A stretch of 64,000 nt of DNA, from sequence record SRR22947727_261. One strand, 5' to 3'. The notes beneath the pieces were generated by a model that saw nothing but the letters and a program-made list of their open reading frames with translations, was not told the DNA's origin and made no database searches. This document shows, piece after piece, positions 1-64,000 of this stretch. Position numbers and translations under genes: made by a program. Numbering within the stretch: position 1 is the stretch's first letter; each line of letters starts with the position of its first letter.

Positions 1-2
1 AC

Positions 3-698
3 ACTACTGAAAATCTATTTATAGAGAATGGTTATCTAAAAATTCAACCAATATATGACAACAATGATCCCTTTATTGACCCATATAATGGGACAACTCA
101 ATTTCAACATACTTCAGCAAGATTAATAACATCTGGTAAAAAAAATTTTCAACACCCGTCAAAACTAACAGTATGTTTTAAAGTTCCAGATGGCACAGGC
201 TTTTGGCCAGCTATATGGATGCTCCCTCAAGGCTTTATTGAGAATAATAAAGTTTGGCCAGATGATGGTGAAATAGATCTTATGGAAGCAAGGGGCAGAT
301 TATCACAGGTAATAGGCTCCGCTATTCACTTTAAAGCAAACTGGGGCTCACATTCATTTCTCTCAACAGAGGCCCATGTAGATATGGCAAATAATTTTCA
401 GGATGTATTTCATTCAGTCACTTTTGAATGGAGAGAAAATTCTATAAAAATGTTTCTTGATGATTCAAATGAGCCTTTTTATGAAGAGAGTTCTGAATCA
501 AGCCCGCTGGTAGGAACTTATTATCCCTTCAATGAACCCTTTTATTTACTATTAAATGTTGCCTCTGGTGGTAATTTTGATAGTGCGCATGAAACAAATA
601 CAGAAATGTTTTGCCATAATAAAGATTGTTCAAACCTATCTATACCTGATAAAGGCAGATTTTTAATTGATTACATAGAGTATAAATCTATCGACTAG
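3..698 (+). CDS. GH16 beta-1,3-glucanase/laminarinase-like protein, 5'-truncated by window edge
   Basis: Frame is open from base 3 (TTENLFIENGYLKI...TSARLIT...GFWPAIWML). Catalytic EIDLME motif, PFNEPFYLLLNVASGG and terminal IDYI are typical of GH16. Confidence 0.9.
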   Translation, partial: TTENLFIENGYLKIQPIYDNNDPFIDPYNGTTQFQHTSARLITSGKKNFQHPSKLTVCFKVPDGTGFWPAIWMLPQGFIENNKVWPDDGEIDLMEARGRLSQVIGSAIHFKANWGSHSFLSTEAHVDMANNFQDVFHSVTFEWRENSIKMFLDDSNEPFYEESSESSPLVGTYYPFNEPFYLLLNVASGGNFDSAHETNTEMFCHNKDCSNLSIPDKGRFLIDYIEYKSID

Positions 699-1290
699 TA
701 TTTCGTTTCTTTAGCTCTAGCATTACGTCGTTAACAGACAAGCCTTGAGATTTTAATAGTACTAATAAATGGAAAAATAGATCAGCTGACTCTTCAACCA
801 ATCTACCATCGTCAGTTACAGCTGCAATCGCAGTCTCTCCTGCTTCTTCAGCTACTTTTTTTGATATTTCCTTAACTCCTTTATTTAAAAGAGATTTGAT
901 ATATGAATCTGAATTATTATCTTCCATTCTTCTGTCAACAATCTTTTCTAAGACATCTATCATATGAAGTGGGTTCCTAGTTTCATTTTCAAAACATGAA
1001 TAATTTTCTTTATGACATGTTGGTCCTAGAGGAGTTGCTTTAATTAATAAAGTGTCATTATCACAATCTAATTCAATTGATTTAACTACTAGTTTATTGC
1101 CAGAAGTTTCTCCTTTTGTCCAAAGTTTTTGTTTAGATCTGCTATAAAAAGTAACTTCATTTGTTTTGATTGTTATTTCAAGAGATTTACTGTTCATATA
1201 ACCAATCATCAAAACATTCATTGAGGAATCATCTTGAATCACTGCTGGTGTAAGACCTTTGCTATCCCACTTAACATTATTTATTTCCAT
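688..1290 (-). CDS. hisIE: bifunctional phosphoribosyl-AMP cyclohydrolase / phosphoribosyl-ATP pyrophosphatase
   Basis: YSRSKQKLWTKGETSGN, DCDNDTLL, GPTCH; C-terminal KVAEEAGE and ESADLFFH. Confidence 0.97.
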   Translation of the reverse strand: MEINNVKWDSKGLTPAVIQDDSSMNVLMIGYMNSKSLEITIKTNEVTFYSRSKQKLWTKGETSGNKLVVKSIELDCDNDTLLIKATPLGPTCHKENYSCFENETRNPLHMIDVLEKIVDRRMEDNNSDSYIKSLLNKGVKEISKKVAEEAGETAIAAVTDDGRLVEESADLFFHLLVLLKSQGLSVNDVMLELKKRNTSR

Positions 1291-1292
1291 AC

Positions 1293-2060
1293 TTATTTCC
1301 TGATATTAATTAACTCTTTTTTTAGATATTTTTTTAAGTCGTTGATATTTATTAGATTTTTATGAAACACACTTGCAGCTAATGCTCCACTAGAATCAGT
1401 TTTTCTGAAAACATCACTAAAGTGAATCTCATTGCCAGCTCCTCCAGATGCTATTAATGGAACGTCACAATTAACTAACATTATATTTAGCTGATCAATA
1501 TCATATCCATTTCTAACTCCGTCCTGATTCATACAATTCAATACAATTTCACCTGCCCCTAGTTCTTGAACAGTATCTATCCAATTTTTTGTTTCTAACT
1601 TTGTATTTGTTATGGTTTTTTCATCACCAGTGTGAGAAAAAACAATATATTTATCACCAACAGTCTTTGAATCTATTCCAACTACTACACATTGACTACC
1701 AAATTCATCAGCAAGTTCTTTAATAAGCTCAGGTCTTTTAATAGCTGGGCTGTTAATTGATATTTTATCTGCTCCTGAATTTAAAATTTCCCTTGCATCA
1801 TTTACAGTTTTTATACCGCCAGCAACACAGAAAGGTATATTTATAACTTCAGCAATTAAATTTACCCACTGTTTTGAAACAATTCCGTTATAGGTACTAG
1901 CACCAATATCATAAAAAACTAATTCGTCTGCTCCTTCATTGCTATATTTTTGAGCTAAATCTAGAATCGATCCAACAATTTCATGATCTTTAAATTGTAC
2001 TCCCTTTACAACTAAACCATTCTTAACGTCAAGACATGGAATAATTCTTTTAGTTAACAT
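1293..2060 (-). CDS. hisF: imidazole glycerol phosphate synthase, cyclase subunit
   Basis: [39 protein letters not shown]. Confidence 0.98.
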
Positions 2061-2769
2061 TTTGAAGTTCTTTTAGTGAGATTTTATTTTCATAAATTGC
2101 TTTGCCTACAACACATTCATGACTATCAATTAGATTAAGTTTATTTATATCCTCAATAGAACCAATTCCTCCCGAGGCTATTAAATTAAGATTTTTATTT
2201 TTTAAGATTTGTTTATAAATATTAATATTTGGTCCTTCAAGAGTTCCATCTAAGGAAATGTCAGTTGCTAAAATATTTTTAATCCAATTGTTTTCCTCTA
2301 CGTAATCAAACAAATTGATATTTGTATTTTCTGTCCATCCATGAATTGAAAGTAGGGGAGAGTTATTAATAATTTTAAAATCTAATCCATAAATTATTTT
2401 TTCTATTGCAAAATTATTTCTAAGCTCTTTTTGAAAAATTTTATCTGTAATAGCTGCTGTGCCAACAATTACTCTATCAACGTTATAAGAAAATAGTCTT
2501 TCAATTTTTTTACTATCTCTTATTCCACCACCTACCTGAAGTTTAATATTTTTAATTTGTGAAATTTCTTCAATTAATAATAGATTTTCATCACCACCTG
2601 ACTTAGCGGCGTTTAGATCAATAATATGAATATAGTCAAAGCCAGCTTTTTTAAATTCATTGATTTGATCAAGAGGATTATTATTATAATTTGATATCTT
2701 TGAGTAATCGCCCTTAAGCAATCTGACACATTTACCATCTAATAGATCTATAGCAGGCATTATTTTCAT
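2050..2769 (-). CDS. hisA: ProFAR isomerase
   Basis: [44 protein letters not shown]. Confidence 0.97.
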
Positions 2770-3338
2770 ACTAAATTAATAAAATTTTTGATAAATTTTT
2801 CACCAATATCTGATGATTTTTCTGGATGAAACTGACACCCTAAAAAATTATCTTTTTTAACAATAGAATTAATTTTTTTTCCGTAATAACTATGACCAAC
2901 AGCATAGTCATCATTATCTGTGTAATAACTATTTGCAAAATAATAATAGCCACCAATATTATCTACATTTGTTATCACCATGTTCCACCCCATTTGAGGA
3001 ACTTTAATATCTTTATTTGGTTTTAATTTTTTAACAACTCCTTCAATTATTCCAAGACAATTGGTGTCGTCTTCTTCTGAATAATCAAACAATATTTGCA
3101 TTCCAATACATATACCAAGTGTTGGTTTAGTCGTTTCTTGTATTAAATTGATTAGATTATTTTCTTTTAATTTATTCATAACAACCCCTGCTGTACCGAC
3201 TCCAGGTAAGATCAAAGCGTCCATTTTCTCAAGCTCAGATAAAGAGTTGCTTATATATGACTTAATATTTATTCTTTTAAATGAATAATATATTGAATTT
3301 AGATTCGCTCCACCACAGTCAATAATGCCAATCTTCAT
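2766..3338 (-). CDS. hisH: IGP synthase glutamine amidotransferase subunit
   Basis: LPGVG, GICIGMQ, VPQMGWN, QFHPEKS. Confidence 0.97.
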   Translation of the reverse strand: MKIGIIDCGGANLNSIYYSFKRINIKSYISNSLSELEKMDALILPGVGTAGVVMNKLKENNLINLIQETTKPTLGICIGMQILFDYSEEDDTNCLGIIEGVVKKLKPNKDIKVPQMGWNMVITNVDNIGGYYYFANSYYTDNDDYAVGHSYYGKKINSIVKKDNFLGCQFHPEKSSDIGEKFIKNFINLV

Positions 3339-5209
3339 AAGACACCTTTTGTTGAAGCAATATTCTTGTTGTTTTCTTTAAGTGCATCGCTTAGCGCACG
3401 TGTAAAACTTTTAAACGTAGCTTCTACAATGTGATGACTGTTTGACCCTTTTGTATCTATATGACAAGTAAAACTTAAAGTATTTACAAATGATATGAAG
3501 AAGTGTTCAAACATCTCTGTTGGGAAATCGCCTACATATTCTCTTAGCTTAGATGTTTTCATTTTTAATAGATTTCTAGATGCCATATCTATACTTACAT
3601 TAGAAATAGTCTCATCCATAACTAATGATTGGTTTGATGAATATCTTTCAATATTTTGTCTATCACCCAATGCTTGTTTAAAAGCATCGCCAAGAGCAAT
3701 AGCAACATCTTCAATTGTATGATGTTCATCAATTTCAAGATCTCCTATAGAGTTAATTGTGATATCAAATCGCCCATGTTTAGCAAATTGCTCTAACATG
3801 TGATCAAAATATTTAAGACCGGTATTAATATTATAATTACCAGTACCATCAATATTCAGATTAATGAAAATACTTGTTTCGTTTGTGGCTCTTTTAATAA
3901 AAGATGTTCTTGGTTTTACGATATTATCCTGTTCAGCATATTTCTCTCTAATACTTACTGCTTTAGCATGCGCATCTAAACATTCAGCCTTAGCAAGAAT
4001 TTTTATTGTTGGAGCTAAATTTACAAAACCTTCTGGAGATGCAGTTTGAAATGTAATAATTTTTCCGAAATCTTTCACCGATAGACCAGAATAAGTTTTT
4101 GCTGATCTTGCTGTTGGAAGAGTGTGGTTTGAACCAGATGCATAATCACCAAATGATTCTGGAGAATATTTACCACAAAAAACTGAACCAGCATTATTAA
4201 TATATGGAACAATTTTTGAAAAATCTTCATCTAAAAGAATTAAATGTTCAGGAGCATTAATATTTATAAAATCAATAATTTGTTGATCGTTAGCTGCGTT
4301 AACTAAATAAATATTTTTTTGACTTGATTTTAAAATATTTTGTCGATTCAATGAATTTTTTTGCAAATCAATTTCTTTAGAAATATTTTTAATTAAAGAT
4401 TTATTTTTTGAAACAAGAACAGCTTTTGCATCCTTACTATGCTCAAGTTGTGATAATAAATCTGAAGCTATTATATCTGTCTTGTTTTCATCATCTGAAA
4501 CAACATAAACTTCGCTTGGACCTGCCGGCATATCAATTGAAACCTCATTACTTACTAACATTTTTGCCAGTGTTACATACTGATTGCCTGGACCAAATAT
4601 TTTTAAACATTTAGGAATTGATTTTGTTCCATAAGTCATAGCAAATATAGCTTGCGAGCCACCAACTTTAAAAATATTCTTTACATTTAGTAAATTTGCT
4701 ACCCATAATATTGTTGGATCAATCTTTCCATTCTTATCAGGAGGAGTGCAAACAATAATATCTTTACAACCAGCAATAATTGCTGGAATTGCTTGCATCA
4801 AAAAAGAGCTAAAAAGTGGAGCTGTTCCACCAGGTACATAAAGACCTACAACATCAATGGGTCTAAACTCAGACCATAATTTAATTCCTTTTGTTGTTTC
4901 AATGCTTTTAATTGAAAGACCTTCAAGTTGTTTTTCATGATATTTTTTAATATTTGAGTAAGCAACTAATATCGCATTTTTAATATCATCATCAAGCAAT
5001 TTATCAGCTTTCTTAAACTCAGAATTACTAACTTTGAAATTTTTAAGCGGTCTTTCATTTAATAACATAGATATTTCTCTAATACCGTCATCACCGTTAT
5101 CAAGAATTAATGATTTAAACTTTTTTACAGTATTGATATCTTTTATAGGCATTTTAGATTCTTGAAAATCTAATGTAGGAATATTTTTTGTTAGTTTTAT
5201 ATATTTCAT
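3335..5209 (-). CDS. hisD-hisB: fusion of histidinol dehydrogenase (N-terminal) and imidazoleglycerol-phosphate dehydratase (C-terminal)
   Basis: HisD motifs YVPGG, GPGNQYV, DMPAGPSE, SQLEH, APEHL, GDYASGSNHTLPT, LDAHAKAV. After a short linker come IGPD motifs RATNET, FDHML, DEHHTIED, MDE, NSHHIVEA, STKGVL. One uninterrupted 624-aa ORF. Confidence 0.93.
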   Translation of the reverse strand: MKYIKLTKNIPTLDFQESKMPIKDINTVKKFKSLILDNGDDGIREISMLLNERPLKNFKVSNSEFKKADKLLDDDIKNAILVAYSNIKKYHEKQLEGLSIKSIETTKGIKLWSEFRPIDVVGLYVPGGTAPLFSSFLMQAIPAIIAGCKDIIVCTPPDKNGKIDPTILWVANLLNVKNIFKVGGSQAIFAMTYGTKSIPKCLKIFGPGNQYVTLAKMLVSNEVSIDMPAGPSEVYVVSDDENKTDIIASDLLSQLEHSKDAKAVLVSKNKSLIKNISKEIDLQKNSLNRQNILKSSQKNIYLVNAANDQQIIDFININAPEHLILLDEDFSKIVPYINNAGSVFCGKYSPESFGDYASGSNHTLPTARSAKTYSGLSVKDFGKIITFQTASPEGFVNLAPTIKILAKAECLDAHAKAVSIREKYAEQDNIVKPRTSFIKRATNETSIFINLNIDGTGNYNINTGLKYFDHMLEQFAKHGRFDITINSIGDLEIDEHHTIEDVAIALGDAFKQALGDRQNIERYSSNQSLVMDETISNVSIDMASRNLLKMKTSKLREYVGDFPTEMFEHFFISFVNTLSFTCHIDTKGSNSHHIVEATFKSFTRALSDALKENNKNIASTKGVL

Positions 5210-5210
5210 T

Positions 5211-6074
5211 TTAGTTTAATATTTTTTCTACAGGCATTACCAAAATAGAAGATGCTCCTTTTGCTTTAAGTTTTTCCATAGTTTCCCAAAAAATAGGTTC
5301 TTGACATAAAGCGTGAATTGCTACTTTTTTACTATCTTCCAAAGGAATTATTGTTGGTGATTCAGATCCAGGAAGTAGTTTGCATATTTCTTTAACTTTT
5401 GATGCATCAACATTCAACATCACATATTTACTTTCAATTGCATTAACCACACCTTGCATTCTGCTTATCACTTTATCTGCTATTTTTTCTTTGTTTATAC
5501 TTAAATTTTTGTTTTTTATTAAAACTGCCTGAGATTGAAGAATAACTTCGATTTCTTTTAAATTATTCGCTTCTAAAGTTGCTCCTGATGAAACTAAATC
5601 ACAGATTATGTCTGACATACCTATATAGGGTGTCAGTTCTACAGAGCCATGTATATTTATAACAGAGGCATTTATATTATTATCTTTAAGATATTTTTTA
5701 ACAGTATTTGGATATGATGTAGCGATTTTCATATTGTTAAAGTTCTTAATTTTATTATTTTTTGGCCCTGCAAATGACAATCTACATTTAGAAAACCCTA
5801 AATCTATAATTTTTTTTATATAAGTTTTTTTGAAGAGAGATTTTTCAATTAATACATTCTCTCCTACTATAGCCAAATCAGCATCTCCATTTGATACCAG
5901 TGAAGGAATGTCATCGCTTCTAACAAATAGAATATCTATTGGCAAATTATTAGATTTAGCTAAAAGATTATCTCCTTTAGTAGAAAAATTTATACCTGAT
6001 TTTTTTATTAAGTCTGTGCTTTGATCGAACAATCTACCTTTCTTTTGTATAGCTATAGTTAAACGATTTTTCAT
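5211..6074 (-). CDS. hisG: ATP phosphoribosyltransferase, long form
   Basis: IAIQKKGRL, VRSDDIP, IATSYP, GSVE, DLVSSGATL, plus C-terminal regulatory domain. Confidence 0.97.
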   Translation of the reverse strand: MKNRLTIAIQKKGRLFDQSTDLIKKSGINFSTKGDNLLAKSNNLPIDILFVRSDDIPSLVSNGDADLAIVGENVLIEKSLFKKTYIKKIIDLGFSKCRLSFAGPKNNKIKNFNNMKIATSYPNTVKKYLKDNNINASVINIHGSVELTPYIGMSDIICDLVSSGATLEANNLKEIEVILQSQAVLIKNKNLSINKEKIADKVISRMQGVVNAIESKYVMLNVDASKVKEICKLLPGSESPTIIPLEDSKKVAIHALCQEPIFWETMEKLKAKGASSILVMPVEKILN

Positions 6075-6337
6075 TTTTCAATCCTTTTAAGAATTTTTTT
6101 ATATCCTTGATATGGTTCGCTTGATAGAAAACGAGCAACCCTGGTTACGGTAGTTGTGCTTGTTTTTAATTTTGCTGCTATTTCTCTATAAGATAATTTA
6201 TCTTTAAATAGAAGTTGAGCAACCGCCCATCTTTCTTCAAGTGCTCTTAATTCAGAGGGCGTACACAGATCTTTCAGAAATTCTTCAACCTCTTTTTTAT
6301 TTTTCAATAATAAAATTGCTTCATTTAGATTTTTCAT
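6071..6337 (-). CDS. TrpR-like (YerC/YecD, HisR-type) transcriptional regulator
   Basis: FLKDLCTPSEL..L.ERW.VA..L, SYREIA..L.TSTTTVTRVARFL...YQGY. First gene of the his operon, overlapping hisG. Confidence 0.9.
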   Translation of the reverse strand: MKNLNEAILLLKNKKEVEEFLKDLCTPSELRALEERWAVAQLLFKDKLSYREIAAKLKTSTTTVTRVARFLSSEPYQGYKKILKRIEK

Positions 6338-6344
6338 GCGTGCT

Positions 6345-6373
6345 AGTGTATTACTATGCTAATACAAAGTAAA
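6345..6373 (-). promoter_or_regulatory. sigma70-like promoter of the his operon overlapped by a palindromic operator
   Basis: Minus strand TTTACT (6368-6373), 17-bp spacer, TACACT (6345-6350), 7 nt before the ATG. Perfect inverted repeat TGTATTA-N6-TAATACA at 6347-6366. Confidence 0.7.
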
Positions 6374-6375
6374 GT

Positions 6376-6403
6376 AAAAAAAGGCACTTAAAAAGTGCCT
6401 TTT
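6376..6403. terminator. Rho-independent terminator, U-tail on minus strand, downstream of 6421-6849
   Basis: aaaaaaaGGCACTT-aaa-AAGTGCCtttt. Confidence 0.8.
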
Positions 6404-6420
6404 ATGTCTAATGTTATAGA

Positions 6421-6849
6421 TTATTTAGAACTATTAACCCATAGAGGTAAAATAGCTATTAAAAGACCGCCTACAGAGACTGCCCAAAAACCGAACATTG
6501 CAATGGGATTACCTTGATTAATACTTTGTATAAATGCTTGCGAGCCTGGTCCTATATCAATATTACCATTGGCAGCATCTAAAGCGCTTAAAGCTTCTGC
6601 ATGTCCAGCAAATGTATTACCTACAACATTGCCTAAATTCAACCACATTGCAAAAACACCTAATGCAAATACTGAGACAATTACTTTTGCTAATGTATTT
6701 ACATTTTTGTCAACCGAAACACTAGAAAATCTTGCAGCAACCCATATTGCAATGATTCCAGATAAAAAAGCTGTAGTATTAGCACCTCTGGTTGATTGAA
6801 ATAATTCCCATAATGCTATTTCCGTAGTAACACTTGTTATAATATCCAT
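6421..6849 (-). CDS. hypothetical membrane protein with ~3 TM helices, paralog of 34849-35226
   Basis: Strong SD (AGGAGAGG), hydrophobic segments, own terminator. Confidence 0.75.
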   Translation of the reverse strand: MDIITSVTTEIALWELFQSTRGANTTAFLSGIIAIWVAARFSSVSVDKNVNTLAKVIVSVFALGVFAMWLNLGNVVGNTFAGHAEALSALDAANGNIDIGPGSQAFIQSINQGNPIAMFGFWAVSVGGLLIAILPLWVNSSK

Positions 6850-6941
6850 AATTCCTCTCCTATTAAAAAATAATTAAAAAACTATTAATACATAGATTTA
6901 GTGATATTAAGAAAAAATTAATATATAAAATTTAAATATAT

Positions 6942-7952
6942 TTACTGTTTTGATAGTAATGAAACTATCTCTAAGTGTTCTGTATTTGGAAATTGATCAA
7001 ATATTTCTATATTTTTTAAAGAAAATTCTTTTAGTTTATTTATATCTCTTACGTATGTCTCGTAATCACAAGAAACATAAATAATGTTTTTAAATTTTTT
7101 AATAATATCTATTACTTCATCATTTAGCCCAGATCTTGGAGGATCAACTAGAACATGTGAAAAATTATATGTATTAATATTCATTTTATTCATTCGCCTA
7201 AAGATTCTTCCATTAAATGCTTCAGAAACTTCTTCTGATGAGAGTCTTGAGTATAAAATATTTTGAATATTTAATTCACTTATAGATCTAGCAAGACATT
7301 TAATTGATTGTCTATTGCTCTCTGTAGCAAAAACATTATTAAAGTATTTTGATAATGGCAAAGTAAAGGTTCCTGAGCCACAATATAATTCTAATAAATC
7401 ATCGGTTTTGTCAAGGAAGCTAATTGTTTTACTAATCATTTTTGGCAAAAGAAAATGATTTGGTTGATAGAAAGAATTATCTGTTTGGTAAAGGGTTATT
7501 CCAAATTCATCAATATAGTCAGCAAGCATATTATCGCCTGAAGAGTATATTTCATTTTTAGACCTAAGGTTTACATCAATTTTATATAATATTGAAATTT
7601 TATCTGCTTCAAGTTTAATTTTTTCGCATAATTTTTTATGATAAATCAATGTAACTAAAATATGATTTTGTCTATTTGATCTAAAATTTATTTGGAATAA
7701 ACGCTTTTTTAATAACTCATTTGCATTTATTATTTTTAATAAATTTGGCATCAGTTCTTGTATACAAGGTCTTGCAATCTTGATTTTATCTAAATATACG
7801 ATTTCTTTATTTTTATCATACATTGTAAAAAAATTATTTTTATAACCTAACTCTACTCTTGATCTATAATCGTATGGAGGACTTAGATTAATTTTAATAT
7901 TATCTTTGTAATGATTGCTGATTAACGAAGTTGCTTTAATAAATTTATTCAT
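6942..7952 (-). CDS. trmA: tRNA/tmRNA (uracil-5-)-methyltransferase TrmA
   Basis: YRSRVE, SFYQPN, DLLELYCGSGTF, VDPPRSG, YVSC, FDQFPNTEHLE. Confidence 0.9.
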   Translation of the reverse strand: MNKFIKATSLISNHYKDNIKINLSPPYDYRSRVELGYKNNFFTMYDKNKEIVYLDKIKIARPCIQELMPNLLKIINANELLKKRLFQINFRSNRQNHILVTLIYHKKLCEKIKLEADKISILYKIDVNLRSKNEIYSSGDNMLADYIDEFGITLYQTDNSFYQPNHFLLPKMISKTISFLDKTDDLLELYCGSGTFTLPLSKYFNNVFATESNRQSIKCLARSISELNIQNILYSRLSSEEVSEAFNGRIFRRMNKMNINTYNFSHVLVDPPRSGLNDEVIDIIKKFKNIIYVSCDYETYVRDINKLKEFSLKNIEIFDQFPNTEHLEIVSLLSKQ

Positions 7953-8120
7953 CTAGTTGATAAAAAATCTTGTTATAACAAACACAAACCCTATAAATGT
8001 TATATTAAGAGTCAAAAATAAAGTAATTATTTTTAATATTGAAATTTTTTTTAGATCATTTTCTAGTTCTTCTTTATTGCGAATGCCTAGAAATGAATTT
8101 GTTAATCTTTTTAACCACAT
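7953..8120 (-). CDS. small membrane protein, DUF2970-like (not in ORF track)
   Basis: Read manually: MWLKRLTNSFLGIRNKEELENDLKKISILKIITLFLTLNITFIGFVFVITRFFIN (55 aa). SFLGI..D motif plus C-terminal TM helix. Its stop codon directly abuts the trmA ATG. Confidence 0.7.
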   Translation of the reverse strand: MWLKRLTNSFLGIRNKEELENDLKKISILKIITLFLTLNITFIGFVFVITRFFIN

Positions 8121-8125
8121 AAATT

Positions 8126-8719
8126 ATGAGCAAAATTGTTAATATCACAGAATCAGCTGAAAAGTATTTAGCAAATCTTATCGAAGATAAGAATGAACCA
8201 AACCTTGCAGTTAGAATTTTTATCTCTGATCCAGGAACTCCTAAAGCTGAAACCTGCCTTGCATATTGTAAACCAGAAGAAGCAATGAAAGACGATGAGA
8301 TTTTAAAGCTCAACTCACTTATAGTGCATATTGAAAAAAGAAGCATTCCATTTTTAGTAGATGCGGAAGTTAATTATGATAATGATACTTTTGGTGGACA
8401 ACTAACAATAAAAGCACCAAATGCAAGGTTACCCAATATATCTCCTAATAGCCCTCCAGAAGATAGAATAAATTACGTTATATATAACGAGATAAATCCA
8501 ATGCTCGAATCTCACGGCGGCGAGGTTAGCCTGCTTGAGTTTACTGATAAAGGCGAAGCCATTCTTCAATTTGGTGGTGGTTGTCAAGGATGTGGAATGG
8601 TGGATGTAACACTTAAGGATGGTATTGAAAAAACTCTTTTAGAACAAATACCTGAATTAAAATCTGTTAAGGATAGCACCGATCATTCTATAGATGACAA
8701 CGCCTATTATAAAGGTTAA
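8126..8719 (+). CDS. nfuA: Fe/S biogenesis protein NfuA
   Basis: RIFISDPGTPKAETC, GGQLTIKAPNA, INPMLESHGG, FGGGCQGCGM, DSTDH. Confidence 0.96.
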   Translation: MSKIVNITESAEKYLANLIEDKNEPNLAVRIFISDPGTPKAETCLAYCKPEEAMKDDEILKLNSLIVHIEKRSIPFLVDAEVNYDNDTFGGQLTIKAPNARLPNISPNSPPEDRINYVIYNEINPMLESHGGEVSLLEFTDKGEAILQFGGGCQGCGMVDVTLKDGIEKTLLEQIPELKSVKDSTDHSIDDNAYYKG

Positions 8720-9567
8720 ATTTCTTTTACTGCTATAACTACCCCAAAGTAAGGGTGGTCAAAATAGTGAATTTCATTATTAAAAATTCTTTTATTTTGA
8801 TCAATAAATAATTTAATTTCTCCATTTATTGATTTTTGATTATTTTGAATCGGCATCTCTGAATTAATATCAATAAATTCATTAGCCTTATTTAGATTAA
8901 TTTTTATATTATTATTCGTATTATTATTATTTGGGGATTCTAATAATCTATTTTCATATTCTTTAATATGAAATTTCGTTATGTCGTTTGAAGATAAATT
9001 TATTGATCCTAAATAGGCTTTTAGATCGGTATGTAAAAAACGACTTCTATAAAGCTTTAAGAGAAATCCATATTGTTTTTCAATAACTTCATGATGTAAA
9101 TAAACTGCACTTTCTTTATCTTCAATATTTTGAACCCATGAAAAACTATCTAGCACTTCATAGTTATTATTTTTTAATAATTTTTTGTTTAATTTATTTA
9201 AAGTCTCAAGGTTATTATTTTTTCTATACCAAGATTTTGGATTAGATATTTTAGAAGAAACATCCTCTTTATTGATCATTATGTTTTTTATATTTAAGGG
9301 CTTTAAGCTGGTAAAAAGCTTATTAAAGAAATTTTCTTCAACTTTCACATCAAATGATTTTTTATTAATTTGAAGTTTTGGTTCATAGAAACTTAAAACA
9401 TCGTCATATGGAGTAATAAAATTATCATCAAATATTTCATCAGTTTCAACATTTAAATGTTTAAAAATTATTAATTCTATTTGGTATTCCTTAAGCTCTA
9501 AAGCTTCCTCCGTCATAACCAATGAAGACTGAATAATGATTATTAGAATTATTTTATAAAATCTCAT
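8716..9567 (-). CDS. CsiV-like periplasmic protein
   Basis: Signal peptide, YQIELIIF, LYRSRFLH, EIHYFDHPYFG. Directly downstream of mfd, as in other gammaproteobacteria. Confidence 0.75.
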   Translation of the reverse strand: MRFYKIILIIIIQSSLVMTEEALELKEYQIELIIFKHLNVETDEIFDDNFITPYDDVLSFYEPKLQINKKSFDVKVEENFFNKLFTSLKPLNIKNIMINKEDVSSKISNPKSWYRKNNNLETLNKLNKKLLKNNNYEVLDSFSWVQNIEDKESAVYLHHEVIEKQYGFLLKLYRSRFLHTDLKAYLGSINLSSNDITKFHIKEYENRLLESPNNNNTNNNIKINLNKANEFIDINSEMPIQNNQKSINGEIKLFIDQNKRIFNNEIHYFDHPYFGVVIAVKEI

Positions 9568-12500
9568 TTATTAGATTTGTTATTTTATTTCTTCTACTTA
9601 AGGCATTAGACTCATTCAAATTAATGATAAGTTTATTTTCCTTATTAATGTTATAAATATTGGGCTCCTTTGTAACTAGTGTCAATATCTTATCGAAAAC
9701 ACCTTTATTTAAATTACTTGATAAAAGAAGTGAGGTTTTTATTTTGCTTGAATTAATTTTTAAAATTCCAGAATTTTTTATATTAATTGCTAGTTTTGTA
9801 TCACTTATTAGATTAATTATTTCTTCAGTGAGTGCGCCACATCTATCTATCAAATCATTTTTTATCTTATTTATTTCATCAATACTAGATGCACTATTTA
9901 ACGATTTATATATTTTTAACCTTTCTAAAGGTGATGGAAGATAGTCATCGTTGATATATGAGGAGTCGTAAAAATTAATCTCTGTTTGTATTAATTCTTT
10001 TTCGTCATTATTTTTAAATTTATTTAATGCATTTTTTAGCATTGATAGGTACAAATTTATTCCAATGGTATTTATATGCCCACTTTGTTTATCACCAAGT
10101 ATCTCGCCACCACCTCTAATTTCTAAATCCTCCTGGGCAATAAAGAATCCAGATCCAAGATCTGACAGTCTAATTATTGAATCTAGTCGATTTTTAGCAA
10201 TTCTAGATAAATCAGGTATAGGTATTAAAAAATAGCAATAACCTTGTTTTATAGACCTTCCAACACGTCCTCTAAGTTGATGAAGCTGAGATAAACCAAA
10301 GTTTTGTGCATCTATTATTAATATTGTATTAGCGTTTGGTATATCCAATCCCATTTCAACTATGGTTGTACAAATAAGGACATCCAATCTACCAAGATCA
10401 AAATCTCCCATTACTTTTGAAATCTCGTTTTTATTAAGTTTTCCATGAGCTATATCGATGGTTATTTCTGGCAAAATAGAGATTAGATTTTTTTTCAGTG
10501 ATTCCATTTTTGAAATATCATTCTGAACAATAAAGCACTGACCACCCCTTGATACCTCTCTTGAAATAGCTTCTTTAAAAAGCTGAAAGTTTTCTACTTT
10601 TAAAAATGATTTAATACTTATTCTATTTGTTGGAGGGGTATGAAGAAAAGAGAATTCTTTTAATCCAGAATATATAAAATTCATAGTTCTTGGAATTGGA
10701 GTTGCTGAAAGATAAAGAATATGAATATTTTCTTGCTTGCTTTTGATTAGATCTTTTTGCTTAATTCCAAATTTATGTTCTTCATCAACAACCAAAAGCC
10801 CTGTATTTGAGAAATTAATTCCTGATGTAAATAGGGCATGTGTACCAATTAATATATCAACGTTACCCTTATTAAAATCACTAACAATTCCTTCTTTATT
10901 TTTTTTATTTACATGTCTATTTATAATTTGGGTATTAACCGCAAGAGATTTAAATCTCGCTAAAAATGATTCATAGTGTTGGTCGCTTAATACTGTGCTA
11001 GGACAAAGAATGATGACTTGTTTCCCTGAAGATATAGAAATAAATGCTGATCTCATTGCAACTTCTGTTTTTCCAAAACCAACATCACCACATAAAACTC
11101 TATTCATTGGTTTTACTAAGCCCATATCTTTTCTAATTGATTTGATAGCCTCTAATTGATCTGGCGTTTCTGTAAAAGGAAATAAATTATTAAATTTATT
11201 AAATTCAAAATCATCAACTCTAAGAACTTTTGCAGTTGATGCTTGTCTTCTTGATTCAATATCAAGTATCTCAGCAGCATGGTCATATGCCCTTTGTTCT
11301 GCTTTTGCTTTGTTTTTTGACCATTTATTAGAAGAAAGAGAATCCAAAATAACTTCAGCAAAAAAATCATTTTTATGATATTTGGATATTAATTCTACGC
11401 TTCTTAAGGGAACGTAAAGCGCCTCATTAGAAGAATATATAATCTTCATATATTCATTTGAAGTACCATTTGTTGTTACAACTTCTAATCCTGAATATAG
11501 CCCAATTCCATAATTTTCGTGAACAACATAATCTCCTTCTTTGAATAAGATATCTTTGTTGGTAGCTAATGATTTGGTTTGATCGTTAGACGATAAAAAC
11601 ATGTTGACAGTTTCAGAATATTCTTTATGACAAACTACATAGCTATTTAATTCTATTGGCCTAACTATTTCTGAAAGCATCAAATTTAATGAATCAATAG
11701 CATTATCTATATTTGAAATTTCATTTATGTTTGTAGAGAATTGTTTAATAAGCTTTTCGTATTCACTTTGAATAGAAGTTATTAAAATTATTTTTTTATT
11801 ATTTATCTCTTTGTTATCAATGAGTCTTAATAATGATTCAAAATCTTTAAAACATGGAATTTTATAATTATCTTTAGCATTTACAATTTTATCTTTTGAG
11901 CAAAATGACATAACTAAATCTTTATGTACAAAGCAATCTTTTGGTTTTAATAAAGGCCTTGCAGAGTCAATATTTTCATCGTTATACCTTTGATATATAT
12001 AAGTATCATATAAAGATATCTCAGTATCTAAATTTTTCAATAAAATGAACTCATACTCTAAAAATAAATCAAAAAATGTAGATGTTTTATTAAAAAATAA
12101 TGGTAGATATATGTCTGAACCTTCGACCTTTTCGTTTTTACTTAATTTTTGAAATATTTCACAATGTCTTTCATCATTATTTTGAAAATAATTTCTCCAA
12201 TTATCTCGAAAAAGCTTAAGATTTTTTACATCTAAACCATAAAGAGAACTCTTGGTCAGTTTAAAATTTTCAATTTTTTCTATAGATAGCTGTGTTTCTA
12301 TATCAAAATATCTTATCGACTCTATTTCATCATCAAAGATTTCAACTCTTAATGGGTTCCTATAAATCGGCGTAAATATATCAATAATGCCACCTCGAAT
12401 GGCATATTGATTTAGTGATTCAATTTTGTTTGTTTTTTCATAATTTAATGAAATTAGAATATTTTCTAAATTTTTAAGTGATATTCCGTCATGAATTTTA

Positions 12501-12832
12501 AAAACTTCTTTAGATTTAAACAAATCTATTGTTGGATAGAGCTCAAATAAACTTTTGATAGTTGTTATGACTACCTCTTTTTGACTATTCAAAGAGTTTA
12601 ATATTTTAAATCGTTCTTTTTGAATATTTTCTGGAATTGAGAAATGATCATATGGAAGAATTTCGTTATCTGGAAAATATTTAATTTTATTTTTATCTAT
12701 GTAAAGTGATAACTCATTTTCCAATAACTTTGCCTCTCTATTGTCATGAACTACAACAACCATTGATTGATCAGTAATATGATATTTATCACACAATAAA
12801 TGTGCATATCTATGGTCAATAATTTTAGTCAT
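9554..12832 (-). CDS. mfd: transcription-repair coupling factor
   Basis: EILPYD, RGGIIDIF, VVHENYGIG, CGDVGFGKTEVA, DEEHKFG, SATPIPRT, QLRGRVGR, DLEIRGGG. Confidence 0.97.
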   Translation of the reverse strand: MTKIIDHRYAHLLCDKYHITDQSMVVVVHDNREAKLLENELSLYIDKNKIKYFPDNEILPYDHFSIPENIQKERFKILNSLNSQKEVVITTIKSLFELYPTIDLFKSKEVFKIHDGISLKNLENILISLNYEKTNKIESLNQYAIRGGIIDIFTPIYRNPLRVEIFDDEIESIRYFDIETQLSIEKIENFKLTKSSLYGLDVKNLKLFRDNWRNYFQNNDERHCEIFQKLSKNEKVEGSDIYLPLFFNKTSTFFDLFLEYEFILLKNLDTEISLYDTYIYQRYNDENIDSARPLLKPKDCFVHKDLVMSFCSKDKIVNAKDNYKIPCFKDFESLLRLIDNKEINNKKIILITSIQSEYEKLIKQFSTNINEISNIDNAIDSLNLMLSEIVRPIELNSYVVCHKEYSETVNMFLSSNDQTKSLATNKDILFKEGDYVVHENYGIGLYSGLEVVTTNGTSNEYMKIIYSSNEALYVPLRSVELISKYHKNDFFAEVILDSLSSNKWSKNKAKAEQRAYDHAAEILDIESRRQASTAKVLRVDDFEFNKFNNLFPFTETPDQLEAIKSIRKDMGLVKPMNRVLCGDVGFGKTEVAMRSAFISISSGKQVIILCPSTVLSDQHYESFLARFKSLAVNTQIINRHVNKKNKEGIVSDFNKGNVDILIGTHALFTSGINFSNTGLLVVDEEHKFGIKQKDLIKSKQENIHILYLSATPIPRTMNFIYSGLKEFSFLHTPPTNRISIKSFLKVENFQLFKEAISREVSRGGQCFIVQNDISKMESLKKNLISILPEITIDIAHGKLNKNEISKVMGDFDLGRLDVLICTTIVEMGLDIPNANTILIIDAQNFGLSQLHQLRGRVGRSIKQGYCYFLIPIPDLSRIAKNRLDSIIRLSDLGSGFFIAQEDLEIRGGGEILGDKQSGHINTIGINLYLSMLKNALNKFKNNDEKELIQTEINFYDSSYINDDYLPSPLERLKIYKSLNSASSIDEINKIKNDLIDRCGALTEEIINLISDTKLAINIKNSGILKINSSKIKTSLLLSSNLNKGVFDKILTLVTKEPNIYNINKENKLIINLNESNALSRRNKITNLINEIL

Positions 12833-12907
12833 TTGTTAGTAAATTTTTTACAAATCCTAGTATAATGTGTCGCGTATTCTATCAATCAAATAAAAATAAA
12901 GGTAATT

Positions 12908-14077
12908 ATGGACATAAATTTTTCAAAAGAGGATCTTCAATTTAGAGATGAGCTTAGAGAGTGGCTTGCTAATGACTATCCAAAACATGTAAAAGATAAA
13001 ATGAATAAAGGCGAGCATTTAACTAGGCAGGATATGGTTGATTATCACAAAGCTTTATCTGCAAAAGGATGGATGGGTTACAACTGGCCTGTAGAATATG
13101 GTGGTACAGGCTGGAGTGCCACTCAGTTATATTTATTTAATAAAGAATTTGGTTTAGCAGGTTGTCCACCACTTTTAGCTTTTGGTGTAAGCATGGTAGC
13201 TCCAGTAATATACACCTTTGGTAATGATGAGCAAAAGAAGAGATTTTTACCTGATATATTGGATTTTAATACATGGTGGTGTCAGGGATATTCTGAACCA
13301 GGCTCAGGTTCTGATTTAGCTTCCCTAAAAACAAAAGCTGTTAAAGATGGAGATCATTATATTGTTAATGGCTCTAAAACATGGACAACGTTAGCTCAAA
13401 ATGCTGATTGGATTTTTCTGCTTGTTAGAACTGAATCTACTGGAAAAAAACAAGAAGGTATATCATTTCTTTTAGTAGACATGAAAACCCCTGGCATAGA
13501 AGTAAAGCCAATTATCACCATAGATGGAGATCATGAAGTCAATTCTGTATTTTTTACAGATGTGAAAGTTCCAGCCGAAAACTTAGTTGGTGAAGAAGGC
13601 AAAGGGTGGACATATGCCAAATTTTTACTAGCACATGAGAGATTTGGTATAGCTGCTGTAGGAGCTTCAATGAGAGCACTTAATGAGTTGAAAGAAGTTG
13701 TTTCAACATTAAATAATTCAGATTTAGATAAAAAAGTAGCTGAAATGGAGATTGCTATTTCTGCTTTAGAAATGACAGAATTAAGACTTTTATCAGAACT
13801 TGAAAACGGTGGACATCCTGGAGCTGAATCTTCCATACTAAAAATTAAAGGTACAGAAATACAACAAGGACTTACTGAAATTTTTGTAGAAGCGGCTGGT
13901 GAGTACGCGCTTATGTATCCAGGAGCAGGAGGTTATGGCTCAAATGACAAGCCATCTGGTCCAGAGCATGCTGCTGTATCTCTAGAAAGGTTTTTAAATT
14001 TTAGAAAAACATCTATATACGGTGGAAGCAATGAAATTCAAAAAAATATAATTTCTAAATTTGTACTAGGAGTATAA
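12908..14077 (+). CDS. acyl-CoA dehydrogenase, PimC-like large subunit
   Basis: WWCQGYSEPGSGSDLASL, GWTYAKFLLAHER, SIYGGSNEIQKNII. Confidence 0.88.
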   Translation: MDINFSKEDLQFRDELREWLANDYPKHVKDKMNKGEHLTRQDMVDYHKALSAKGWMGYNWPVEYGGTGWSATQLYLFNKEFGLAGCPPLLAFGVSMVAPVIYTFGNDEQKKRFLPDILDFNTWWCQGYSEPGSGSDLASLKTKAVKDGDHYIVNGSKTWTTLAQNADWIFLLVRTESTGKKQEGISFLLVDMKTPGIEVKPIITIDGDHEVNSVFFTDVKVPAENLVGEEGKGWTYAKFLLAHERFGIAAVGASMRALNELKEVVSTLNNSDLDKKVAEMEIAISALEMTELRLLSELENGGHPGAESSILKIKGTEIQQGLTEIFVEAAGEYALMYPGAGGYGSNDKPSGPEHAAVSLERFLNFRKTSIYGGSNEIQKNIISKFVLGV

Positions 14078-14080
14078 AAA

Positions 14081-15175
14081 ATGAACTTAAGTTATACAGA
14101 AGAACAGGTAATGCTCAGAGAACAGATTCAGAAGTTTTGTGAAACAGAATATGATTTTTATAAAAGAGAAGATGTAGTTAAATCAGATAAAGATTTTGAT
14201 GAAAATGCATGGTCTTTATTTGCAGAACAAGGTTGGCTATCAATGCCTTTTTCAGAAGAGTCTGGCGGTTTTGGCTTTGGCCCAATTGAACTTTCTGTTT
14301 TATTTGAAGAGTTTGGTAAATCTCTTGTTATAGAACCATATTTAGCTAATGTTGTATTAGCCGGAACTGTTCTTGATAAATCAAATTTTAGTAAAAAAGT
14401 AGAATTAATTGAAGCCATATGCTCAGGTTCAATGCATGTATCTCTTGCATTTGCAGAACCTGCAAATTCGTATGACTATTTTAAATCTAATACAAATATT
14501 TCAGATGATAACAAGTTGAATGGTACTAAATCATTAGTATTAAATGGCAAAAACGCTTCTAAGTTAATTGTATCTTGTATTAAAAATAACTCCTTATCAT
14601 TGGTTTTGGTCGATCAAGATGCTAATGGTGTTTCTTTTAACTCTTTTAGAACAGTTGATGAGCAAACTTGTGCAGAGTACATCTTTGAAAATGTTTCTGT
14701 TGAGGATTCCGATATTATTGCTTCAGGGGATGAGGCTAAGAAATTGCTAGAGGAAGCTATTAACCTTGCAACATTATGCGTTAGTGCAGAAGCGGTTGGA
14801 TGTATGACATCTTGCTACCTCAAGACAGTTCAATATACTAAAGAACGTGAACAGTTTGATCAGCCAATATCAAATTTCCAAGTCTTACAACATAGAATGG
14901 TAGATATGTTTATTGATAGTGAATTAGCTAAATCACTTTTATACAAAGCTATGCTTGAAGTTGACTCAAACTCGGATGAAAAATTTAAACATGTTTCAGC
15001 TCTAAAGGCGCACGTTGGTAAATTTGGAAAGCTTTCTGCTCAAAATGCTGTTCAACTTCATGGTGGAATGGGGGTTAGCGAGGAGATGATGATTGGTCAT
15101 TATCTTAAGAAAATGGTTGCTATTGATGCTATGTTTGGAAATGCTGACCATCATTTAAAAGCATTTTCTAAATAA
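14081..15175 (+). CDS. acyl-CoA dehydrogenase, PimD-like small subunit
   Basis: REQFDQPISNFQVLQHRMVDM, AVQLHGGMG. Paired with the upstream ACAD. Confidence 0.85.
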   Translation: MNLSYTEEQVMLREQIQKFCETEYDFYKREDVVKSDKDFDENAWSLFAEQGWLSMPFSEESGGFGFGPIELSVLFEEFGKSLVIEPYLANVVLAGTVLDKSNFSKKVELIEAICSGSMHVSLAFAEPANSYDYFKSNTNISDDNKLNGTKSLVLNGKNASKLIVSCIKNNSLSLVLVDQDANGVSFNSFRTVDEQTCAEYIFENVSVEDSDIIASGDEAKKLLEEAINLATLCVSAEAVGCMTSCYLKTVQYTKEREQFDQPISNFQVLQHRMVDMFIDSELAKSLLYKAMLEVDSNSDEKFKHVSALKAHVGKFGKLSAQNAVQLHGGMGVSEEMMIGHYLKKMVAIDAMFGNADHHLKAFSK

Positions 15176-15219
15176 ACGACTTTTATTTAAACCTATATCG
15201 TTTAAAATAATTTTTGTAC

Positions 15220-15234
15220 TGTAAATTATTTACA
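15220..15234. promoter_or_regulatory. HexR/RccR-like palindrome upstream of gap
   Basis: TGTAAA-TTA-TTTACA with perfect arms, 6 bp before the gap ATG. Confidence 0.5.
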
Positions 15235-15240
15235 TAAATT

Positions 15241-16743
15241 ATGAACGTTAATAAAGATTCTTCTTTTCAATCTACTAAAAGACAAGATCGTCTTCTTCCT
15301 GAAGATTCTTTCGGTGATTGGAAGTGGAGAGAAGGCCTTGCTGAACTTATGGTTCCAGTTGTTGGAAGCTTATATCGTGATGGAATAAATATTCTCATTT
15401 ATGGTAAATCGCTTGTAAACCAGTCACCTGTTGAGATTATGAGAGCTCATAGATTTGCGAGACAATCTGACCAAAATGAACTAAGTGAACTTGAGACATT
15501 TCCTATTCTTCAATATTTAGATACTTTAAAAATCGCAGATTGTGAAATTGATATTGGAGAGCTTGCAGTAAGATTTCCTAATTTTTCAGAACTAAAAAAC
15601 GATATATCTGGTCTTAAAGAATATTTAGATACTGAATTATCGAGCGTTATAAACAAAGATTCAAAACGTCCAAATAAACCTAAAGATATTGTGCTTTATG
15701 GATTTGGAAGAATAGGAAGATTAGTCACTAGAATGATAATACAAAATACAGGACCAGGTAATTACTATAGATTACGAGCTATAGTAATAAGAAAGGCTAG
15801 TGATGATGATATCTACAAAAGAGCTAGTTTATTATCTAGAGATTCAGTTCATGGATCTTTTGATGGCACTGTAAGAGTTGATGAAGATAAATCAACTCTG
15901 GTTATTAATGGCAACCCGGTAAAAATTATTTATGCTCAAAGTCCTAATGATGTTAATTATCATGATTATGATATTACAAATCCTATTGTTATAGATAATA
16001 CAGGCGTTTGGAGAGATGTTGATGGTTTATCTCAACATATTAAATCTAAAGCATCAAAAGTTATCCTTACAGCTCCAGGTAAGGGAGATATAAAAAATGT
16101 CGTCTATGGGGTTAATGATAATATCCTTGAAGATTCTGATGAAATAATTTCAGCTGCATCATGTACTACAAATGCTATCGTTCCTGTTCTAAAGGTTATT
16201 AATGATCAATACGGAATTGATGGCGGCCATATAGAAACAGTTCATTCATATACAAATGATCAAAACTTAATTGATAATTTTCATAAAGGAGATAGAAGAG
16301 GTAGGGGGGCTCCATTAAATATGGTTATAACATCTACAGGGGCTGTTAAAGCTGTTGGTAAAGCCATTCCAGAATTAGCTAATAAATTAACAGGTAATGC
16401 TATAAGAGTTCCTACTCCAAATGTAAGTCTTGCAATTTTATCACTAGTAATAAATGAAAGCATTGATAAAGAAAGTCTTAATAATTACCTTAAATCAATG
16501 GCTTTTCACTCTAAATATAGAGAAACAATTGGTTTTGTTAATTCTCCAGAGATAGTTTCAACTGATTTTTATTCTAGCCCCTTTGCTTCAATAATTGACT
16601 CACAAGCTACAATCACAAGTGGAAAAAGAGTCACCTTGTATTGTTGGTACGACAACGAGTATGGCTATTCAAAACAGGTTATTAATTTAGCAAAAAAAGT
16701 TGCTGGCATTTCACTGAAAAGATTACCTAAACCAATTTCATAA
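15241..16743 (+). CDS. gap: glyceraldehyde-3-phosphate dehydrogenase, long form with N-terminal extension
   Basis: YGFGRIGR, DSVHG, SAASCTTN, RVPTPNVS, WYDNEYGYS. Confidence 0.95.
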   Translation: MNVNKDSSFQSTKRQDRLLPEDSFGDWKWREGLAELMVPVVGSLYRDGINILIYGKSLVNQSPVEIMRAHRFARQSDQNELSELETFPILQYLDTLKIADCEIDIGELAVRFPNFSELKNDISGLKEYLDTELSSVINKDSKRPNKPKDIVLYGFGRIGRLVTRMIIQNTGPGNYYRLRAIVIRKASDDDIYKRASLLSRDSVHGSFDGTVRVDEDKSTLVINGNPVKIIYAQSPNDVNYHDYDITNPIVIDNTGVWRDVDGLSQHIKSKASKVILTAPGKGDIKNVVYGVNDNILEDSDEIISAASCTTNAIVPVLKVINDQYGIDGGHIETVHSYTNDQNLIDNFHKGDRRGRGAPLNMVITSTGAVKAVGKAIPELANKLTGNAIRVPTPNVSLAILSLVINESIDKESLNNYLKSMAFHSKYRETIGFVNSPEIVSTDFYSSPFASIIDSQATITSGKRVTLYCWYDNEYGYSKQVINLAKKVAGISLKRLPKPIS

Positions 16744-16806
16744 AACTATAGAATCAATAGCTCTTTAGTTTTATAATCATCACGTTTTTGATGTATATAA
16801 TTTTAC

Positions 16807-18138
16807 TTGGGTACAGCACACGTGATAAAAACTTCTAAAGGTCTAAATTTACCAATTTCTGGTATTCCTGAAGCTGTAGTTACTGACACTCCAAATGTAA
16901 GCTCTGTTTCATTGCTTGGAAATGATTTTATAGGCATGAAACCAACCATAATGGTTAAAACTGGTGATTCTGTTAAAAGAGGAACGAAGCTTTTTGAGGA
17001 TAAAAAAAATTCAGGTATTTATTTTACATCTCCTGCTGGAGGTATCGTTAAAGATATAAGCAGAGGAGACAAAAGAAAATTTCTTTCAATTGAGATCGAG
17101 ATTGCTGAAAACGAAGAAGCAGAATTATTTGAATATCAAACTAATTCCGATGGTTATAAAAAATTGCTTATAGATTCAGGTTTATGGAATGCCTTTAGAA
17201 CAAGACCTTTCAATAGAACACCTAAAGTTAATTCATTACCTGATGCAGTATTTGTAAATGCATGTGATACCAACCCACTATCTATCGATCCATCATTTAT
17301 TATTGATCAAGATAAAGATTATTTTAAAGAAGGTTTAGAGGGTTTAAAAAATTTATTTTCTTGTCCAATTCATTGCACATACCAAAATTCAAACTTCGAT
17401 ACAAATATTGATGGAATTAATTATTGTCAAGTGTCTGGACCACATCCAGCTGGTTTATCTAGTACTCATATAAGTAATATATATCCAGTTAATTTAAAAA
17501 GAGTTGTATGGACTATTGGTTATCAAGACATTATTTCCTTCGGTTATTTGTTAAAAAATAAAACTCTAAGAACTCATAAATTGATTGCACTAGGTGGACC
17601 ATCTGTTTTTAATCCTTCTATAATTAATGCAAGAATTTCAGGAAATATTGATCAATTAACTGCAGGTAAAATTGATGATAATACAAGAGTAGTATCTGGA
17701 TCATTAATATATGGTCATGCATCTGAGGGAGTGATGAATTATCTTGGTTTTTATGATTCTATTTTATCTGTAATACCAGATGCAGCTAATGATATATTTT
17801 TAAATTGGCTTATGCCTGGATCAAAAATGCATTCAAAATTAAATGTATTTTCTTCTTCGTTCTTAAAACCTAAGAAGTTTACATTTAACACATCTGTTAA
17901 CGGTGGTGATAGAGCTATAGTACCAGTAGGATCTTATGATGAGATAATGCCTATTGACATATTAGTCCCTCAATTACTTAAATCCTTAGTTGTAGGAGAT
18001 ATTGAACAAGCTGTTGATCTTGGAATGCTTGAACTAGCTCCAGAAGATTTAGCGCTATGCTCTTATATTTGTCCAAGCAAGTATGATTATTGTTCAATAC
18101 TTGCAAACAACCTTAATGCTTTATATCTAGAACAATGA
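16807..18138 (+). CDS. nqrA: Na+-translocating NADH:quinone reductase subunit A (start may be GTG 16822)
   Basis: KGLNLPISG, GPHPAG, SGSLIYG, EDLALCSYICPSK. Confidence 0.95.
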   Translation: MGTAHVIKTSKGLNLPISGIPEAVVTDTPNVSSVSLLGNDFIGMKPTIMVKTGDSVKRGTKLFEDKKNSGIYFTSPAGGIVKDISRGDKRKFLSIEIEIAENEEAELFEYQTNSDGYKKLLIDSGLWNAFRTRPFNRTPKVNSLPDAVFVNACDTNPLSIDPSFIIDQDKDYFKEGLEGLKNLFSCPIHCTYQNSNFDTNIDGINYCQVSGPHPAGLSSTHISNIYPVNLKRVVWTIGYQDIISFGYLLKNKTLRTHKLIALGGPSVFNPSIINARISGNIDQLTAGKIDDNTRVVSGSLIYGHASEGVMNYLGFYDSILSVIPDAANDIFLNWLMPGSKMHSKLNVFSSSFLKPKKFTFNTSVNGGDRAIVPVGSYDEIMPIDILVPQLLKSLVVGDIEQAVDLGMLELAPEDLALCSYICPSKYDYCSILANNLNALYLEQ

Positions 18139-19361
18139 ACGGCCTAAGAAATTACATAAATTCAGTGAAACCAAATTTTATTGGTGAGGGTAGATACGCT
18201 AAATGGTTCCCTCTGTTTGATGCTGTTGAAAACTTTATTTTCTCAACACAAACAAAAACGACCAATCCTGTTCATATAAGAGATGCTGTAGATATTCAAA
18301 AAATAATGGTAATTGTTTGGTTGGCAACATTTCCAGCAATGTTTTTTGGTATGTACAATCTTGGATCCCACTCATTAGAATATTTAGAATCTATTAATCA
18401 GTTAAATACAGGAGATTGGCATCATTATTTAGTCAATCTTGTTGGGTATGATTCATCGAGCTTCGTTGCTAAATTATGGTTTGGTGCTTGTTATTTTATG
18501 CCAATTTATATAACTGTTTTTGTGGTAGGTATTGGTTGGGAAACTATTTTTGCTGTCGTAAGAAAACATGAAATAAATGAAGGTGCTTTTGTTTCAACAG
18601 TTTTATTTTCATTAAGTTGTCCTCCTGATCTACCTCTTTGGCAAGCTGCACTAGGTATAACTTTTGGTTTAGTTATTGGTAAAGAGATATTTGGAGGTAC
18701 AGGTAAAAATTTCTTAAATCCTGCTTTGACTGGAAGAGCATTTTTGTATTTTGCATATCCTTCACAAATTTCAGGAGATAAGGTTTGGATAGCAGGTTTA
18801 GCTGATAATAATATAGTTCCAGAAGGGTATAGTGGAGCAACTGCACTTGGTGTGGCTGCTGAAAGTGGTATGGCAGGTATCTATGATAATTTCACATGGA
18901 TGGATGCATTTTTAGGTAATATACCAGGATCTATTGGAGAAACATCTATAATTGCTATTAGTATTGGTTTGATAATCCTTCTAGCAACTAAAGTTGCCTC
19001 TTGGAGAATTGTTCTCTGGACATTTATAGGAATGATAGCTATGTCTAGTCTATTAAATATAGTAGGGTCAGATACTAATCCTATGTTTGAAGTTCCATGG
19101 TATTGGCATGCAGTTATTGGAAGTTTTGCATTTGGACTAGTTTTTATGGCTACAGAGCCAGTGTCCGGTTCAGGTACTAATACAGGTAGGTGTATTTATG
19201 GTTTTATTATTGGTATAACAGTTATCTTGATAAGAGTAATAAACCCTGCTTTCCCTGAAGGAATGATGCTTGCAATTTTATTTGCTAATTTACTTGCTCC
19301 GGTAATAGATCATATGGTTATGATGTCTAATATAAACAGAAGAAAGGCTATAACACAATGA
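18135..19361 (+). CDS. nqrB: Na+-NQR subunit B
   Basis: HIRDAVD, KEIFGGTGKNFLNPAL, FMN site SGAT, GSIGETS. Confidence 0.97.
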   Translation: MNGLRNYINSVKPNFIGEGRYAKWFPLFDAVENFIFSTQTKTTNPVHIRDAVDIQKIMVIVWLATFPAMFFGMYNLGSHSLEYLESINQLNTGDWHHYLVNLVGYDSSSFVAKLWFGACYFMPIYITVFVVGIGWETIFAVVRKHEINEGAFVSTVLFSLSCPPDLPLWQAALGITFGLVIGKEIFGGTGKNFLNPALTGRAFLYFAYPSQISGDKVWIAGLADNNIVPEGYSGATALGVAAESGMAGIYDNFTWMDAFLGNIPGSIGETSIIAISIGLIILLATKVASWRIVLWTFIGMIAMSSLLNIVGSDTNPMFEVPWYWHAVIGSFAFGLVFMATEPVSGSGTNTGRCIYGFIIGITVILIRVINPAFPEGMMLAILFANLLAPVIDHMVMMSNINRRKAITQ

Positions 19362-20146
19362 ATGATTCAATAGTTAAAACATTAGGTGTTGCTTTTGCAA
19401 TATGTTTAATATGCTCATTGGTTGTATCATCAACCGCGGTCAGTCTTCGTGATATGCAAAATGAGAATAAGGCTAATGATAAACGAACAAAAATTCTTCA
19501 AGCTGCAGGTATTTTTAATCCAGAACTGGATATAAAAGAGCAATTTAACAAACTCGAGGAAAAATATTTAGATTTTAATTCTGGTAAGTTATTAAGAGGT
19601 TCAGATCTTGAAGTTTTCTTAGAAGAACACAAGGGAGACTATGATCAGATTGCCGCAACCAGAAAACCTGAATATTCAACTTCTTTAAATTCATCAGAAG
19701 ATATTGCTATTATCAAAAATAGAGAAAATGTTGGTAAGTTTTTTATCCTCAGAAATAAAGATAATTCTATTGATAAAATCATTCTGCCTGTGCGCGGCTA
19801 TGGATTATGGGGAACTCTTTTTGGTTATATATCTATTGAAGAAGACTTTAACACTGTAGCCGGTCTTGAGTTTTACGATCACAAAGAAACACCAGGCCTT
19901 GGGGCTGAAGTTGATAATCCAAAATGGAAGGCTTTATGGCCAGGAAAACAACTTTATAAAAATAATATTGTTTCTTTGGAAGTCATAAAAGGAAAAGTTC
20001 CTGTTGATGATAAAAACTTAGATTATAAGGTTGACGGACTATCTGGAGCCACTTTGACTAGCAGGGGTGTGACCAACATGTTGAAATATTGGTTTAGTGA
20101 TTCAGGTTATGCAAATTTATTTAGTGAGTTGGAATATGAATCTTAA
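19358..20146 (+). CDS. nqrC: Na+-NQR subunit C
   Basis: [29 protein letters not shown]. Confidence 0.97.
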
Positions 20147-20822
20147 TAAGTATAAAGATGTATTAGTAAAACCTCTTATAGATGAAAATCCTATTACTCT
20201 TCAGATACTAGGAATCTGTTCTGCATTAGCTGTTACGAATAATCTTTCAGTCACAATGGTTATGTGTGTCGCATTAACAAGCGTCGTAGCATTCTCAAAT
20301 TTATTTATATCAATAATTAGAAATCACATACCAAGCAGCATCAGAATTATTGTTCAGATGACCATTATAGCCTCGTTGGTTATAGTCGTTGATGAGCTCT
20401 TGAAAGCATATGACTATGAAACTAGTAAAAAGTTATCTGTATTTGTTGGTTTAATTATTACTAACTGTATTGTTATGGGGCGTGCAGAAGCCTTTGCAAT
20501 GAAAGAAAAGCCCTTATTAAGCTTTTTTGATGGTTTAGGTAATGGTCTTGGCTATAGTGTTATTTTAATTGGAGTTGCTGCAATAAGAGAGCTTTTTGGA
20601 GCTGGTACATTGTTTGGTTATGAAATTCTTCCACTTGTATCTAATGGTGGTTGGTATATGGCTAATAACTTATTACTTTTACCTCCTAGCTCATTTATTA
20701 TTATCGGTTTATTTATTTGGGCAATTAGATCTTACAAACCTGCACAAATAGAAGAAGACGATTTTGCTTTATCAAAACATTCTACAAGCCCAGATTTAAC
20801 AAAGAGAGAATTAAATGTTTGA
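20136..20822 (+). CDS. nqrD: Na+-NQR subunit D (start moved to ATG 20136)
   Basis: [35 protein letters not shown]. Confidence 0.95.
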
Positions 20823-21426
20823 ATATTATTTAAATATTTTTATTACTACTGTATTCATAGAGAATATTGCTTTATCAGTATTCTTGGGAATGTGCACATT
20901 TATAGCTATATCAAAGAAAATTGATGCTGCATTAGGTTTAGGCATTGCGGTTATTGTGGTCTGTCTTATAACCGTTCCTCTTAATAATCTTATATATAAT
21001 TTCATTCTTAGAGATGGAGCTCTAGCTTGGGCTGGACTTCCCAATACTAATTTGGAGTTTGTTGAGTTAATAAGCTATATAGGAGTAATTGCTGCTGTAG
21101 TGCAAATTCTTGAAATGTTTTTAGATAAATATGTTCCTGCTTTATATAATGCATTGGGTGTCTTTTTGCCTTTAATTACTGTTAATTGTGCAATTTTAGG
21201 CGCATCACTCTTTATGATAGAAAAAGATTTATTATTTGGAGAAAGTGTTGTTTATGGTCTTGGAGCTGGTTTTGGATGGGCTATGGCAATAGTAATTCTT
21301 GCTGGTATTAGAGAAAAGTTAAAGTATTCTGATATTCCTGAGGGACTAAAAGGTTTAGGAGCAACATTTATCATTGTAGGTCTTATGAGTTTTGGGTTTA
21401 TGTCATTTGGAGGTATATCTCTTTAA
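20815..21426 (+). CDS. nqrE: Na+-NQR subunit E
   Basis: [28 protein letters not shown]. Confidence 0.97.
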
Positions 21427-21441
21427 AATAAGGAGTTAATT

Positions 21442-22668
21442 ATGCAGATTGATTTATTACTTGGAGTTATTTCTTTTTCAGGAATAGTTCTCGCTTTGGT
21501 TGCAGTCATTATTGCTGCTAGATCTAAACTTGTATCAACGGGAAATGTTTCTATTGAAATTAATGGAGATTCTTCAAATCCAATTGTAGTTCCTGCCGGA
21601 TCAAAACTTCTCCAAACACTAGCAGAAAATAAAATCTTTTTATCTTCAGCTTGCGGTGGTGGTGGAACTTGCAGTCAATGCAAGTGTGTTGTTCTTGATG
21701 GTGGTGGATCAATTCTACCTACTGAAGAATCTCATTTTAATTCTAGAGAAAAAAATGAAGGTTGGAGACTTTCGTGCCAAGTTCCTGTTAAAAGTGATAT
21801 GAAGATAGAAGTGCCAGAAGAGATTTTTGGTGTTAAAGAGTGGGAGTGTGAGGTTTTATCTAATGATAATGTCGCAACTTTCATTAAAGAGCTGGTTTTA
21901 AAATTACCAGAGGGTGAAAATGTTGATTTTAGAGCTGGTGGTTATGTTCAACTTGAAGCACCTGCTTATGAAATTGACTATAAATCTTTTAATATACAAG
22001 AGGAGTATCATGGTGATTGGGATAAATTTAAAATTTGGGATAACAAATCCATTAATCCCGAACCAGTTATAAGAGCTTACTCGATGGCTAACTATCCTGA
22101 AGAGAAGGGCGTTATAAAGTTTAATATTCGAATTGCATCTCCACCTCCTGGCAGTGATTTTCCGCCAGGTATAATGTCAACTTGGACATTTAATTTAAAA
22201 CCTGGTGATAAAGTTAAAGTATTTGGTCCTTTTGGTGAATTCTTTGCAAAAGAAACTAAAAATGAAATGGTATTTGTTGGTGGTGGTGCTGGTATGGCAC
22301 CTATGAGATCTCACATATTTGATCAATTGCTACGAATCCATACTGATAGAAAAATATCATTTTGGTATGGAGCCAGAAGCTTAAAAGAAATGTTTTACGT
22401 TGAAGAATTCAATGACCTAGCAGAAAAATATGATAATTTTGAATGGCATGTTGCTTTATCAGATCCTCAACCTGAAGATGACTGGGATGGTGATACTGGC
22501 TTTATTCATAATATCTTATATGAAAATTATTTAAAAAATCATGAAGCTCCAGAAGATTGTGAATATTATATGTGTGGACCTCCTATGATGAATAAAGCAG
22601 TAATAGATCTTCTTACAAATATTGGCGTAGAACCAGAAAACATTGCTCTCGACGATTTTGGCGGCTAG
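21442..22668 (+). CDS. nqrF: Na+-NQR subunit F
   Basis: [36 protein letters not shown], terminal DDFGG. Confidence 0.98.
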
Positions 22669-22674
22669 TTAAAT

Positions 22675-23661
22675 TTGTTATCAAGAAAAGTTATATCAAA
22701 AATAATTGCCCTTATTGTTGGCTTAATTTGTATTTATATAGCTTATAGTTCTAATACAAACAAAATCTATGAAATCAAAGGATCAGCATATGGAACGAGT
22801 TGGTCTGTTGTCTCAACATCATTTATTGCTGATCATCATGAAAAGAATATTATTAAGATAATTGATCATGTTGATGAGATCGCATCTAATTATAAAATAG
22901 ATTCTGAAATAGCAATCGTTAATCAACTACCCGTAGATGAAGAATTAACCATAAGTAGTAATTTATTTAATATTCTCAATATAGCCAGTGAAATTAATAA
23001 GCTTTCAAATGGCTCATACAATATTATGCTTGGAAAAATTTCTAGTAGATTGGGTTTTGCTCCAAACTTTGATAAGGATTTAAATCAGAACGATGATGGA
23101 GGCTACACATTAACTAAAAATAAATCACTAATTAAAGAATCTTCAAATTGGTTTGATTTATCATCAATTGCAAAAGGCTACGCTGTACAACTAATTCATG
23201 ATTATTTAATAAACAATAATTTATCTAATCACTTAATTGATATAGGTGGGGAATTAATTACTCACGGTTCAAATCATGATGATCCATGGATAATAGGTAT
23301 CCAAGATCCTTATTCATTTGAAGAAAAAGCAATTTATGTTTTAAGAAATAATAATAATTTCTTGGCTATAGCAACCTCTGGTGAGTATAGAAATTATAAG
23401 ATTTCTGATACCAATAAAGTTACACATACTATAGACCCTAAAACATTAAAGTCCATTGATTCAAAAATTCTATCAGTTACAGTGGCTCACGAATACTCCG
23501 CTACATATGCAGATGCTTTGGCAACTGCTTTTAATGTTATTGGATATCCAGATGCTATTAAATACGCTAATAACAATAATATTGCATTGATGTTAGTTGT
23601 TGATATTGACGGTGGTGCAGAATTAATTTTTTCTAATAAATGGTATGATTTAAACTTATGA
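22675..23661 (+). CDS. apbE: FAD:protein FMN transferase
   Basis: DLSSIAKGY, DIGGE, ATSGEYR, HTIDPKT, ADALATA. Follows nqrF. Confidence 0.93.
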   Translation: MLSRKVISKIIALIVGLICIYIAYSSNTNKIYEIKGSAYGTSWSVVSTSFIADHHEKNIIKIIDHVDEIASNYKIDSEIAIVNQLPVDEELTISSNLFNILNIASEINKLSNGSYNIMLGKISSRLGFAPNFDKDLNQNDDGGYTLTKNKSLIKESSNWFDLSSIAKGYAVQLIHDYLINNNLSNHLIDIGGELITHGSNHDDPWIIGIQDPYSFEEKAIYVLRNNNNFLAIATSGEYRNYKISDTNKVTHTIDPKTLKSIDSKILSVTVAHEYSATYADALATAFNVIGYPDAIKYANNNNIALMLVVDIDGGAELIFSNKWYDLNL

Positions 23662-23840
23662 ATACATTTATTGCTGCATTTATAGTTATAGGTACTGCTT
23701 TTGCAGGGTTGGCGATTGGATTGATACTTAGAAATAAACCAATTAAAGGTTCGTGCGGAGGTGTTATGACCTCAGAAGATGGAGTTTGTACAATTTGTGG
23801 CAAGACAGAAATTAATTCTTGTTCTAAAACTGATTCATAG
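23658..23840 (+). CDS. nqrM: Na+-NQR maturation protein
   Basis: TM helix, then IKGSCGG...C.IC. Follows apbE. Confidence 0.88.
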   Translation: MNTFIAAFIVIGTAFAGLAIGLILRNKPIKGSCGGVMTSEDGVCTICGKTEINSCSKTDS

Positions 23841-25404
23841 TATTGTCTTCACCAGCTGCTTTCAATGCAGCCTCACCAGCAAAATATTCTTTATGATCAT
23901 CTCCCATATCAGATCCTGACATGTTTTGATGTTTAACACACGCAATTCCTTCTCTAATCTCTTTTCTTTGAACATTAGCTACATAGCCCAACATTCCCTG
24001 GTCACCAAAATATTCTTTTGCTAAATTATCGGTTGATAAAGCAGCAGTATGATAAGTTGGTAGTGTTATTAAATGATGAAAAATTCCTGCTTCTCTTGCA
24101 GCATCAGCTTGGAAGGTTCGTATTTTATTATCTGCCTCTATTGCTAATTCAGTCTCATCATAAGAAACATTCATAAGATCATTTCTGTCATATGCTGTAA
24201 TATCTTTACCTTCTTTTTCCATTGAATCAAAAACTTGTTGTCTAAAGTTTAGAGTCCAGTTGAAAGAAGGACTATTGTTGTATACAAGTTTTGCATTTGG
24301 AACAACTTTTTTAATTTCATCCATCATTGCTCCAATTTGGCCAATATGAGGTTTTTCTGTCTCTATCCAGATTAAGTCTGCACCATTTTGTAAACTAGTT
24401 ATAGAATCTAAGATACAGCGAGCTTCACCAGTACCTTCTTTAAATTGATACAGATTACTTGGAAGTCTTTTGGGCCTAACAAGCTTTCCATCTTGATTAA
24501 TCATTACATCACCATGCTTCATGCTTGATCCTTCAACCTCTTCAACATCTAAAAATGAGTTGTACTGGTCTCCTAAATCTCCTTTCTCGTTGGTTATAGC
24601 AATTTGTTTAGTTAAGCCTGCGCCTAGTGAGTCTGTTCTTGCAACTATGATTCCGTCATCTACACCGAGCTCTAAAAATGCGTATCTAACTGCATTAATT
24701 TTAGCAAGGAAGTCTGCATGAGGAACAGTAACCTTTCCATCTTGGTGACCACATTGTTTTTCATCAGAAACCTGATTTTCAATTTGAATAGCGCATGCTC
24801 CTGCCTCAATCATCTGTTTTGCCATTAAGTAGGTAGCTTCTTCATTACCAAAACCTGCATCTATATCTGCAATTATTGGAACAACATGTGTTTGAAAATT
24901 ATCTATATTATTTTGTATTTCTTGTTTATCAGATTCATTTGCCTTATCTAATTTTCTATATAGATCACCTAATTCTCTTGCATCTGCCTGTCTTAAGAAT
25001 GTATATAGCTCAGCAATTAAACTAGCAACAGATGTTTTTTCATGCATGGATTGATCCGGAAGAGGGCCAAATTCTGATCTAAGTGCAGCAATCATCCATC
25101 CTGATAAGTATAAATATTTTTTTTCAGTTGTTTGAAAATGTTTCTTGATAGATATTAATTTTTGTTGGCCAATAAAACCATGCCAACAGCCAAGTGACTG
25201 TGTATATTTAGATGAATCTTTATCGTATTCATTCATATCTTTTCTCATAATTGCAGCTGTATATTTTGCTATGTCTAATCCAGTTTTAAAACGATTCTGC
25301 ATTCTCATTCTTGCAACATATTCTGGACTTATTGAGCTCCAGTTTGAAGTAGACATCTCTGGAATATTTGATGCATTATTTTTATTATCTATATGTTTTG
25401 TCAT
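23824..25404 (-). CDS. aceA: isocitrate lyase, long (Pseudomonas-like) type
   Basis: YLSGWM, DIDAGFG, QIENQVSDEKQCGH, VARTD, YNNSPSFNW. Confidence 0.97.
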   Translation of the reverse strand: MTKHIDNKNNASNIPEMSTSNWSSISPEYVARMRMQNRFKTGLDIAKYTAAIMRKDMNEYDKDSSKYTQSLGCWHGFIGQQKLISIKKHFQTTEKKYLYLSGWMIAALRSEFGPLPDQSMHEKTSVASLIAELYTFLRQADARELGDLYRKLDKANESDKQEIQNNIDNFQTHVVPIIADIDAGFGNEEATYLMAKQMIEAGACAIQIENQVSDEKQCGHQDGKVTVPHADFLAKINAVRYAFLELGVDDGIIVARTDSLGAGLTKQIAITNEKGDLGDQYNSFLDVEEVEGSSMKHGDVMINQDGKLVRPKRLPSNLYQFKEGTGEARCILDSITSLQNGADLIWIETEKPHIGQIGAMMDEIKKVVPNAKLVYNNSPSFNWTLNFRQQVFDSMEKEGKDITAYDRNDLMNVSYDETELAIEADNKIRTFQADAAREAGIFHHLITLPTYHTAALSTDNLAKEYFGDQGMLGYVANVQRKEIREGIACVKHQNMSGSDMGDDHKEYFAGEAALKAAGEDNTMNQF

Positions 25405-25514
25405 TAGAACACCCTATAAGAAAAGATTATGTAGTGTAGTAAATATTATTAGGTATTTTATGTCAACATAAACATATAAACATTGATTTAAAAGGGTTTA
25501 TAGATATTATTATT

Positions 25515-25529
25515 TGTAGTTTGACTACA
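25515..25529. promoter_or_regulatory. HexR/RccR-like palindrome upstream of aceA
   Basis: TGTAGT-TTG-ACTACA with perfect arms. A further ATGTAGTG half-site lies at 25429-25436, and TTGACA on the minus strand at 25461-25466. Confidence 0.6.
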
Positions 25530-25544
25530 GTTTAATGGTAGCAA

Positions 25545-26900
25545 TTAGCTTTTTGATAATTCTCTGGAAATTCCAATATACAACTTTGGCTCTAATGATA
25601 ATAACTTTTCTTTTGATTTGATTGTTATGTCGAGAGATTCAACAAAACTCATATAGCTATCCTTGTTTAATTTTGCCCCTCTAGAAAGGTTTTTAAGTTG
25701 TTCATAAGCATCAGGAATACCCTCGTATCTCATTATTGTCTGAACTGCCTCAGTTAAAACTTCCCAATTATCGTCGAGCTCATAAGAAATTTTAGATTTA
25801 TTAGGTATAATTTTTTCAAGTCCTTTATTTGTTGAAACTAATGCAAGAGCAGAATATCCAAAGCCTAATCCTATATTTCTCAGAACAGTTGAATCAGAAA
25901 GATCTCTTTGATGCCTTGATATAGTTAGCTTATTGGCAAAAAATTCCATCAATGCATTAGATAATCCAAAGTTTCCTTCTGCATTTTCAAAATCTATTGG
26001 ATTAACTTTATGCGGCATAGTAGAAGATCCAACTTCGTTCTTTAAAAGTTTTAATGAAAAGATATCATTTGATATGTATATCCAGACATCCTGACATAGA
26101 TCAATAAAAATATTATTTAACCTCATAATTGTATGACTAACATCGGCAATCCAATCATGTGGTTCAATTTGGGTTGTGTATTCATTATGTGTAACTCCAA
26201 ATTTATTTATAAATTTTTTATTAAATTTAACCCAATTAATTTTTTCATCTACAATTTTAAACGTATGATAATTCCCGGTCGCTCCACTAAACTTTGCAAG
26301 AGGCTTAATTGACTTTAAATGATTTAATTCTCTGTTAACTCTTTCATGAAAAACTTTAAACTCTTTACCTAATGTCGAAGGGGAGGCTGCTTGACCATGA
26401 GTTCTAGCTAAAAATGGTTGACTAGCCCATCTAATTGAATTTCTTTTTAAAGATCTATTTACTTTATTAAGATCATTAATAAATATTGATATACCTTTTT
26501 TTATCATATATGCATAGCTTAAAGAATTTATATCTTCACTTGTTAAGCCAAAATGAATGAGATGAGTATAGGTTGCAAGAACTTTATCTTTTAAAAAGTG
26601 ATCTCTTATATAGTACTCTACGGCCTTAACATCATGATTGGTTGTTGATTCAATCTTTTTTATACTTAATACTGATTTGTTATCAAAATTATTTTTAAAT
26701 GCATTTATCTTTTTAATAGATTCTTTTGATATTGGCTTAAATGTTTTTGGTAATTGAGTACATAAATATAGAATCCATTCAATTTCTATATCAAATCTTA
26801 TTTTTATAAGAGCAGACTCGCTGAAGTTCTGTCTTAAAGCAGATATTTTTGAGGCGTATCTACTATCAAGTGGTGAAATGTTATCGTGATGAAATTTCAT
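25545..26900 (-). CDS. purB: adenylosuccinate lyase
   Basis: SPLDSRY, TNHDVKAVEY, RTHGQ, GSSTMPHKVNPIDFEN. Confidence 0.98.
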   Translation of the reverse strand: MKFHHDNISPLDSRYASKISALRQNFSESALIKIRFDIEIEWILYLCTQLPKTFKPISKESIKKINAFKNNFDNKSVLSIKKIESTTNHDVKAVEYYIRDHFLKDKVLATYTHLIHFGLTSEDINSLSYAYMIKKGISIFINDLNKVNRSLKRNSIRWASQPFLARTHGQAASPSTLGKEFKVFHERVNRELNHLKSIKPLAKFSGATGNYHTFKIVDEKINWVKFNKKFINKFGVTHNEYTTQIEPHDWIADVSHTIMRLNNIFIDLCQDVWIYISNDIFSLKLLKNEVGSSTMPHKVNPIDFENAEGNFGLSNALMEFFANKLTISRHQRDLSDSTVLRNIGLGFGYSALALVSTNKGLEKIIPNKSKISYELDDNWEVLTEAVQTIMRYEGIPDAYEQLKNLSRGAKLNKDSYMSFVESLDITIKSKEKLLSLEPKLYIGISRELSKS

Positions 26901-26940
26901 AAAGTTTTGTATTATCTTTTAAATTCTTAAGAATTATATA

Positions 26941-28020
26941 TCAAAAAGTATTGGTAATAATTCCCCCACCCAAACATATATTATTATTATAAAAAACTGC
27001 AGATTGACCAGGTGCAATAGCTCTAATTGGATCAGAAAATAATATTTTATAAATATCGTTATCATAAATAATTTTACAATTGACGGGAGTATGCTGATGC
27101 CTTACCTGTATACTGCAATCTAAAGGTAGTTTGTAGTTTATATTATTTATCCAGTTTATATTTTCTACATACAAACCTTCATTCATCAGTAGTTTATTAC
27201 TCCCACCCTGACATACATGAACAACATTTTTAATAATATCTTTCTTGTATACATACCAGGGTAGTTCATCCCTTCCTTTAACACCACCAATCATTAGGCC
27301 TTGTCGTTGTCCTTGTGTATATAGGACAGCCCCTTGATGTTCACCAATAACATTGCCTTCTTCATCTTTAATAGGACCTTTTTTAAGTTTAATAAATCTA
27401 TTTAAAAAGTCTTTTAAATTTCTTTCACCTATAAAGCAAATTCCAACAGAGTCTTTTTTATTTGCTGTTATTAATCCATTATTTTTTGCAATAGCTCGAA
27501 CTTCAGATTTTGTTAAGTTTTCAAGAGGAAATAAACATTTACCAAACTCCTTTTCATTAACTTCGTGTAAGAAATAAGTTTGATCTTTATCTATATCTTT
27601 GGCTCTTGCTAGATATTTGATTCCATTGATAGTTTTTAATTTTGCATAATGCCCAGTTGCTATATAATCAGCTCCTATCTTAAAAGCATAATCAAGAAAT
27701 GATTTAAATTTAATTTCCCTATTGCATAAAATATCTGGGTTTGGAGTTCTTCCTTTTTCATGCTCGCTAAGAAAGTTTGTAAATACTCTATCCCAATACT
27801 CATCTGAAAAATTTGCTCGATGTAACGGGATATTTAGCTTGTCACATACATCAGACGCATCTTTGAAATCTATCTCAGAAGTGCAAATCTCACCAGGTTC
27901 TGATTGCCAATTTTGCATAAATAATGCTTTAACATCATATCCAGCTTCTTTTAATAAAAAGGCAGATACTGATGAGTCCACACCTCCAGAAAGACCTACA
28001 ACAACTGTTTTTTTACTCAT
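26941..28020 (-). CDS. mnmA: tRNA 2-thiouridine synthase
   Basis: SGGVDSS, TPNPDILCN, ATGHYA, KDQTYFL, PGQSAVFY. Confidence 0.98.
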   Translation of the reverse strand: MSKKTVVVGLSGGVDSSVSAFLLKEAGYDVKALFMQNWQSEPGEICTSEIDFKDASDVCDKLNIPLHRANFSDEYWDRVFTNFLSEHEKGRTPNPDILCNREIKFKSFLDYAFKIGADYIATGHYAKLKTINGIKYLARAKDIDKDQTYFLHEVNEKEFGKCLFPLENLTKSEVRAIAKNNGLITANKKDSVGICFIGERNLKDFLNRFIKLKKGPIKDEEGNVIGEHQGAVLYTQGQRQGLMIGGVKGRDELPWYVYKKDIIKNVVHVCQGGSNKLLMNEGLYVENINWINNINYKLPLDCSIQVRHQHTPVNCKIIYDNDIYKILFSDPIRAIAPGQSAVFYNNNICLGGGIITNTF

Positions 28021-28116
28021 TTTCTTTGTTTTTATGCATATTATATTGTATCAATTAATAGTATAATTGTTGCCGTTCAAGTCTCTTAAATCTAAATGTA
28101 AGGACCGTTAATTTAA

Positions 28117-29370
28117 ATGAAATTTAATAAAATAAAGGAACCAAAATCTGGACAAAAAATATCATATATCGATGGTGTATTAAATGTGCCTGACAACCCA
28201 ATTATACCTTACATAGAAGGTGATGGTATTGGTGTTGATATAACACCTCCTATGATAAATGTTGTTGATAATGCAGTAAAAATTGCTTATGAGGGCAAAA
28301 GAAAAATAGAGTGGATGGAAGTTTTTTGTGGTGAAAAATCTACAAAAATTTATGAAAAAGACACTTGGCTACCAGACGAAACAATAGAGGCTCTTAAAGA
28401 ATATGTTGTTAGCATTAAAGGACCTTTAACAACTCCTGTTGGTGGTGGAATAAGATCATTAAATGTTTCACTTCGTCAAATTTTAGATTTGTATGTATGC
28501 CTTAGGCCAATTAGGTATTTTGATGGTGTTCCGTCACCTGTTAAAAGACCACAAGATACTGATATGGTTATTTTTAGAGAAAACTCTGAAGATATATATT
28601 GCGGTATAGAATTTAAAGCAGAATCTGATGAATCTAAGAAAATTGTAAAAACTCTTGAAGAAGAATTTGGAATAGTTCAAATAAGATTCCCTGATACTGT
28701 CGGTATCGGTGTTAAACCAATTTCAAAAGAGGGCACTTCTAGACTTGTAAAAAAAGCTATTGATTATGCGATAGATAATGACAGAAGTTCAGTCACTCTG
28801 GTGCACAAAGGTAATATTATGAAATATACAGAAGGTGCATTTAGGGATTGGGGCTACGAACTTGCAAAGAGTTCATACAATGCATCAGATTTAGATGGTG
28901 GACCCTGGCAAGTAATTAAAAACCCAAAAAATGGTAAAAATATTATTATTAATGACGTTATTTGTGATGCTTTTCTTCAACAAATTCTTCTTAGACCAAA
29001 AGATTATGATGTAATAGCTACTATGAATTTAAATGGAGATTATATCTCTGATGCATTAGCAGCCTGTGTTGGTGGTATAGGTATAGCTCCTGGTGCAAAC
29101 ATATCAGATCAATATGCAGTTTTTGAAGCCACACACGGTACTGCGCCAAAGTATGCCGGTCAAGATAAAGTAAATCCTGGTAGTTTAATTTTATCAGCTG
29201 AAATGATGCTAAGACATATGGGGTGGACTGAAGCTGCAGATTTAATCATATCTTCAATGGAAAAAACCATACTTGCAAAGAAAGTTACCTATGACTTTGA
29301 AAGAATGATGGATGGTGCTGATTTAGTATCATGTTCAGGCTTTGGTGAAGAAATGATAAAAAGGATGTAA
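28117..29370 (+). CDS. icd: NADP-dependent isocitrate dehydrogenase (dimeric)
   Basis: [42 protein letters not shown]. Confidence 0.98.
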
Positions 29371-29708
29371 TGACAAGACTGTCAAAAGATACCATAGATT
29401 CATCAAATGATTTAGGTTCAGCAGTATTAGAGAAAGACCCAGAACTTAAAGAGCCACCATTATACCAAGTTGTACTCATTAATGATGACTATACACCAAT
29501 GGAGTTTGTCGTATATGTTCTTCAAACAGTCTTTAGTCATACTCATGAAAAATCAACACAAATAATGATGGCAGTTCATACTCAAGGCAAAGGAGTTTGT
29601 GGTATATTTTCTAAAGAGATTGCTGAGATGATGTCATATGAAGTTAATAATATGGCTAAACATCACAACCATCCATTATTGAGTGAAATTGAACCATTAA
29701 GTGATTAA
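29370..29708 (+). CDS. clpS: Clp protease adaptor
   Basis: YQVVLINDDYTPMEFVV, VHTQGKGVCG, HPL. Confidence 0.97.
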   Translation: MTRLSKDTIDSSNDLGSAVLEKDPELKEPPLYQVVLINDDYTPMEFVVYVLQTVFSHTHEKSTQIMMAVHTQGKGVCGIFSKEIAEMMSYEVNNMAKHHNHPLLSEIEPLSD

Positions 29709-29710
29709 AT

Positions 29711-31957
29711 ATGTTTAGTAAAGATTTAGAAGTTTCGATAGCAAATTTATTTGATAAAGCCAACGAAATAAACATACAGTACCTCACTGTAGAACATCTA
29801 TTTTTAATGATTTTAAATGACTTTGATGTTAAAGACTTTATTGAATCTAACGATGTAAAGGTCGAATCATTAAAAGATGAATTAAATGATCATTTAAAAA
29901 AATCCAGCATCATGAGGGCCGACACTCAGAAACCAGTTCAACCAACACTTGGTTTTCAAAGGGTTTTACAAAGATCGGTTTTTCATATTCAATCATCCGG
30001 AAAGGGAGTTGTTAAACCGATAAATATTCTTGTTGCCATATTTTCAGAAAAAGAATCGAGATCTGTATACCTTTTAAATAAAAACAATATAAACCGTCTA
30101 GATGTTGTTACCTATATATCGCATGGCTCACCCCAAAAATCTGAACAAAATAACCCTGAATCTATTAATGAAGATGAGGCAGAGGGTCCTACCAAAAAAT
30201 CTGAAGAAAATGCTTACCTTATTAATTTAAACAATCTGGTTAACGAAAATAAGATTGATAACTTAATCGGAAGAACAAAAGAAGTAGAAAGACTTATTCA
30301 AATTCTTTCACGAAGAACTAAAAATAATCCCTTACTTGTTGGAGAATCTGGAGTTGGTAAAACTGCTATTGCTGAAGGCTTAGCATATTTAATTTGCAAT
30401 AATAAAGTGCCAAAAATTTTAGATGATTCAATTATATACTCCTTAGATATTGCTGCTCTAATAGCTGGCACTAAATATAGAGGTGATTTTGAAAAACGAC
30501 TGAAAGAGGTTTTAAAATTTCTTGAAAACAAAGATAAAGCAATTTTATTTATAGATGAAATTCATACCATAATTGGGGCTGGTTCTGCATCAGGCGGCTC
30601 TTTAGATGTATCTAATCTACTAAAACCTGCGCTAGGCAAAGGTTCACTTAGATGTATTGGTTCAACAACTTTTCAAGAATACAGAGGCATCTTTGACCAA
30701 AATCAGGCACTCTCAAGAAGATTTCAAAAGATAGATATAGTAGAACCTTCATATGATGAATGCCTTGAAATACTAGATGGCATAAAAGGTATTTATGAAG
30801 AATATCACAATGTTACTTATTCAATTGATGCAATTAAGTCATCCGTTGATCTCTCATCAAAATATATAAATGATAGATTTTTACCAGATAAAGCTATCGA
30901 TGTAATAGATGAGACTGGAGCAATGTTGAACATAACTAGAAAAAATAAAAAAAATATAACAGTAAATCAAAGAGATATTGAAAAAACAATTTCAAAAATT
31001 ACAAAAATTCCAGAGCAAAGTATTACAGTTTCTGACAAAAAAGACTTAAAGAATTTAGAAGAAAATTTAAAAAGAGTTATTTTTGGCCAAGATCTTGCTG
31101 TTGAGACATTATCTAGCGCTATTAAGCTATCTAGAGTTGGCTTAAGAGATGATAATAAAACAATAGGATCTTTTCTTTTTACCGGTCCCACTGGTGTTGG
31201 TAAAACAGAAATATCAAAACAGCTTTCAGAAATAATGGGAATTGATCTTGTCCGTTTTGATATGAGTGAGTATATGGAACGACATACTGTATCAAGACTT
31301 ATAGGAGCTCCTCCGGGATATGTAGGTTTTGATCAGGGAGGCCTTTTAACAGAAGCTATTGTTAAATCACCTCATTGTGTGTTGCTGCTTGATGAGATTG
31401 AAAAAGCACACCCTGATATATTCAATATACTTCTTCAAGTTATGGATGCTGGCGTTCTTACTGACAATAATGGCAGAAAGGCTGATTTTAGAAATGTAAT
31501 ACTCATTATGACAACCAATATTGGTGCTGAGCTTCTAGCAAAGAGAAATATAGGTTTTAGCGAATCATCTAATGAGACAGATGCAATGAACTCACTAAAT
31601 AAACTCTTTACACCAGAATTTAGAAATAGATTAGATGAGACTATTCAATTTAATTATCTTAAAAAATCAATTATCTTATCTATTGTTGATAAATTCTTAA
31701 CAAAACTTCAAGCTCAGTTAGATAAAAGAAATGTAGAAATAGTTGTCTCCAAAGCAGTTATAAGTTGGATAGCTGATAATGGCTATGACAAAGAGATGGG
31801 TGCTAGACCTATGGAGAGATTTATTTCTAAAAATATTAAAAAACCATTAGTTGATAAATTATTGTTCGGCAATCTTAAGGCTGGTGGACAAATTAAACTA
31901 GATATAGAATCTGACAATCTTAAGTTCACTGAAATAAAAGAGAAGGTTAAAGTCTAG
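29711..31957 (+). CDS. clpA: ATP-dependent Clp protease ATP-binding subunit
   Basis: FQRVLQR, two Walker A motifs (GESGVGKT, GPTGVGKT), IGF loop. Confidence 0.98.
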   Translation: MFSKDLEVSIANLFDKANEINIQYLTVEHLFLMILNDFDVKDFIESNDVKVESLKDELNDHLKKSSIMRADTQKPVQPTLGFQRVLQRSVFHIQSSGKGVVKPINILVAIFSEKESRSVYLLNKNNINRLDVVTYISHGSPQKSEQNNPESINEDEAEGPTKKSEENAYLINLNNLVNENKIDNLIGRTKEVERLIQILSRRTKNNPLLVGESGVGKTAIAEGLAYLICNNKVPKILDDSIIYSLDIAALIAGTKYRGDFEKRLKEVLKFLENKDKAILFIDEIHTIIGAGSASGGSLDVSNLLKPALGKGSLRCIGSTTFQEYRGIFDQNQALSRRFQKIDIVEPSYDECLEILDGIKGIYEEYHNVTYSIDAIKSSVDLSSKYINDRFLPDKAIDVIDETGAMLNITRKNKKNITVNQRDIEKTISKITKIPEQSITVSDKKDLKNLEENLKRVIFGQDLAVETLSSAIKLSRVGLRDDNKTIGSFLFTGPTGVGKTEISKQLSEIMGIDLVRFDMSEYMERHTVSRLIGAPPGYVGFDQGGLLTEAIVKSPHCVLLLDEIEKAHPDIFNILLQVMDAGVLTDNNGRKADFRNVILIMTTNIGAELLAKRNIGFSESSNETDAMNSLNKLFTPEFRNRLDETIQFNYLKKSIILSIVDKFLTKLQAQLDKRNVEIVVSKAVISWIADNGYDKEMGARPMERFISKNIKKPLVDKLLFGNLKAGGQIKLDIESDNLKFTEIKEKVKV

Positions 31958-31974
31958 ACGTTTTCCATGACCTA

Positions 31975-32895
31975 ATGATAAAAAATAATTTAGCTAATAT
32001 TATTTTTGTTATATCTTCATTTCTTGTTATTTTCTTTATTCACCCAATTCTTTCTATAATTTTAGGAATATTATTTGCAACGTTCTTTAAAGATAAAGCA
32101 AAGGTAATTTCAAAAAAAATTGGATCATACCCATTACAAATAGGAATAGTTTTTCTTGGTTTAACAATTGGTCTAGATACTCTAACCCCAGTAATTAAAG
32201 ATTATTTAATTTGGGTGTCCATCTTTGTCATATTTTCATTCTTGATTTGCTTTTCAATTGGCAGATTAGTTGGCTTAGATTCTAAATTAAATCTATTGCT
32301 ATCAAGTGGTTCAGCTATTTGTGGAGCAACTGCTATGGCATTAGTCTCACCTTTAATCAAGGCTAAACCCCAAACTTTGCTCATATCTTTAGCTATAATT
32401 TTTGCTCTAAACACTATCGCAATTATTTTATTTCCAATTATTGGCTCATATTTAGGCATGAGCTCTTATGAATTTGGAGCTTTTTCAGCACTTGCGATTC
32501 ACGATACTGCTTCAGTTATAGGATCAGCACTTCAGTTTGATAGAAATTCTGTAGAAGTTGCTACTGCTCTTAAAGTTATGAGAACTTTATGGCTCATTCC
32601 TTTAATTATTATTTTAAATTACCAATTTAATACAAATAAGATTAAGAATGCATTTCCTCTATTTATAGTATTTTTTATTTTTGCTATCTATATATCAAAT
32701 GTGATAAATTTTTCTTACGAAACTATTTTGTATTTAAATATTTTAAGTAAAACTTTTATTGCATATGGAATTTTTACAATAGGGCTTCAATCATCAAATT
32801 TAGACTTAAGTCTTATCAAAGCAAAACCGCTAATAACCGCAATAAGTGTTTGGTTTATAGTTATACCAGTTGCTTACTTTGTAGCAATTAGCTAA
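31975..32895 (+). CDS. YeiH-family putative sulfate exporter
   Basis: SGSAICGATA, IHDTASVIG, K..RTLWLIP; polytopic membrane protein. Confidence 0.8.
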   Translation: MIKNNLANIIFVISSFLVIFFIHPILSIILGILFATFFKDKAKVISKKIGSYPLQIGIVFLGLTIGLDTLTPVIKDYLIWVSIFVIFSFLICFSIGRLVGLDSKLNLLLSSGSAICGATAMALVSPLIKAKPQTLLISLAIIFALNTIAIILFPIIGSYLGMSSYEFGAFSALAIHDTASVIGSALQFDRNSVEVATALKVMRTLWLIPLIIILNYQFNTNKIKNAFPLFIVFFIFAIYISNVINFSYETILYLNILSKTFIAYGIFTIGLQSSNLDLSLIKAKPLITAISVWFIVIPVAYFVAIS

Positions 32896-32907
32896 TTGAA
32901 GATAAAA

Positions 32908-33945
32908 CTAATTTTTATATGATGGTGTTGAGTTTAAAATTGTTAGCTCTTCATCATTCATGTCAGGTAGTATATCTTCAAATAATAAACTTGAGAGATA
33001 TCTTTCAGCTGTATCAGCTAACATGCATAGTATTGTTGAGCCTTTGGGAGCTTTATTTGCAACTTCCATTGCTACAGCAAAAGTTGAGCCACCTGAAATT
33101 CCCGTTAATATACCTTCTTCAGCTGCAAGTTTTTGAGACCATTTAATGCCATTAGATCCAGCAACTGGAATTATTTCATCAATAAATTCTTTATCTATAG
33201 CTTCTTGTAATACCAAGGGTATAAAATCAGTAGTCCATCCTTGGATTGGATGTGGGTTCCAATCAGGATGTGATAGTGCAGGAGCACCATCATCTGTTCT
33301 TTCTTGAGATTTTCCTTTTGCAACTAGTGGTGCAACATCGGGCTCAGCCATTATTAATTTTGTTTCTGGCATAAATTCTCTTAAAACCCTAGATACACCT
33401 GCAAATGTTCCACCAGTGCCATATCCTGATACCCAATAGTCTAATCCTAATTCATTGAAATCAGATACTATTTCTTGACCTGTTGTAGATTCATGGATAT
33501 TTGCATTTGCTTCATTTTCAAACTGTCTTGCATAAAACCAACCGTTTTGATCTGCTAGTTCTTTTGCTTTTTTGTAAGCCCCTGAACCAGCTTCTGATGC
33601 TGGAGTTATAATAACTTTAGCTCCTAAAAATCTCATCATCTTCCTTCTTTCTATTGACGCGCTTTCTGGCATTGTAATTACACATGGATAATTTTTTGCA
33701 GCACAAACAAAGGCAAGTCCAATACCAGTATTACCACTTGTTGCTTCTACAACCGTTTGACCTGGTTTTAAAACACCTTGTTTTTCAGCTTCATCTATAA
33801 TGCTAAATGCCAAACGATCTTTTACAGAAGAAGCTGGGTTAAAGTACTCAGCTTTAACATACAAATTAATTCCATCTGGAGCTAAATTATTTATTTTTAC
33901 AACAGGTGTTTTACCTATGGTGCTTAAAATACTTGGATATATCAT
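32908..33945 (-). CDS. cysK: cysteine synthase (PLP-dependent)
   Basis: IGKTPVV, NPASSVKDR, EATSGNTG, GTGGT, HPIQG, DTAERYLS. Confidence 0.9.
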   Translation of the reverse strand: MIYPSILSTIGKTPVVKINNLAPDGINLYVKAEYFNPASSVKDRLAFSIIDEAEKQGVLKPGQTVVEATSGNTGIGLAFVCAAKNYPCVITMPESASIERRKMMRFLGAKVIITPASEAGSGAYKKAKELADQNGWFYARQFENEANANIHESTTGQEIVSDFNELGLDYWVSGYGTGGTFAGVSRVLREFMPETKLIMAEPDVAPLVAKGKSQERTDDGAPALSHPDWNPHPIQGWTTDFIPLVLQEAIDKEFIDEIIPVAGSNGIKWSQKLAAEEGILTGISGGSTFAVAMEVANKAPKGSTILCMLADTAERYLSSLLFEDILPDMNDEELTILNSTPSYKN

Positions 33946-34115
33946 ATTGAATAAGTTAAAAAAAAATCGATTTTATCACAATAACTGTGTTTATAAATAA
34001 TCTTCTAAAGTAGTAATTTATTTATAAAAAATTTACATTATTTTTAATTAATATCTAATTATTCACTCGCTAAATATATTAGTATTAAACTTTAATCTAA
34101 TTGGGAGAACTTTTT

Positions 34116-34799
34116 ATGAAAAAAATAATAATGCATTTAAGTGCAATATTCTTAGTAACTTTAAATTTATCTGCATCAGTGCCTGAGGGAGCTTTTACAT
34201 CCTTACATGTAAAAGTAAAGGATGTTGATGCCTATATAAACTATATGAAAGAAAATACTGACGCTTTTAAAATGATAGATTCTGATGTTGCTGGTGTTTG
34301 TGTTGTAAAAACTGGTAATGAATATCCAGGAGAAATGTTTGTATGGAATGCTTTTCCAAGCGTAGAGAAGGCTTTTATAACTTCTGAGTTATACGATCCA
34401 ATGAATGCGCCAAAAGAATTTAATAAATTAAGAAAGGTTCTTTATTCTGTTACATGGAAACCTATAAAAGAATTTGAATTAAATCCTGGATATGAAAGGC
34501 TTTGGAGAATTAAGACAAGCGATGTTAGAGCTCTAGCTAATGACATGACAAAACTTGAAAAAGAACTTCAAAAAGCTGGGCATAACATGAGAATTGGTGT
34601 TTTCGAGCCAATGGGTGGAGGTACTGAAAATGTACATCTAAGAGTAGTAACTAATACAGCTGCTGAAAATGGGAGGGTTGTTGATGAATATTATGCAGGA
34701 GCATCATATGGAAAGATATGGGATCAAGCATTTGCAAAATATGTTACTGAAGTTGTTAGAGAGACAACAGAGTTTTGTCAAATTGTATACACTAAATAA
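34116..34799 (+). CDS. secreted hypothetical protein, possibly two NIPSNAP/dimeric alpha-beta-barrel-like repeats
   Basis: SD GGGAG at 34103-34107 favours ATG 34116. N-terminal signal peptide MKKIIMHLSAIFLVTLNLSA. Terminator downstream. Confidence 0.7.
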   Translation: MKKIIMHLSAIFLVTLNLSASVPEGAFTSLHVKVKDVDAYINYMKENTDAFKMIDSDVAGVCVVKTGNEYPGEMFVWNAFPSVEKAFITSELYDPMNAPKEFNKLRKVLYSVTWKPIKEFELNPGYERLWRIKTSDVRALANDMTKLEKELQKAGHNMRIGVFEPMGGGTENVHLRVVTNTAAENGRVVDEYYAGASYGKIWDQAFAKYVTEVVRETTEFCQIVYTK

Positions 34800-34807
34800 T
34801 TTCTAAT

Positions 34808-34832
34808 AAAAAAGGGGCTTAAAAGCCCCTTT
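34808..34832. terminator. bidirectional Rho-independent terminator
   Basis: aaaaaaGGGGCT-taaa-AGCCCCttt between convergent genes. Confidence 0.85.
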
Positions 34833-34848
34833 ATTTATTATGTCTATT

Positions 34849-35226
34849 TTATTTTTTCTTCCAAACGATTGCTAGCTGAAATACTAAAATAAATAGTGTA
34901 AAAGCCGTTTGAATAGATCCACCAGCAGCGGCAGGTGAGTCAACAATAGCCTTTAATCTTAGTCCAGAATCAGCACCCATTTCAACAAGCTGAGACGTGT
35001 AACTTGTTAATATACTTCCACCAATTTGATTTGTTGTATAAAAAAAGAATGCTACGAATAAACAAAAAATACTCGTAAATACTTTTGCTGACATATCAGC
35101 ATCAGAGTTATAAACATTATTAGCCATTCTAAAACCAAGCCATGTCATCAAAGTCATTGCTACAAAAAACATTCCATTTTGAACAAATCCTAAATACATT
35201 AGATTAAGCACTTCATATTCAGTCAT
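34849..35226 (-). CDS. hypothetical membrane protein with ~3 TM helices, paralog of 6421-6849
   Basis: SD AGGGAG, hydrophobic helices, shared residue pattern with 6421-6849. Confidence 0.75.
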   Translation of the reverse strand: MTEYEVLNLMYLGFVQNGMFFVAMTLMTWLGFRMANNVYNSDADMSAKVFTSIFCLFVAFFFYTTNQIGGSILTSYTSQLVEMGADSGLRLKAIVDSPAAAGGSIQTAFTLFILVFQLAIVWKKK

Positions 35227-35325
35227 TTTTTTCTCCCTATTAAAATTAACTAAGATTAATAATATTATATTTATGTTTAATTTTGTTACAAATATTTATA
35301 TACATTATAGATATAATGTCTTTAT

Positions 35326-36516
35326 TTAAAATCTACTTGGTCTAAACTCTTTGAGTAAATTATTATAAATATTCTCAGTAATTTCATGTGCAACTATTTT
35401 TCCTACTATTGGCCCAAGACTTATACCACTATGCATTGATGCTACATATGTATCTTTTTTTGAATCAATAAATCCTACTATGGGTAAACCATCTAATGGA
35501 AGAGGCCTCCATCCGATCTCAGCCGACTCAACTTCAACATCATCTATATTTTTTATAAAGGATTTTGCTTTATATAAAATTTTATTAATATGTTGCTTAG
35601 CTATTATTGATGATGGAAATTTTGATGGATAACCCTCTAATCTAATTTTATGATTTTCAGGGGCGCCATCCTGTTCTCCAATAACCAGCCTACCATCATT
35701 TTGTTGATGAATATGAATACCAGGCCCAACAATAATTTTATTAATTACTTTCATATATGGTTTTGTTTTTATTATTATTCCTGGAGTAGGTTCTTTTAAA
35801 ACTTTTTTATTAATTAATAAATTTGTATTTATACCAGTTGCAAAAATTATTAGGTCTGTTTCAATTTCACCAAGAGAAGTGCTTATAGACGATAATTTAC
35901 CGTTTCTATAAATAGAATTTTTATAAATACAATTATTTCTGATTTTACCTCCATTAAAAATCGTTCTAGCTACCAAATTTTCAATTGTTTTAAGTGCATC
36001 TATCGCTCCATCTTCAACAGAATAAACAATATTATTATTGTTATTAAAATTTATATTAGGTTCGTATGAAGATGCTTTTAAGCTATCAATAATTTTGTAT
36101 TTTGAATAAGTAGGGTAATTTGATAATTTATTTACATTATTTAATAATTTTTTATGTTTATTAGGCTCAACAAACCATTCCAGCGAACCATTCCACTTGC
36201 TGGGAAAATCAATGTATCTATATAAATCATCAAATGCAGCTATTCCTAATTGTGATAAGTAATTATATGAATATGGTCTTTTAGGATATGTTGCATTAAC
36301 CCAATTAAATGATTTGCCGCTCGTCCCGCTTCCTGGTAATGATTTATCTATAATTGTTACATTCTGACCTAATCTTGATAGTTCATGGGCTATACATGTC
36401 CCTACAATACCAGCTCCAACAACAGTTATTTTCTTTAAATTTTTTTTATTCGCAGATGCTAATGGTGAATATAAAGCAATTGTAGATAATAATTTAAGGA
36501 AATCCCTTCGTAACAT
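35326..36516 (-). CDS. Tat-exported FAD-dependent oxidoreductase (DAO/DadA/glycine oxidase family)
   Basis: Twin-arginine signal MLRRDFLK, GAGIVG, GTSGKSF.W, GWRPLPLDGLPIVG, HSGISLGP. Confidence 0.85.
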   Translation of the reverse strand: MLRRDFLKLLSTIALYSPLASANKKNLKKITVVGAGIVGTCIAHELSRLGQNVTIIDKSLPGSGTSGKSFNWVNATYPKRPYSYNYLSQLGIAAFDDLYRYIDFPSKWNGSLEWFVEPNKHKKLLNNVNKLSNYPTYSKYKIIDSLKASSYEPNINFNNNNNIVYSVEDGAIDALKTIENLVARTIFNGGKIRNNCIYKNSIYRNGKLSSISTSLGEIETDLIIFATGINTNLLINKKVLKEPTPGIIIKTKPYMKVINKIIVGPGIHIHQQNDGRLVIGEQDGAPENHKIRLEGYPSKFPSSIIAKQHINKILYKAKSFIKNIDDVEVESAEIGWRPLPLDGLPIVGFIDSKKDTYVASMHSGISLGPIVGKIVAHEITENIYNNLLKEFRPSRF

Positions 36517-38615
36517 TAATCAACTAAATTTATAATAAAGTTAAATTCTTCGGCTATTTCATTAAATTGATTAATTTTTCCACTCAAACCACCATGACCT
36601 CCAATAAGATTCATTTTCATTAAAATTGGATTATCTGATTGGCTATATTCTCTAAGTTTTGGCGTATATTTAGCAGGTTCAAAATATTGTACCTGAGAGT
36701 CATATAAGCTTGATGTAATAAATACAGAAGGGTAGTTGGCTTTAAAAATATTGTCATAAGGTGAATATTGCTTTATGTAATTGTATTCATCGATATTAGC
36801 TGGATTTCCCCACTCGTCATATTCAAATGTGGTTAATGGTATGCTTGGATCAGACATTGTGGTAAGTACATCTACAAAGGGAACTCCAGATAATATACCT
36901 TTATAGAGATTTGGTTCTAAATTAATAATAGCTCCCATCAATAAGCCGCCAGCACTTCCACCTCTTGCAAATACATTTTCTGGATTTCCTATAGCTTTAT
37001 CTAAGACAGCGTGAACACCATCATTAAAATCATTGAATGTATTCATTTTATTAAACATTCGTCCATCATCATACCAATGCTTACCCATTTCACCGCCACC
37101 TCTAATATTAAGAATTACATATATAAACCCTCTATCTAATAATGGTATAAGAGACTGTCTAAACGATGCATCAGTATTAATTCCATATGATCCATATCCA
37201 TAAAATAGAATAGGTGCAGAGGCAAGATTGGTATCGTTTTTATAGAAAATTATAGCTGGAACATCTACTCCATCCCTAGCTTCATAAAAAAATCTTTCAT
37301 CGCTATATTGTTTATCATCAAAATTTAATATTTCTTTTTGCCAAACTGTTGAGTAGGACATGGATAAAAAATTAAAGAATTTGATGGAATCAGGTGTTGT
37401 TAAACTAGAGTAGTTAAAATAAAAACCATCATCTGAAGAGTTCACATTATTGGTGTTTATATCAACTGTATATGCATTATCCTCATGATTAACTCTATAA
37501 GTTCCTTTAGATGATAGATTATAGATACTAATTTCAGGTAAACCATTCTCTCTGATCTCAAGAATTAAGTTATTTTTTTTATAAAAAATATCGCTTATAA
37601 AAATATTAATATCGTGATCAATAACCACATCCATAGCGATAATAGATAAATCACCAAGCGTATTAGTTTTTAAAACTTTAAAATTGGGTGCATTATGGTT
37701 AGATAGAATGTAAAAACTCTTATCATTTATATGCTCCAAGTAATATAAATGATTTTCAAGCCTTTCTAAAAAAAGTTCAGGTTTAATTAAAGGGTTATCT
37801 AAATCAATTAAACGAATTTCATTTTGATTAGTTGCTGCAATATTTATATAAGCATATTTTTTTGATTTAGATAAACTAATATTAATATCATATTCGGTAT
37901 CATCTTCTTTATATAACAAAACATCATCAGAGGAGGGCGAACCAATTTTATGGGCATATACTGAATTATTAATGAGGGTAATAGGATCTTTTTTGGAGTA
38001 AATAACATACTTATTATCAATGGACCAAATAATGTCTCTAGAAGTTCTCTTAAGTTCACTATCAATAATTTTTAGTGTAATAGCATCGATAATCTTAATA
38101 TCATATTCACGTCTACCATTATTATCCTCTAAATATGCAATAAGTGAATTATCTCCTGATGGTCTAATTGTATTAACAGAATAGTATTCCTGCGTTTTTA
38201 ACTTAATATTTGGGTTTAAATAAAGTGTTTCTTTGCTGTTAGAAGACTCTTTTTTATAAAATTTAGGTAATTGATCTCCTTTATTTAGTTTTTCATAATA
38301 TAGATAACCATTGTTATATAAAGGAAAAGACACTTCTTCTTCAGGAAGTTGTTCTATAAGTTCATTAACAATTTCAGTTTTATAGTTATGTTTAGAACTA
38401 AACCATTTATCCGCATATTTATTTTCAGATAGTAGGTAGGTCAAAATCTCTTCGTTTGATCTTGTATCATCTCTTAACCAATAGTAATTATCAATTCTAA
38501 TATCATTATGATTTATTATTTCATAAGGAATTTTTTTTGGAGTAGGTATGTCCATATCATCAGTACCACAGGATGTTATTAATAGGAGTGTGAATAAAAA
38601 CTTAAATATATTCAT
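36516..38615 (-). CDS. ptrB: oligopeptidase B (S9A) with a lipoprotein-type signal
   Basis: DNYYWLRDD, YGYGSYG, RGGGEMG, GGSAGGLL, DSQVQYFEPAK, GH; N-terminus LLLITSC. Confidence 0.9.
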   Translation of the reverse strand: MNIFKFLFTLLLITSCGTDDMDIPTPKKIPYEIINHNDIRIDNYYWLRDDTRSNEEILTYLLSENKYADKWFSSKHNYKTEIVNELIEQLPEEEVSFPLYNNGYLYYEKLNKGDQLPKFYKKESSNSKETLYLNPNIKLKTQEYYSVNTIRPSGDNSLIAYLEDNNGRREYDIKIIDAITLKIIDSELKRTSRDIIWSIDNKYVIYSKKDPITLINNSVYAHKIGSPSSDDVLLYKEDDTEYDINISLSKSKKYAYINIAATNQNEIRLIDLDNPLIKPELFLERLENHLYYLEHINDKSFYILSNHNAPNFKVLKTNTLGDLSIIAMDVVIDHDINIFISDIFYKKNNLILEIRENGLPEISIYNLSSKGTYRVNHEDNAYTVDINTNNVNSSDDGFYFNYSSLTTPDSIKFFNFLSMSYSTVWQKEILNFDDKQYSDERFFYEARDGVDVPAIIFYKNDTNLASAPILFYGYGSYGINTDASFRQSLIPLLDRGFIYVILNIRGGGEMGKHWYDDGRMFNKMNTFNDFNDGVHAVLDKAIGNPENVFARGGSAGGLLMGAIINLEPNLYKGILSGVPFVDVLTTMSDPSIPLTTFEYDEWGNPANIDEYNYIKQYSPYDNIFKANYPSVFITSSLYDSQVQYFEPAKYTPKLREYSQSDNPILMKMNLIGGHGGLSGKINQFNEIAEEFNFIINLVD

Positions 38616-38698
38616 AACAGTTAATATAAGTTACTTTATATAAATAGTGTAATTAATTTACCTTAAAAAGAAGGGTTTTTTCTGTATATGAATACATA

Positions 38699-38726
38699 GC
38701 TTCGCATAATATATATTATGTTAAAT
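38699..38726 (+). other. dif: dif site (XerC/XerD chromosome dimer resolution)
   Basis: GCTTCGCATAA-TATATA-TTATGTTAAAT. The XerD arm is identical to E. coli dif (GGTGCGCATAA TGTATA TTATGTTAAAT) and the XerC arm matches 9/11. Intergenic. Confidence 0.92.
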
Positions 38727-38745
38727 TATAGGGATTAGAATATAG

Positions 38746-39600
38746 CTATAAAGATACTAAAAAGTCTTTAATGTGCCTTGTAATATCCTCTGGAGAGTCT
38801 TCTTGGATGAAATGGTTACCTTCTACGGTTACTTCTTTAATATTAGTCCAACTCCTAACTTCATCTCTTTGCGTTCCAACTAACAAGAACCCTGGCTCAG
38901 CATTAATAAATAACTTGGGAATACTTGATGTGCTATGAAAATTTGCATTCATTGTAATCTCGTTATGGGTATCTAACGGATCTTCGTTAAAAGGTATATT
39001 TCTTGGAAAAGTTAAGGTTGGTCGTCTATCTTCTCCTGAGTTAATAAACGGTCTTAAATATTCGTTTCTTGTTTCATCTGACATAGGCTTAATAGGATCA
39101 TTTAATAAGATTCTTTCTACAAAGAAATTTTTGTCTAAAATTAGTTCTTCTCCAGCATCTGATCTAAATAACTTAAATATTTTTTTACCAGCTTCAGGCC
39201 ATTGATCCCAAGTTAATGGAACCGTAACTCCTTCCATAAAAGTTATTGAAGAAATACTATCTGAGTTTAATCTTGCATACTTTAATCCAAGGCCACAGCC
39301 CCAATCATGGATCACTAAGTGGATTCGCGGACCAAGATCAAGTTTATTTAATAACTCATCCAAATAATCATACTGACCATTAAAGCTATAACCTGGGTTA
39401 TCTATACCATCAAGCTTCTCAGAGTCTCCCATGCCAATAAGATCTGGAACAATTACCCTATAAGATTGATTGAAATTTGGGGCTATATTTCTCCATAAAT
39501 ATGACGAAGTAGGATTTCCGTGGATAAATACAATTGCATCACCCTCACCCTCATCTATGTAGGCTAAATTCTTACCTTTAACTTTGAGAAAATTCTTCAA
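38746..39600 (-). CDS. dhaA: haloalkane dehalogenase (LinB/DhaA-type)
   Basis: HGNPTSSYLWRN, PDLIGMGDS, nucleophile IHDWG, FMEG acid, NFFVE, RRPTL, GNHFIQED. Confidence 0.92.
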   Translation of the reverse strand: MKNFLKVKGKNLAYIDEGEGDAIVFIHGNPTSSYLWRNIAPNFNQSYRVIVPDLIGMGDSEKLDGIDNPGYSFNGQYDYLDELLNKLDLGPRIHLVIHDWGCGLGLKYARLNSDSISSITFMEGVTVPLTWDQWPEAGKKIFKLFRSDAGEELILDKNFFVERILLNDPIKPMSDETRNEYLRPFINSGEDRRPTLTFPRNIPFNEDPLDTHNEITMNANFHSTSSIPKLFINAEPGFLLVGTQRDEVRSWTNIKEVTVEGNHFIQEDSPEDITRHIKDFLVSL

Positions 39601-39601
39601 A

Positions 39602-39916
39602 TTACTTTCTTGGAGGCATTCCTTTTACGCGTTGCAGCGTAAAATCGGTTGCAGCTCTTCTATGCTTGCTTAACTCTTGGTAACCCTCATCAGCCCACCA
39701 ATTATCAGCATCTTCTTCAGATGGGAACGAAAAGATAATAGCTCTTCCTGGAATTGGTTCTATGCCCTCTAAAACTACTCGATTATCATCATAGGTAATA
39801 AATGATCCGTTATGCTTTTTCAAATAAGAAAAGAAACCTTTTTCATATATTCGGTATTCATCTGGATCATTGATAGTTAAATTAACCACTATGTATACGG
39901 TTATGTCAGCTGACAT
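39602..39916 (-). CDS. DUF1330-family protein
   Basis: YIVVNLTINDPDEYRIY, LEG, FPSEE.A..WW...YQ....R. Confidence 0.85.
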   Translation of the reverse strand: MSADITVYIVVNLTINDPDEYRIYEKGFFSYLKKHNGSFITYDDNRVVLEGIEPIPGRAIIFSFPSEEDADNWWADEGYQELSKHRRAATDFTLQRVKGMPPRK

Positions 39917-41189
39917 TATTTTCTCCTTTTAATTTTAAGTTATTGTTCTCTAGATTAATAAAATTGTAAACAGCTGCAGCGCATGATTCAGGATTTTCGA
40001 TAACGTTAAAATGTGCAGATTCTGGTATTAGGCAAAATCTACTAAATTTTGATCCAACTTTTGTTTGTATCATTTTGTAAGTATTTTTATCAGTAATGAA
40101 CTGACTTTGGCAAGCAACTCCTGAGGATTGATAAATAGCGCCTGGATAAATATCCTCTATCTCATTTTTATATAAATTATATTTACCAAAATATGGTTGA
40201 TCTGAAATGAGAACTCCATTTGGAGCTTCCTTAAATTCATCTTCACCTTGGAATTGCATGATAGGTATATTTATATCCTTGAATTTATTTCTATTCTCAA
40301 CCTCGAAGCTCAAACCACCTTGCATCAAAGACTGTTTAAACTTATTGAAGTAGCTTTTATAAGCAACTTGAGATGTAAGTTTTAAATGGGTATATCTATC
40401 AAACAAATGTGTGCCCTTCTTAGCTTTTCTAGCCTTACTAACAAAACCTTGAGAAAGAAGTTGTATGGGTCTGTTTAAAAAGATAACAGCAAATAGAAGA
40501 AGTCTTAATTGATGATATGAGGCCATGATGCTATGAGGAGGACCTACAAGTACTTTTGGTGCTAGTTTTCTCCATTGTGGCTCGTAATGATTCCAAACTT
40601 GAGAACCTCTTGAATAAGATAAAACTTTGTCAGGGCTATCTATGCAAAGATTTTCAAGTATCACTGCTCCCCTGTCATGTCCTACTAAATGAGCCGCATC
40701 TATATCCATTTCATTCATCAATAATTTTATAGTTTTAGACTGATTTACATGACTATACTTCGGATCTACTTTTAATTTAGAAAAATCTATTATTTTCTTG
40801 CTAGTTAAACTTTCTCCATTTGATATTGCTAATGAATTTGAAACATCAATATTAAAATGATCTTCATAATATGGCATATTAAATATTATTATTCTCAGTG
40901 AATTATCGATTGTATTTAGACAATCTGCCATCCAGGACATAGACTTAAGCGGGTCTGTAGGTATTCCTCCAATTAATATTAGAGTTTTTTCCTTAACAGC
41001 ATCTTTATTTCCAATTTCCCATACTGAGTGATCTTCATTGTTAATAGTAACAAAATATTTCCTAAAATTTGAAAGCTCTATTAAGGGTTTATAAAAGAGC
41101 TTTTCTCTTGAAAATATTCTTAAATAAACATAAGAGTCGATGAATATAAAAATAAAATATGTGAATCCTTTTAGAAAAAAATCCACCAT
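39906..41189 (-). CDS. divergent alpha/beta hydrolase with Asp nucleophile (epoxide hydrolase/haloacetate dehalogenase-like) and N-terminal TM segment
   Basis: LVGHDRGA nucleophile elbow, IMQFQGEDE, IPESAHFNVIENPE. Confidence 0.7.
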   Translation of the reverse strand: MVDFFLKGFTYFIFIFIDSYVYLRIFSREKLFYKPLIELSNFRKYFVTINNEDHSVWEIGNKDAVKEKTLILIGGIPTDPLKSMSWMADCLNTIDNSLRIIIFNMPYYEDHFNIDVSNSLAISNGESLTSKKIIDFSKLKVDPKYSHVNQSKTIKLLMNEMDIDAAHLVGHDRGAVILENLCIDSPDKVLSYSRGSQVWNHYEPQWRKLAPKVLVGPPHSIMASYHQLRLLLFAVIFLNRPIQLLSQGFVSKARKAKKGTHLFDRYTHLKLTSQVAYKSYFNKFKQSLMQGGLSFEVENRNKFKDINIPIMQFQGEDEFKEAPNGVLISDQPYFGKYNLYKNEIEDIYPGAIYQSSGVACQSQFITDKNTYKMIQTKVGSKFSRFCLIPESAHFNVIENPESCAAAVYNFINLENNNLKLKGENNVS

Positions 41190-42677
41190 TTAATTATCAT
41201 TTTTTGGGAAGCCTAAATCTACCTTACTATCAGCTGGATTAGGCCATCTTGAAGCAATTGATTTGGTTTTTGTATAAAACTCTATTGAAGAGTTCCCAAA
41301 AGCCTTGGTTTCTGAAAAACCGCTATCTTTCCAACCGCCAAAACTGTGTGAGTATGTAGGAAGAGGAATTGGAACATTGATACCAACTGATCCAGCTTGA
41401 ACTTCGTTAGCCCATTTTTGAGCAACTCCGCCATCACGAGTAAATAAAGCAGCTCCATTACCAAGCTTATGACCATCGGTGATATCCATCGCTTCTTCAT
41501 ATGATTTAGCTCTAACAAAACATAAAACAGGACCAAATATCTCGTTTTCGTAAACAGACATCCCAGGTTTTACATGATCAATTAGAGTAGCACCAACAAA
41601 AGAGCCCTCCTCCTTATCAGACAAAGGTCTTCCATCAACAACTAAAGTTGCCCCGTCAGGTTCTGCTGAATCTATGAAGGCATATATACGATCTTTATTT
41701 TCTTGAGATATAACTGGGCCTAGTTGCGTATCAGGATTATCTGTTTTACCCATTATAAGACTGGGCATTCTTTCTTTTATTTTCTCTACTAATTCATCAC
41801 CAATATCACCCACAGCAACAACAACAGAAACGGCCATACATCTTTGTCCAGCGGCTCCAAAGCTTGCCGAAACAGCTGCATCAGCAGCCATATTAAGGTC
41901 AGCATCTGGCAGGACAACCATATGATTTTTACCTCCACCAAGAGCTTGCACTTTAGTATTATTCTCAACTCCTAAAATTTTTAAACTTTTTGCCACAGGC
42001 GTACTTCCTATAAACGCTAAACCGGCTACTTTTTCATGACAAACTAATTGCTCAACAATATCCTTGCCGCCATTTAAGACGTTATAACAACCATCTGGGA
42101 AACCAGATTCTTTAAATATATCTGCATACAATCTTGATATTGACGGAACCTTTTCACTGGGTTTAGCAATAAATGTATTACCAGTTACTATAGCCATAGA
42201 GGCATGAAGTATAGGTATCAATATTGGAAAATTAAATGGTCCACAACCAACAACGACTCCAATTGGATACCTAACATCTGTTATATCTATTCCTCCTGCA
42301 ACATTAGGACTCATAATAGATGGATAAAAATGTTGAACACCAGCAGTATGAGTAAGTGCTTGAATAGCTCTGTCTAATTCTGCCTCAGCATCAGGCCGTG
42401 TTTTACCTGCCTCACTTACACAAATATTAATGATTTCGTCAGATCTATTAATAATTCCTTGTCTTAATTTTAATATTAATTCAGCTCTATAACTTAAACC
42501 TGTTTTAGACCAAGTTTTAAACTGTTTAGCTGCTGCATCAATGGCATTATTAGCACTATCCTTGGTAGCATATAGAACTTCACCTATATCAGTCCCGTAT
42601 GATGGATTTATAATAGCTATTGACTCGTTAGACTCAGAGCATTCTTTGCCATTTATATAATTTGTTACTTGATACAT
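41190..42677 (-). CDS. mmsA: CoA-acylating (methyl)malonate-semialdehyde dehydrogenase
   Basis: PFNFP, KPSEK, FIGST, GGKNH, AGQRCMA, EIFGPV, INVPIPLP, SFGGWK. Confidence 0.9.
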   Translation of the reverse strand: MYQVTNYINGKECSESNESIAIINPSYGTDIGEVLYATKDSANNAIDAAAKQFKTWSKTGLSYRAELILKLRQGIINRSDEIINICVSEAGKTRPDAEAELDRAIQALTHTAGVQHFYPSIMSPNVAGGIDITDVRYPIGVVVGCGPFNFPILIPILHASMAIVTGNTFIAKPSEKVPSISRLYADIFKESGFPDGCYNVLNGGKDIVEQLVCHEKVAGLAFIGSTPVAKSLKILGVENNTKVQALGGGKNHMVVLPDADLNMAADAAVSASFGAAGQRCMAVSVVVAVGDIGDELVEKIKERMPSLIMGKTDNPDTQLGPVISQENKDRIYAFIDSAEPDGATLVVDGRPLSDKEEGSFVGATLIDHVKPGMSVYENEIFGPVLCFVRAKSYEEAMDITDGHKLGNGAALFTRDGGVAQKWANEVQAGSVGINVPIPLPTYSHSFGGWKDSGFSETKAFGNSSIEFYTKTKSIASRWPNPADSKVDLGFPKNDN

Positions 42678-42713
42678 ATTGAATTCCTAACAGTATAATT
42701 TGTTATATTTATA

Positions 42714-42741
42714 TTGACTATCCTAACCACTTGACTAAACT
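42714..42741 (+). promoter_or_regulatory. promoter and operator in the divergent mmsA/hydroxylase intergenic region
   Basis: TTGACT (42714-42719), 16 bp, TAAACT (42736-42741). TAACCA-CT-TGACTA at 42724-42737 has a reverse complement matching the 49222-49235 site at 12/14. Confidence 0.55.
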
Positions 42742-42773
42742 TAATCAATAAAATTTATGTATATATATATTAA

Positions 42774-44339
42774 ATGCATTTCGATATAGCAATAATTGGT
42801 TATGGCCCTGTTGGAGCAGTAGCTGCTAATATGTTTGGAGCTAGCGGTCATAATGTTGTTGTTGTTGAACCAAAAAAAGATATATGGGATATACCTCGAG
42901 CTGTTGCTCTTGATGGGCAAACTCAAAGAATTTTTCAGTCAATGGGAATTATTAATGATATCGCCAGAACTTCATTCGAAGGACTTAAATTTATAAATAA
43001 AAAAGGTAAAGAGATCGTTTATGTTGACTTTTCAAACAATCCTCAACCCAATGGATACTATGAAACTGTTGGATTTAGTCAACCTAATCTTGAAAAAGAT
43101 TTGAGATCTATAGCGTCAAAATATGAAAATATAACTTTTAAATTAGGTGAGTCCCTTTCAGGACTATCCTCAGAAGTTAATAATAATTATTTAACTATAA
43201 CTAACCTAGACACAGGTGAAGAAGAGAAAATTTCATCAACTTATGTATTAGCATGTGATGGTGCTAATAGTTTTGTAAGACAAAAGCTTAATATAAAATC
43301 CTTTGATTATAAATGTGATCAAGATTGGATTGTTGTAGATTATGAAATAGATCCTAAATATAAAATTTTAGCAGGCCCTATGCATATATGTGATTATCAT
43401 AGACCTACAACCCTTGCACACATTGAAGGACAACACATTAGATGGGAATTTAAATTTAATGAAGGCGACGATGTTAATGAAATAGAAAAGCATAGCTCAA
43501 TTCGTTCAATGATGAAAAAACATGCATGGCGACTAAATCCTGATATTGATATCAATACTGGCAATATACTTAGAGCTAGTAAATATACTTTTCATGGGCT
43601 TGTTGCAGAAACCTTTAAGTCAAATAATTGTTTTTTTGTTGGAGACTCAGCCCATCAAATGCCCCCCTTTCTTGGTCAAGGTTTGTGTCAAGGAATAAAG
43701 GATGTCTATAACCTTCATTGGAAGTTAGATGGTGTGATTAGAGGTAAGTATGCTGACAAGGTATTAGAAACATATTCTGATGAGCGAATATCAATTGTTA
43801 AATTAGTTACTGAAACTGCTATTAAACATGGCGGGGTTATTGGAACTCAGAATAAATATATAGCTTTAATTAGAGATACATTGCTTAATGTGGCTAGAAT
43901 TTTTCCAAAATTATTAAGCTTTTTTGATTTTTATCACCCTTGGCAAATTACTAATGGGTTGATAGATAAGTCCTTATATCCCAACAAAGCAAATGGGATT
44001 GTTATATCCCAACCGAATTTAGATTTTAAAGTAGATAATAAATCGTTTGATCAATACATTGGTTATAACTTCGCATTAATAGTGTTTGATCAAAATGAAA
44101 AATTACTTAATGATATTAAAGCCCTAGAAAGCTCAAAAATATTTGAAGATAATATTTATTTAATAAATAAAGATAGTCCATTTAATAAAGATAGTAATTT
44201 TATAAAGTGGAAAAGAGATAATAAAATTTCAGCAGTTATAATACGACCAGACAGGCATGTATATGGATGTTGTGATAATGAATCAATGATTACAAAAGTT
44301 GATGAATTAAATAAAAAATTAATAAGTGAGCTAACATGA
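42774..44339 (+). CDS. FAD-dependent aromatic hydroxylase (MhpA-like)
   Basis: GYGPVG, PRAVALD, CDGANS, GDSAHQMPPFLGQG, IRPDRHVYG. Confidence 0.9.
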   Translation: MHFDIAIIGYGPVGAVAANMFGASGHNVVVVEPKKDIWDIPRAVALDGQTQRIFQSMGIINDIARTSFEGLKFINKKGKEIVYVDFSNNPQPNGYYETVGFSQPNLEKDLRSIASKYENITFKLGESLSGLSSEVNNNYLTITNLDTGEEEKISSTYVLACDGANSFVRQKLNIKSFDYKCDQDWIVVDYEIDPKYKILAGPMHICDYHRPTTLAHIEGQHIRWEFKFNEGDDVNEIEKHSSIRSMMKKHAWRLNPDIDINTGNILRASKYTFHGLVAETFKSNNCFFVGDSAHQMPPFLGQGLCQGIKDVYNLHWKLDGVIRGKYADKVLETYSDERISIVKLVTETAIKHGGVIGTQNKYIALIRDTLLNVARIFPKLLSFFDFYHPWQITNGLIDKSLYPNKANGIVISQPNLDFKVDNKSFDQYIGYNFALIVFDQNEKLLNDIKALESSKIFEDNIYLINKDSPFNKDSNFIKWKRDNKISAVIIRPDRHVYGCCDNESMITKVDELNKKLISELT

Positions 44340-44947
44340 ACAAAGTATCTAAATTAAAAACAATTAAAAGTAATAAAACAAAAGGCAGACAGAATGTTGA
44401 GAAGAAATTAATTGAATCAGCTGCAGTGCTTGTTGGTTCTATAGGACCAAATCAATTAACTATTAGAGATATAGCAGATCATGCAGGAGTAAATCATGCT
44501 CAAATACACCACTATTTTGGTGGTAAAGATGGACTTCTTACAGCTACATATAAGTTACTTGCTTTTGAACATATAGAGCAATTACAAAGAAGAAATGTTT
44601 CGGTTGATAATTTGATTAACGAGCCTCTGGGAGATATCACAAACAATTACTTTAAAGCAATCATCAGAGCAGTGCTAGACAATCGCATGGACTTGGTTAG
44701 AGTGCAGGTTGATTCAAATTTATCTATGTCTATAAAAACCCTAGATCAGTTAGTTAAGTTGAAAAATGAAAAAAAACCAACAGCTGAGATGAAAGCCGCA
44801 ATTGCAATAGTTATGGTTGTAGAATTCGGCCTTGCATCAATGAAGCCATATATTATGGAAGTTTTGGATATCAATGAAAAAGAAATGAAAAAATTCATGG
44901 ATTTTTTCTTTAAAGCAAGACAATCGGGTTTAAATGAAGTTTTATAA
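44336..44947 (+). CDS. TetR-family transcriptional regulator
   Basis: LTIRDIADHAGVNHAQIHHYFGGKDGL helix-turn-helix. Confidence 0.92.
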   Translation: MNKVSKLKTIKSNKTKGRQNVEKKLIESAAVLVGSIGPNQLTIRDIADHAGVNHAQIHHYFGGKDGLLTATYKLLAFEHIEQLQRRNVSVDNLINEPLGDITNNYFKAIIRAVLDNRMDLVRVQVDSNLSMSIKTLDQLVKLKNEKKPTAEMKAAIAIVMVVEFGLASMKPYIMEVLDINEKEMKKFMDFFFKARQSGLNEVL

Positions 44948-46484
44948 TTATTTACTATTATTTTTTACTCTGTCTATATATGGTCAACCCAATGTAATAA
45001 TAATCCTCACTGATGATCTTGGCTGGGGAGATGTTTCATATCATGGTGGATTTATACCAACTCCAAATATTGATAAGTTTGTTTCTAATGGTATTGAATT
45101 AAATAGGTTTTATGCTAATCCGACATGTAGTCCTACTAGAGCGTCATTATTAACAGGACTTCATATATTTAATCATGGAGTTATTAGGCCCTTCATGAAC
45201 CCATCAGCTGAACAAACAGGTCTACCCGAACATCTAAAAATAATGCCAGAATATTTTAAAGAAGCTGGTTATCAAACAGCATTATCTGGCAAGTGGCATC
45301 TAGGCATGCATAAAGAAGAATATTTACCAACTAATAGAGGTTTTGATTCTAGTTATGGTCATATGTTAGGTGGTATTGGCTATTATGATCATGTTCACAC
45401 CAATAGAATGGACTGGCATAGAGATGGCGTCTCATTAAATGAAGATGGGTACTCTACAGAATTAATAGCTGATGAGGCAATTAATATAATTAAAAATAAA
45501 GATGATGACCGCCCTCTTTTTCTCTATGTTGCATTCAATGCACCTCATACGCCAATTGAGGCACCAGAAGAAGATATTAACAATTTTTTATATATAGAAG
45601 ATGAATTAGATAGAAACTATGCAGCAAACATAAGCAAACTTGATATTGAAATTGGTAGAATTATTAATTCAATAAAAGACTTAGGAATACTTGAAGAAAC
45701 TATAATTATATTTTTAAGTGATAATGGGCCTGTTTTCGATATAAATCCAATAGTTAAAACAATTGCACCTGGTTTAACAAAATCTAAAGGCAGTACCGCT
45801 GGTCTTAGAGGTAGTAAAACTTCAGCTCTTGATGGCGGAATAAGAGTACCTGCAGCTATATGGTGGAAAGGAGTTCTTGAAAAATCAAAATCTGATCAGT
45901 TCATATTTATACAAGATTTACTTCCAACACTCTTAACAGCAACAGGAATTAGTTATGAACAAGATTTTGTCATTGACGGAGTTGATAGATGGGCTAATTT
46001 ACTAACAAATGAAATTACACCACCTGATAATGCATTTGTTGGAAATAAGATTATTTTTGATGAGAGAGCACTCTTTAATAACGATTGGAAGCTTTATTAT
46101 AAAAAACCAGTAATGTTTGATGTAGAAGGTACATTTAAGCTTTTTAATATAGTCAATGATCCTTATGAAAAAGAGGACTTATCAAGTACTGAAATAAATA
46201 TTTTTAATGAAATGAAAGATACTTTAATGAATATTAAAGAGCTTAATAGTATAGGAATAATAGATCCTGTGCATGCCTACTTACATGGCGATACTGAAGG
46301 TGGAGATGTTATAGGCTCACCTTGGTTGGACAGAGATTATGAGCTTAATCAGCCTGTATCAAAGACTGCAGGTTTCTTTATAATGGTGTGGGTTTTAATT
46401 CAATCATTTAAATATCAACTAATAGGACTAATACTTTTTTTTGTAACATGCAGATTTGCATACAAAAGCTACAAAGCTAGATAA
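44934..46484 (+). CDS. Cys-type S1 (aryl)sulfatase with signal peptide and C-terminal membrane anchor
   Basis: PNVIIILTDDLG, CSPTRASLLTG, GKWHLG, NAPHTP, SDNG; hydrophobic C-terminus followed by basic residues. Confidence 0.92.
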   Translation: MKFYNYLLLFFTLSIYGQPNVIIILTDDLGWGDVSYHGGFIPTPNIDKFVSNGIELNRFYANPTCSPTRASLLTGLHIFNHGVIRPFMNPSAEQTGLPEHLKIMPEYFKEAGYQTALSGKWHLGMHKEEYLPTNRGFDSSYGHMLGGIGYYDHVHTNRMDWHRDGVSLNEDGYSTELIADEAINIIKNKDDDRPLFLYVAFNAPHTPIEAPEEDINNFLYIEDELDRNYAANISKLDIEIGRIINSIKDLGILEETIIIFLSDNGPVFDINPIVKTIAPGLTKSKGSTAGLRGSKTSALDGGIRVPAAIWWKGVLEKSKSDQFIFIQDLLPTLLTATGISYEQDFVIDGVDRWANLLTNEITPPDNAFVGNKIIFDERALFNNDWKLYYKKPVMFDVEGTFKLFNIVNDPYEKEDLSSTEINIFNEMKDTLMNIKELNSIGIIDPVHAYLHGDTEGGDVIGSPWLDRDYELNQPVSKTAGFFIMVWVLIQSFKYQLIGLILFFVTCRFAYKSYKAR

Positions 46485-47139
46485 TTTCACAAACCTCCTC
46501 AAAATCTAAGCGTGGAAGCCTCATAAATATTTTAGATGGGTCTCCATATCCAATACAGCAAAGAAAGTTTGATTTTATATTCGTTCCGTTAAAAAATATC
46601 TCATCAACCATTGCATTATTAAATCCAGACATAGGCCCACAATCTAAACCTAAAGCTCTTGATACCATCATAAAATAAGCACCTTGAAGACTACTGTTTC
46701 TAAAAGCAGTTGAATGATTCATTATTTCATTTCCTTTATACATCGGCGCAACGTCCATATGAGGAAACAGTTTGCCCATATTGTCAGAAAAATCTAAATC
46801 AAATCCTATAATCGCAATAACAGGAGCAGACATAACTTTATCTATATTATTAGGTAAAAGAGATTCTTTGAGTTTAAGTTTTTGTTCCTCACTTTTTATA
46901 AATTTAAATCGGGCAGGACAGCAATTAGTGCTTGTTGGACCCATTTTTGTAAGTTCATAAATTGATCTAATTAATTCATCAGAGACATCTTTATCTTGCC
47001 AACCATTCATACTTCTTGCTTCACCAAACAATAAATTTAACTGAGATTCAGTTAATGAATCAGTATTATTTTTTAAATTAGAAAAAGTTTCTTGTGCAGC
47101 AGCAACTGCTTTTTTTTGATCATCAGTTAATTCAGTCAT
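46477..47139 (-). CDS. rutE: RutE-like nitroreductase-family malonic semialdehyde reductase
   Basis: LFGEARS, GPTSTNCCPARF, AFRNSSLQGAY, LGLDCGPMSGF, RLPRLDF. Confidence 0.85.
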   Translation of the reverse strand: MTELTDDQKKAVAAAQETFSNLKNNTDSLTESQLNLLFGEARSMNGWQDKDVSDELIRSIYELTKMGPTSTNCCPARFKFIKSEEQKLKLKESLLPNNIDKVMSAPVIAIIGFDLDFSDNMGKLFPHMDVAPMYKGNEIMNHSTAFRNSSLQGAYFMMVSRALGLDCGPMSGFNNAMVDEIFFNGTNIKSNFLCCIGYGDPSKIFMRLPRLDFEEVCEII

Positions 47140-47141
47140 TA

Positions 47142-48242
47142 TTATTCCTCACTAGTAGAAGCTTTAGCAGCTATTTCCATTTCTTTAATCATTCCCGGTA
47201 TTGTTGGATTTTCAGCTCTAGCTTTGTCAATTTGATCAACAGGCATAGTTATACCAAATGTATTTGGTACCTCTGGTCCATATTGAGCCATTGCTAAATC
47301 TCTGAATCCTGAATTTTCGGTTGGAACTGAAGCATCTATTAGATCTCCATCCGTCCAATGTTCATGAGTAAACCCATGCGGGTCTCGCCAATAATCATAC
47401 ATCTGACTACCAAGTAAATGTCTGCCTATACCCCATTCATGATAGTACTCATCAATTGTTTTCATATGATAGTGGCCAGCCATTAAGTCATCCACCGAAT
47501 CAGTTACTTCATAACCAGCATGTCCATATGCAACAACATCTATATCACCTGGCAAGCCCATATTATTTAAGGTGTGATGATCAACAGGCTTATCTCCCTG
47601 ATTACATCTCATGAAAGCACCCATTGAGTTACCGTCAGGACCAATACAGTTATTACTTGTTAAAAAACCAAGAGTGTTTGCATACCAATCTACAGAGGCT
47701 TGGGGATCTTTACAATTAATAGCGGTATGCCCTAATCTTTTTACTTTTGAAGTTAACTCATACACCCATTTATCTCCATGAACCTGCCATTCATCAGATG
47801 CTCGTCCAAAACGCTGTAATTCATTTTCTCTTTGCTTTGATTGACCTGTATTTAATACTTTTGAAACAATAGCAACAGGTTCTGCAGATACCATTCCGTG
47901 ACAAACCTCAACTTCAATACCGTCAGGATCAATAATAGTAACTTTATGCCCCCCACCAGGCTCATTATTTTTGACAATATCAACATTAAATTCATTAGAT
48001 AAGGCTTCCAAATCAGAATAATTATTAGCTTTATATGCTGACCCTATGTATTTATTTTCATTACCTTTGGTAGCTACATATATATAAGGTGATGTACCTG
48101 TTCCTCTAAAAAAAATACTATTTTCATCTTCATGTGCGAGAATCATTCCAAAATGATTTAAGTATTTCTTTTGGGCCTCAAATTCCTTAAGCTCAAATCT
48201 GACATAAATAATATCAGCTATTTTACATATAGGTTCTTTCAT
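47142..48242 (-). CDS. VOC-fold extradiol ring-cleavage dioxygenase (trihydroxytoluene oxygenase/DntD-like)
   Basis: KRLGH, VDHHT, WGIGRHLLGSQMYDYWRDPHGFTHEHWTDGD. Confidence 0.85.
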   Translation of the reverse strand: MKEPICKIADIIYVRFELKEFEAQKKYLNHFGMILAHEDENSIFFRGTGTSPYIYVATKGNENKYIGSAYKANNYSDLEALSNEFNVDIVKNNEPGGGHKVTIIDPDGIEVEVCHGMVSAEPVAIVSKVLNTGQSKQRENELQRFGRASDEWQVHGDKWVYELTSKVKRLGHTAINCKDPQASVDWYANTLGFLTSNNCIGPDGNSMGAFMRCNQGDKPVDHHTLNNMGLPGDIDVVAYGHAGYEVTDSVDDLMAGHYHMKTIDEYYHEWGIGRHLLGSQMYDYWRDPHGFTHEHWTDGDLIDASVPTENSGFRDLAMAQYGPEVPNTFGITMPVDQIDKARAENPTIPGMIKEMEIAAKASTSEE

Positions 48243-48244
48243 AA

Positions 48245-49105
48245 TTATTTCTCCTCTAGTAGTCTACTAATTTCTGATAAAGCAAGATCTTCATATTTAT
48301 TTGATCCACTTCCGTATAATGATTGTATTTCTATCTCCCATTCACCAGTAACATAATCTAATATTCCCTCTTTATAACTAGGTCGAGCTTGAATAGTTTT
48401 CCAATACTTAGCTAAATTTGGTAAATTCTCACTTGTTAATAGATTGGAAAATCTCATCTCATCTATTCTATGCAGTATGGAGGTCATACAAGAATCAATT
48501 GCTGTGTATTGATCTCCCATCATAAATAGTTTTTTATGATTAAGAATATTCTCAATAGAAATTAGATGTTTTGATAATGCTAAAGCCATTTTTTTACATA
48601 ATTTTTCTGGTGGTTTTCCAAGAACCCTTAATAGGATAAAAATAGGTATTCTTTTTTTTATGGAGTGTTTGGTTGAATAATCCCAAATAACACTCAATAA
48701 AGCTCTTTTACATAAAAGTCTTACTAAAACAGTTGCTGAAATTCCACCAGCTGTTGTACCTAATGTCTCACCTAGTTCTTTATCTTCATCAAGTCTTACA
48801 AAATCTAAAAGATTTTTAAATCTCTCTTGATTTAGATTATTAGGGAAAAGATCTGTACCGTGGGGATGGGTGGAATTAATATGCCTCATTATCTGAATAC
48901 TGTCAGGAATAATATTTCCGTTATCAATCATAGTAGGAACAAGATTTTTAGGATTTAACTTTTTGTACTCTTTTGATAGATGATCCCCTTTTGACTCCAA
49001 ATATAAAAGATTGTACTTGTAAGAAATATTTTTTTCGGACAAAGCAACTCTTGCCATATTTGAAGCAACAGATTCACCATATCCATATAGCTCTATTTTA
49101 TTCAT
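48245..49105 (-). CDS. glutathione S-transferase, long-insert type
   Basis: LY...S..S..ARVAL.EK, LNPKNLVPTM, DS..I, YTAID, ARPSY. Confidence 0.88.
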   Translation of the reverse strand: MNKIELYGYGESVASNMARVALSEKNISYKYNLLYLESKGDHLSKEYKKLNPKNLVPTMIDNGNIIPDSIQIMRHINSTHPHGTDLFPNNLNQERFKNLLDFVRLDEDKELGETLGTTAGGISATVLVRLLCKRALLSVIWDYSTKHSIKKRIPIFILLRVLGKPPEKLCKKMALALSKHLISIENILNHKKLFMMGDQYTAIDSCMTSILHRIDEMRFSNLLTSENLPNLAKYWKTIQARPSYKEGILDYVTGEWEIEIQSLYGSGSNKYEDLALSEISRLLEEK

Positions 49106-49157
49106 TTGATAAGAGTTAATAATTAACTATGAATAAGTAAAACATAAATAACTATTT

Positions 49158-49239
49158 TATCCAACTGGATAGTAAAAAGAAATTACAAAAAAAATTAGCC
49201 ATTTGGATAGTTGTAATTATTTATCCAAGTGGTTAGAAT
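49158..49239. promoter_or_regulatory. three palindromic operators plus the TBDR promoter
   Basis: TATCCA-AC-TGGATA (49158-49171), TAGCCA-TT-TGGATA (49196-49209), TATCCA-AG-TGGTTA (49222-49235). Promoter TTGTAA (49211-49216), 17 bp, TAGAAT (49234-49239). Confidence 0.75.
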
Positions 49240-49278
49240 AAATTAACTATATAAAAAAATATATCCAAGGGGGAATAT

Positions 49279-51708
49279 ATGTCTATTAAAAAAATATTTT
49301 TAACCTCAACTTTTTTTGTTTTCGCAATCTTTTATGTTGAAGATGTGATTTCACAAGAAAGTTCGAACTCTCGACTTGAAGAAGTTGTTGTAACAGCACA
49401 GAAAAAAGAAGAAGGCCTTTCAGAAGTCCCTATTTCAATTCAAGTTTTATCTGATGAGATGATCGAATCTAGAGGTGTAACATCAATGAAACATCTTGCA
49501 GAATACATACCTGGATTACATATATCTAAAGGTGCGGGTGAATGGAATGTATATATGAGAGGAATAGGATCAGGAACAAATAAAGGCTTTTCTCAATCAA
49601 TTACAACTTTTATAGATGGCATGCCAATTACTCAAGGTTCTCAATACTCTTCTCCCCTTATGGATGTTGAGAGAGTTGAGGTTTTGAGAGGAACTCAAGG
49701 TGTTCTATTTGGTAAAAATACTATTGGTGGTGTTATTAATATGGTTAGTAAGTCTCCAACAATTGGCGGTGAAACTGATGGAAACTGGGGTGTTGAATAT
49801 GTCCCTGAATGGAATACAAAAAAATATAACGGAGCTATGAATATTCCTATAAGTGATTCATTTGCAATGAGAATAGCTGTACAAAAAGAAATGTCAGATG
49901 GATGGGTTACAAATGCTTATCAAGATACTGGCAGTAGTCCAGAAAATGAATCTGAGGCAATAAGAGCTACTATGTTGTGGGAATTGGATAATATGGAAGT
50001 AAATTTAAAATTATCTTCTCTAAGCTCAGAAAAAAAAGGCTCAGAAGCTGGTATATATAAATACGAACTCTCAGCACCATTTGGAGCATTAGCAACAGCT
50101 ACACCTCCATATACAGGCACTGTAATTAATTGGAGAATAACCAATGCTTTCTTCTCAGATCAAATTGTAGGAGTTCCTGGCGTAACTTATACAGATAATA
50201 CAACCTATCAAAATCCTACAGGAGGAACTGTTGATTCAGATAACGCAATTTTAAAGCTTTCCTCATCATGGAACGACCATGATGTTGTATCTACAACATC
50301 CTATTCTGTATATGATTATAAGTGGGGTCTTGATGCAGATTTTGGACCGCTTGCTCTAATTGCTGTTGATAATGATGTTGATTTTAAATCTGTAACTCAA
50401 GAAGTAACTATATCTTCACCAGCAGATGATAAGTTTGAATATATTTTTGGTTTTTACTACGATGATATTCATTACGATGGAATCAATGATGGCATGTTTA
50501 ATATGTCTGTTGGTGGCCTTTTTGGACAAGTATTCCCTCTTCCAAATATTTTTGCCCTTCAAACACAGGGAGCCTTTTCTGCAGATTTTGCTGCTACTCA
50601 TACATCTAATGATCAAAACTCTACTACCAAATCAATATTTGCTGAAGGTACTTACTATGTTAATGATAAGTTAACAATTAAAGCTGGTCTTCGTTTATCT
50701 GATGATGAAAAAGATGTTAAAAGTATTCAAGGTATGAGCTCTTCTGCAACTCCTGGAGGGCTGGGACGAGAAAACTTTACTATAGCACCTCCAGTGCTTG
50801 GTGTTTTTAATGCTTTGGTAAGCAGAAAGCCACATAACTTCCCAGTTCAATCTAGATCAGAAAGTCATACAACTCCTTCTTTAAAAGTACTATACGATTA
50901 TTCTGATACTACTCGCCTTTATTTAAGTTATGCAGAAGGTTACAAAATGGGTGGTTTTGATGGTTCTGAAAATGCTCCTCAAATAAACTCCACAACACCT
51001 GGTGATGCATTTCAATTTGATGCTGAAAAAGCTGAAACATTGGAAATTGGTGCAAAAATGGATTTTCCTGATAGAAGTTTAAGAGCTAGTATTTCCTACT
51101 TCTCTACAGATTATACAGATATGCAAGTATCTATTTTTAATGGATCATCTTTCCAGGTTTCCAATGCTGGTGAATCAGAAATAGATGGAGTAGAAGCTGA
51201 ATTTACTTGGGCTCCAACTGATAATATTGTAATAGGGGGTTCTGCTACAACTCTAGATTTTGCTTATGGAGCATATGTTGGTGGATGTACCGCTGATCAA
51301 GAAGTTGCTTATAGACTAGCAAATTTAACTAAAATTGGTTGTGTTCAGAATCAAGCAGGTCAAACTGGTAATAATGCACCAGAACTAGCTGCTTCAATGT
51401 ATGCAAATTATTACAATAATCTAAGTGCAGATTGGGATATGGTGCTTTCAGTTAATGCAAACTATCAAGATGAGGTATATACAAATACTGACAACGATCC
51501 AGATGCCTTTCAAGAAGCTTATACAAAAATCAACCTTAGCGCCTCTTTTGAACATTCTAATGGTTTAAATGTATCTGTATTTGCTAGGAATGTTACAGAT
51601 GAAGTAACTGCTACTCAGCTTTTAGATTTGCCACTAGTACCAGGATCACATTTTGCATTATGGGCTCCAGGTAAAGAAGTTGGTATCTCTGTTAGAAAGA
51701 CTTTTTAA
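49279..51708 (+). CDS. TonB-dependent receptor
   Basis: Signal peptide, TonB box EEVVVTAQK, plug motif VERVEVLRGTQGVLFGKN, terminal Phe. Confidence 0.95.
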   Translation: MSIKKIFLTSTFFVFAIFYVEDVISQESSNSRLEEVVVTAQKKEEGLSEVPISIQVLSDEMIESRGVTSMKHLAEYIPGLHISKGAGEWNVYMRGIGSGTNKGFSQSITTFIDGMPITQGSQYSSPLMDVERVEVLRGTQGVLFGKNTIGGVINMVSKSPTIGGETDGNWGVEYVPEWNTKKYNGAMNIPISDSFAMRIAVQKEMSDGWVTNAYQDTGSSPENESEAIRATMLWELDNMEVNLKLSSLSSEKKGSEAGIYKYELSAPFGALATATPPYTGTVINWRITNAFFSDQIVGVPGVTYTDNTTYQNPTGGTVDSDNAILKLSSSWNDHDVVSTTSYSVYDYKWGLDADFGPLALIAVDNDVDFKSVTQEVTISSPADDKFEYIFGFYYDDIHYDGINDGMFNMSVGGLFGQVFPLPNIFALQTQGAFSADFAATHTSNDQNSTTKSIFAEGTYYVNDKLTIKAGLRLSDDEKDVKSIQGMSSSATPGGLGRENFTIAPPVLGVFNALVSRKPHNFPVQSRSESHTTPSLKVLYDYSDTTRLYLSYAEGYKMGGFDGSENAPQINSTTPGDAFQFDAEKAETLEIGAKMDFPDRSLRASISYFSTDYTDMQVSIFNGSSFQVSNAGESEIDGVEAEFTWAPTDNIVIGGSATTLDFAYGAYVGGCTADQEVAYRLANLTKIGCVQNQAGQTGNNAPELAASMYANYYNNLSADWDMVLSVNANYQDEVYTNTDNDPDAFQEAYTKINLSASFEHSNGLNVSVFARNVTDEVTATQLLDLPLVPGSHFALWAPGKEVGISVRKTF

Positions 51709-51749
51709 TCTTGTACGTCAATAGTTAAGAAATTAATTATTGGTCCCCT

Positions 51750-51784
51750 TAATCATGGTGAGACATTGAGTTTCGCCATGATTA
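51750..51784 (+). other. intergenic RNA stem-loop (mRNA stabiliser or leaky terminator)
   Basis: TAATCATGGTGAGAC-ATTGA-GTTTCGCCATGATTA: 15-bp stem with two G-U pairs that form only in the + strand RNA. Confidence 0.65.
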
Positions 51785-51816
51785 GCTTTAGATATAATAA
51801 TTTTTTAGGAGAAATA

Positions 51817-52728
51817 ATGGGATTTAAGCTAGCAAATATTAATGGTAAATCATCACTTGTTCATGGTGATTCCTATTACGATATTAGTACAATTTCTGAG
51901 GCTAAGATATCATCAGATCCTTCAAGTATATTAAACTCTTTAAGTGATTTGCATGAGTTATCTAGAAAAATTGATAACTTTGAACCAACAGGATTTATAG
52001 AAAATTCGGTGTTAAAAGCACCAATTACAAACTCTAAAAATTGTTTTGCTGTAGGTCTTAATTATAAAGCGCATGCTGAGGAAAGCGGTATGGAAATTCC
52101 TCCATTTCCAATGGTTTTTACTAAACATACTAGTTGTATTGTCGGACCTTTTGATGATATTGAAATGAAAAGTGATATTGTTGATTATGAAGCAGAGCTT
52201 GTTGTTGTTATAGGTAAAGAAGGTAAAAATATATCAAAAGAAAATGCATGGGATCATATAGCTGGATTAACTGTAGGACAAGATATATCTGATAGAGCTG
52301 TTCAATTTCACTCTACCCCACCTCAATTTAATCTTGGTAAATCATTTGATACATTTGGGCCAATAGGTCCTTTCTTAGTATCACCAGATTTAGTCGCTAA
52401 TAAAAATGCAGTTCACCTGGAATGCTATATAAATGATGAATTAAGGCAGGAATCAAGTACCGACGATTTAATATTTACAGTTCCAGATATTATTTCTTAT
52501 ATATCAGAATTCTTAACATTAAATACTGGAGATCTTATATTTACAGGAACACCATCAGGTGTTGGTGCTACTCAGGGTAAATTACTTAAACATGGTGATA
52601 TAGTCACAACATCAATTAAAGAGATTGGGACTATTAAAAATAAGTGTGTCAGAATTAAAGATCATTCAAATATAAGCTTTATGCCAGAATTTTTAAAAGG
52701 AAAAATTCCACCCAATGACGATTCCTAA
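51817..52728 (+). CDS. fumarylacetoacetate-hydrolase-family protein (start moved to ATG 51817)
   Basis: SD AGGAG, VGLNYKAH, DYEAEL, QDISDR, GKSFDTFGPIGP, GDLIFTGTPSGVG. Confidence 0.92.
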   Translation: MGFKLANINGKSSLVHGDSYYDISTISEAKISSDPSSILNSLSDLHELSRKIDNFEPTGFIENSVLKAPITNSKNCFAVGLNYKAHAEESGMEIPPFPMVFTKHTSCIVGPFDDIEMKSDIVDYEAELVVVIGKEGKNISKENAWDHIAGLTVGQDISDRAVQFHSTPPQFNLGKSFDTFGPIGPFLVSPDLVANKNAVHLECYINDELRQESSTDDLIFTVPDIISYISEFLTLNTGDLIFTGTPSGVGATQGKLLKHGDIVTTSIKEIGTIKNKCVRIKDHSNISFMPEFLKGKIPPNDDS

Positions 52729-52805
52729 GTGATTAAAATCAAATTGTTTAATATTGACATGAATAAGTTTACTATTTTTAGATATTGATAATATAAAACC
52801 TTAGT

Positions 52806-53261
52806 TTACTTTGATTTATGAGCTGGGGTGAGATTAGATAATTCAATACCTGCAATTGCACAAATTTCATCTTGATCAGAAACATCGCCTGTAACACCAA
52901 CGGCGCCTATATTCTTACCATCTTTTTGTATCAACATTCCACCAGGTGTTGGAACAAGCTTGCCGCCTGCCATTGTTTGCATTCCAGTGACTGCTGGTGC
53001 TAGTCTTGGCTGACCTTCAAATGTGTCTCGTAATGTATTAGATGAGACGTTAAAAGCTAAACATGTCCATCCTTTTGCATACGCAATATCAGATCTTATT
53101 AGCCCCGAGCCTTCTTCTGACAATGATGCTCTTACAACTCCTGCAACATCAATAACAGTTACAGTTAACGGCATTAAATTTAACTCTCGACCTTTTTTTA
53201 ATGCTTCTTTGCAAATATTTAATGCTTCATCTAAGTTAATCTCACCTGGATTAATTATCAT
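52806..53261 (-). CDS. GlcG/HbpS (DUF336) heme-binding-family protein
   Basis: VTVIDVAG, IAYAKGWT, PGG..I, IGAVGVTG, DEICAIAG. Confidence 0.88.
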   Translation of the reverse strand: MIINPGEINLDEALNICKEALKKGRELNLMPLTVTVIDVAGVVRASLSEEGSGLIRSDIAYAKGWTCLAFNVSSNTLRDTFEGQPRLAPAVTGMQTMAGGKLVPTPGGMLIQKDGKNIGAVGVTGDVSDQDEICAIAGIELSNLTPAHKSK

Positions 53262-53346
53262 AATTATGTCCTATGTCTAATTTATATTAATAATTATATA
53301 GCTATATGAATGCCCTATTAGTAAAAATATAGTTTAAAATGTGTAC

Positions 53347-53565
53347 ATGTCAAAAGAAGATGCATTAGAGTTTGAGGGTGAAGTTATTGAAACTTTACCT
53401 AATACCAAATTTAAAGTAAAACTAGAAAACGATCACGTTATTACTGCACACATTTCAGGAAAAATGCGCAAGCATTACATTCGTATATTAACTGGTGATA
53501 AAGTTAAAGTAGAAATGACTCCTTACGATTTAACTGTAGGAAGAATCACTTTCAGAGGCAGATAA
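53347..53565 (+). CDS. infA: translation initiation factor IF-1
   Basis: [20 protein letters not shown]...[31 protein letters not shown]. Confidence 0.98.
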
Positions 53566-53571
53566 ACCTCT

Positions 53572-54525
53572 TCAACTAGAGATTTTTTCGTCTCTAAAAT
53601 GTAAAAAGAAAAAGTAAGTAGCAAGAGCTGATAGTAAATGCCATATCGAATGTGCTTGAATTATTGAATCTGGTTTACATAAGTTGTGATCTGGAACTCC
53701 AGTAAGCCAAATTGCAAAAGCAGAAAAATATGCAATCATTCCAAGAAAATACCATTTGTAAGTTCTTCTATTAACAGGTTTTTTTGAAGCTAACAAGCCA
53801 GGTAACCAAAATAAGATAACCCACCAATATTCAGAAAAATTATTAAAAACTTCATTTGGTAAAGTTCCAAATAACAATAAAACAATAAACCCAACAAAGC
53901 CTGATAAAAATCTAAATGATGGAGACCAAAATCTATAAAGTGTTTCTGAAATAGCCCACAAGCCTATAGACACTCCAAAAAGATTAAAATTAATTCCTAA
54001 GCCCCAGTCTGTAAACCATCTCCAAATCGAATATATTATTACTATAGATATATAGATTGATAATAATTGTTTAGATGTCCAGCTAGACATACTGTAAATG
54101 TTATAGAGCCATGGAAGTATTATGAACATAATCATACTTAAATTATCAGCCCAACCACCCCATTCAGTATTTGTACCATGCATAAGCATGGAGCCTGGAC
54201 CAAGATAAACTACAACAGATGCATACAGCACAGAAATCGGTGTAATTCCTATAAACGGATTGATAGAGTCCTGTTTGTCATTACAGATCACCCAAAACAT
54301 ATAGAGCCCGGCTACCATAAATCCTAGATTGCTAAGAGTATTAAGTGGTTCTCTAAAAAGACCTCCGGATACCCTCTCACACCACCTAGAAGCTTCTCCA
54401 ATGAGATTAGCAGCCTCAGTAGACTGAATAAGACCAAAAGCACTTAATAAGAAGAAAATTAATAAAAAAGATACAGATACAAATAAGGCTAGATAAAAAA
54501 CATAAAACTTATTAGTTGAGATCAA
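53572..54525 (-). CDS. ceramidase-like (CREST superfamily) membrane hydrolase
   Basis: WCER, EPLNTLSN, GSMLMH, WAD, HSIWH; multiple TM helices. Confidence 0.78.
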   Translation of the reverse strand: MISTNKFYVFYLALFVSVSFLLIFFLLSAFGLIQSTEAANLIGEASRWCERVSGGLFREPLNTLSNLGFMVAGLYMFWVICNDKQDSINPFIGITPISVLYASVVVYLGPGSMLMHGTNTEWGGWADNLSMIMFIILPWLYNIYSMSSWTSKQLLSIYISIVIIYSIWRWFTDWGLGINFNLFGVSIGLWAISETLYRFWSPSFRFLSGFVGFIVLLLFGTLPNEVFNNFSEYWWVILFWLPGLLASKKPVNRRTYKWYFLGMIAYFSAFAIWLTGVPDHNLCKPDSIIQAHSIWHLLSALATYFFFLHFRDEKISS

Positions 54526-55783
54526 TTACTTTACCTTCTTTCATTATAAATACTACATTCTCCATGGTATTTATATCATCTATTGGATTGCCATCAATAG
54601 CAATAATATCTGCCATTTTACCAACCTCAATAGAGCCTAAAATAGAATCAATTTTTAGGAGTCTTGCTGTGTTTATGGTAGCTGATTGAATTGTTTCTAT
54701 TGGAGACATACCAAACTTAACCATATATACGAACTCTTTCCAGTTAGTACCATGAGGCTGAACACCAGCATCGGTACCAAATGCAATTTTTACACCTTTT
54801 TTGAATGCCTTGTTGAAAGTCTTTCCAATTTGAGGGCCAACATTAGCTGCTTTTGGTCTGACAATTTCTGGAAAATAATTGTCAATTTTAGCTTTTTCTG
54901 CAACAAACTCACCTGCAGATATAGTTGGTACATAGTAAGTGCCATTACTAATCATTAAATCCATAACTTCTTCAGTCATAAATGTTCCATGCTCAACTGA
55001 ATCAACACCAGCAATAACCGCTCTTTTCATCCCTTCTGATCCATGAGCATGCACAGCAACCCACATGCCATAGTCTTTTGCTGCATTTACAACAGCAATG
55101 ACTTCCTCTTCTGTGAATTGAGGGTTATCTCCAGACTTAGCAACACTTAAAACTCCTCCTGTAACAGTAAGTTTTATTCCATCAGCTCCATCTTTATAAC
55201 GTTGCCTTACAGCAGTATATGCGTCATAAGGACCATTTATCACTCCATCTTCGGCTAAAGGGTAATCATAAGAGTCAGAATTTTTTCCATTTGTGGGATC
55301 AGCATGACCTCCTGTAGTAGCAATACTTTTTCCCGATGTATAAATTCGGGGACCTTGAATCTGAGAACTATTAATTAAATCTCTTAGAGAAATTGCTATT
55401 AAACCAGTATCGCCAACTTGTCGAACAGTAGTAAAACCAGCCTTTAGAGTTTTAAGAGCATGTTTACTTGCTAAAATTGCACTTGTCTCGCGCTCAACTT
55501 TAACAGGTCGTTCAGATTTAGACTGATACTCTTGACCAAAATGTACATGCATATCCATTAACCCAGGCATTAATGTTTTACCTCTTAGATCAAGCAGAAC
55601 ATCATCTTTTTCAATATCTATAAAACCTTTATCTATTGATGTAATTATTTTGTTATTAACTGTAATAGAATAGTTTTTTTTGATGGTTCCAGAATTCACA
55701 TCTATAAAGCCACTTGTATAGATAACTGTTTCCGAAAATAAAGATAATGATATTGAAAAGAGGATTGTATATATAAATTTCAT
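54512..55783 (-). CDS. secreted metal-dependent amidohydrolase (Xaa-Pro dipeptidase-like)
   Basis: PGLMDMHVH, TGGHAD, IKLTVTGGV, AVHAHG, EHG, FGTDAG; signal peptide. Confidence 0.88.
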   Translation of the reverse strand: MKFIYTILFSISLSLFSETVIYTSGFIDVNSGTIKKNYSITVNNKIITSIDKGFIDIEKDDVLLDLRGKTLMPGLMDMHVHFGQEYQSKSERPVKVERETSAILASKHALKTLKAGFTTVRQVGDTGLIAISLRDLINSSQIQGPRIYTSGKSIATTGGHADPTNGKNSDSYDYPLAEDGVINGPYDAYTAVRQRYKDGADGIKLTVTGGVLSVAKSGDNPQFTEEEVIAVVNAAKDYGMWVAVHAHGSEGMKRAVIAGVDSVEHGTFMTEEVMDLMISNGTYYVPTISAGEFVAEKAKIDNYFPEIVRPKAANVGPQIGKTFNKAFKKGVKIAFGTDAGVQPHGTNWKEFVYMVKFGMSPIETIQSATINTARLLKIDSILGSIEVGKMADIIAIDGNPIDDINTMENVVFIMKEGKVIDLN

Positions 55784-55807
55784 ATATTTTATTCTACATG
55801 TCTATAT

Positions 55808-55836
55808 AAAAAAAAATAGGGCTATAAAGCCCTATT
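55808..55836 (-). terminator. Rho-independent terminator of etfBA
   Basis: A9 run followed by TAGGGCT-ataa-AGCCCTA (U-tail on minus strand). Confidence 0.8.
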
Positions 55837-55882
55837 AATTAAAATATAAAAATATTTAACTCGATTGCTTGATTTATAAAGT

Positions 55883-56812
55883 CTAAAGTTTAGCTTCTAA
55901 CTCAGGTAAAGCATCAAATAAGTCGCTGACGAGACCATAATCAGCCACCTGAAAAATAGGTGCATCTTCATCTTTATTTATAGCTACAATAACTTTTGAG
56001 TCTTTCATACCAGCTAAATGTTGGATAGCGCCTGAAATACCTACTGCTATGTAAAGATCAGGAGCAACAATCTTACCAGTTTGACCTACTTGGTAGTCAT
56101 TGGGAACAAAGCCTGCATCTACAGCAGCTCTTGAAGCGCCTACTGCTGCACCTAGCTTATCAGCGATTGAATCAAGTAGATGGAAATTATCTCCTGATTG
56201 CATCCCTCTTCCACCGGAAATAACAATATTAGCAGCAGTTAATTCAGGTCTATCACTTTTAGCTATCTCTTCAGAAACGAATTCACTAATATTGGATGCA
56301 TCAACAGCATCGATTGATTCAACAGGTATATCATTATTATCAAGAGATACTGGATCAAAAGCAGTAGCTCTAACTGTAATTAATTTAACAGAATCGTTAG
56401 ACTTTACTGTGGCTATACAACTTCCAGCATAAATAGGTCTTTTAAATGTGTCTTCTGATTCAATTGAAATAATATCTGAAATCTGTTGAATATCTAGTTT
56501 GGCAGAAATTCTTGGCATTAAATTCTTACCAAATGTTGTTGCCGGCGCTAATATATAAGAATACGAATCCGCAATACTTAGAACTAGTTTCGCAAAATCT
56601 TCAGCTAGAAAGTTTTTATATAATTCATGATCACAAGAAATTATTTTAGAAACTCCTGAGATTGTTTTAGCTTCATCTATAACTTTCGATATATCTAAGC
56701 CAGCAACCAATAATGTAACCTCATCATTTATGTTAGAAGCTGCTGCTATTGTGTTGAGGGTAGCTCCTTTTATTGAGGAATTATCATGTTCTGCAATTAC
56801 CAATATACTCAT
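55883..56812 (-). CDS. etfA: electron transfer flavoprotein alpha subunit
   Basis: [39 protein letters not shown]. Confidence 0.98.
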
Positions 56813-57561
56813 GTGATCACCTTTGCTTCATTTTTAAGTTTTTCAACTAGCTCATCAACAGACTCAACAATAATACCGGCATCTCTAGATGGCGGCAGTT
56901 CAACTGAAAGCAACTCCGTTCTTGGGTTAACATCTACACCTAGATCAGAAATACTAGTTACAGTTAAGTCTTTTTTCTTTGCTTTCATTATATTTGGTAA
57001 TGAGGCATATCTTGGCTCATTAAGCCTAAGATCAGTTGTTACAACAGCAGGTTTATTTAATTGCAATGTTTGAAGACCGCCATCAATTTCTCTTGTTACA
57101 GTAACATTTGATTCATCTAGTTTAATTTCTGAAGCGTTCGTTGCTTGTGGATAATCAAGAAGAGCTGCAAGCATTTGACCTGTTTGATTATTATCACCAT
57201 CTATGGCTTGCTTGCCTAATATTACTAGATCGGGATGCTCTTGTTCAACAACCTTTGCCAAGACTTTTGCAATAGCTAAAGGTTCAAGCAATGAATCACT
57301 TTCAATCAAAATAGCTCTATCAGCCCCTAATGCCAGGGCTGTTCTTAATTGCTCTTGTGATTCAGTTTTGCCAACTGTAATAGCAATAACTTCTTCTGCA
57401 TTACTAGCCTCTTTAATACGAACAGCTTCTTCCAAAGCAATCTCACAAAATGGATTAACAGACATTTTTGCATTATTTAAATCAACATTTGAGTTATCAG
57501 GCATTGGTCTGACTTTAACGTTGTAATCAACAACTCTTTTGATTGGAACTAATATTTTCAT
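56809..57561 (-). CDS. etfB: electron transfer flavoprotein beta subunit
   Basis: [38 protein letters not shown]. Confidence 0.98.
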
Positions 57562-57681
57562 AATTTATATATATATTTGTAGTAAATTTTGTGTCTTAGA
57601 TTATAAATGATAGTTATAATCTGTAATACTGCACAATTGTAATTCCTTTTGTGCATTTTACAACAATATTTGAGGTTAAGT

Positions 57682-59313
57682 ATGGAAAGAGAAACTATGG
57701 AATATGATGTAGTTGTTGTTGGTGGTGGCCCTTCAGGGCTATCTACAGCAATTAAATTTGCTCAGATGAATAAGGAAAATGGTACCGATTATTCTATATG
57801 CTTACTTGAGAAAGGTTCTGAAATAGGAGCCCATATCTTATCGGGTAATGTATTTCAAACAACTGCACTTGATGAATTAATTCCAAATTGGAAGGATTTA
57901 AATGCTCCATTAAATGTTCCAGTTAAAAAAGATAAACTTTTATTTCTTTTAGAAAAAATAAGCTTTCCAGTTCCTGCCTTTATTATGCCAACCATGAACA
58001 ATCATGGAAATTATGTAATAAGTCTTGGTAATTTATGTAGATGGTTGGCTGAGCAAGCTGAAAATCTTGGTGTGGAGATTTTTCCAGGCTTTCCTGCAAG
58101 TAAGTTAATTTATGAAGGGGATAATGTTGTAGGTGTTCAGACCGGAGATATGGGTATTGATGCAAATGGAGAGCTTAAGCCAGGTAATGAACCAGGAATT
58201 GAAATTAAAGCAAAATATACAATTTTAGGCGAAGGATGCAGAGGCCATTTAGGTAAAGAGGTTATTGAAAAATTTAATCTATCTAAAGATAAAGATCCTC
58301 AACATTATGGAATAGGTTTTAAAGAAGTTTGGAAACTTCAAGAGGATAAACATGAAGAAGGTCTTGTTATTCATACTAATGGATGGCCAACCTCAACAGA
58401 TACTCCTGCTGGATCATATTTCTATCATGGAGAAAATAAAGAAGCTTACATAGGCTTTGTAGTTCCTTTAGACTATAAAAATCCTCATCTAAGCCCTTTT
58501 GATGAATTTCAAAAATGGAAAACTCATCCATCAATAAAAAAATATCTTCAAGGAGCTGAAAGAACATCCTATGGAGCTCGCGCATTAATTAAAGGTGGAC
58601 TTCAATCTTTGCCAAAAATGGAATTCCCAGGTGGCCTATTGATTGGTGATAATGCAGGAACACTTAATTTTTCAAAAATAAAAGGATCTCATACAGCAAT
58701 GAAATCGGGTCTTATTGCAGGAGAACATGCTTATCAGAATCTCAATAATGAGATATCAACTGGAGTTTCTTATGATGATAAAATAAAAGATTCATGGTTG
58801 TATAAAGAATTATATAAGTCCAGAAATTTTGGCCCTATTTTTCATAAATTCGGAGCTTTAATTGGAGCTGCTTTTAATGTTATTGATCAATTTATATTTA
58901 GAGGAAATATGCCAATTACATTAAATCACCCTACTCCAGATTATGCATGTCTTAAAAAAGCTGATGAGATGCCTAACATAGATTATCCAAAACCAGATGG
59001 AGTCTACTCATTTGATAAACTGTCTTCTGTATATTTATCAAATACCAATCATGAAGAAGATCAACCGTGTCATCTTCAACTCAAAGACCCATCAATACCA
59101 ATTAATGTTAATTTACCTTTATATGATGAACCTGCTCAACGATATTGTCCTGCAGGTGTTTATGAGGTTGTTGAAAAGGATAATGAAAAAAAATTTGTAA
59201 TTAATGCACAAAATTGTGTGCATTGTAAAACTTGTGATATTAAGGATCCATCTCAAAATATCAATTGGGTAAGCCCTGAAGGGCCAGGCGGACCCAATTA
59301 TCCAAATATGTAA
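57682..59313 (+). CDS. ETF-ubiquinone oxidoreductase (start moved to ATG 57682)
   Basis: SD GAGG, GGGPSG, EGCRG, KIKGSH, RYCPAGVYE, NCVHCKTCDIKDP. Confidence 0.96.
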   Translation: MERETMEYDVVVVGGGPSGLSTAIKFAQMNKENGTDYSICLLEKGSEIGAHILSGNVFQTTALDELIPNWKDLNAPLNVPVKKDKLLFLLEKISFPVPAFIMPTMNNHGNYVISLGNLCRWLAEQAENLGVEIFPGFPASKLIYEGDNVVGVQTGDMGIDANGELKPGNEPGIEIKAKYTILGEGCRGHLGKEVIEKFNLSKDKDPQHYGIGFKEVWKLQEDKHEEGLVIHTNGWPTSTDTPAGSYFYHGENKEAYIGFVVPLDYKNPHLSPFDEFQKWKTHPSIKKYLQGAERTSYGARALIKGGLQSLPKMEFPGGLLIGDNAGTLNFSKIKGSHTAMKSGLIAGEHAYQNLNNEISTGVSYDDKIKDSWLYKELYKSRNFGPIFHKFGALIGAAFNVIDQFIFRGNMPITLNHPTPDYACLKKADEMPNIDYPKPDGVYSFDKLSSVYLSNTNHEEDQPCHLQLKDPSIPINVNLPLYDEPAQRYCPAGVYEVVEKDNEKKFVINAQNCVHCKTCDIKDPSQNINWVSPEGPGGPNYPNM

Positions 59314-61106
59314 TGTTTGAGAATCCTAAAAAAATAAATTTTTCAATTTTATCTATAATTTTACTCTCATCATGTCAGAGCAATTATGAAGTTATTAAAG
59401 AGATTCCAGATTTCGCCATCGATGAAAATATAGAGTTTGAGAAGTATCTTTCAAATCAGTGGGAACAAAACTTAGAAGATAGTCCTATTTTTGCTTCACT
59501 TCTAGGAAATAAAAAATTTAATCAAGATATTACATCAAACAGTATTAAATCATTTGAAACTAAGAAACTTAAATTCAAGGAGAATTTAAAAAATCTAAAT
59601 TCATTTGATTTTAAGCAACTAGATAGTGATAACAAATTAAATTATCAGCTAAAAGAAATAAGTCTCAAAAACTCCATAGAAGCATCAAACTATCCTTCTT
59701 ATTATATGAGTCTTAATCAAAGAGGCGGAGTTCAAAGTTATTATGAAACTGGTGATAGGCTTGTTTATGAATCAAAGCAAGATTATGAGGATTGGTTAAT
59801 AAGATTATCTAAATACGTTGATAACATAACTAATACGAAAAATAATCTTGAAGAGGGCTTGGAAAAAGGATATACACAGCCACAACTAGTTACTAAACAA
59901 GTTATCTCTCAAATTGACAATATGCTAAATTCAGATATTGAAAATAATCCTTATCTTAAAATTTTTTTAAAAGCCGATAATTCCTTTTTTAAAAAAGGTG
60001 AAAAAGAGGATTTAATAAATCGTGCTAAAGAATTAATTAAAATTAATATTATTCCCGCTTACATTGACTTAAATAATTTTTTAAAAACTTATTATCTACC
60101 TAATTCAAGACAATCCATAGGGCTTAGTGCTGTTCCTGACGGAGCTTTATGGTATGAATATGCAGCAAGATATCACACAACAACAAATCTAACACCTGAT
60201 GAGATACATAATATTGGTTTAAAAGAAGTTAAGAGAATCCGAGGTGAAATGGAACAAATTATTAAAGATTTGGTATGGGCTGGGGACTTTAAATCATTTC
60301 TTAATTATTTAAGGACAAGTCCAAGGTTTTATTTCGACAATCCTGACGATTTATTAAATGCATATCTAATAATGGCTAAATCAATAGATCCTTTATTGCC
60401 AAAAATTTTTAAGGTGTTTCCAAGAGCGCCATATGGTGTAATTCCAATACCAGCGGAATCAGCTCCCTTCACAACAACTGCATACTACAACTCTCCAGCT
60501 AAAGGCAGGCCTGGATATTTTTATGCAAATTTATATAAACCTGAATCAAGACCTAAGTATGAAATACCTGTTTTAACAGTCCATGAGGCTGTACCAGGCC
60601 ATCATTTTCAAATATCAATTGCTCAAGAACTAGAAAATGTACCTACATTTAGAAAATATCAAAGCTTTACAGCTTTTGTTGAGGGCTGGGGGTTGTATAG
60701 TGAAGAACTTGGTGAATTTATGAATTTATATGACGATCCATATGATAAATTTGGACAATTAACTTATGACATGTGGAGAGCTATCAGGCTAGTTGTTGAT
60801 ACCGGGATTCATTATAAAAATTGGTCTAGACAGGATGCTATAGATCTTTTTTTAGAAAATACTGCTAAATCTAAACTTGATATAGAAAATGAAGTAGATA
60901 GATACATTGCTTGGCCTGGCCAAGCTTTGGCATATAAAATTGGCCAGCTAAAAATTCTTGAATTACGTAATAAGGCTGAAAAAAAATTGGGTGATAAATA
61001 CGATATTAAAGATTTTCATCATGAAGTTTTGAAAAGAGGCTCTCTTCCCTTAGATATTCTAGAATTTTATATTAATGAGTGGATTGACGAATCTTTAAGT
61101 TCTTAG
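59313..61106 (+). CDS. DUF885-family lipoprotein
   Basis: Lipobox [42 protein letters not shown]. Confidence 0.9.
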
Positions 61107-61230
61107 ATTTTTTACATCTCTCACTGCAATATTTAACATTACCCCAGTCCCTCTCCCATTTTTTTCTCCATTTAAATTCTTTCTGGCAAGCTGAGCAAAT
61201 TTTAGATGGTAATGTAATTTTTTTATGCAA
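61072..61230 (-). CDS. DUF2256-family small Cys-rich protein (not in ORF track)
   Basis: Read manually from a TTG start with [58 protein letters not shown] (52 aa), with CxxC..F.WRKKW...W..VKYCS.RC signature. Confidence 0.85.
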
Positions 61231-61756
61231 TTGTTCCTAGAGGGTAATGATTGGTTCCACTTCTAATATGAAGAACATTATCAATAATTATATTTTCCTT
61301 AAGTGCGATATCAACTAATTTATAGTAGGTTGCTCTATTAAAAAATCCTTCTATGGCATTTCTAACGTGTACTAGTGGAATGATATTATTTTCATAATTT
61401 ATTAGTCTTGTCGAATTCTTATTATCTAATGCAAATGAGTAATCAAGATTAGTATGAAGAGTAATAATATCATCACCAAGATCAAAGTCAGTAATAACAT
61501 ATGGTGCCAGATCGACGGATACAGGTACTTTTTCATGAGGAGTAATTAAGAAATATAATCCATCATCATTTCTTAGGACTGAACTAAAAAGCTTAACTAA
61601 TTTTATATTTTTTATAGGAGAGTTGTTGTAATACCAATCACCCTCTCTATCAATTGATATTTCTTGACCTTCGCACAACTGAGGATTCCAAAGATGGACA
61701 GGTGGAAAACCTGAATCATTAATTTTTATGTTATTAACTATTTTAGAAATACTCAT
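61223..61756 (-). CDS. DUF1285-family protein
   Basis: [35 protein letters not shown]. Confidence 0.85.
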
Positions 61757-62348
61757 AGATTGATTTTATAAAAATAAAAAGTCCAATAGAGCATAATATT
61801 AATGCCATTAGTTTATTTATTAGATTATTTCTTTCAATATTAAATGTATTAGAGCTTGATAACAAATAACTCAAAAACATAAACCACAAAGCGGAGGTTA
61901 TTGAAAAATATATAGGATAAATATAAAAAAATAATCCATCCATTGAATCAGTCAGTATAGAAAAAAGAGAAACAAAAAAAATAAAAGCTTTAATATTAAA
62001 TATATTTGTTATTAATCCAGACGTGAAACTTCCGTAAAATGATGAAGAAGCAGCTTGATCATTTTCTTTGACGTTATTAGAAGGAAAAGCCATTCTAATA
62101 CCTAGGTAGAAAATATAAATACTGCCTATTAAGCTTACTATTAGTTTATATAAATCATTTGTAATAATAAAAAGTGAAATTCCATTGATTGCCAAAAGGC
62201 AATGTGCATAAATTCCAAAACCTATTCCAAATGCTGCATTTATACCCGCCCTTCTTCCATGAAGATTAACCTGCCTGATAATAATAGCTGTATCTGGGCC
62301 GGGACTAGTAAGAGCAATAAAATGCGCAATAGATGACCAGATAAACAT
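61743..62348 (-). CDS. LysE/RhtB-family transporter
   Basis: SPGPD, G..Y..YLG, G..TNIFNIKA..FF. Confidence 0.88.
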   Translation of the reverse strand: MFIWSSIAHFIALTSPGPDTAIIIRQVNLHGRRAGINAAFGIGFGIYAHCLLAINGISLFIITNDLYKLIVSLIGSIYIFYLGIRMAFPSNNVKENDQAASSSFYGSFTSGLITNIFNIKAFIFFVSLFSILTDSMDGLFFYIYPIYFSITSALWFMFLSYLLSSSNTFNIERNNLINKLMALILCSIGLFIFIKSIYEYF

Positions 62349-62350
62349 GA

Positions 62351-63343
62351 TTAATTAATAATATTTGGTTCTATTTCAAGGGATATGTTGAAGGTTTTGT
62401 AAACTATCTCATTTATATGAGATGCGAAATTTAAGACCTCTTGTTGAGTTGCCTTTCCGTTAGTTGTCAAAACTAATGAATGATTTTTATAAATTGAAAC
62501 ATTTTTAGGTAACGATAATTGATGTTGTATTAGCTCAATTAACCTTGCAGCACCAACTTTAACTAAAGTATCAGAGTAGTCCCAAATTATTAATTTATCT
62601 TCACTAAAATACTCAAAATTAATTTGGTTTTTATGAATAATAGGATTTTTAAAAAAACTTCCAGCATTAAAAACATGATCTGGATTAGGTAAAGCTTTTG
62701 CTCTGACTTTAGATATTATCCTTGAAATATCTTGTTTATTTAAATTATCTGTATTGAAAGAATTGTCATGCATGTATTTTTGTATGGATGCATAGTCAGG
62801 ATTGATATTTTCTTTAAGATTAGATTTAAAGTTGAGGTTATAAATAAGATAATGTGAGTTTTTTAGAATAGAGTCTCTGTATGAAAATTTGCAATCTTTG
62901 TTATTAAGATTGATTTCCTTAAATGTTTTCAAACAAAAACAATCTATGCTCTCTATCAAACTTGAAACATCAGCACCATAAGCACCAATATTTTGAACAG
63001 GACTTGCACCAACGCTCCCTGGGATATCAATTAGGTTTTCAAAACCATTGATATCATTTTTGATACAGAATTTAACTAGCTCTGTCCAATTGTATGCTGA
63101 GCCTACATTTAAGATGTTTTTATTAAGATTGATATGGTTAAAATCTGCTTTTAAAACTAGACCATCATAAAAGGATGGAGGAACTATATTGGTGCCCTCT
63201 CCGTGAATAAAATATTTTTTATTAGATTTAATTAAATCGTGAATTTTATTTAGGTCTTCGATATTTTGTAATTTTACTAAAAGCTTACACCTTGATTGAA
63301 TACCAAGAGAGTTATCAATCAATGCATTTTCTTCAATTTTCAT
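62351..63343 (-). CDS. murB: UDP-N-acetylmuramate dehydrogenase
   Basis: IPGSVGASPVQNIGAYG, FSYRDS, NAGSFFKNP, LEIEP. Confidence 0.95.
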   Translation of the reverse strand: MKIEENALIDNSLGIQSRCKLLVKLQNIEDLNKIHDLIKSNKKYFIHGEGTNIVPPSFYDGLVLKADFNHINLNKNILNVGSAYNWTELVKFCIKNDINGFENLIDIPGSVGASPVQNIGAYGADVSSLIESIDCFCLKTFKEINLNNKDCKFSYRDSILKNSHYLIYNLNFKSNLKENINPDYASIQKYMHDNSFNTDNLNKQDISRIISKVRAKALPNPDHVFNAGSFFKNPIIHKNQINFEYFSEDKLIIWDYSDTLVKVGAARLIELIQHQLSLPKNVSIYKNHSLVLTTNGKATQQEVLNFASHINEIVYKTFNISLEIEPNIIN

Positions 63344-64000
63344 TAGTCAGCAAATAATTAATAGCTTGATCAACATCTTCTTGGGTATCGATGCCAGAGG
63401 GAATTTCATTTTTATAATGGGTCATATAAATTGAATAATTATTGTCCATAAATCTTAGCTGTTCTAGTTTATGAAATAATTCGTTTTTTGTTGGTTTTAG
63501 ATTTACCAATTTTCTTAAAGTTTTCATTCTATATCCATAAATTCCTATGTGTCTCATAGATAATTCATTGCTATTTAATGTTCTTTGAAAAGATTTTGCA
63601 TAATTGTTTGAGTCACAATGAACTTTAACGCAATTAGAGTTTTTTAAGTCATCTGAGTTATTTATTGGATGACAGGCACTTATAACATCACATGAGTTAT
63701 TGTTAAAATCTTCTACAAGCTGAATCACTAAATCCTTGGGCATGAAAGGCTCATCACCTTGTAAATTTATTATAAGAGTATCATTGTTTATTTTAAGATT
63801 TTCAGCAGCTTCAAATACCCTATCAGTTCCTGATATATGTGCATCACTGGTCATAACAATATTTGTTGAAAAGGATTGGACATGTTCTAAAACTTCCTGA
63901 GAATCAGTTGCGATGTAAGTATTCTCTGTGATTGTTATTGAATTTTTAAAAACTCTTTCAATTAGGGACATGCCCTTAATATCTATTAGTGGTTTATTCT
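63333..64000 (-). CDS. kdsB: 3-deoxy-manno-octulosonate cytidylyltransferase, 5'-truncated by window edge
   Basis: Frame is open to the window end (NKPLIDIKGM...). SGTDR, NLQGDEP, HIGIYGY, LEQLR, GIDT.ED. Confidence 0.93.
   Translation of the reverse strand, partial: NKPLIDIKGMSLIERVFKNSITITENTYIATDSQEVLEHVQSFSTNIVMTSDAHISGTDRVFEAAENLKINNDTLIINLQGDEPFMPKDLVIQLVEDFNNNSCDVISACHPINNSDDLKNSNCVKVHCDSNNYAKSFQRTLNSNELSMRHIGIYGYRMKTLRKLVNLKPTKNELFHKLEQLRFMDNNYSIYMTHYKNEIPSGIDTQEDVDQAINYLLTNEN

Follow-up and report, generated by a model that had tools for sequence, protein, structure and literature searches.

Positions 38746–53261 of a 64-kb window of DNA (the window being the whole stretch analysed) from SAR86, an abundant ocean bacterium, carry 13 ORFs that we judge, at even probability, to form a TetR-controlled, strain-variable catabolic island for a putative aromatic sulfate ester. 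The presence of an importer, a membrane-anchored sulfatase, and enzymes of ring hydroxylation and ring opening under one regulator suggests a candidate route for sulfate-esterified phenolics in seawater; its substrate class, order of steps and products, and the mode of action of its regulator, are what we infer. The original prediction for this DNA held up in its co-conservation, operator, gene coupling, ring-cleavage trio and MmsA/RutE parts, and fell short in the aryl specificity of the sulfatase and the role given to halogens; the algal or seagrass source that it named for the substrate, and bromination, are speculation.

All 13 predicted genes, their families, the two divergent promoter regions and the motif shared by these regions were confirmed by ORF coordinates, profile matches and a motif scan. 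The divergent intergenic regions lie at 42678–42773 (between the MmsA and FAD monooxygenase genes) and 49106–49278 (between the GST and TonB-dependent receptor genes). Packing is tight: the monooxygenase and TetR genes overlap by 4 nt and the TetR and sulfatase genes by 14 nt, neighbours among the GST, dioxygenase and RutE genes are separated by 2-nt gaps, and the MmsA, ABH427, DUF1330 and haloalkane dehalogenase genes abut or overlap. The TetR-family regulator gene (44336–44947, plus strand; PF00440, E = 3.7e-11) thus overlaps both neighbouring genes, supporting a predicted translational coupling of the sulfatase gene to the hydroxylase and TetR genes. No inner-membrane transporter gene was found within the island.

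Both divergent regions contain a 14-bp palindrome, TATCCA-NN-TGGATA. Scanning the 64 kb with TATCCAASTGGWTA, allowing up to 2 mismatches, gave 5 matches at 4 sites (42724, 49158, 49196 and 49222), all of them within the two divergent intergenic regions, and shuffled sequence averaged 2.29 matches over the whole window. The candidate TetR operator between MmsA and the monooxygenase (42724–42737, TAGTCAAGTGGTTA) is half-conserved, with 2 mismatches to the consensus, and three candidate TetR operator palindromes lie between the GST and the receptor (49158–49171, 49196–49209 and 49222–49235). An equivalent of the first site is found in the MmsA/monooxygenase intergenic region of locus L090, and the palindrome is kept at the equivalent GST/receptor positions in diverged SAR86 genomes (L083, L084, L087, L089/L001 and L004), with a co-varying form, TAGCCA-NN-TGGCTA, standing at cluster intergenic regions in Porticoccaceae (L002 and L003). 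The scan gave no operator site upstream of the GlcG/HbpS-like gene. The placement of all four sites and their conservation across SAR86 genomes, in line with the predicted single motif at two divergent promoters, support a conserved candidate operator linking the operons of the island.

A 12.5-kb segment (40780–53270) is absent from the near-identical genome G001, as a strain-level deletion. In the flanks, window positions 30000–40779 match C2:124681–135460 of G001 at 99% identity, and positions 53271–64000 match C2:135447–146176 at 100% identity; the junction alignment contains a short microhomology. The island is lost as a unit in G001, which keeps the dehalogenase gene, is left with an ABH427 truncated to 271 aa, and lacks the GlcG/HbpS-like gene that lies within the segment.

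Co-conservation of the island genes, chosen beforehand as the test by which the prediction could be refuted, was found: among 201 genomes searched, all 13 with a dioxygenase ortholog have a sulfatase ortholog within 7 kb on the same contig, and in the genus of the window (14 genomes), 4 genomes have both orthologs and 10 have neither. At 20 sulfatase-anchored SAR86 loci, a VOC dioxygenase was present at 12, FAH at 10, FAD monooxygenase at 11, and GST at 15, and 8 of the 20 sulfatase orthologs have neither a VOC nor an FAH gene within 9 kb; genus g18 carries its sulfatase gene only in an overlapping dehalogenase-sulfatase-GST operon, without ring-cleavage genes. Locus L086 has the sulfatase inside a co-directional SDR-GST-VOC-sulfatase-FAD monooxygenase-FAH operon, and the alphaproteobacterial locus L008 has an FGE-sulfatase pair divergent from TetR-FAD monooxygenase-FAH-GST-CMD-VOC-DUF1330. 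At 80 dioxygenase-anchored loci, the sulfatase was present at only 8, most loci outside SAR86 being without it, and the flanking control genes (peptidase S9, DAO, ceramidase and amidohydrolase) were present at none.

The predicted ring-cleavage trio of hydroxylase, extradiol dioxygenase and FAH is a widespread syntenic module: the same 80 loci carry FAH in 59 cases, FAD monooxygenase in 55, and both partners in 44. The class A FAD-dependent phenol hydroxylase (42774–44339, plus strand; PF01494, E = 2.4e-45) is MhpA-like, scoring 380.9 bits against NF004829, slightly below the cutoff of 390, and its nearest solved proteins are all phenol hydroxylases (PnpA, TfdB and phenol 2-monooxygenases). 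Class A flavin monooxygenases of this type require a free phenol. The two-domain type I extradiol dioxygenase (47142–48242, minus strand) has H172, H241 and E294, together with H222, H223, H275 and Y284, invariant in 26 sequences. Its structure model (pLDDT 91) gave 3b59, XylE, LapB, BphC, HsaC and HPCD as top Foldseek matches, with no PcpA- or LinE-type structure among the top matches listed; 3b59 is its sole PDB sequence match, and every named homolog is labelled "VOC family protein" or similar. From sequence and model, the enzyme is assigned to an uncharacterised VOC clade of catechol-type extradiol dioxygenases, and since no enzyme of its family has been characterised, a trihydroxy-ring substrate is conjecture. 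The FAH-family hydrolase (51766–52728, plus strand; PF01557, E = 3.3e-64), a putative acylpyruvate-type C–C hydrolase, probably starts at the ATG at 51817, and its PDB alignment begins at residue 21. Of the solved proteins, it comes nearest to 6v77 ("putative HpcE", E = 2.1e-58), diketo-deoxyrhamnonate hydrolase and the acylpyruvase FAHD1, with maleylpyruvate and fumarylpyruvate hydrolases also among its relatives.

The predicted (methyl)malonate-semialdehyde product is supported by two dedicated enzymes. CoA-acylating (methyl)malonate-semialdehyde dehydrogenase MmsA (41190–42677, minus strand; TIGR01722, 496.2 bits, cutoff 448.5) and RutE-type malonic semialdehyde reductase of nitroreductase fold (46477–47139, minus strand; NF003768, 272.6 bits, cutoff 152) are each the sole above-cutoff member of their family on G002, a chromosome that carries the cluster, and both are missing from the deletion strain G001. 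Both are therefore dedicated to the island, which fits removal of a (methyl)malonate semialdehyde, and in Porticoccaceae (L002 and L003) the two are again found with the dioxygenase.

The Cys-type S1 sulfatase (44934–46484, plus strand; PF00884, E = 2.4e-59) has a signal peptide, a CSPTR motif and a C-terminal membrane anchor, all three of which persist in every one of the 28 SAR86 ortholog rows scanned, with the anchor missing from all five non-SAR86 homologs found (≤41% identity). Aryl specificity, implied by the original prediction, is putative, because the nearest solved protein is human ARSB (1fsu, E = 7.6e-58), the other nearest relatives are carrageenan/GalNAc sulfatases, and a Pseudomonas arylsulfatase aligns with the N-terminal half only (residues 18–218); the substrate may instead be a sulfate ester of a carbohydrate, a steroid or an alkyl compound. 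A search of G002 and G001 for an FGE or anSME maturase gave none.

The TonB-dependent outer-membrane receptor (49279–51708, plus strand) has plug and barrel Pfam domains and reached the cutoff of no curated subfamily profile; locus L083, otherwise 88–99% identical, has a 46%-identical receptor in its place. The MmsA operon ends with the gene of an HLD-II haloalkane dehalogenase (38746–39600, minus strand; NF002938, 330.9 bits, cutoff 241), whose PDB matches include 7pw1 (E = 1.3e-93) and LinB (~1e-86), the HDWG and HFIQED motifs being aligned. It is a genuine haloalkane dehalogenase, a family acting on sp3 carbon–halogen bonds, but a variable member of the island, copies of at least 59% identity lying near 7 of the 20 sulfatase orthologs and at none of the 80 dioxygenase-anchored loci. 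The GST (48245–49105, minus strand; GST_N and GST_C Pfam domains), a long form of 286 aa with a zeta-like N-terminal domain, is encoded by the first gene of the GST-dioxygenase-RutE operon; it matches maiA over the N-terminal domain only (65 bits, cutoff 171), and the PDB matches of that domain are zeta GSTs and maleylacetoacetate/maleylpyruvate isomerases. The GST also accompanies the dioxygenase and FAH at loci without the dehalogenase, and a lower-pathway isomerase or thiol-dependent role is at least as likely for it as dehalogenation. Halogenation of the substrate, predicted as a possibility, is weakly indicated.

ABH427 (39906–41189, minus strand), an orphan membrane-anchored alpha/beta hydrolase of 427 aa, has a GHDRG elbow and therefore a predicted Asp nucleophile. 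Its matches are weak (PF00561, E = 4.8e-4; BphD, E = 0.004 over the nucleophile elbow) and its model is poor (pLDDT 56, with an N-terminal helix at residues 2–31); 11 orthologs all conserve G170-H171-D172-R173-G174 and H393, and the gene invariably adjoins MmsA. The small DUF1330 protein (39602–39916, minus strand; PF07045, E = 2.3e-21) is again found beside the module in SAR86E (L004), alphaproteobacterial L008 and several SAR86 loci. The GlcG/HbpS-like edge gene (52806–53261, minus strand; PF03928, E = 6.9e-25) is variable, being present in L084 and near 3 of the 20 sulfatase orthologs.

In the pathway that best explains these data, and whose steps we hold jointly with evenly divided confidence, the TonB-dependent receptor would import the compound into the periplasm, where the inner-membrane-tethered sulfatase would strip the sulfate to free a phenolic hydroxyl. 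In the cytoplasm, the flavin monooxygenase would hydroxylate the ring to a vicinal diol of the catechol or hydroxyquinol type, the dioxygenase would open the ring beside the diol (meta-cleavage), the GST and/or DUF1330 protein may isomerise the ring-fission product, and the FAH-family enzyme would split an acylpyruvate-like diketone into pyruvate and (methyl)malonate semialdehyde. The semialdehyde would be removed either by MmsA, giving acetyl- or propionyl-CoA, or by reduction through the RutE-type enzyme. TetR would sit on the 14-bp palindromes of both divergent promoter regions until released by the substrate or an intermediate.

An unlikely alternative is that the island joins two unrelated neighbours, a sulfatase/dehalogenase/GST/ABH427 module for sulfated, possibly halogenated aliphatics (sulfolipids, sterol sulfates or chlorosulfolipid-like alkyl sulfates) and a separate phenol meta-cleavage module. 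The g18 operon, the dehalogenase copies near sulfatase orthologs, the sp3 carbon–halogen chemistry of a genuine HLD-II enzyme, the Asp nucleophile predicted for ABH427 (typical of epoxide hydrolases and dehalogenases), and nearest solved sulfatases that are not aryl-specific agree with such a composite, as does sulfolipid desulfation, the published reading of SAR86 arylsulfatases (PMC11582366). Against it, the sulfatase gene, which shares its first bases with the TetR gene, is predicted to be co-transcribed with the hydroxylase gene, lies between the dioxygenase and hydroxylase genes in L086, and is near every one of the 13 dioxygenase orthologs; an alphaproteobacterium independently pairs FGE and sulfatase with the same module, and one operator motif is shared by both divergent regions.

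Two further readings were considered. That it detoxifies algal quinones, hydroquinones or halophenols and is not a carbon-source pathway is improbable; quinones would then be reduced by the nitroreductase-fold protein and rings opened by the VOC enzyme, with the GST catalysing conjugation or reduction. Such roles have been proposed for the Mhq genes of Bacillus subtilis, which the GST-VOC-nitroreductase operon resembles, and the island is dispensable, strain-variable and without an inner-membrane transporter. The reductase, however, exceeds the RutE equivalog cutoff, the CoA-acylating dehydrogenase and FAH, which would yield central metabolites, occur in the island and nowhere else in the genome, the receptor implies active uptake, and the dioxygenase resembles catechol-type enzymes, PcpA- and LinE-type structures being absent from its listed top Foldseek matches. 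Very improbable is a gentisate- or homogentisate-like lower pathway, in which the GST with glutathione would convert a maleyl-type enedione from ring cleavage to its fumaryl form for hydrolysis by FAH to fumarate or pyruvate-type products, leaving MmsA and RutE to serve a side chain. It draws on the zeta-like GST domain, on the maleylpyruvate and fumarylpyruvate hydrolases related to FAH, and on GST and FAH accompanying the dioxygenase in SAR86 variants and Alphaproteobacteria (L007–L010), but the maiA match is confined to one domain and far below cutoff, the gentisate and homogentisate dioxygenases so far described belong to the cupins, not to the VOC family, and a malonate-semialdehyde product better explains a dedicated MmsA and RutE.

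The hydroxylation and cleavage steps of the preferred route have counterparts among known systems. The island trio consists of the same three enzyme families as HcdABC (PMC6222606), and in the Dnt lower pathway, DntB, DntD, DntG and DntE lead to pyruvate and propionyl-CoA (PMC10602510).

The 13 ORFs that the original prediction had placed in the island at 38746-53261 were all recovered at these coordinates, and the family of each was confirmed using Pfam and NCBIfam. The island is organized as four tightly packed transcription units, with the GlcG/HbpS-like gene (GlcG) at the far edge: the (methyl)malonate-semialdehyde dehydrogenase MmsA, a 427-aa alpha/beta hydrolase (ABH427), DUF1330 and a haloalkane dehalogenase (HLD) on the minus strand, with genes that abut or overlap; the MhpA-like flavin monooxygenase (hydroxylase), TetR and the sulfatase on the plus strand, where successive genes overlap by 4 and then 14 nt; GST, the dioxygenase and RutE on the minus strand, with 2-nt gaps; and a TonB-dependent receptor (TBDR) and FAH on the plus strand. 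Curated cutoffs were passed by three proteins, HLD (NF002938, 330.9 bits, cutoff 241), the CoA-acylating MmsA-type dehydrogenase, MMSDH (TIGR01722, 496.2 bits, cutoff 448.5), and the RutE-type malonic semialdehyde reductase (NF003768, 272.6 bits, cutoff 152), and the hydroxylase scored slightly below the MhpA-subfamily cutoff (380.9 bits, cutoff 390). No inner-membrane transporter was found among the island genes, and on either side are housekeeping genes with no relation to it, for a prolyl oligopeptidase, a DAO-family oxidoreductase, a ceramidase, an amidohydrolase and ETF. Two reading frames, at 34101-34799 (plus strand, 232 aa) and 34849-35226 (minus strand, 125 aa), had no Pfam match at E ≤1e-4. 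The FAH ORF as listed (51766) opens with TTG, and since the nearest solved homolog aligns from residue 21 and an ATG (M18) is located at 51817, the true start is probably 51817.

A search of the 64-kb window for TATCCAASTGGWTA, allowing at most 2 mismatches, returned 4 sites, all within two divergent intergenic regions. The 14-bp palindrome TATCCA-NN-TGGATA located between GST and TBDR was also present in comparison loci from other genomes (L083, L084, L087, L089/L001, and L004 of SAR86E), the copy between MmsA and the hydroxylase was also present in a further locus (L090), and the equivalent intergenic regions of Porticoccaceae (L002, L003) carried TAGCCA-NN-TGGCTA, at protein identities to the window of 34-70%. 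Conservation and co-variation across families provide good evidence that this candidate operator is real, and it is presumably recognized by the embedded TetR-family protein, which carries an N-terminal HTH (PF00440). A generic promoter and terminator scan, a weak test in AT-rich DNA, gave 60 promoter-like sites against 76.6 expected. In one comparison locus, from a SAR86 MAG (L083, 14307 onward), the TBDR is only 46% identical to that at 49279-51708 of the window, with the other island genes at 88-99%; this receptor appears to have been swapped, with the upstream operator sites kept.

In the nearest genome, G001 (1.3 Mb, 94% complete), window 30000-40779 has a counterpart of 99% identity and window 53271-64000 one of 100%. 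Since both flanks match at adjacent coordinates on one G001 contig, window 40780-53270 (12.5 kb) is absent from this genome. The joint, at G001 C2:135447-135460 (loci L104/L105), contains a short microhomology; G001 keeps HLD and a truncated remnant of ABH427, 271 aa long where the full protein has 427. The segment was deleted from G001 rather than inserted into the window. The single sulfatase of G001 was considered as a candidate for the island sulfatase and rejected, as it is a paralog, 30% identical, encoded at another place in that genome. Copies of the window sulfatase in two SAR86 MAGs are 96% and 92% identical to it, which places the window in SAR86. Cleanly present or absent, as a 12.5-kb block, in genomes that are otherwise nearly the same, the island stands out as flexible gene content that defines a niche.

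The dioxygenase was predicted with AlphaFold at high confidence (pLDDT 91, pTM 0.90) as two tandem domains built of beta-alpha-beta-beta-beta modules, and a Foldseek search with this model matched XylE, LapB, BphC, HsaC and HPCD at probability 1.00, a set that includes catechol 2,3-dioxygenases and homoprotocatechuate dioxygenases. H172, H241 and E294, together with H222, H223, H275 and Y284, are invariant in a 26-sequence alignment; from their spacing relative to BphC numbering, we take the first three to be the 2-His-1-carboxylate metal site and the others to be second-sphere His/Tyr residues. Assignment to the hydroquinone-type PcpA/LinE dioxygenases was rejected, as none appeared in a PDB sequence search or among the Foldseek top matches listed. 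As modeled, the protein is a type I (VOC-fold) extradiol dioxygenase of an uncharacterized clade, and because its structural matches are catechol-type, it should cleave adjacent to a vicinal diol. None of its homologs carried a functional name: 45 records of a plasmid collection encode homologs at 31-36% identity, of which the annotated ones are unnamed VOC proteins, and two Burkholderia neighborhoods supplied no functional name either.

Among 80 loci from many phyla anchored on dioxygenase homologs, FAH was found at 59 (within 3 kb at 54), an FAD monooxygenase at 55, and both at 44, with a sulfatase at 8 and GST at 12; each of four flanking control genes was found at 0 of the 80. The hydroxylase, dioxygenase and FAH trio occurs in Alphaproteobacteria, Streptomyces, Mycolicibacterium and Burkholderia, and these counts identify it as an old, widespread unit, to which SAR86 has added uptake, desulfation and semialdehyde disposal.

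The window sulfatase is translationally coupled to TetR and, as the gene overlaps indicate, co-transcribed with the hydroxylase. The original prediction had proposed cluster co-occurrence as a check, and this was borne out: a dioxygenase ortholog (E ≤1e-90) was found in 13 of 201 genomes of the order, and in all 13 a sulfatase ortholog lay on that contig, no more than 7 kb away. The sulfatase query itself matched 73 of the 201 genomes at E ≤1e-60, 55 of them at E ≤1e-150; within the window's genus it matched 4 of 14 genomes, and the same 4 carry both sulfatase and dioxygenase. From the 55 strong matches, 20 sulfatase-anchored loci were picked (8 genera, long contigs preferred, 9 kb on each side), containing a VOC dioxygenase at 12, FAH at 10, an FAD monooxygenase at 11, GST at 15, MmsA at 8 and RutE at 8, in varying gene arrangements. 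One of these arrangements is a co-directional SDR-GST-VOC-sulfatase-FAD monooxygenase-FAH operon behind TetR and TBDR (L086), and another comprises DUF1330, sulfatase, FAH, a short VOC protein and GST (L093). In an alphaproteobacterial MAG (L008), a pair formed by a formylglycine-generating enzyme (FGE) and a sulfatase is divergent from TetR-FAD monooxygenase-FAH-GST-CMD-VOC-DUF1330. Sulfatase homologs ≤41% identical, from other phyla (L095-L103), had none of these neighbor genes.

Against this link, 8 of the 20 sulfatase-anchored loci had no VOC or FAH gene. In genus g18, an overlapping operon of HLD, sulfatase and a long GST (L128:8014-11516; also L129 and L130), whose HLD homolog is 59-61% identical to that of the window and has an N-terminal extension of ~57 aa, has no ring-cleavage genes nearby, and in genus g15 the neighbors of the sulfatase are an alpha/beta hydrolase and Cys/Met PLP enzymes. 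In genus g12, the sulfatase ortholog lies between two TBDRs and near a Rieske oxygenase alpha subunit, GST, DUF1330 and an Fe-ADH family gene (L122:4530-5729, 14114-15244), which is a further aromatic context of the sulfatase with different oxygenases. Four lines of evidence, namely the operon, co-occurrence across genomes, the sulfatase-anchored loci and the arrangement in another class, place the sulfatase in the ring-cleavage system.

The sulfatase (PF00884, E 2.4e-59) has a signal peptide at its N-terminus, a hydrophobic tail at its C-terminus and the CSPTR motif. All 28 SAR86 ortholog rows scanned have CSPTR, as the window protein does, and all 28 have the C-terminal hydrophobic anchor (window 46300-46484) with its conserved W-x-x-x-x-x-F-K core, which homologs ≤41% identical outside SAR86 lack. 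Among solved structures it comes closest to ARSB and to carbohydrate sulfatases, with carrageenan sulfatases of S1_19 and S1_16 among them, and its alignment to PAS is confined to the N-terminal half; genomic context favors aromatic substrates. Searches for FGE (PF03781) and anSME (TIGR03942) gave no match in G001 or in G002, a closed 1.3-Mb SAR86 chromosome that bears the island and is the source of locus L084, and at the alphaproteobacterial locus an FGE gene (L008:2696-3715) adjoins the sulfatase. The Cys-type sulfatase of SAR86 may be matured via an unrecognized route. Elsewhere in G002 (C1:932347-933427, loci L109/L110), adjacent frames of 173 and 260 aa match the C- and N-terminal halves of the sulfatase domain, respectively, and may represent a split or broken second sulfatase gene.

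For the steps after ring cleavage, the solved relatives of FAH include HpcE-type enzymes, a diketo-acid hydrolase and the acylpyruvase FAHD1. In G002, the island copies are the sole proteins to score above cutoff as MMSDH and as RutE-type reductase, and neither enzyme was found above cutoff in G001. These two dedicated enzymes, identified by profile score, point to (methyl)malonate semialdehyde as the candidate pathway product, which, by analogy with the Dnt lower pathway, would be released when the meta-cleavage product of a hydroxyquinol or trihydroxytoluene undergoes hydrolysis of the acylpyruvate type. At 286 aa the GST is unusually long, and its N-terminal domain is zeta-like; since it also accompanies the dioxygenase and FAH at loci that lack a dehalogenase, a step that is isomerase-like or depends on a thiol would be favored over dehalogenation.

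The original prediction had named brominated phenolics among plausible substrates, with the dehalogenase and GST possibly handling halogen substituents. By equivalog score and motifs the HLD is predicted to be a genuine haloalkane dehalogenase of subfamily II: aligned to 7pw1, it keeps HGNPTSSYLWRN, HDWG and HFIQED, which we take to supply the catalytic Asp-His-Glu and the halide-binding Asn and Trp. Because enzymes of this family attack sp3 carbon-halogen bonds, not aryl halides, the link to brominated phenols is unsupported; moreover, neither SAR86E nor any of the 80 dioxygenase-anchored loci has the HLD, and it is retained in the deletion strain G001. The HLD may have a separate or side-chain function. 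It was found near 7 of the 20 sulfatase orthologs, in several genera; GlcG was found near 3 of these 20 and 0 of the 80. An initial view of HLD and GlcG as never conserved, taken from the 0 of 80, was dropped after these sulfatase-anchored counts. ABH427 is a very divergent alpha/beta hydrolase with a GHDRG nucleophile elbow; its model, from a 9-sequence alignment, was poor (pLDDT 56, 209 residues below 50), and the protein Atlas placed it in orphan alpha/beta-hydrolase clusters only.

Taken as a whole, the gene cluster of the original prediction is confirmed, and its interpretation has partial support. Aryl sulfate esters are a pool of dissolved organic carbon and sulfur, and SAR86 is among the most abundant surface-ocean heterotrophs, with a diet largely inferred gene by gene. 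We offer, as a tentative proposal that we consider rather doubtful, that SAR86 and, independently, some marine Alphaproteobacteria have a dedicated, undescribed catabolism of aryl sulfate esters, in which a new extradiol clade receives its substrate by way of a TBDR and a sulfatase tethered to the inner membrane, a hydroxyquinol-type ring is converted to pyruvate and malonate semialdehyde, and the SAR86 Cys-type sulfatase is matured without a known formylglycine-generating enzyme. One conserved membrane-anchored sulfatase clade is tied to ring-cleavage genes through operon structure, shared operator, co-occurrence and co-loss, giving the testable hypothesis that streamlined bacterioplankton use phenolic sulfate esters as a class of substrates, and the island yields an uncharacterized extradiol dioxygenase clade and a defined, predicted regulator-operator pair. 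In a 2024 SAR86 comparative paper, arylsulfatases are read as sulfolipid desulfatases, and catechol dioxygenases, GSTs and nitroreductases are given gene by gene (PMC11582366). No description of this cluster was found in the literature passages searched; supplementary tables (e.g. Table S5 of PMC11582366) may name the genes individually. A preprint on polyphenols in SAR116 describes the intradiol enzyme ChqB and makes no mention of a sulfatase. Since a SAR86 isolate now exists, according to the 2024 paper (PMC11582366), the hypothesis, the dioxygenase clade and the regulator-operator pair are open to experiment.

Among known systems, four Dnt-type families are found together in one predicted regulon of the island, which encodes a flavin monooxygenase, an extradiol dioxygenase, a hydrolase of the FAH family, to which DntG belongs, and an MMSDH scoring above cutoff. 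The Burkholderia lower pathway for 2,4-dinitrotoluene comprises the monooxygenase DntB, the trihydroxytoluene oxygenase DntD, the isomerase/hydrolase DntG and the CoA-dependent methylmalonate-semialdehyde dehydrogenase DntE (PMC10602510). By family, the Dnt lower pathway and the predicted island pathway are alike in four enzyme roles and in logical order, ending in pyruvate and an acyl-CoA. The island lacks a Rieske dioxygenase and nitro-group chemistry, adds TBDR, sulfatase, TetR, GST, a RutE-type reductase, ABH427 and DUF1330, and its dioxygenase belongs to a VOC clade that has no name. HcdABC of Pseudomonas mandelii 7HK4, which acts on 7-hydroxycoumarin and 3-(2,4-dihydroxyphenyl)propionate, shares by description the three-family design of FAD hydroxylase, type I extradiol dioxygenase and FAA-hydrolase-family protein; HcdC (FAA-family) splits a 2,4-dihydroxy-6-oxo-dienoate, the products are succinate and an acetylpyruvate-type acid, and HcdB is inactive on 1,2,4-benzenetriol (PMC6222606). 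Unlike the island, HcdABC is presented there as an operon of three co-directional genes, which includes neither a sulfatase nor a TBDR, MmsA or RutE (PMC6222606).

The sole solved relative of the island dioxygenase by sequence (E 1.5e-15) is 3b59, a Mn(II)-bound 'glyoxalase' of Novosphingobium aromaticivorans, which was also the top Foldseek match (E 1.9e-23, TM 0.65/0.79); it is 21% identical and has neither the insertion of ~17 residues nor the C-terminal helices found in the 366-aa SAR86 form. The chlorinated hydroquinone pathways (PcpB/PcpC/PcpA and LinB/LinD/LinE) have in common with the island a flavin monooxygenase, a zeta-like GST, a VOC ring-cleavage enzyme and a subfamily II HLD, with LinB matching the island HLD at E ~1e-86; they differ from it in that the island dioxygenase matches catechol-type enzymes and the island has no maleylacetate reductase. 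Polysaccharide utilization loci resemble the island in a TBDR, an exported Cys-type S1 sulfatase and local regulation, but no SusD-like gene or glycoside hydrolase was found in the 13 genes and 17 flanking ORFs scanned, the partners of the island sulfatase are ring-cleavage enzymes, and its anchor is absent from homologs of ≤41% identity. The island thus appears to be a meta-cleavage pathway of known (Dnt/Hcd-like) type in a new configuration, combining an uncharacterized dioxygenase clade with a distinctive anchored sulfatase.
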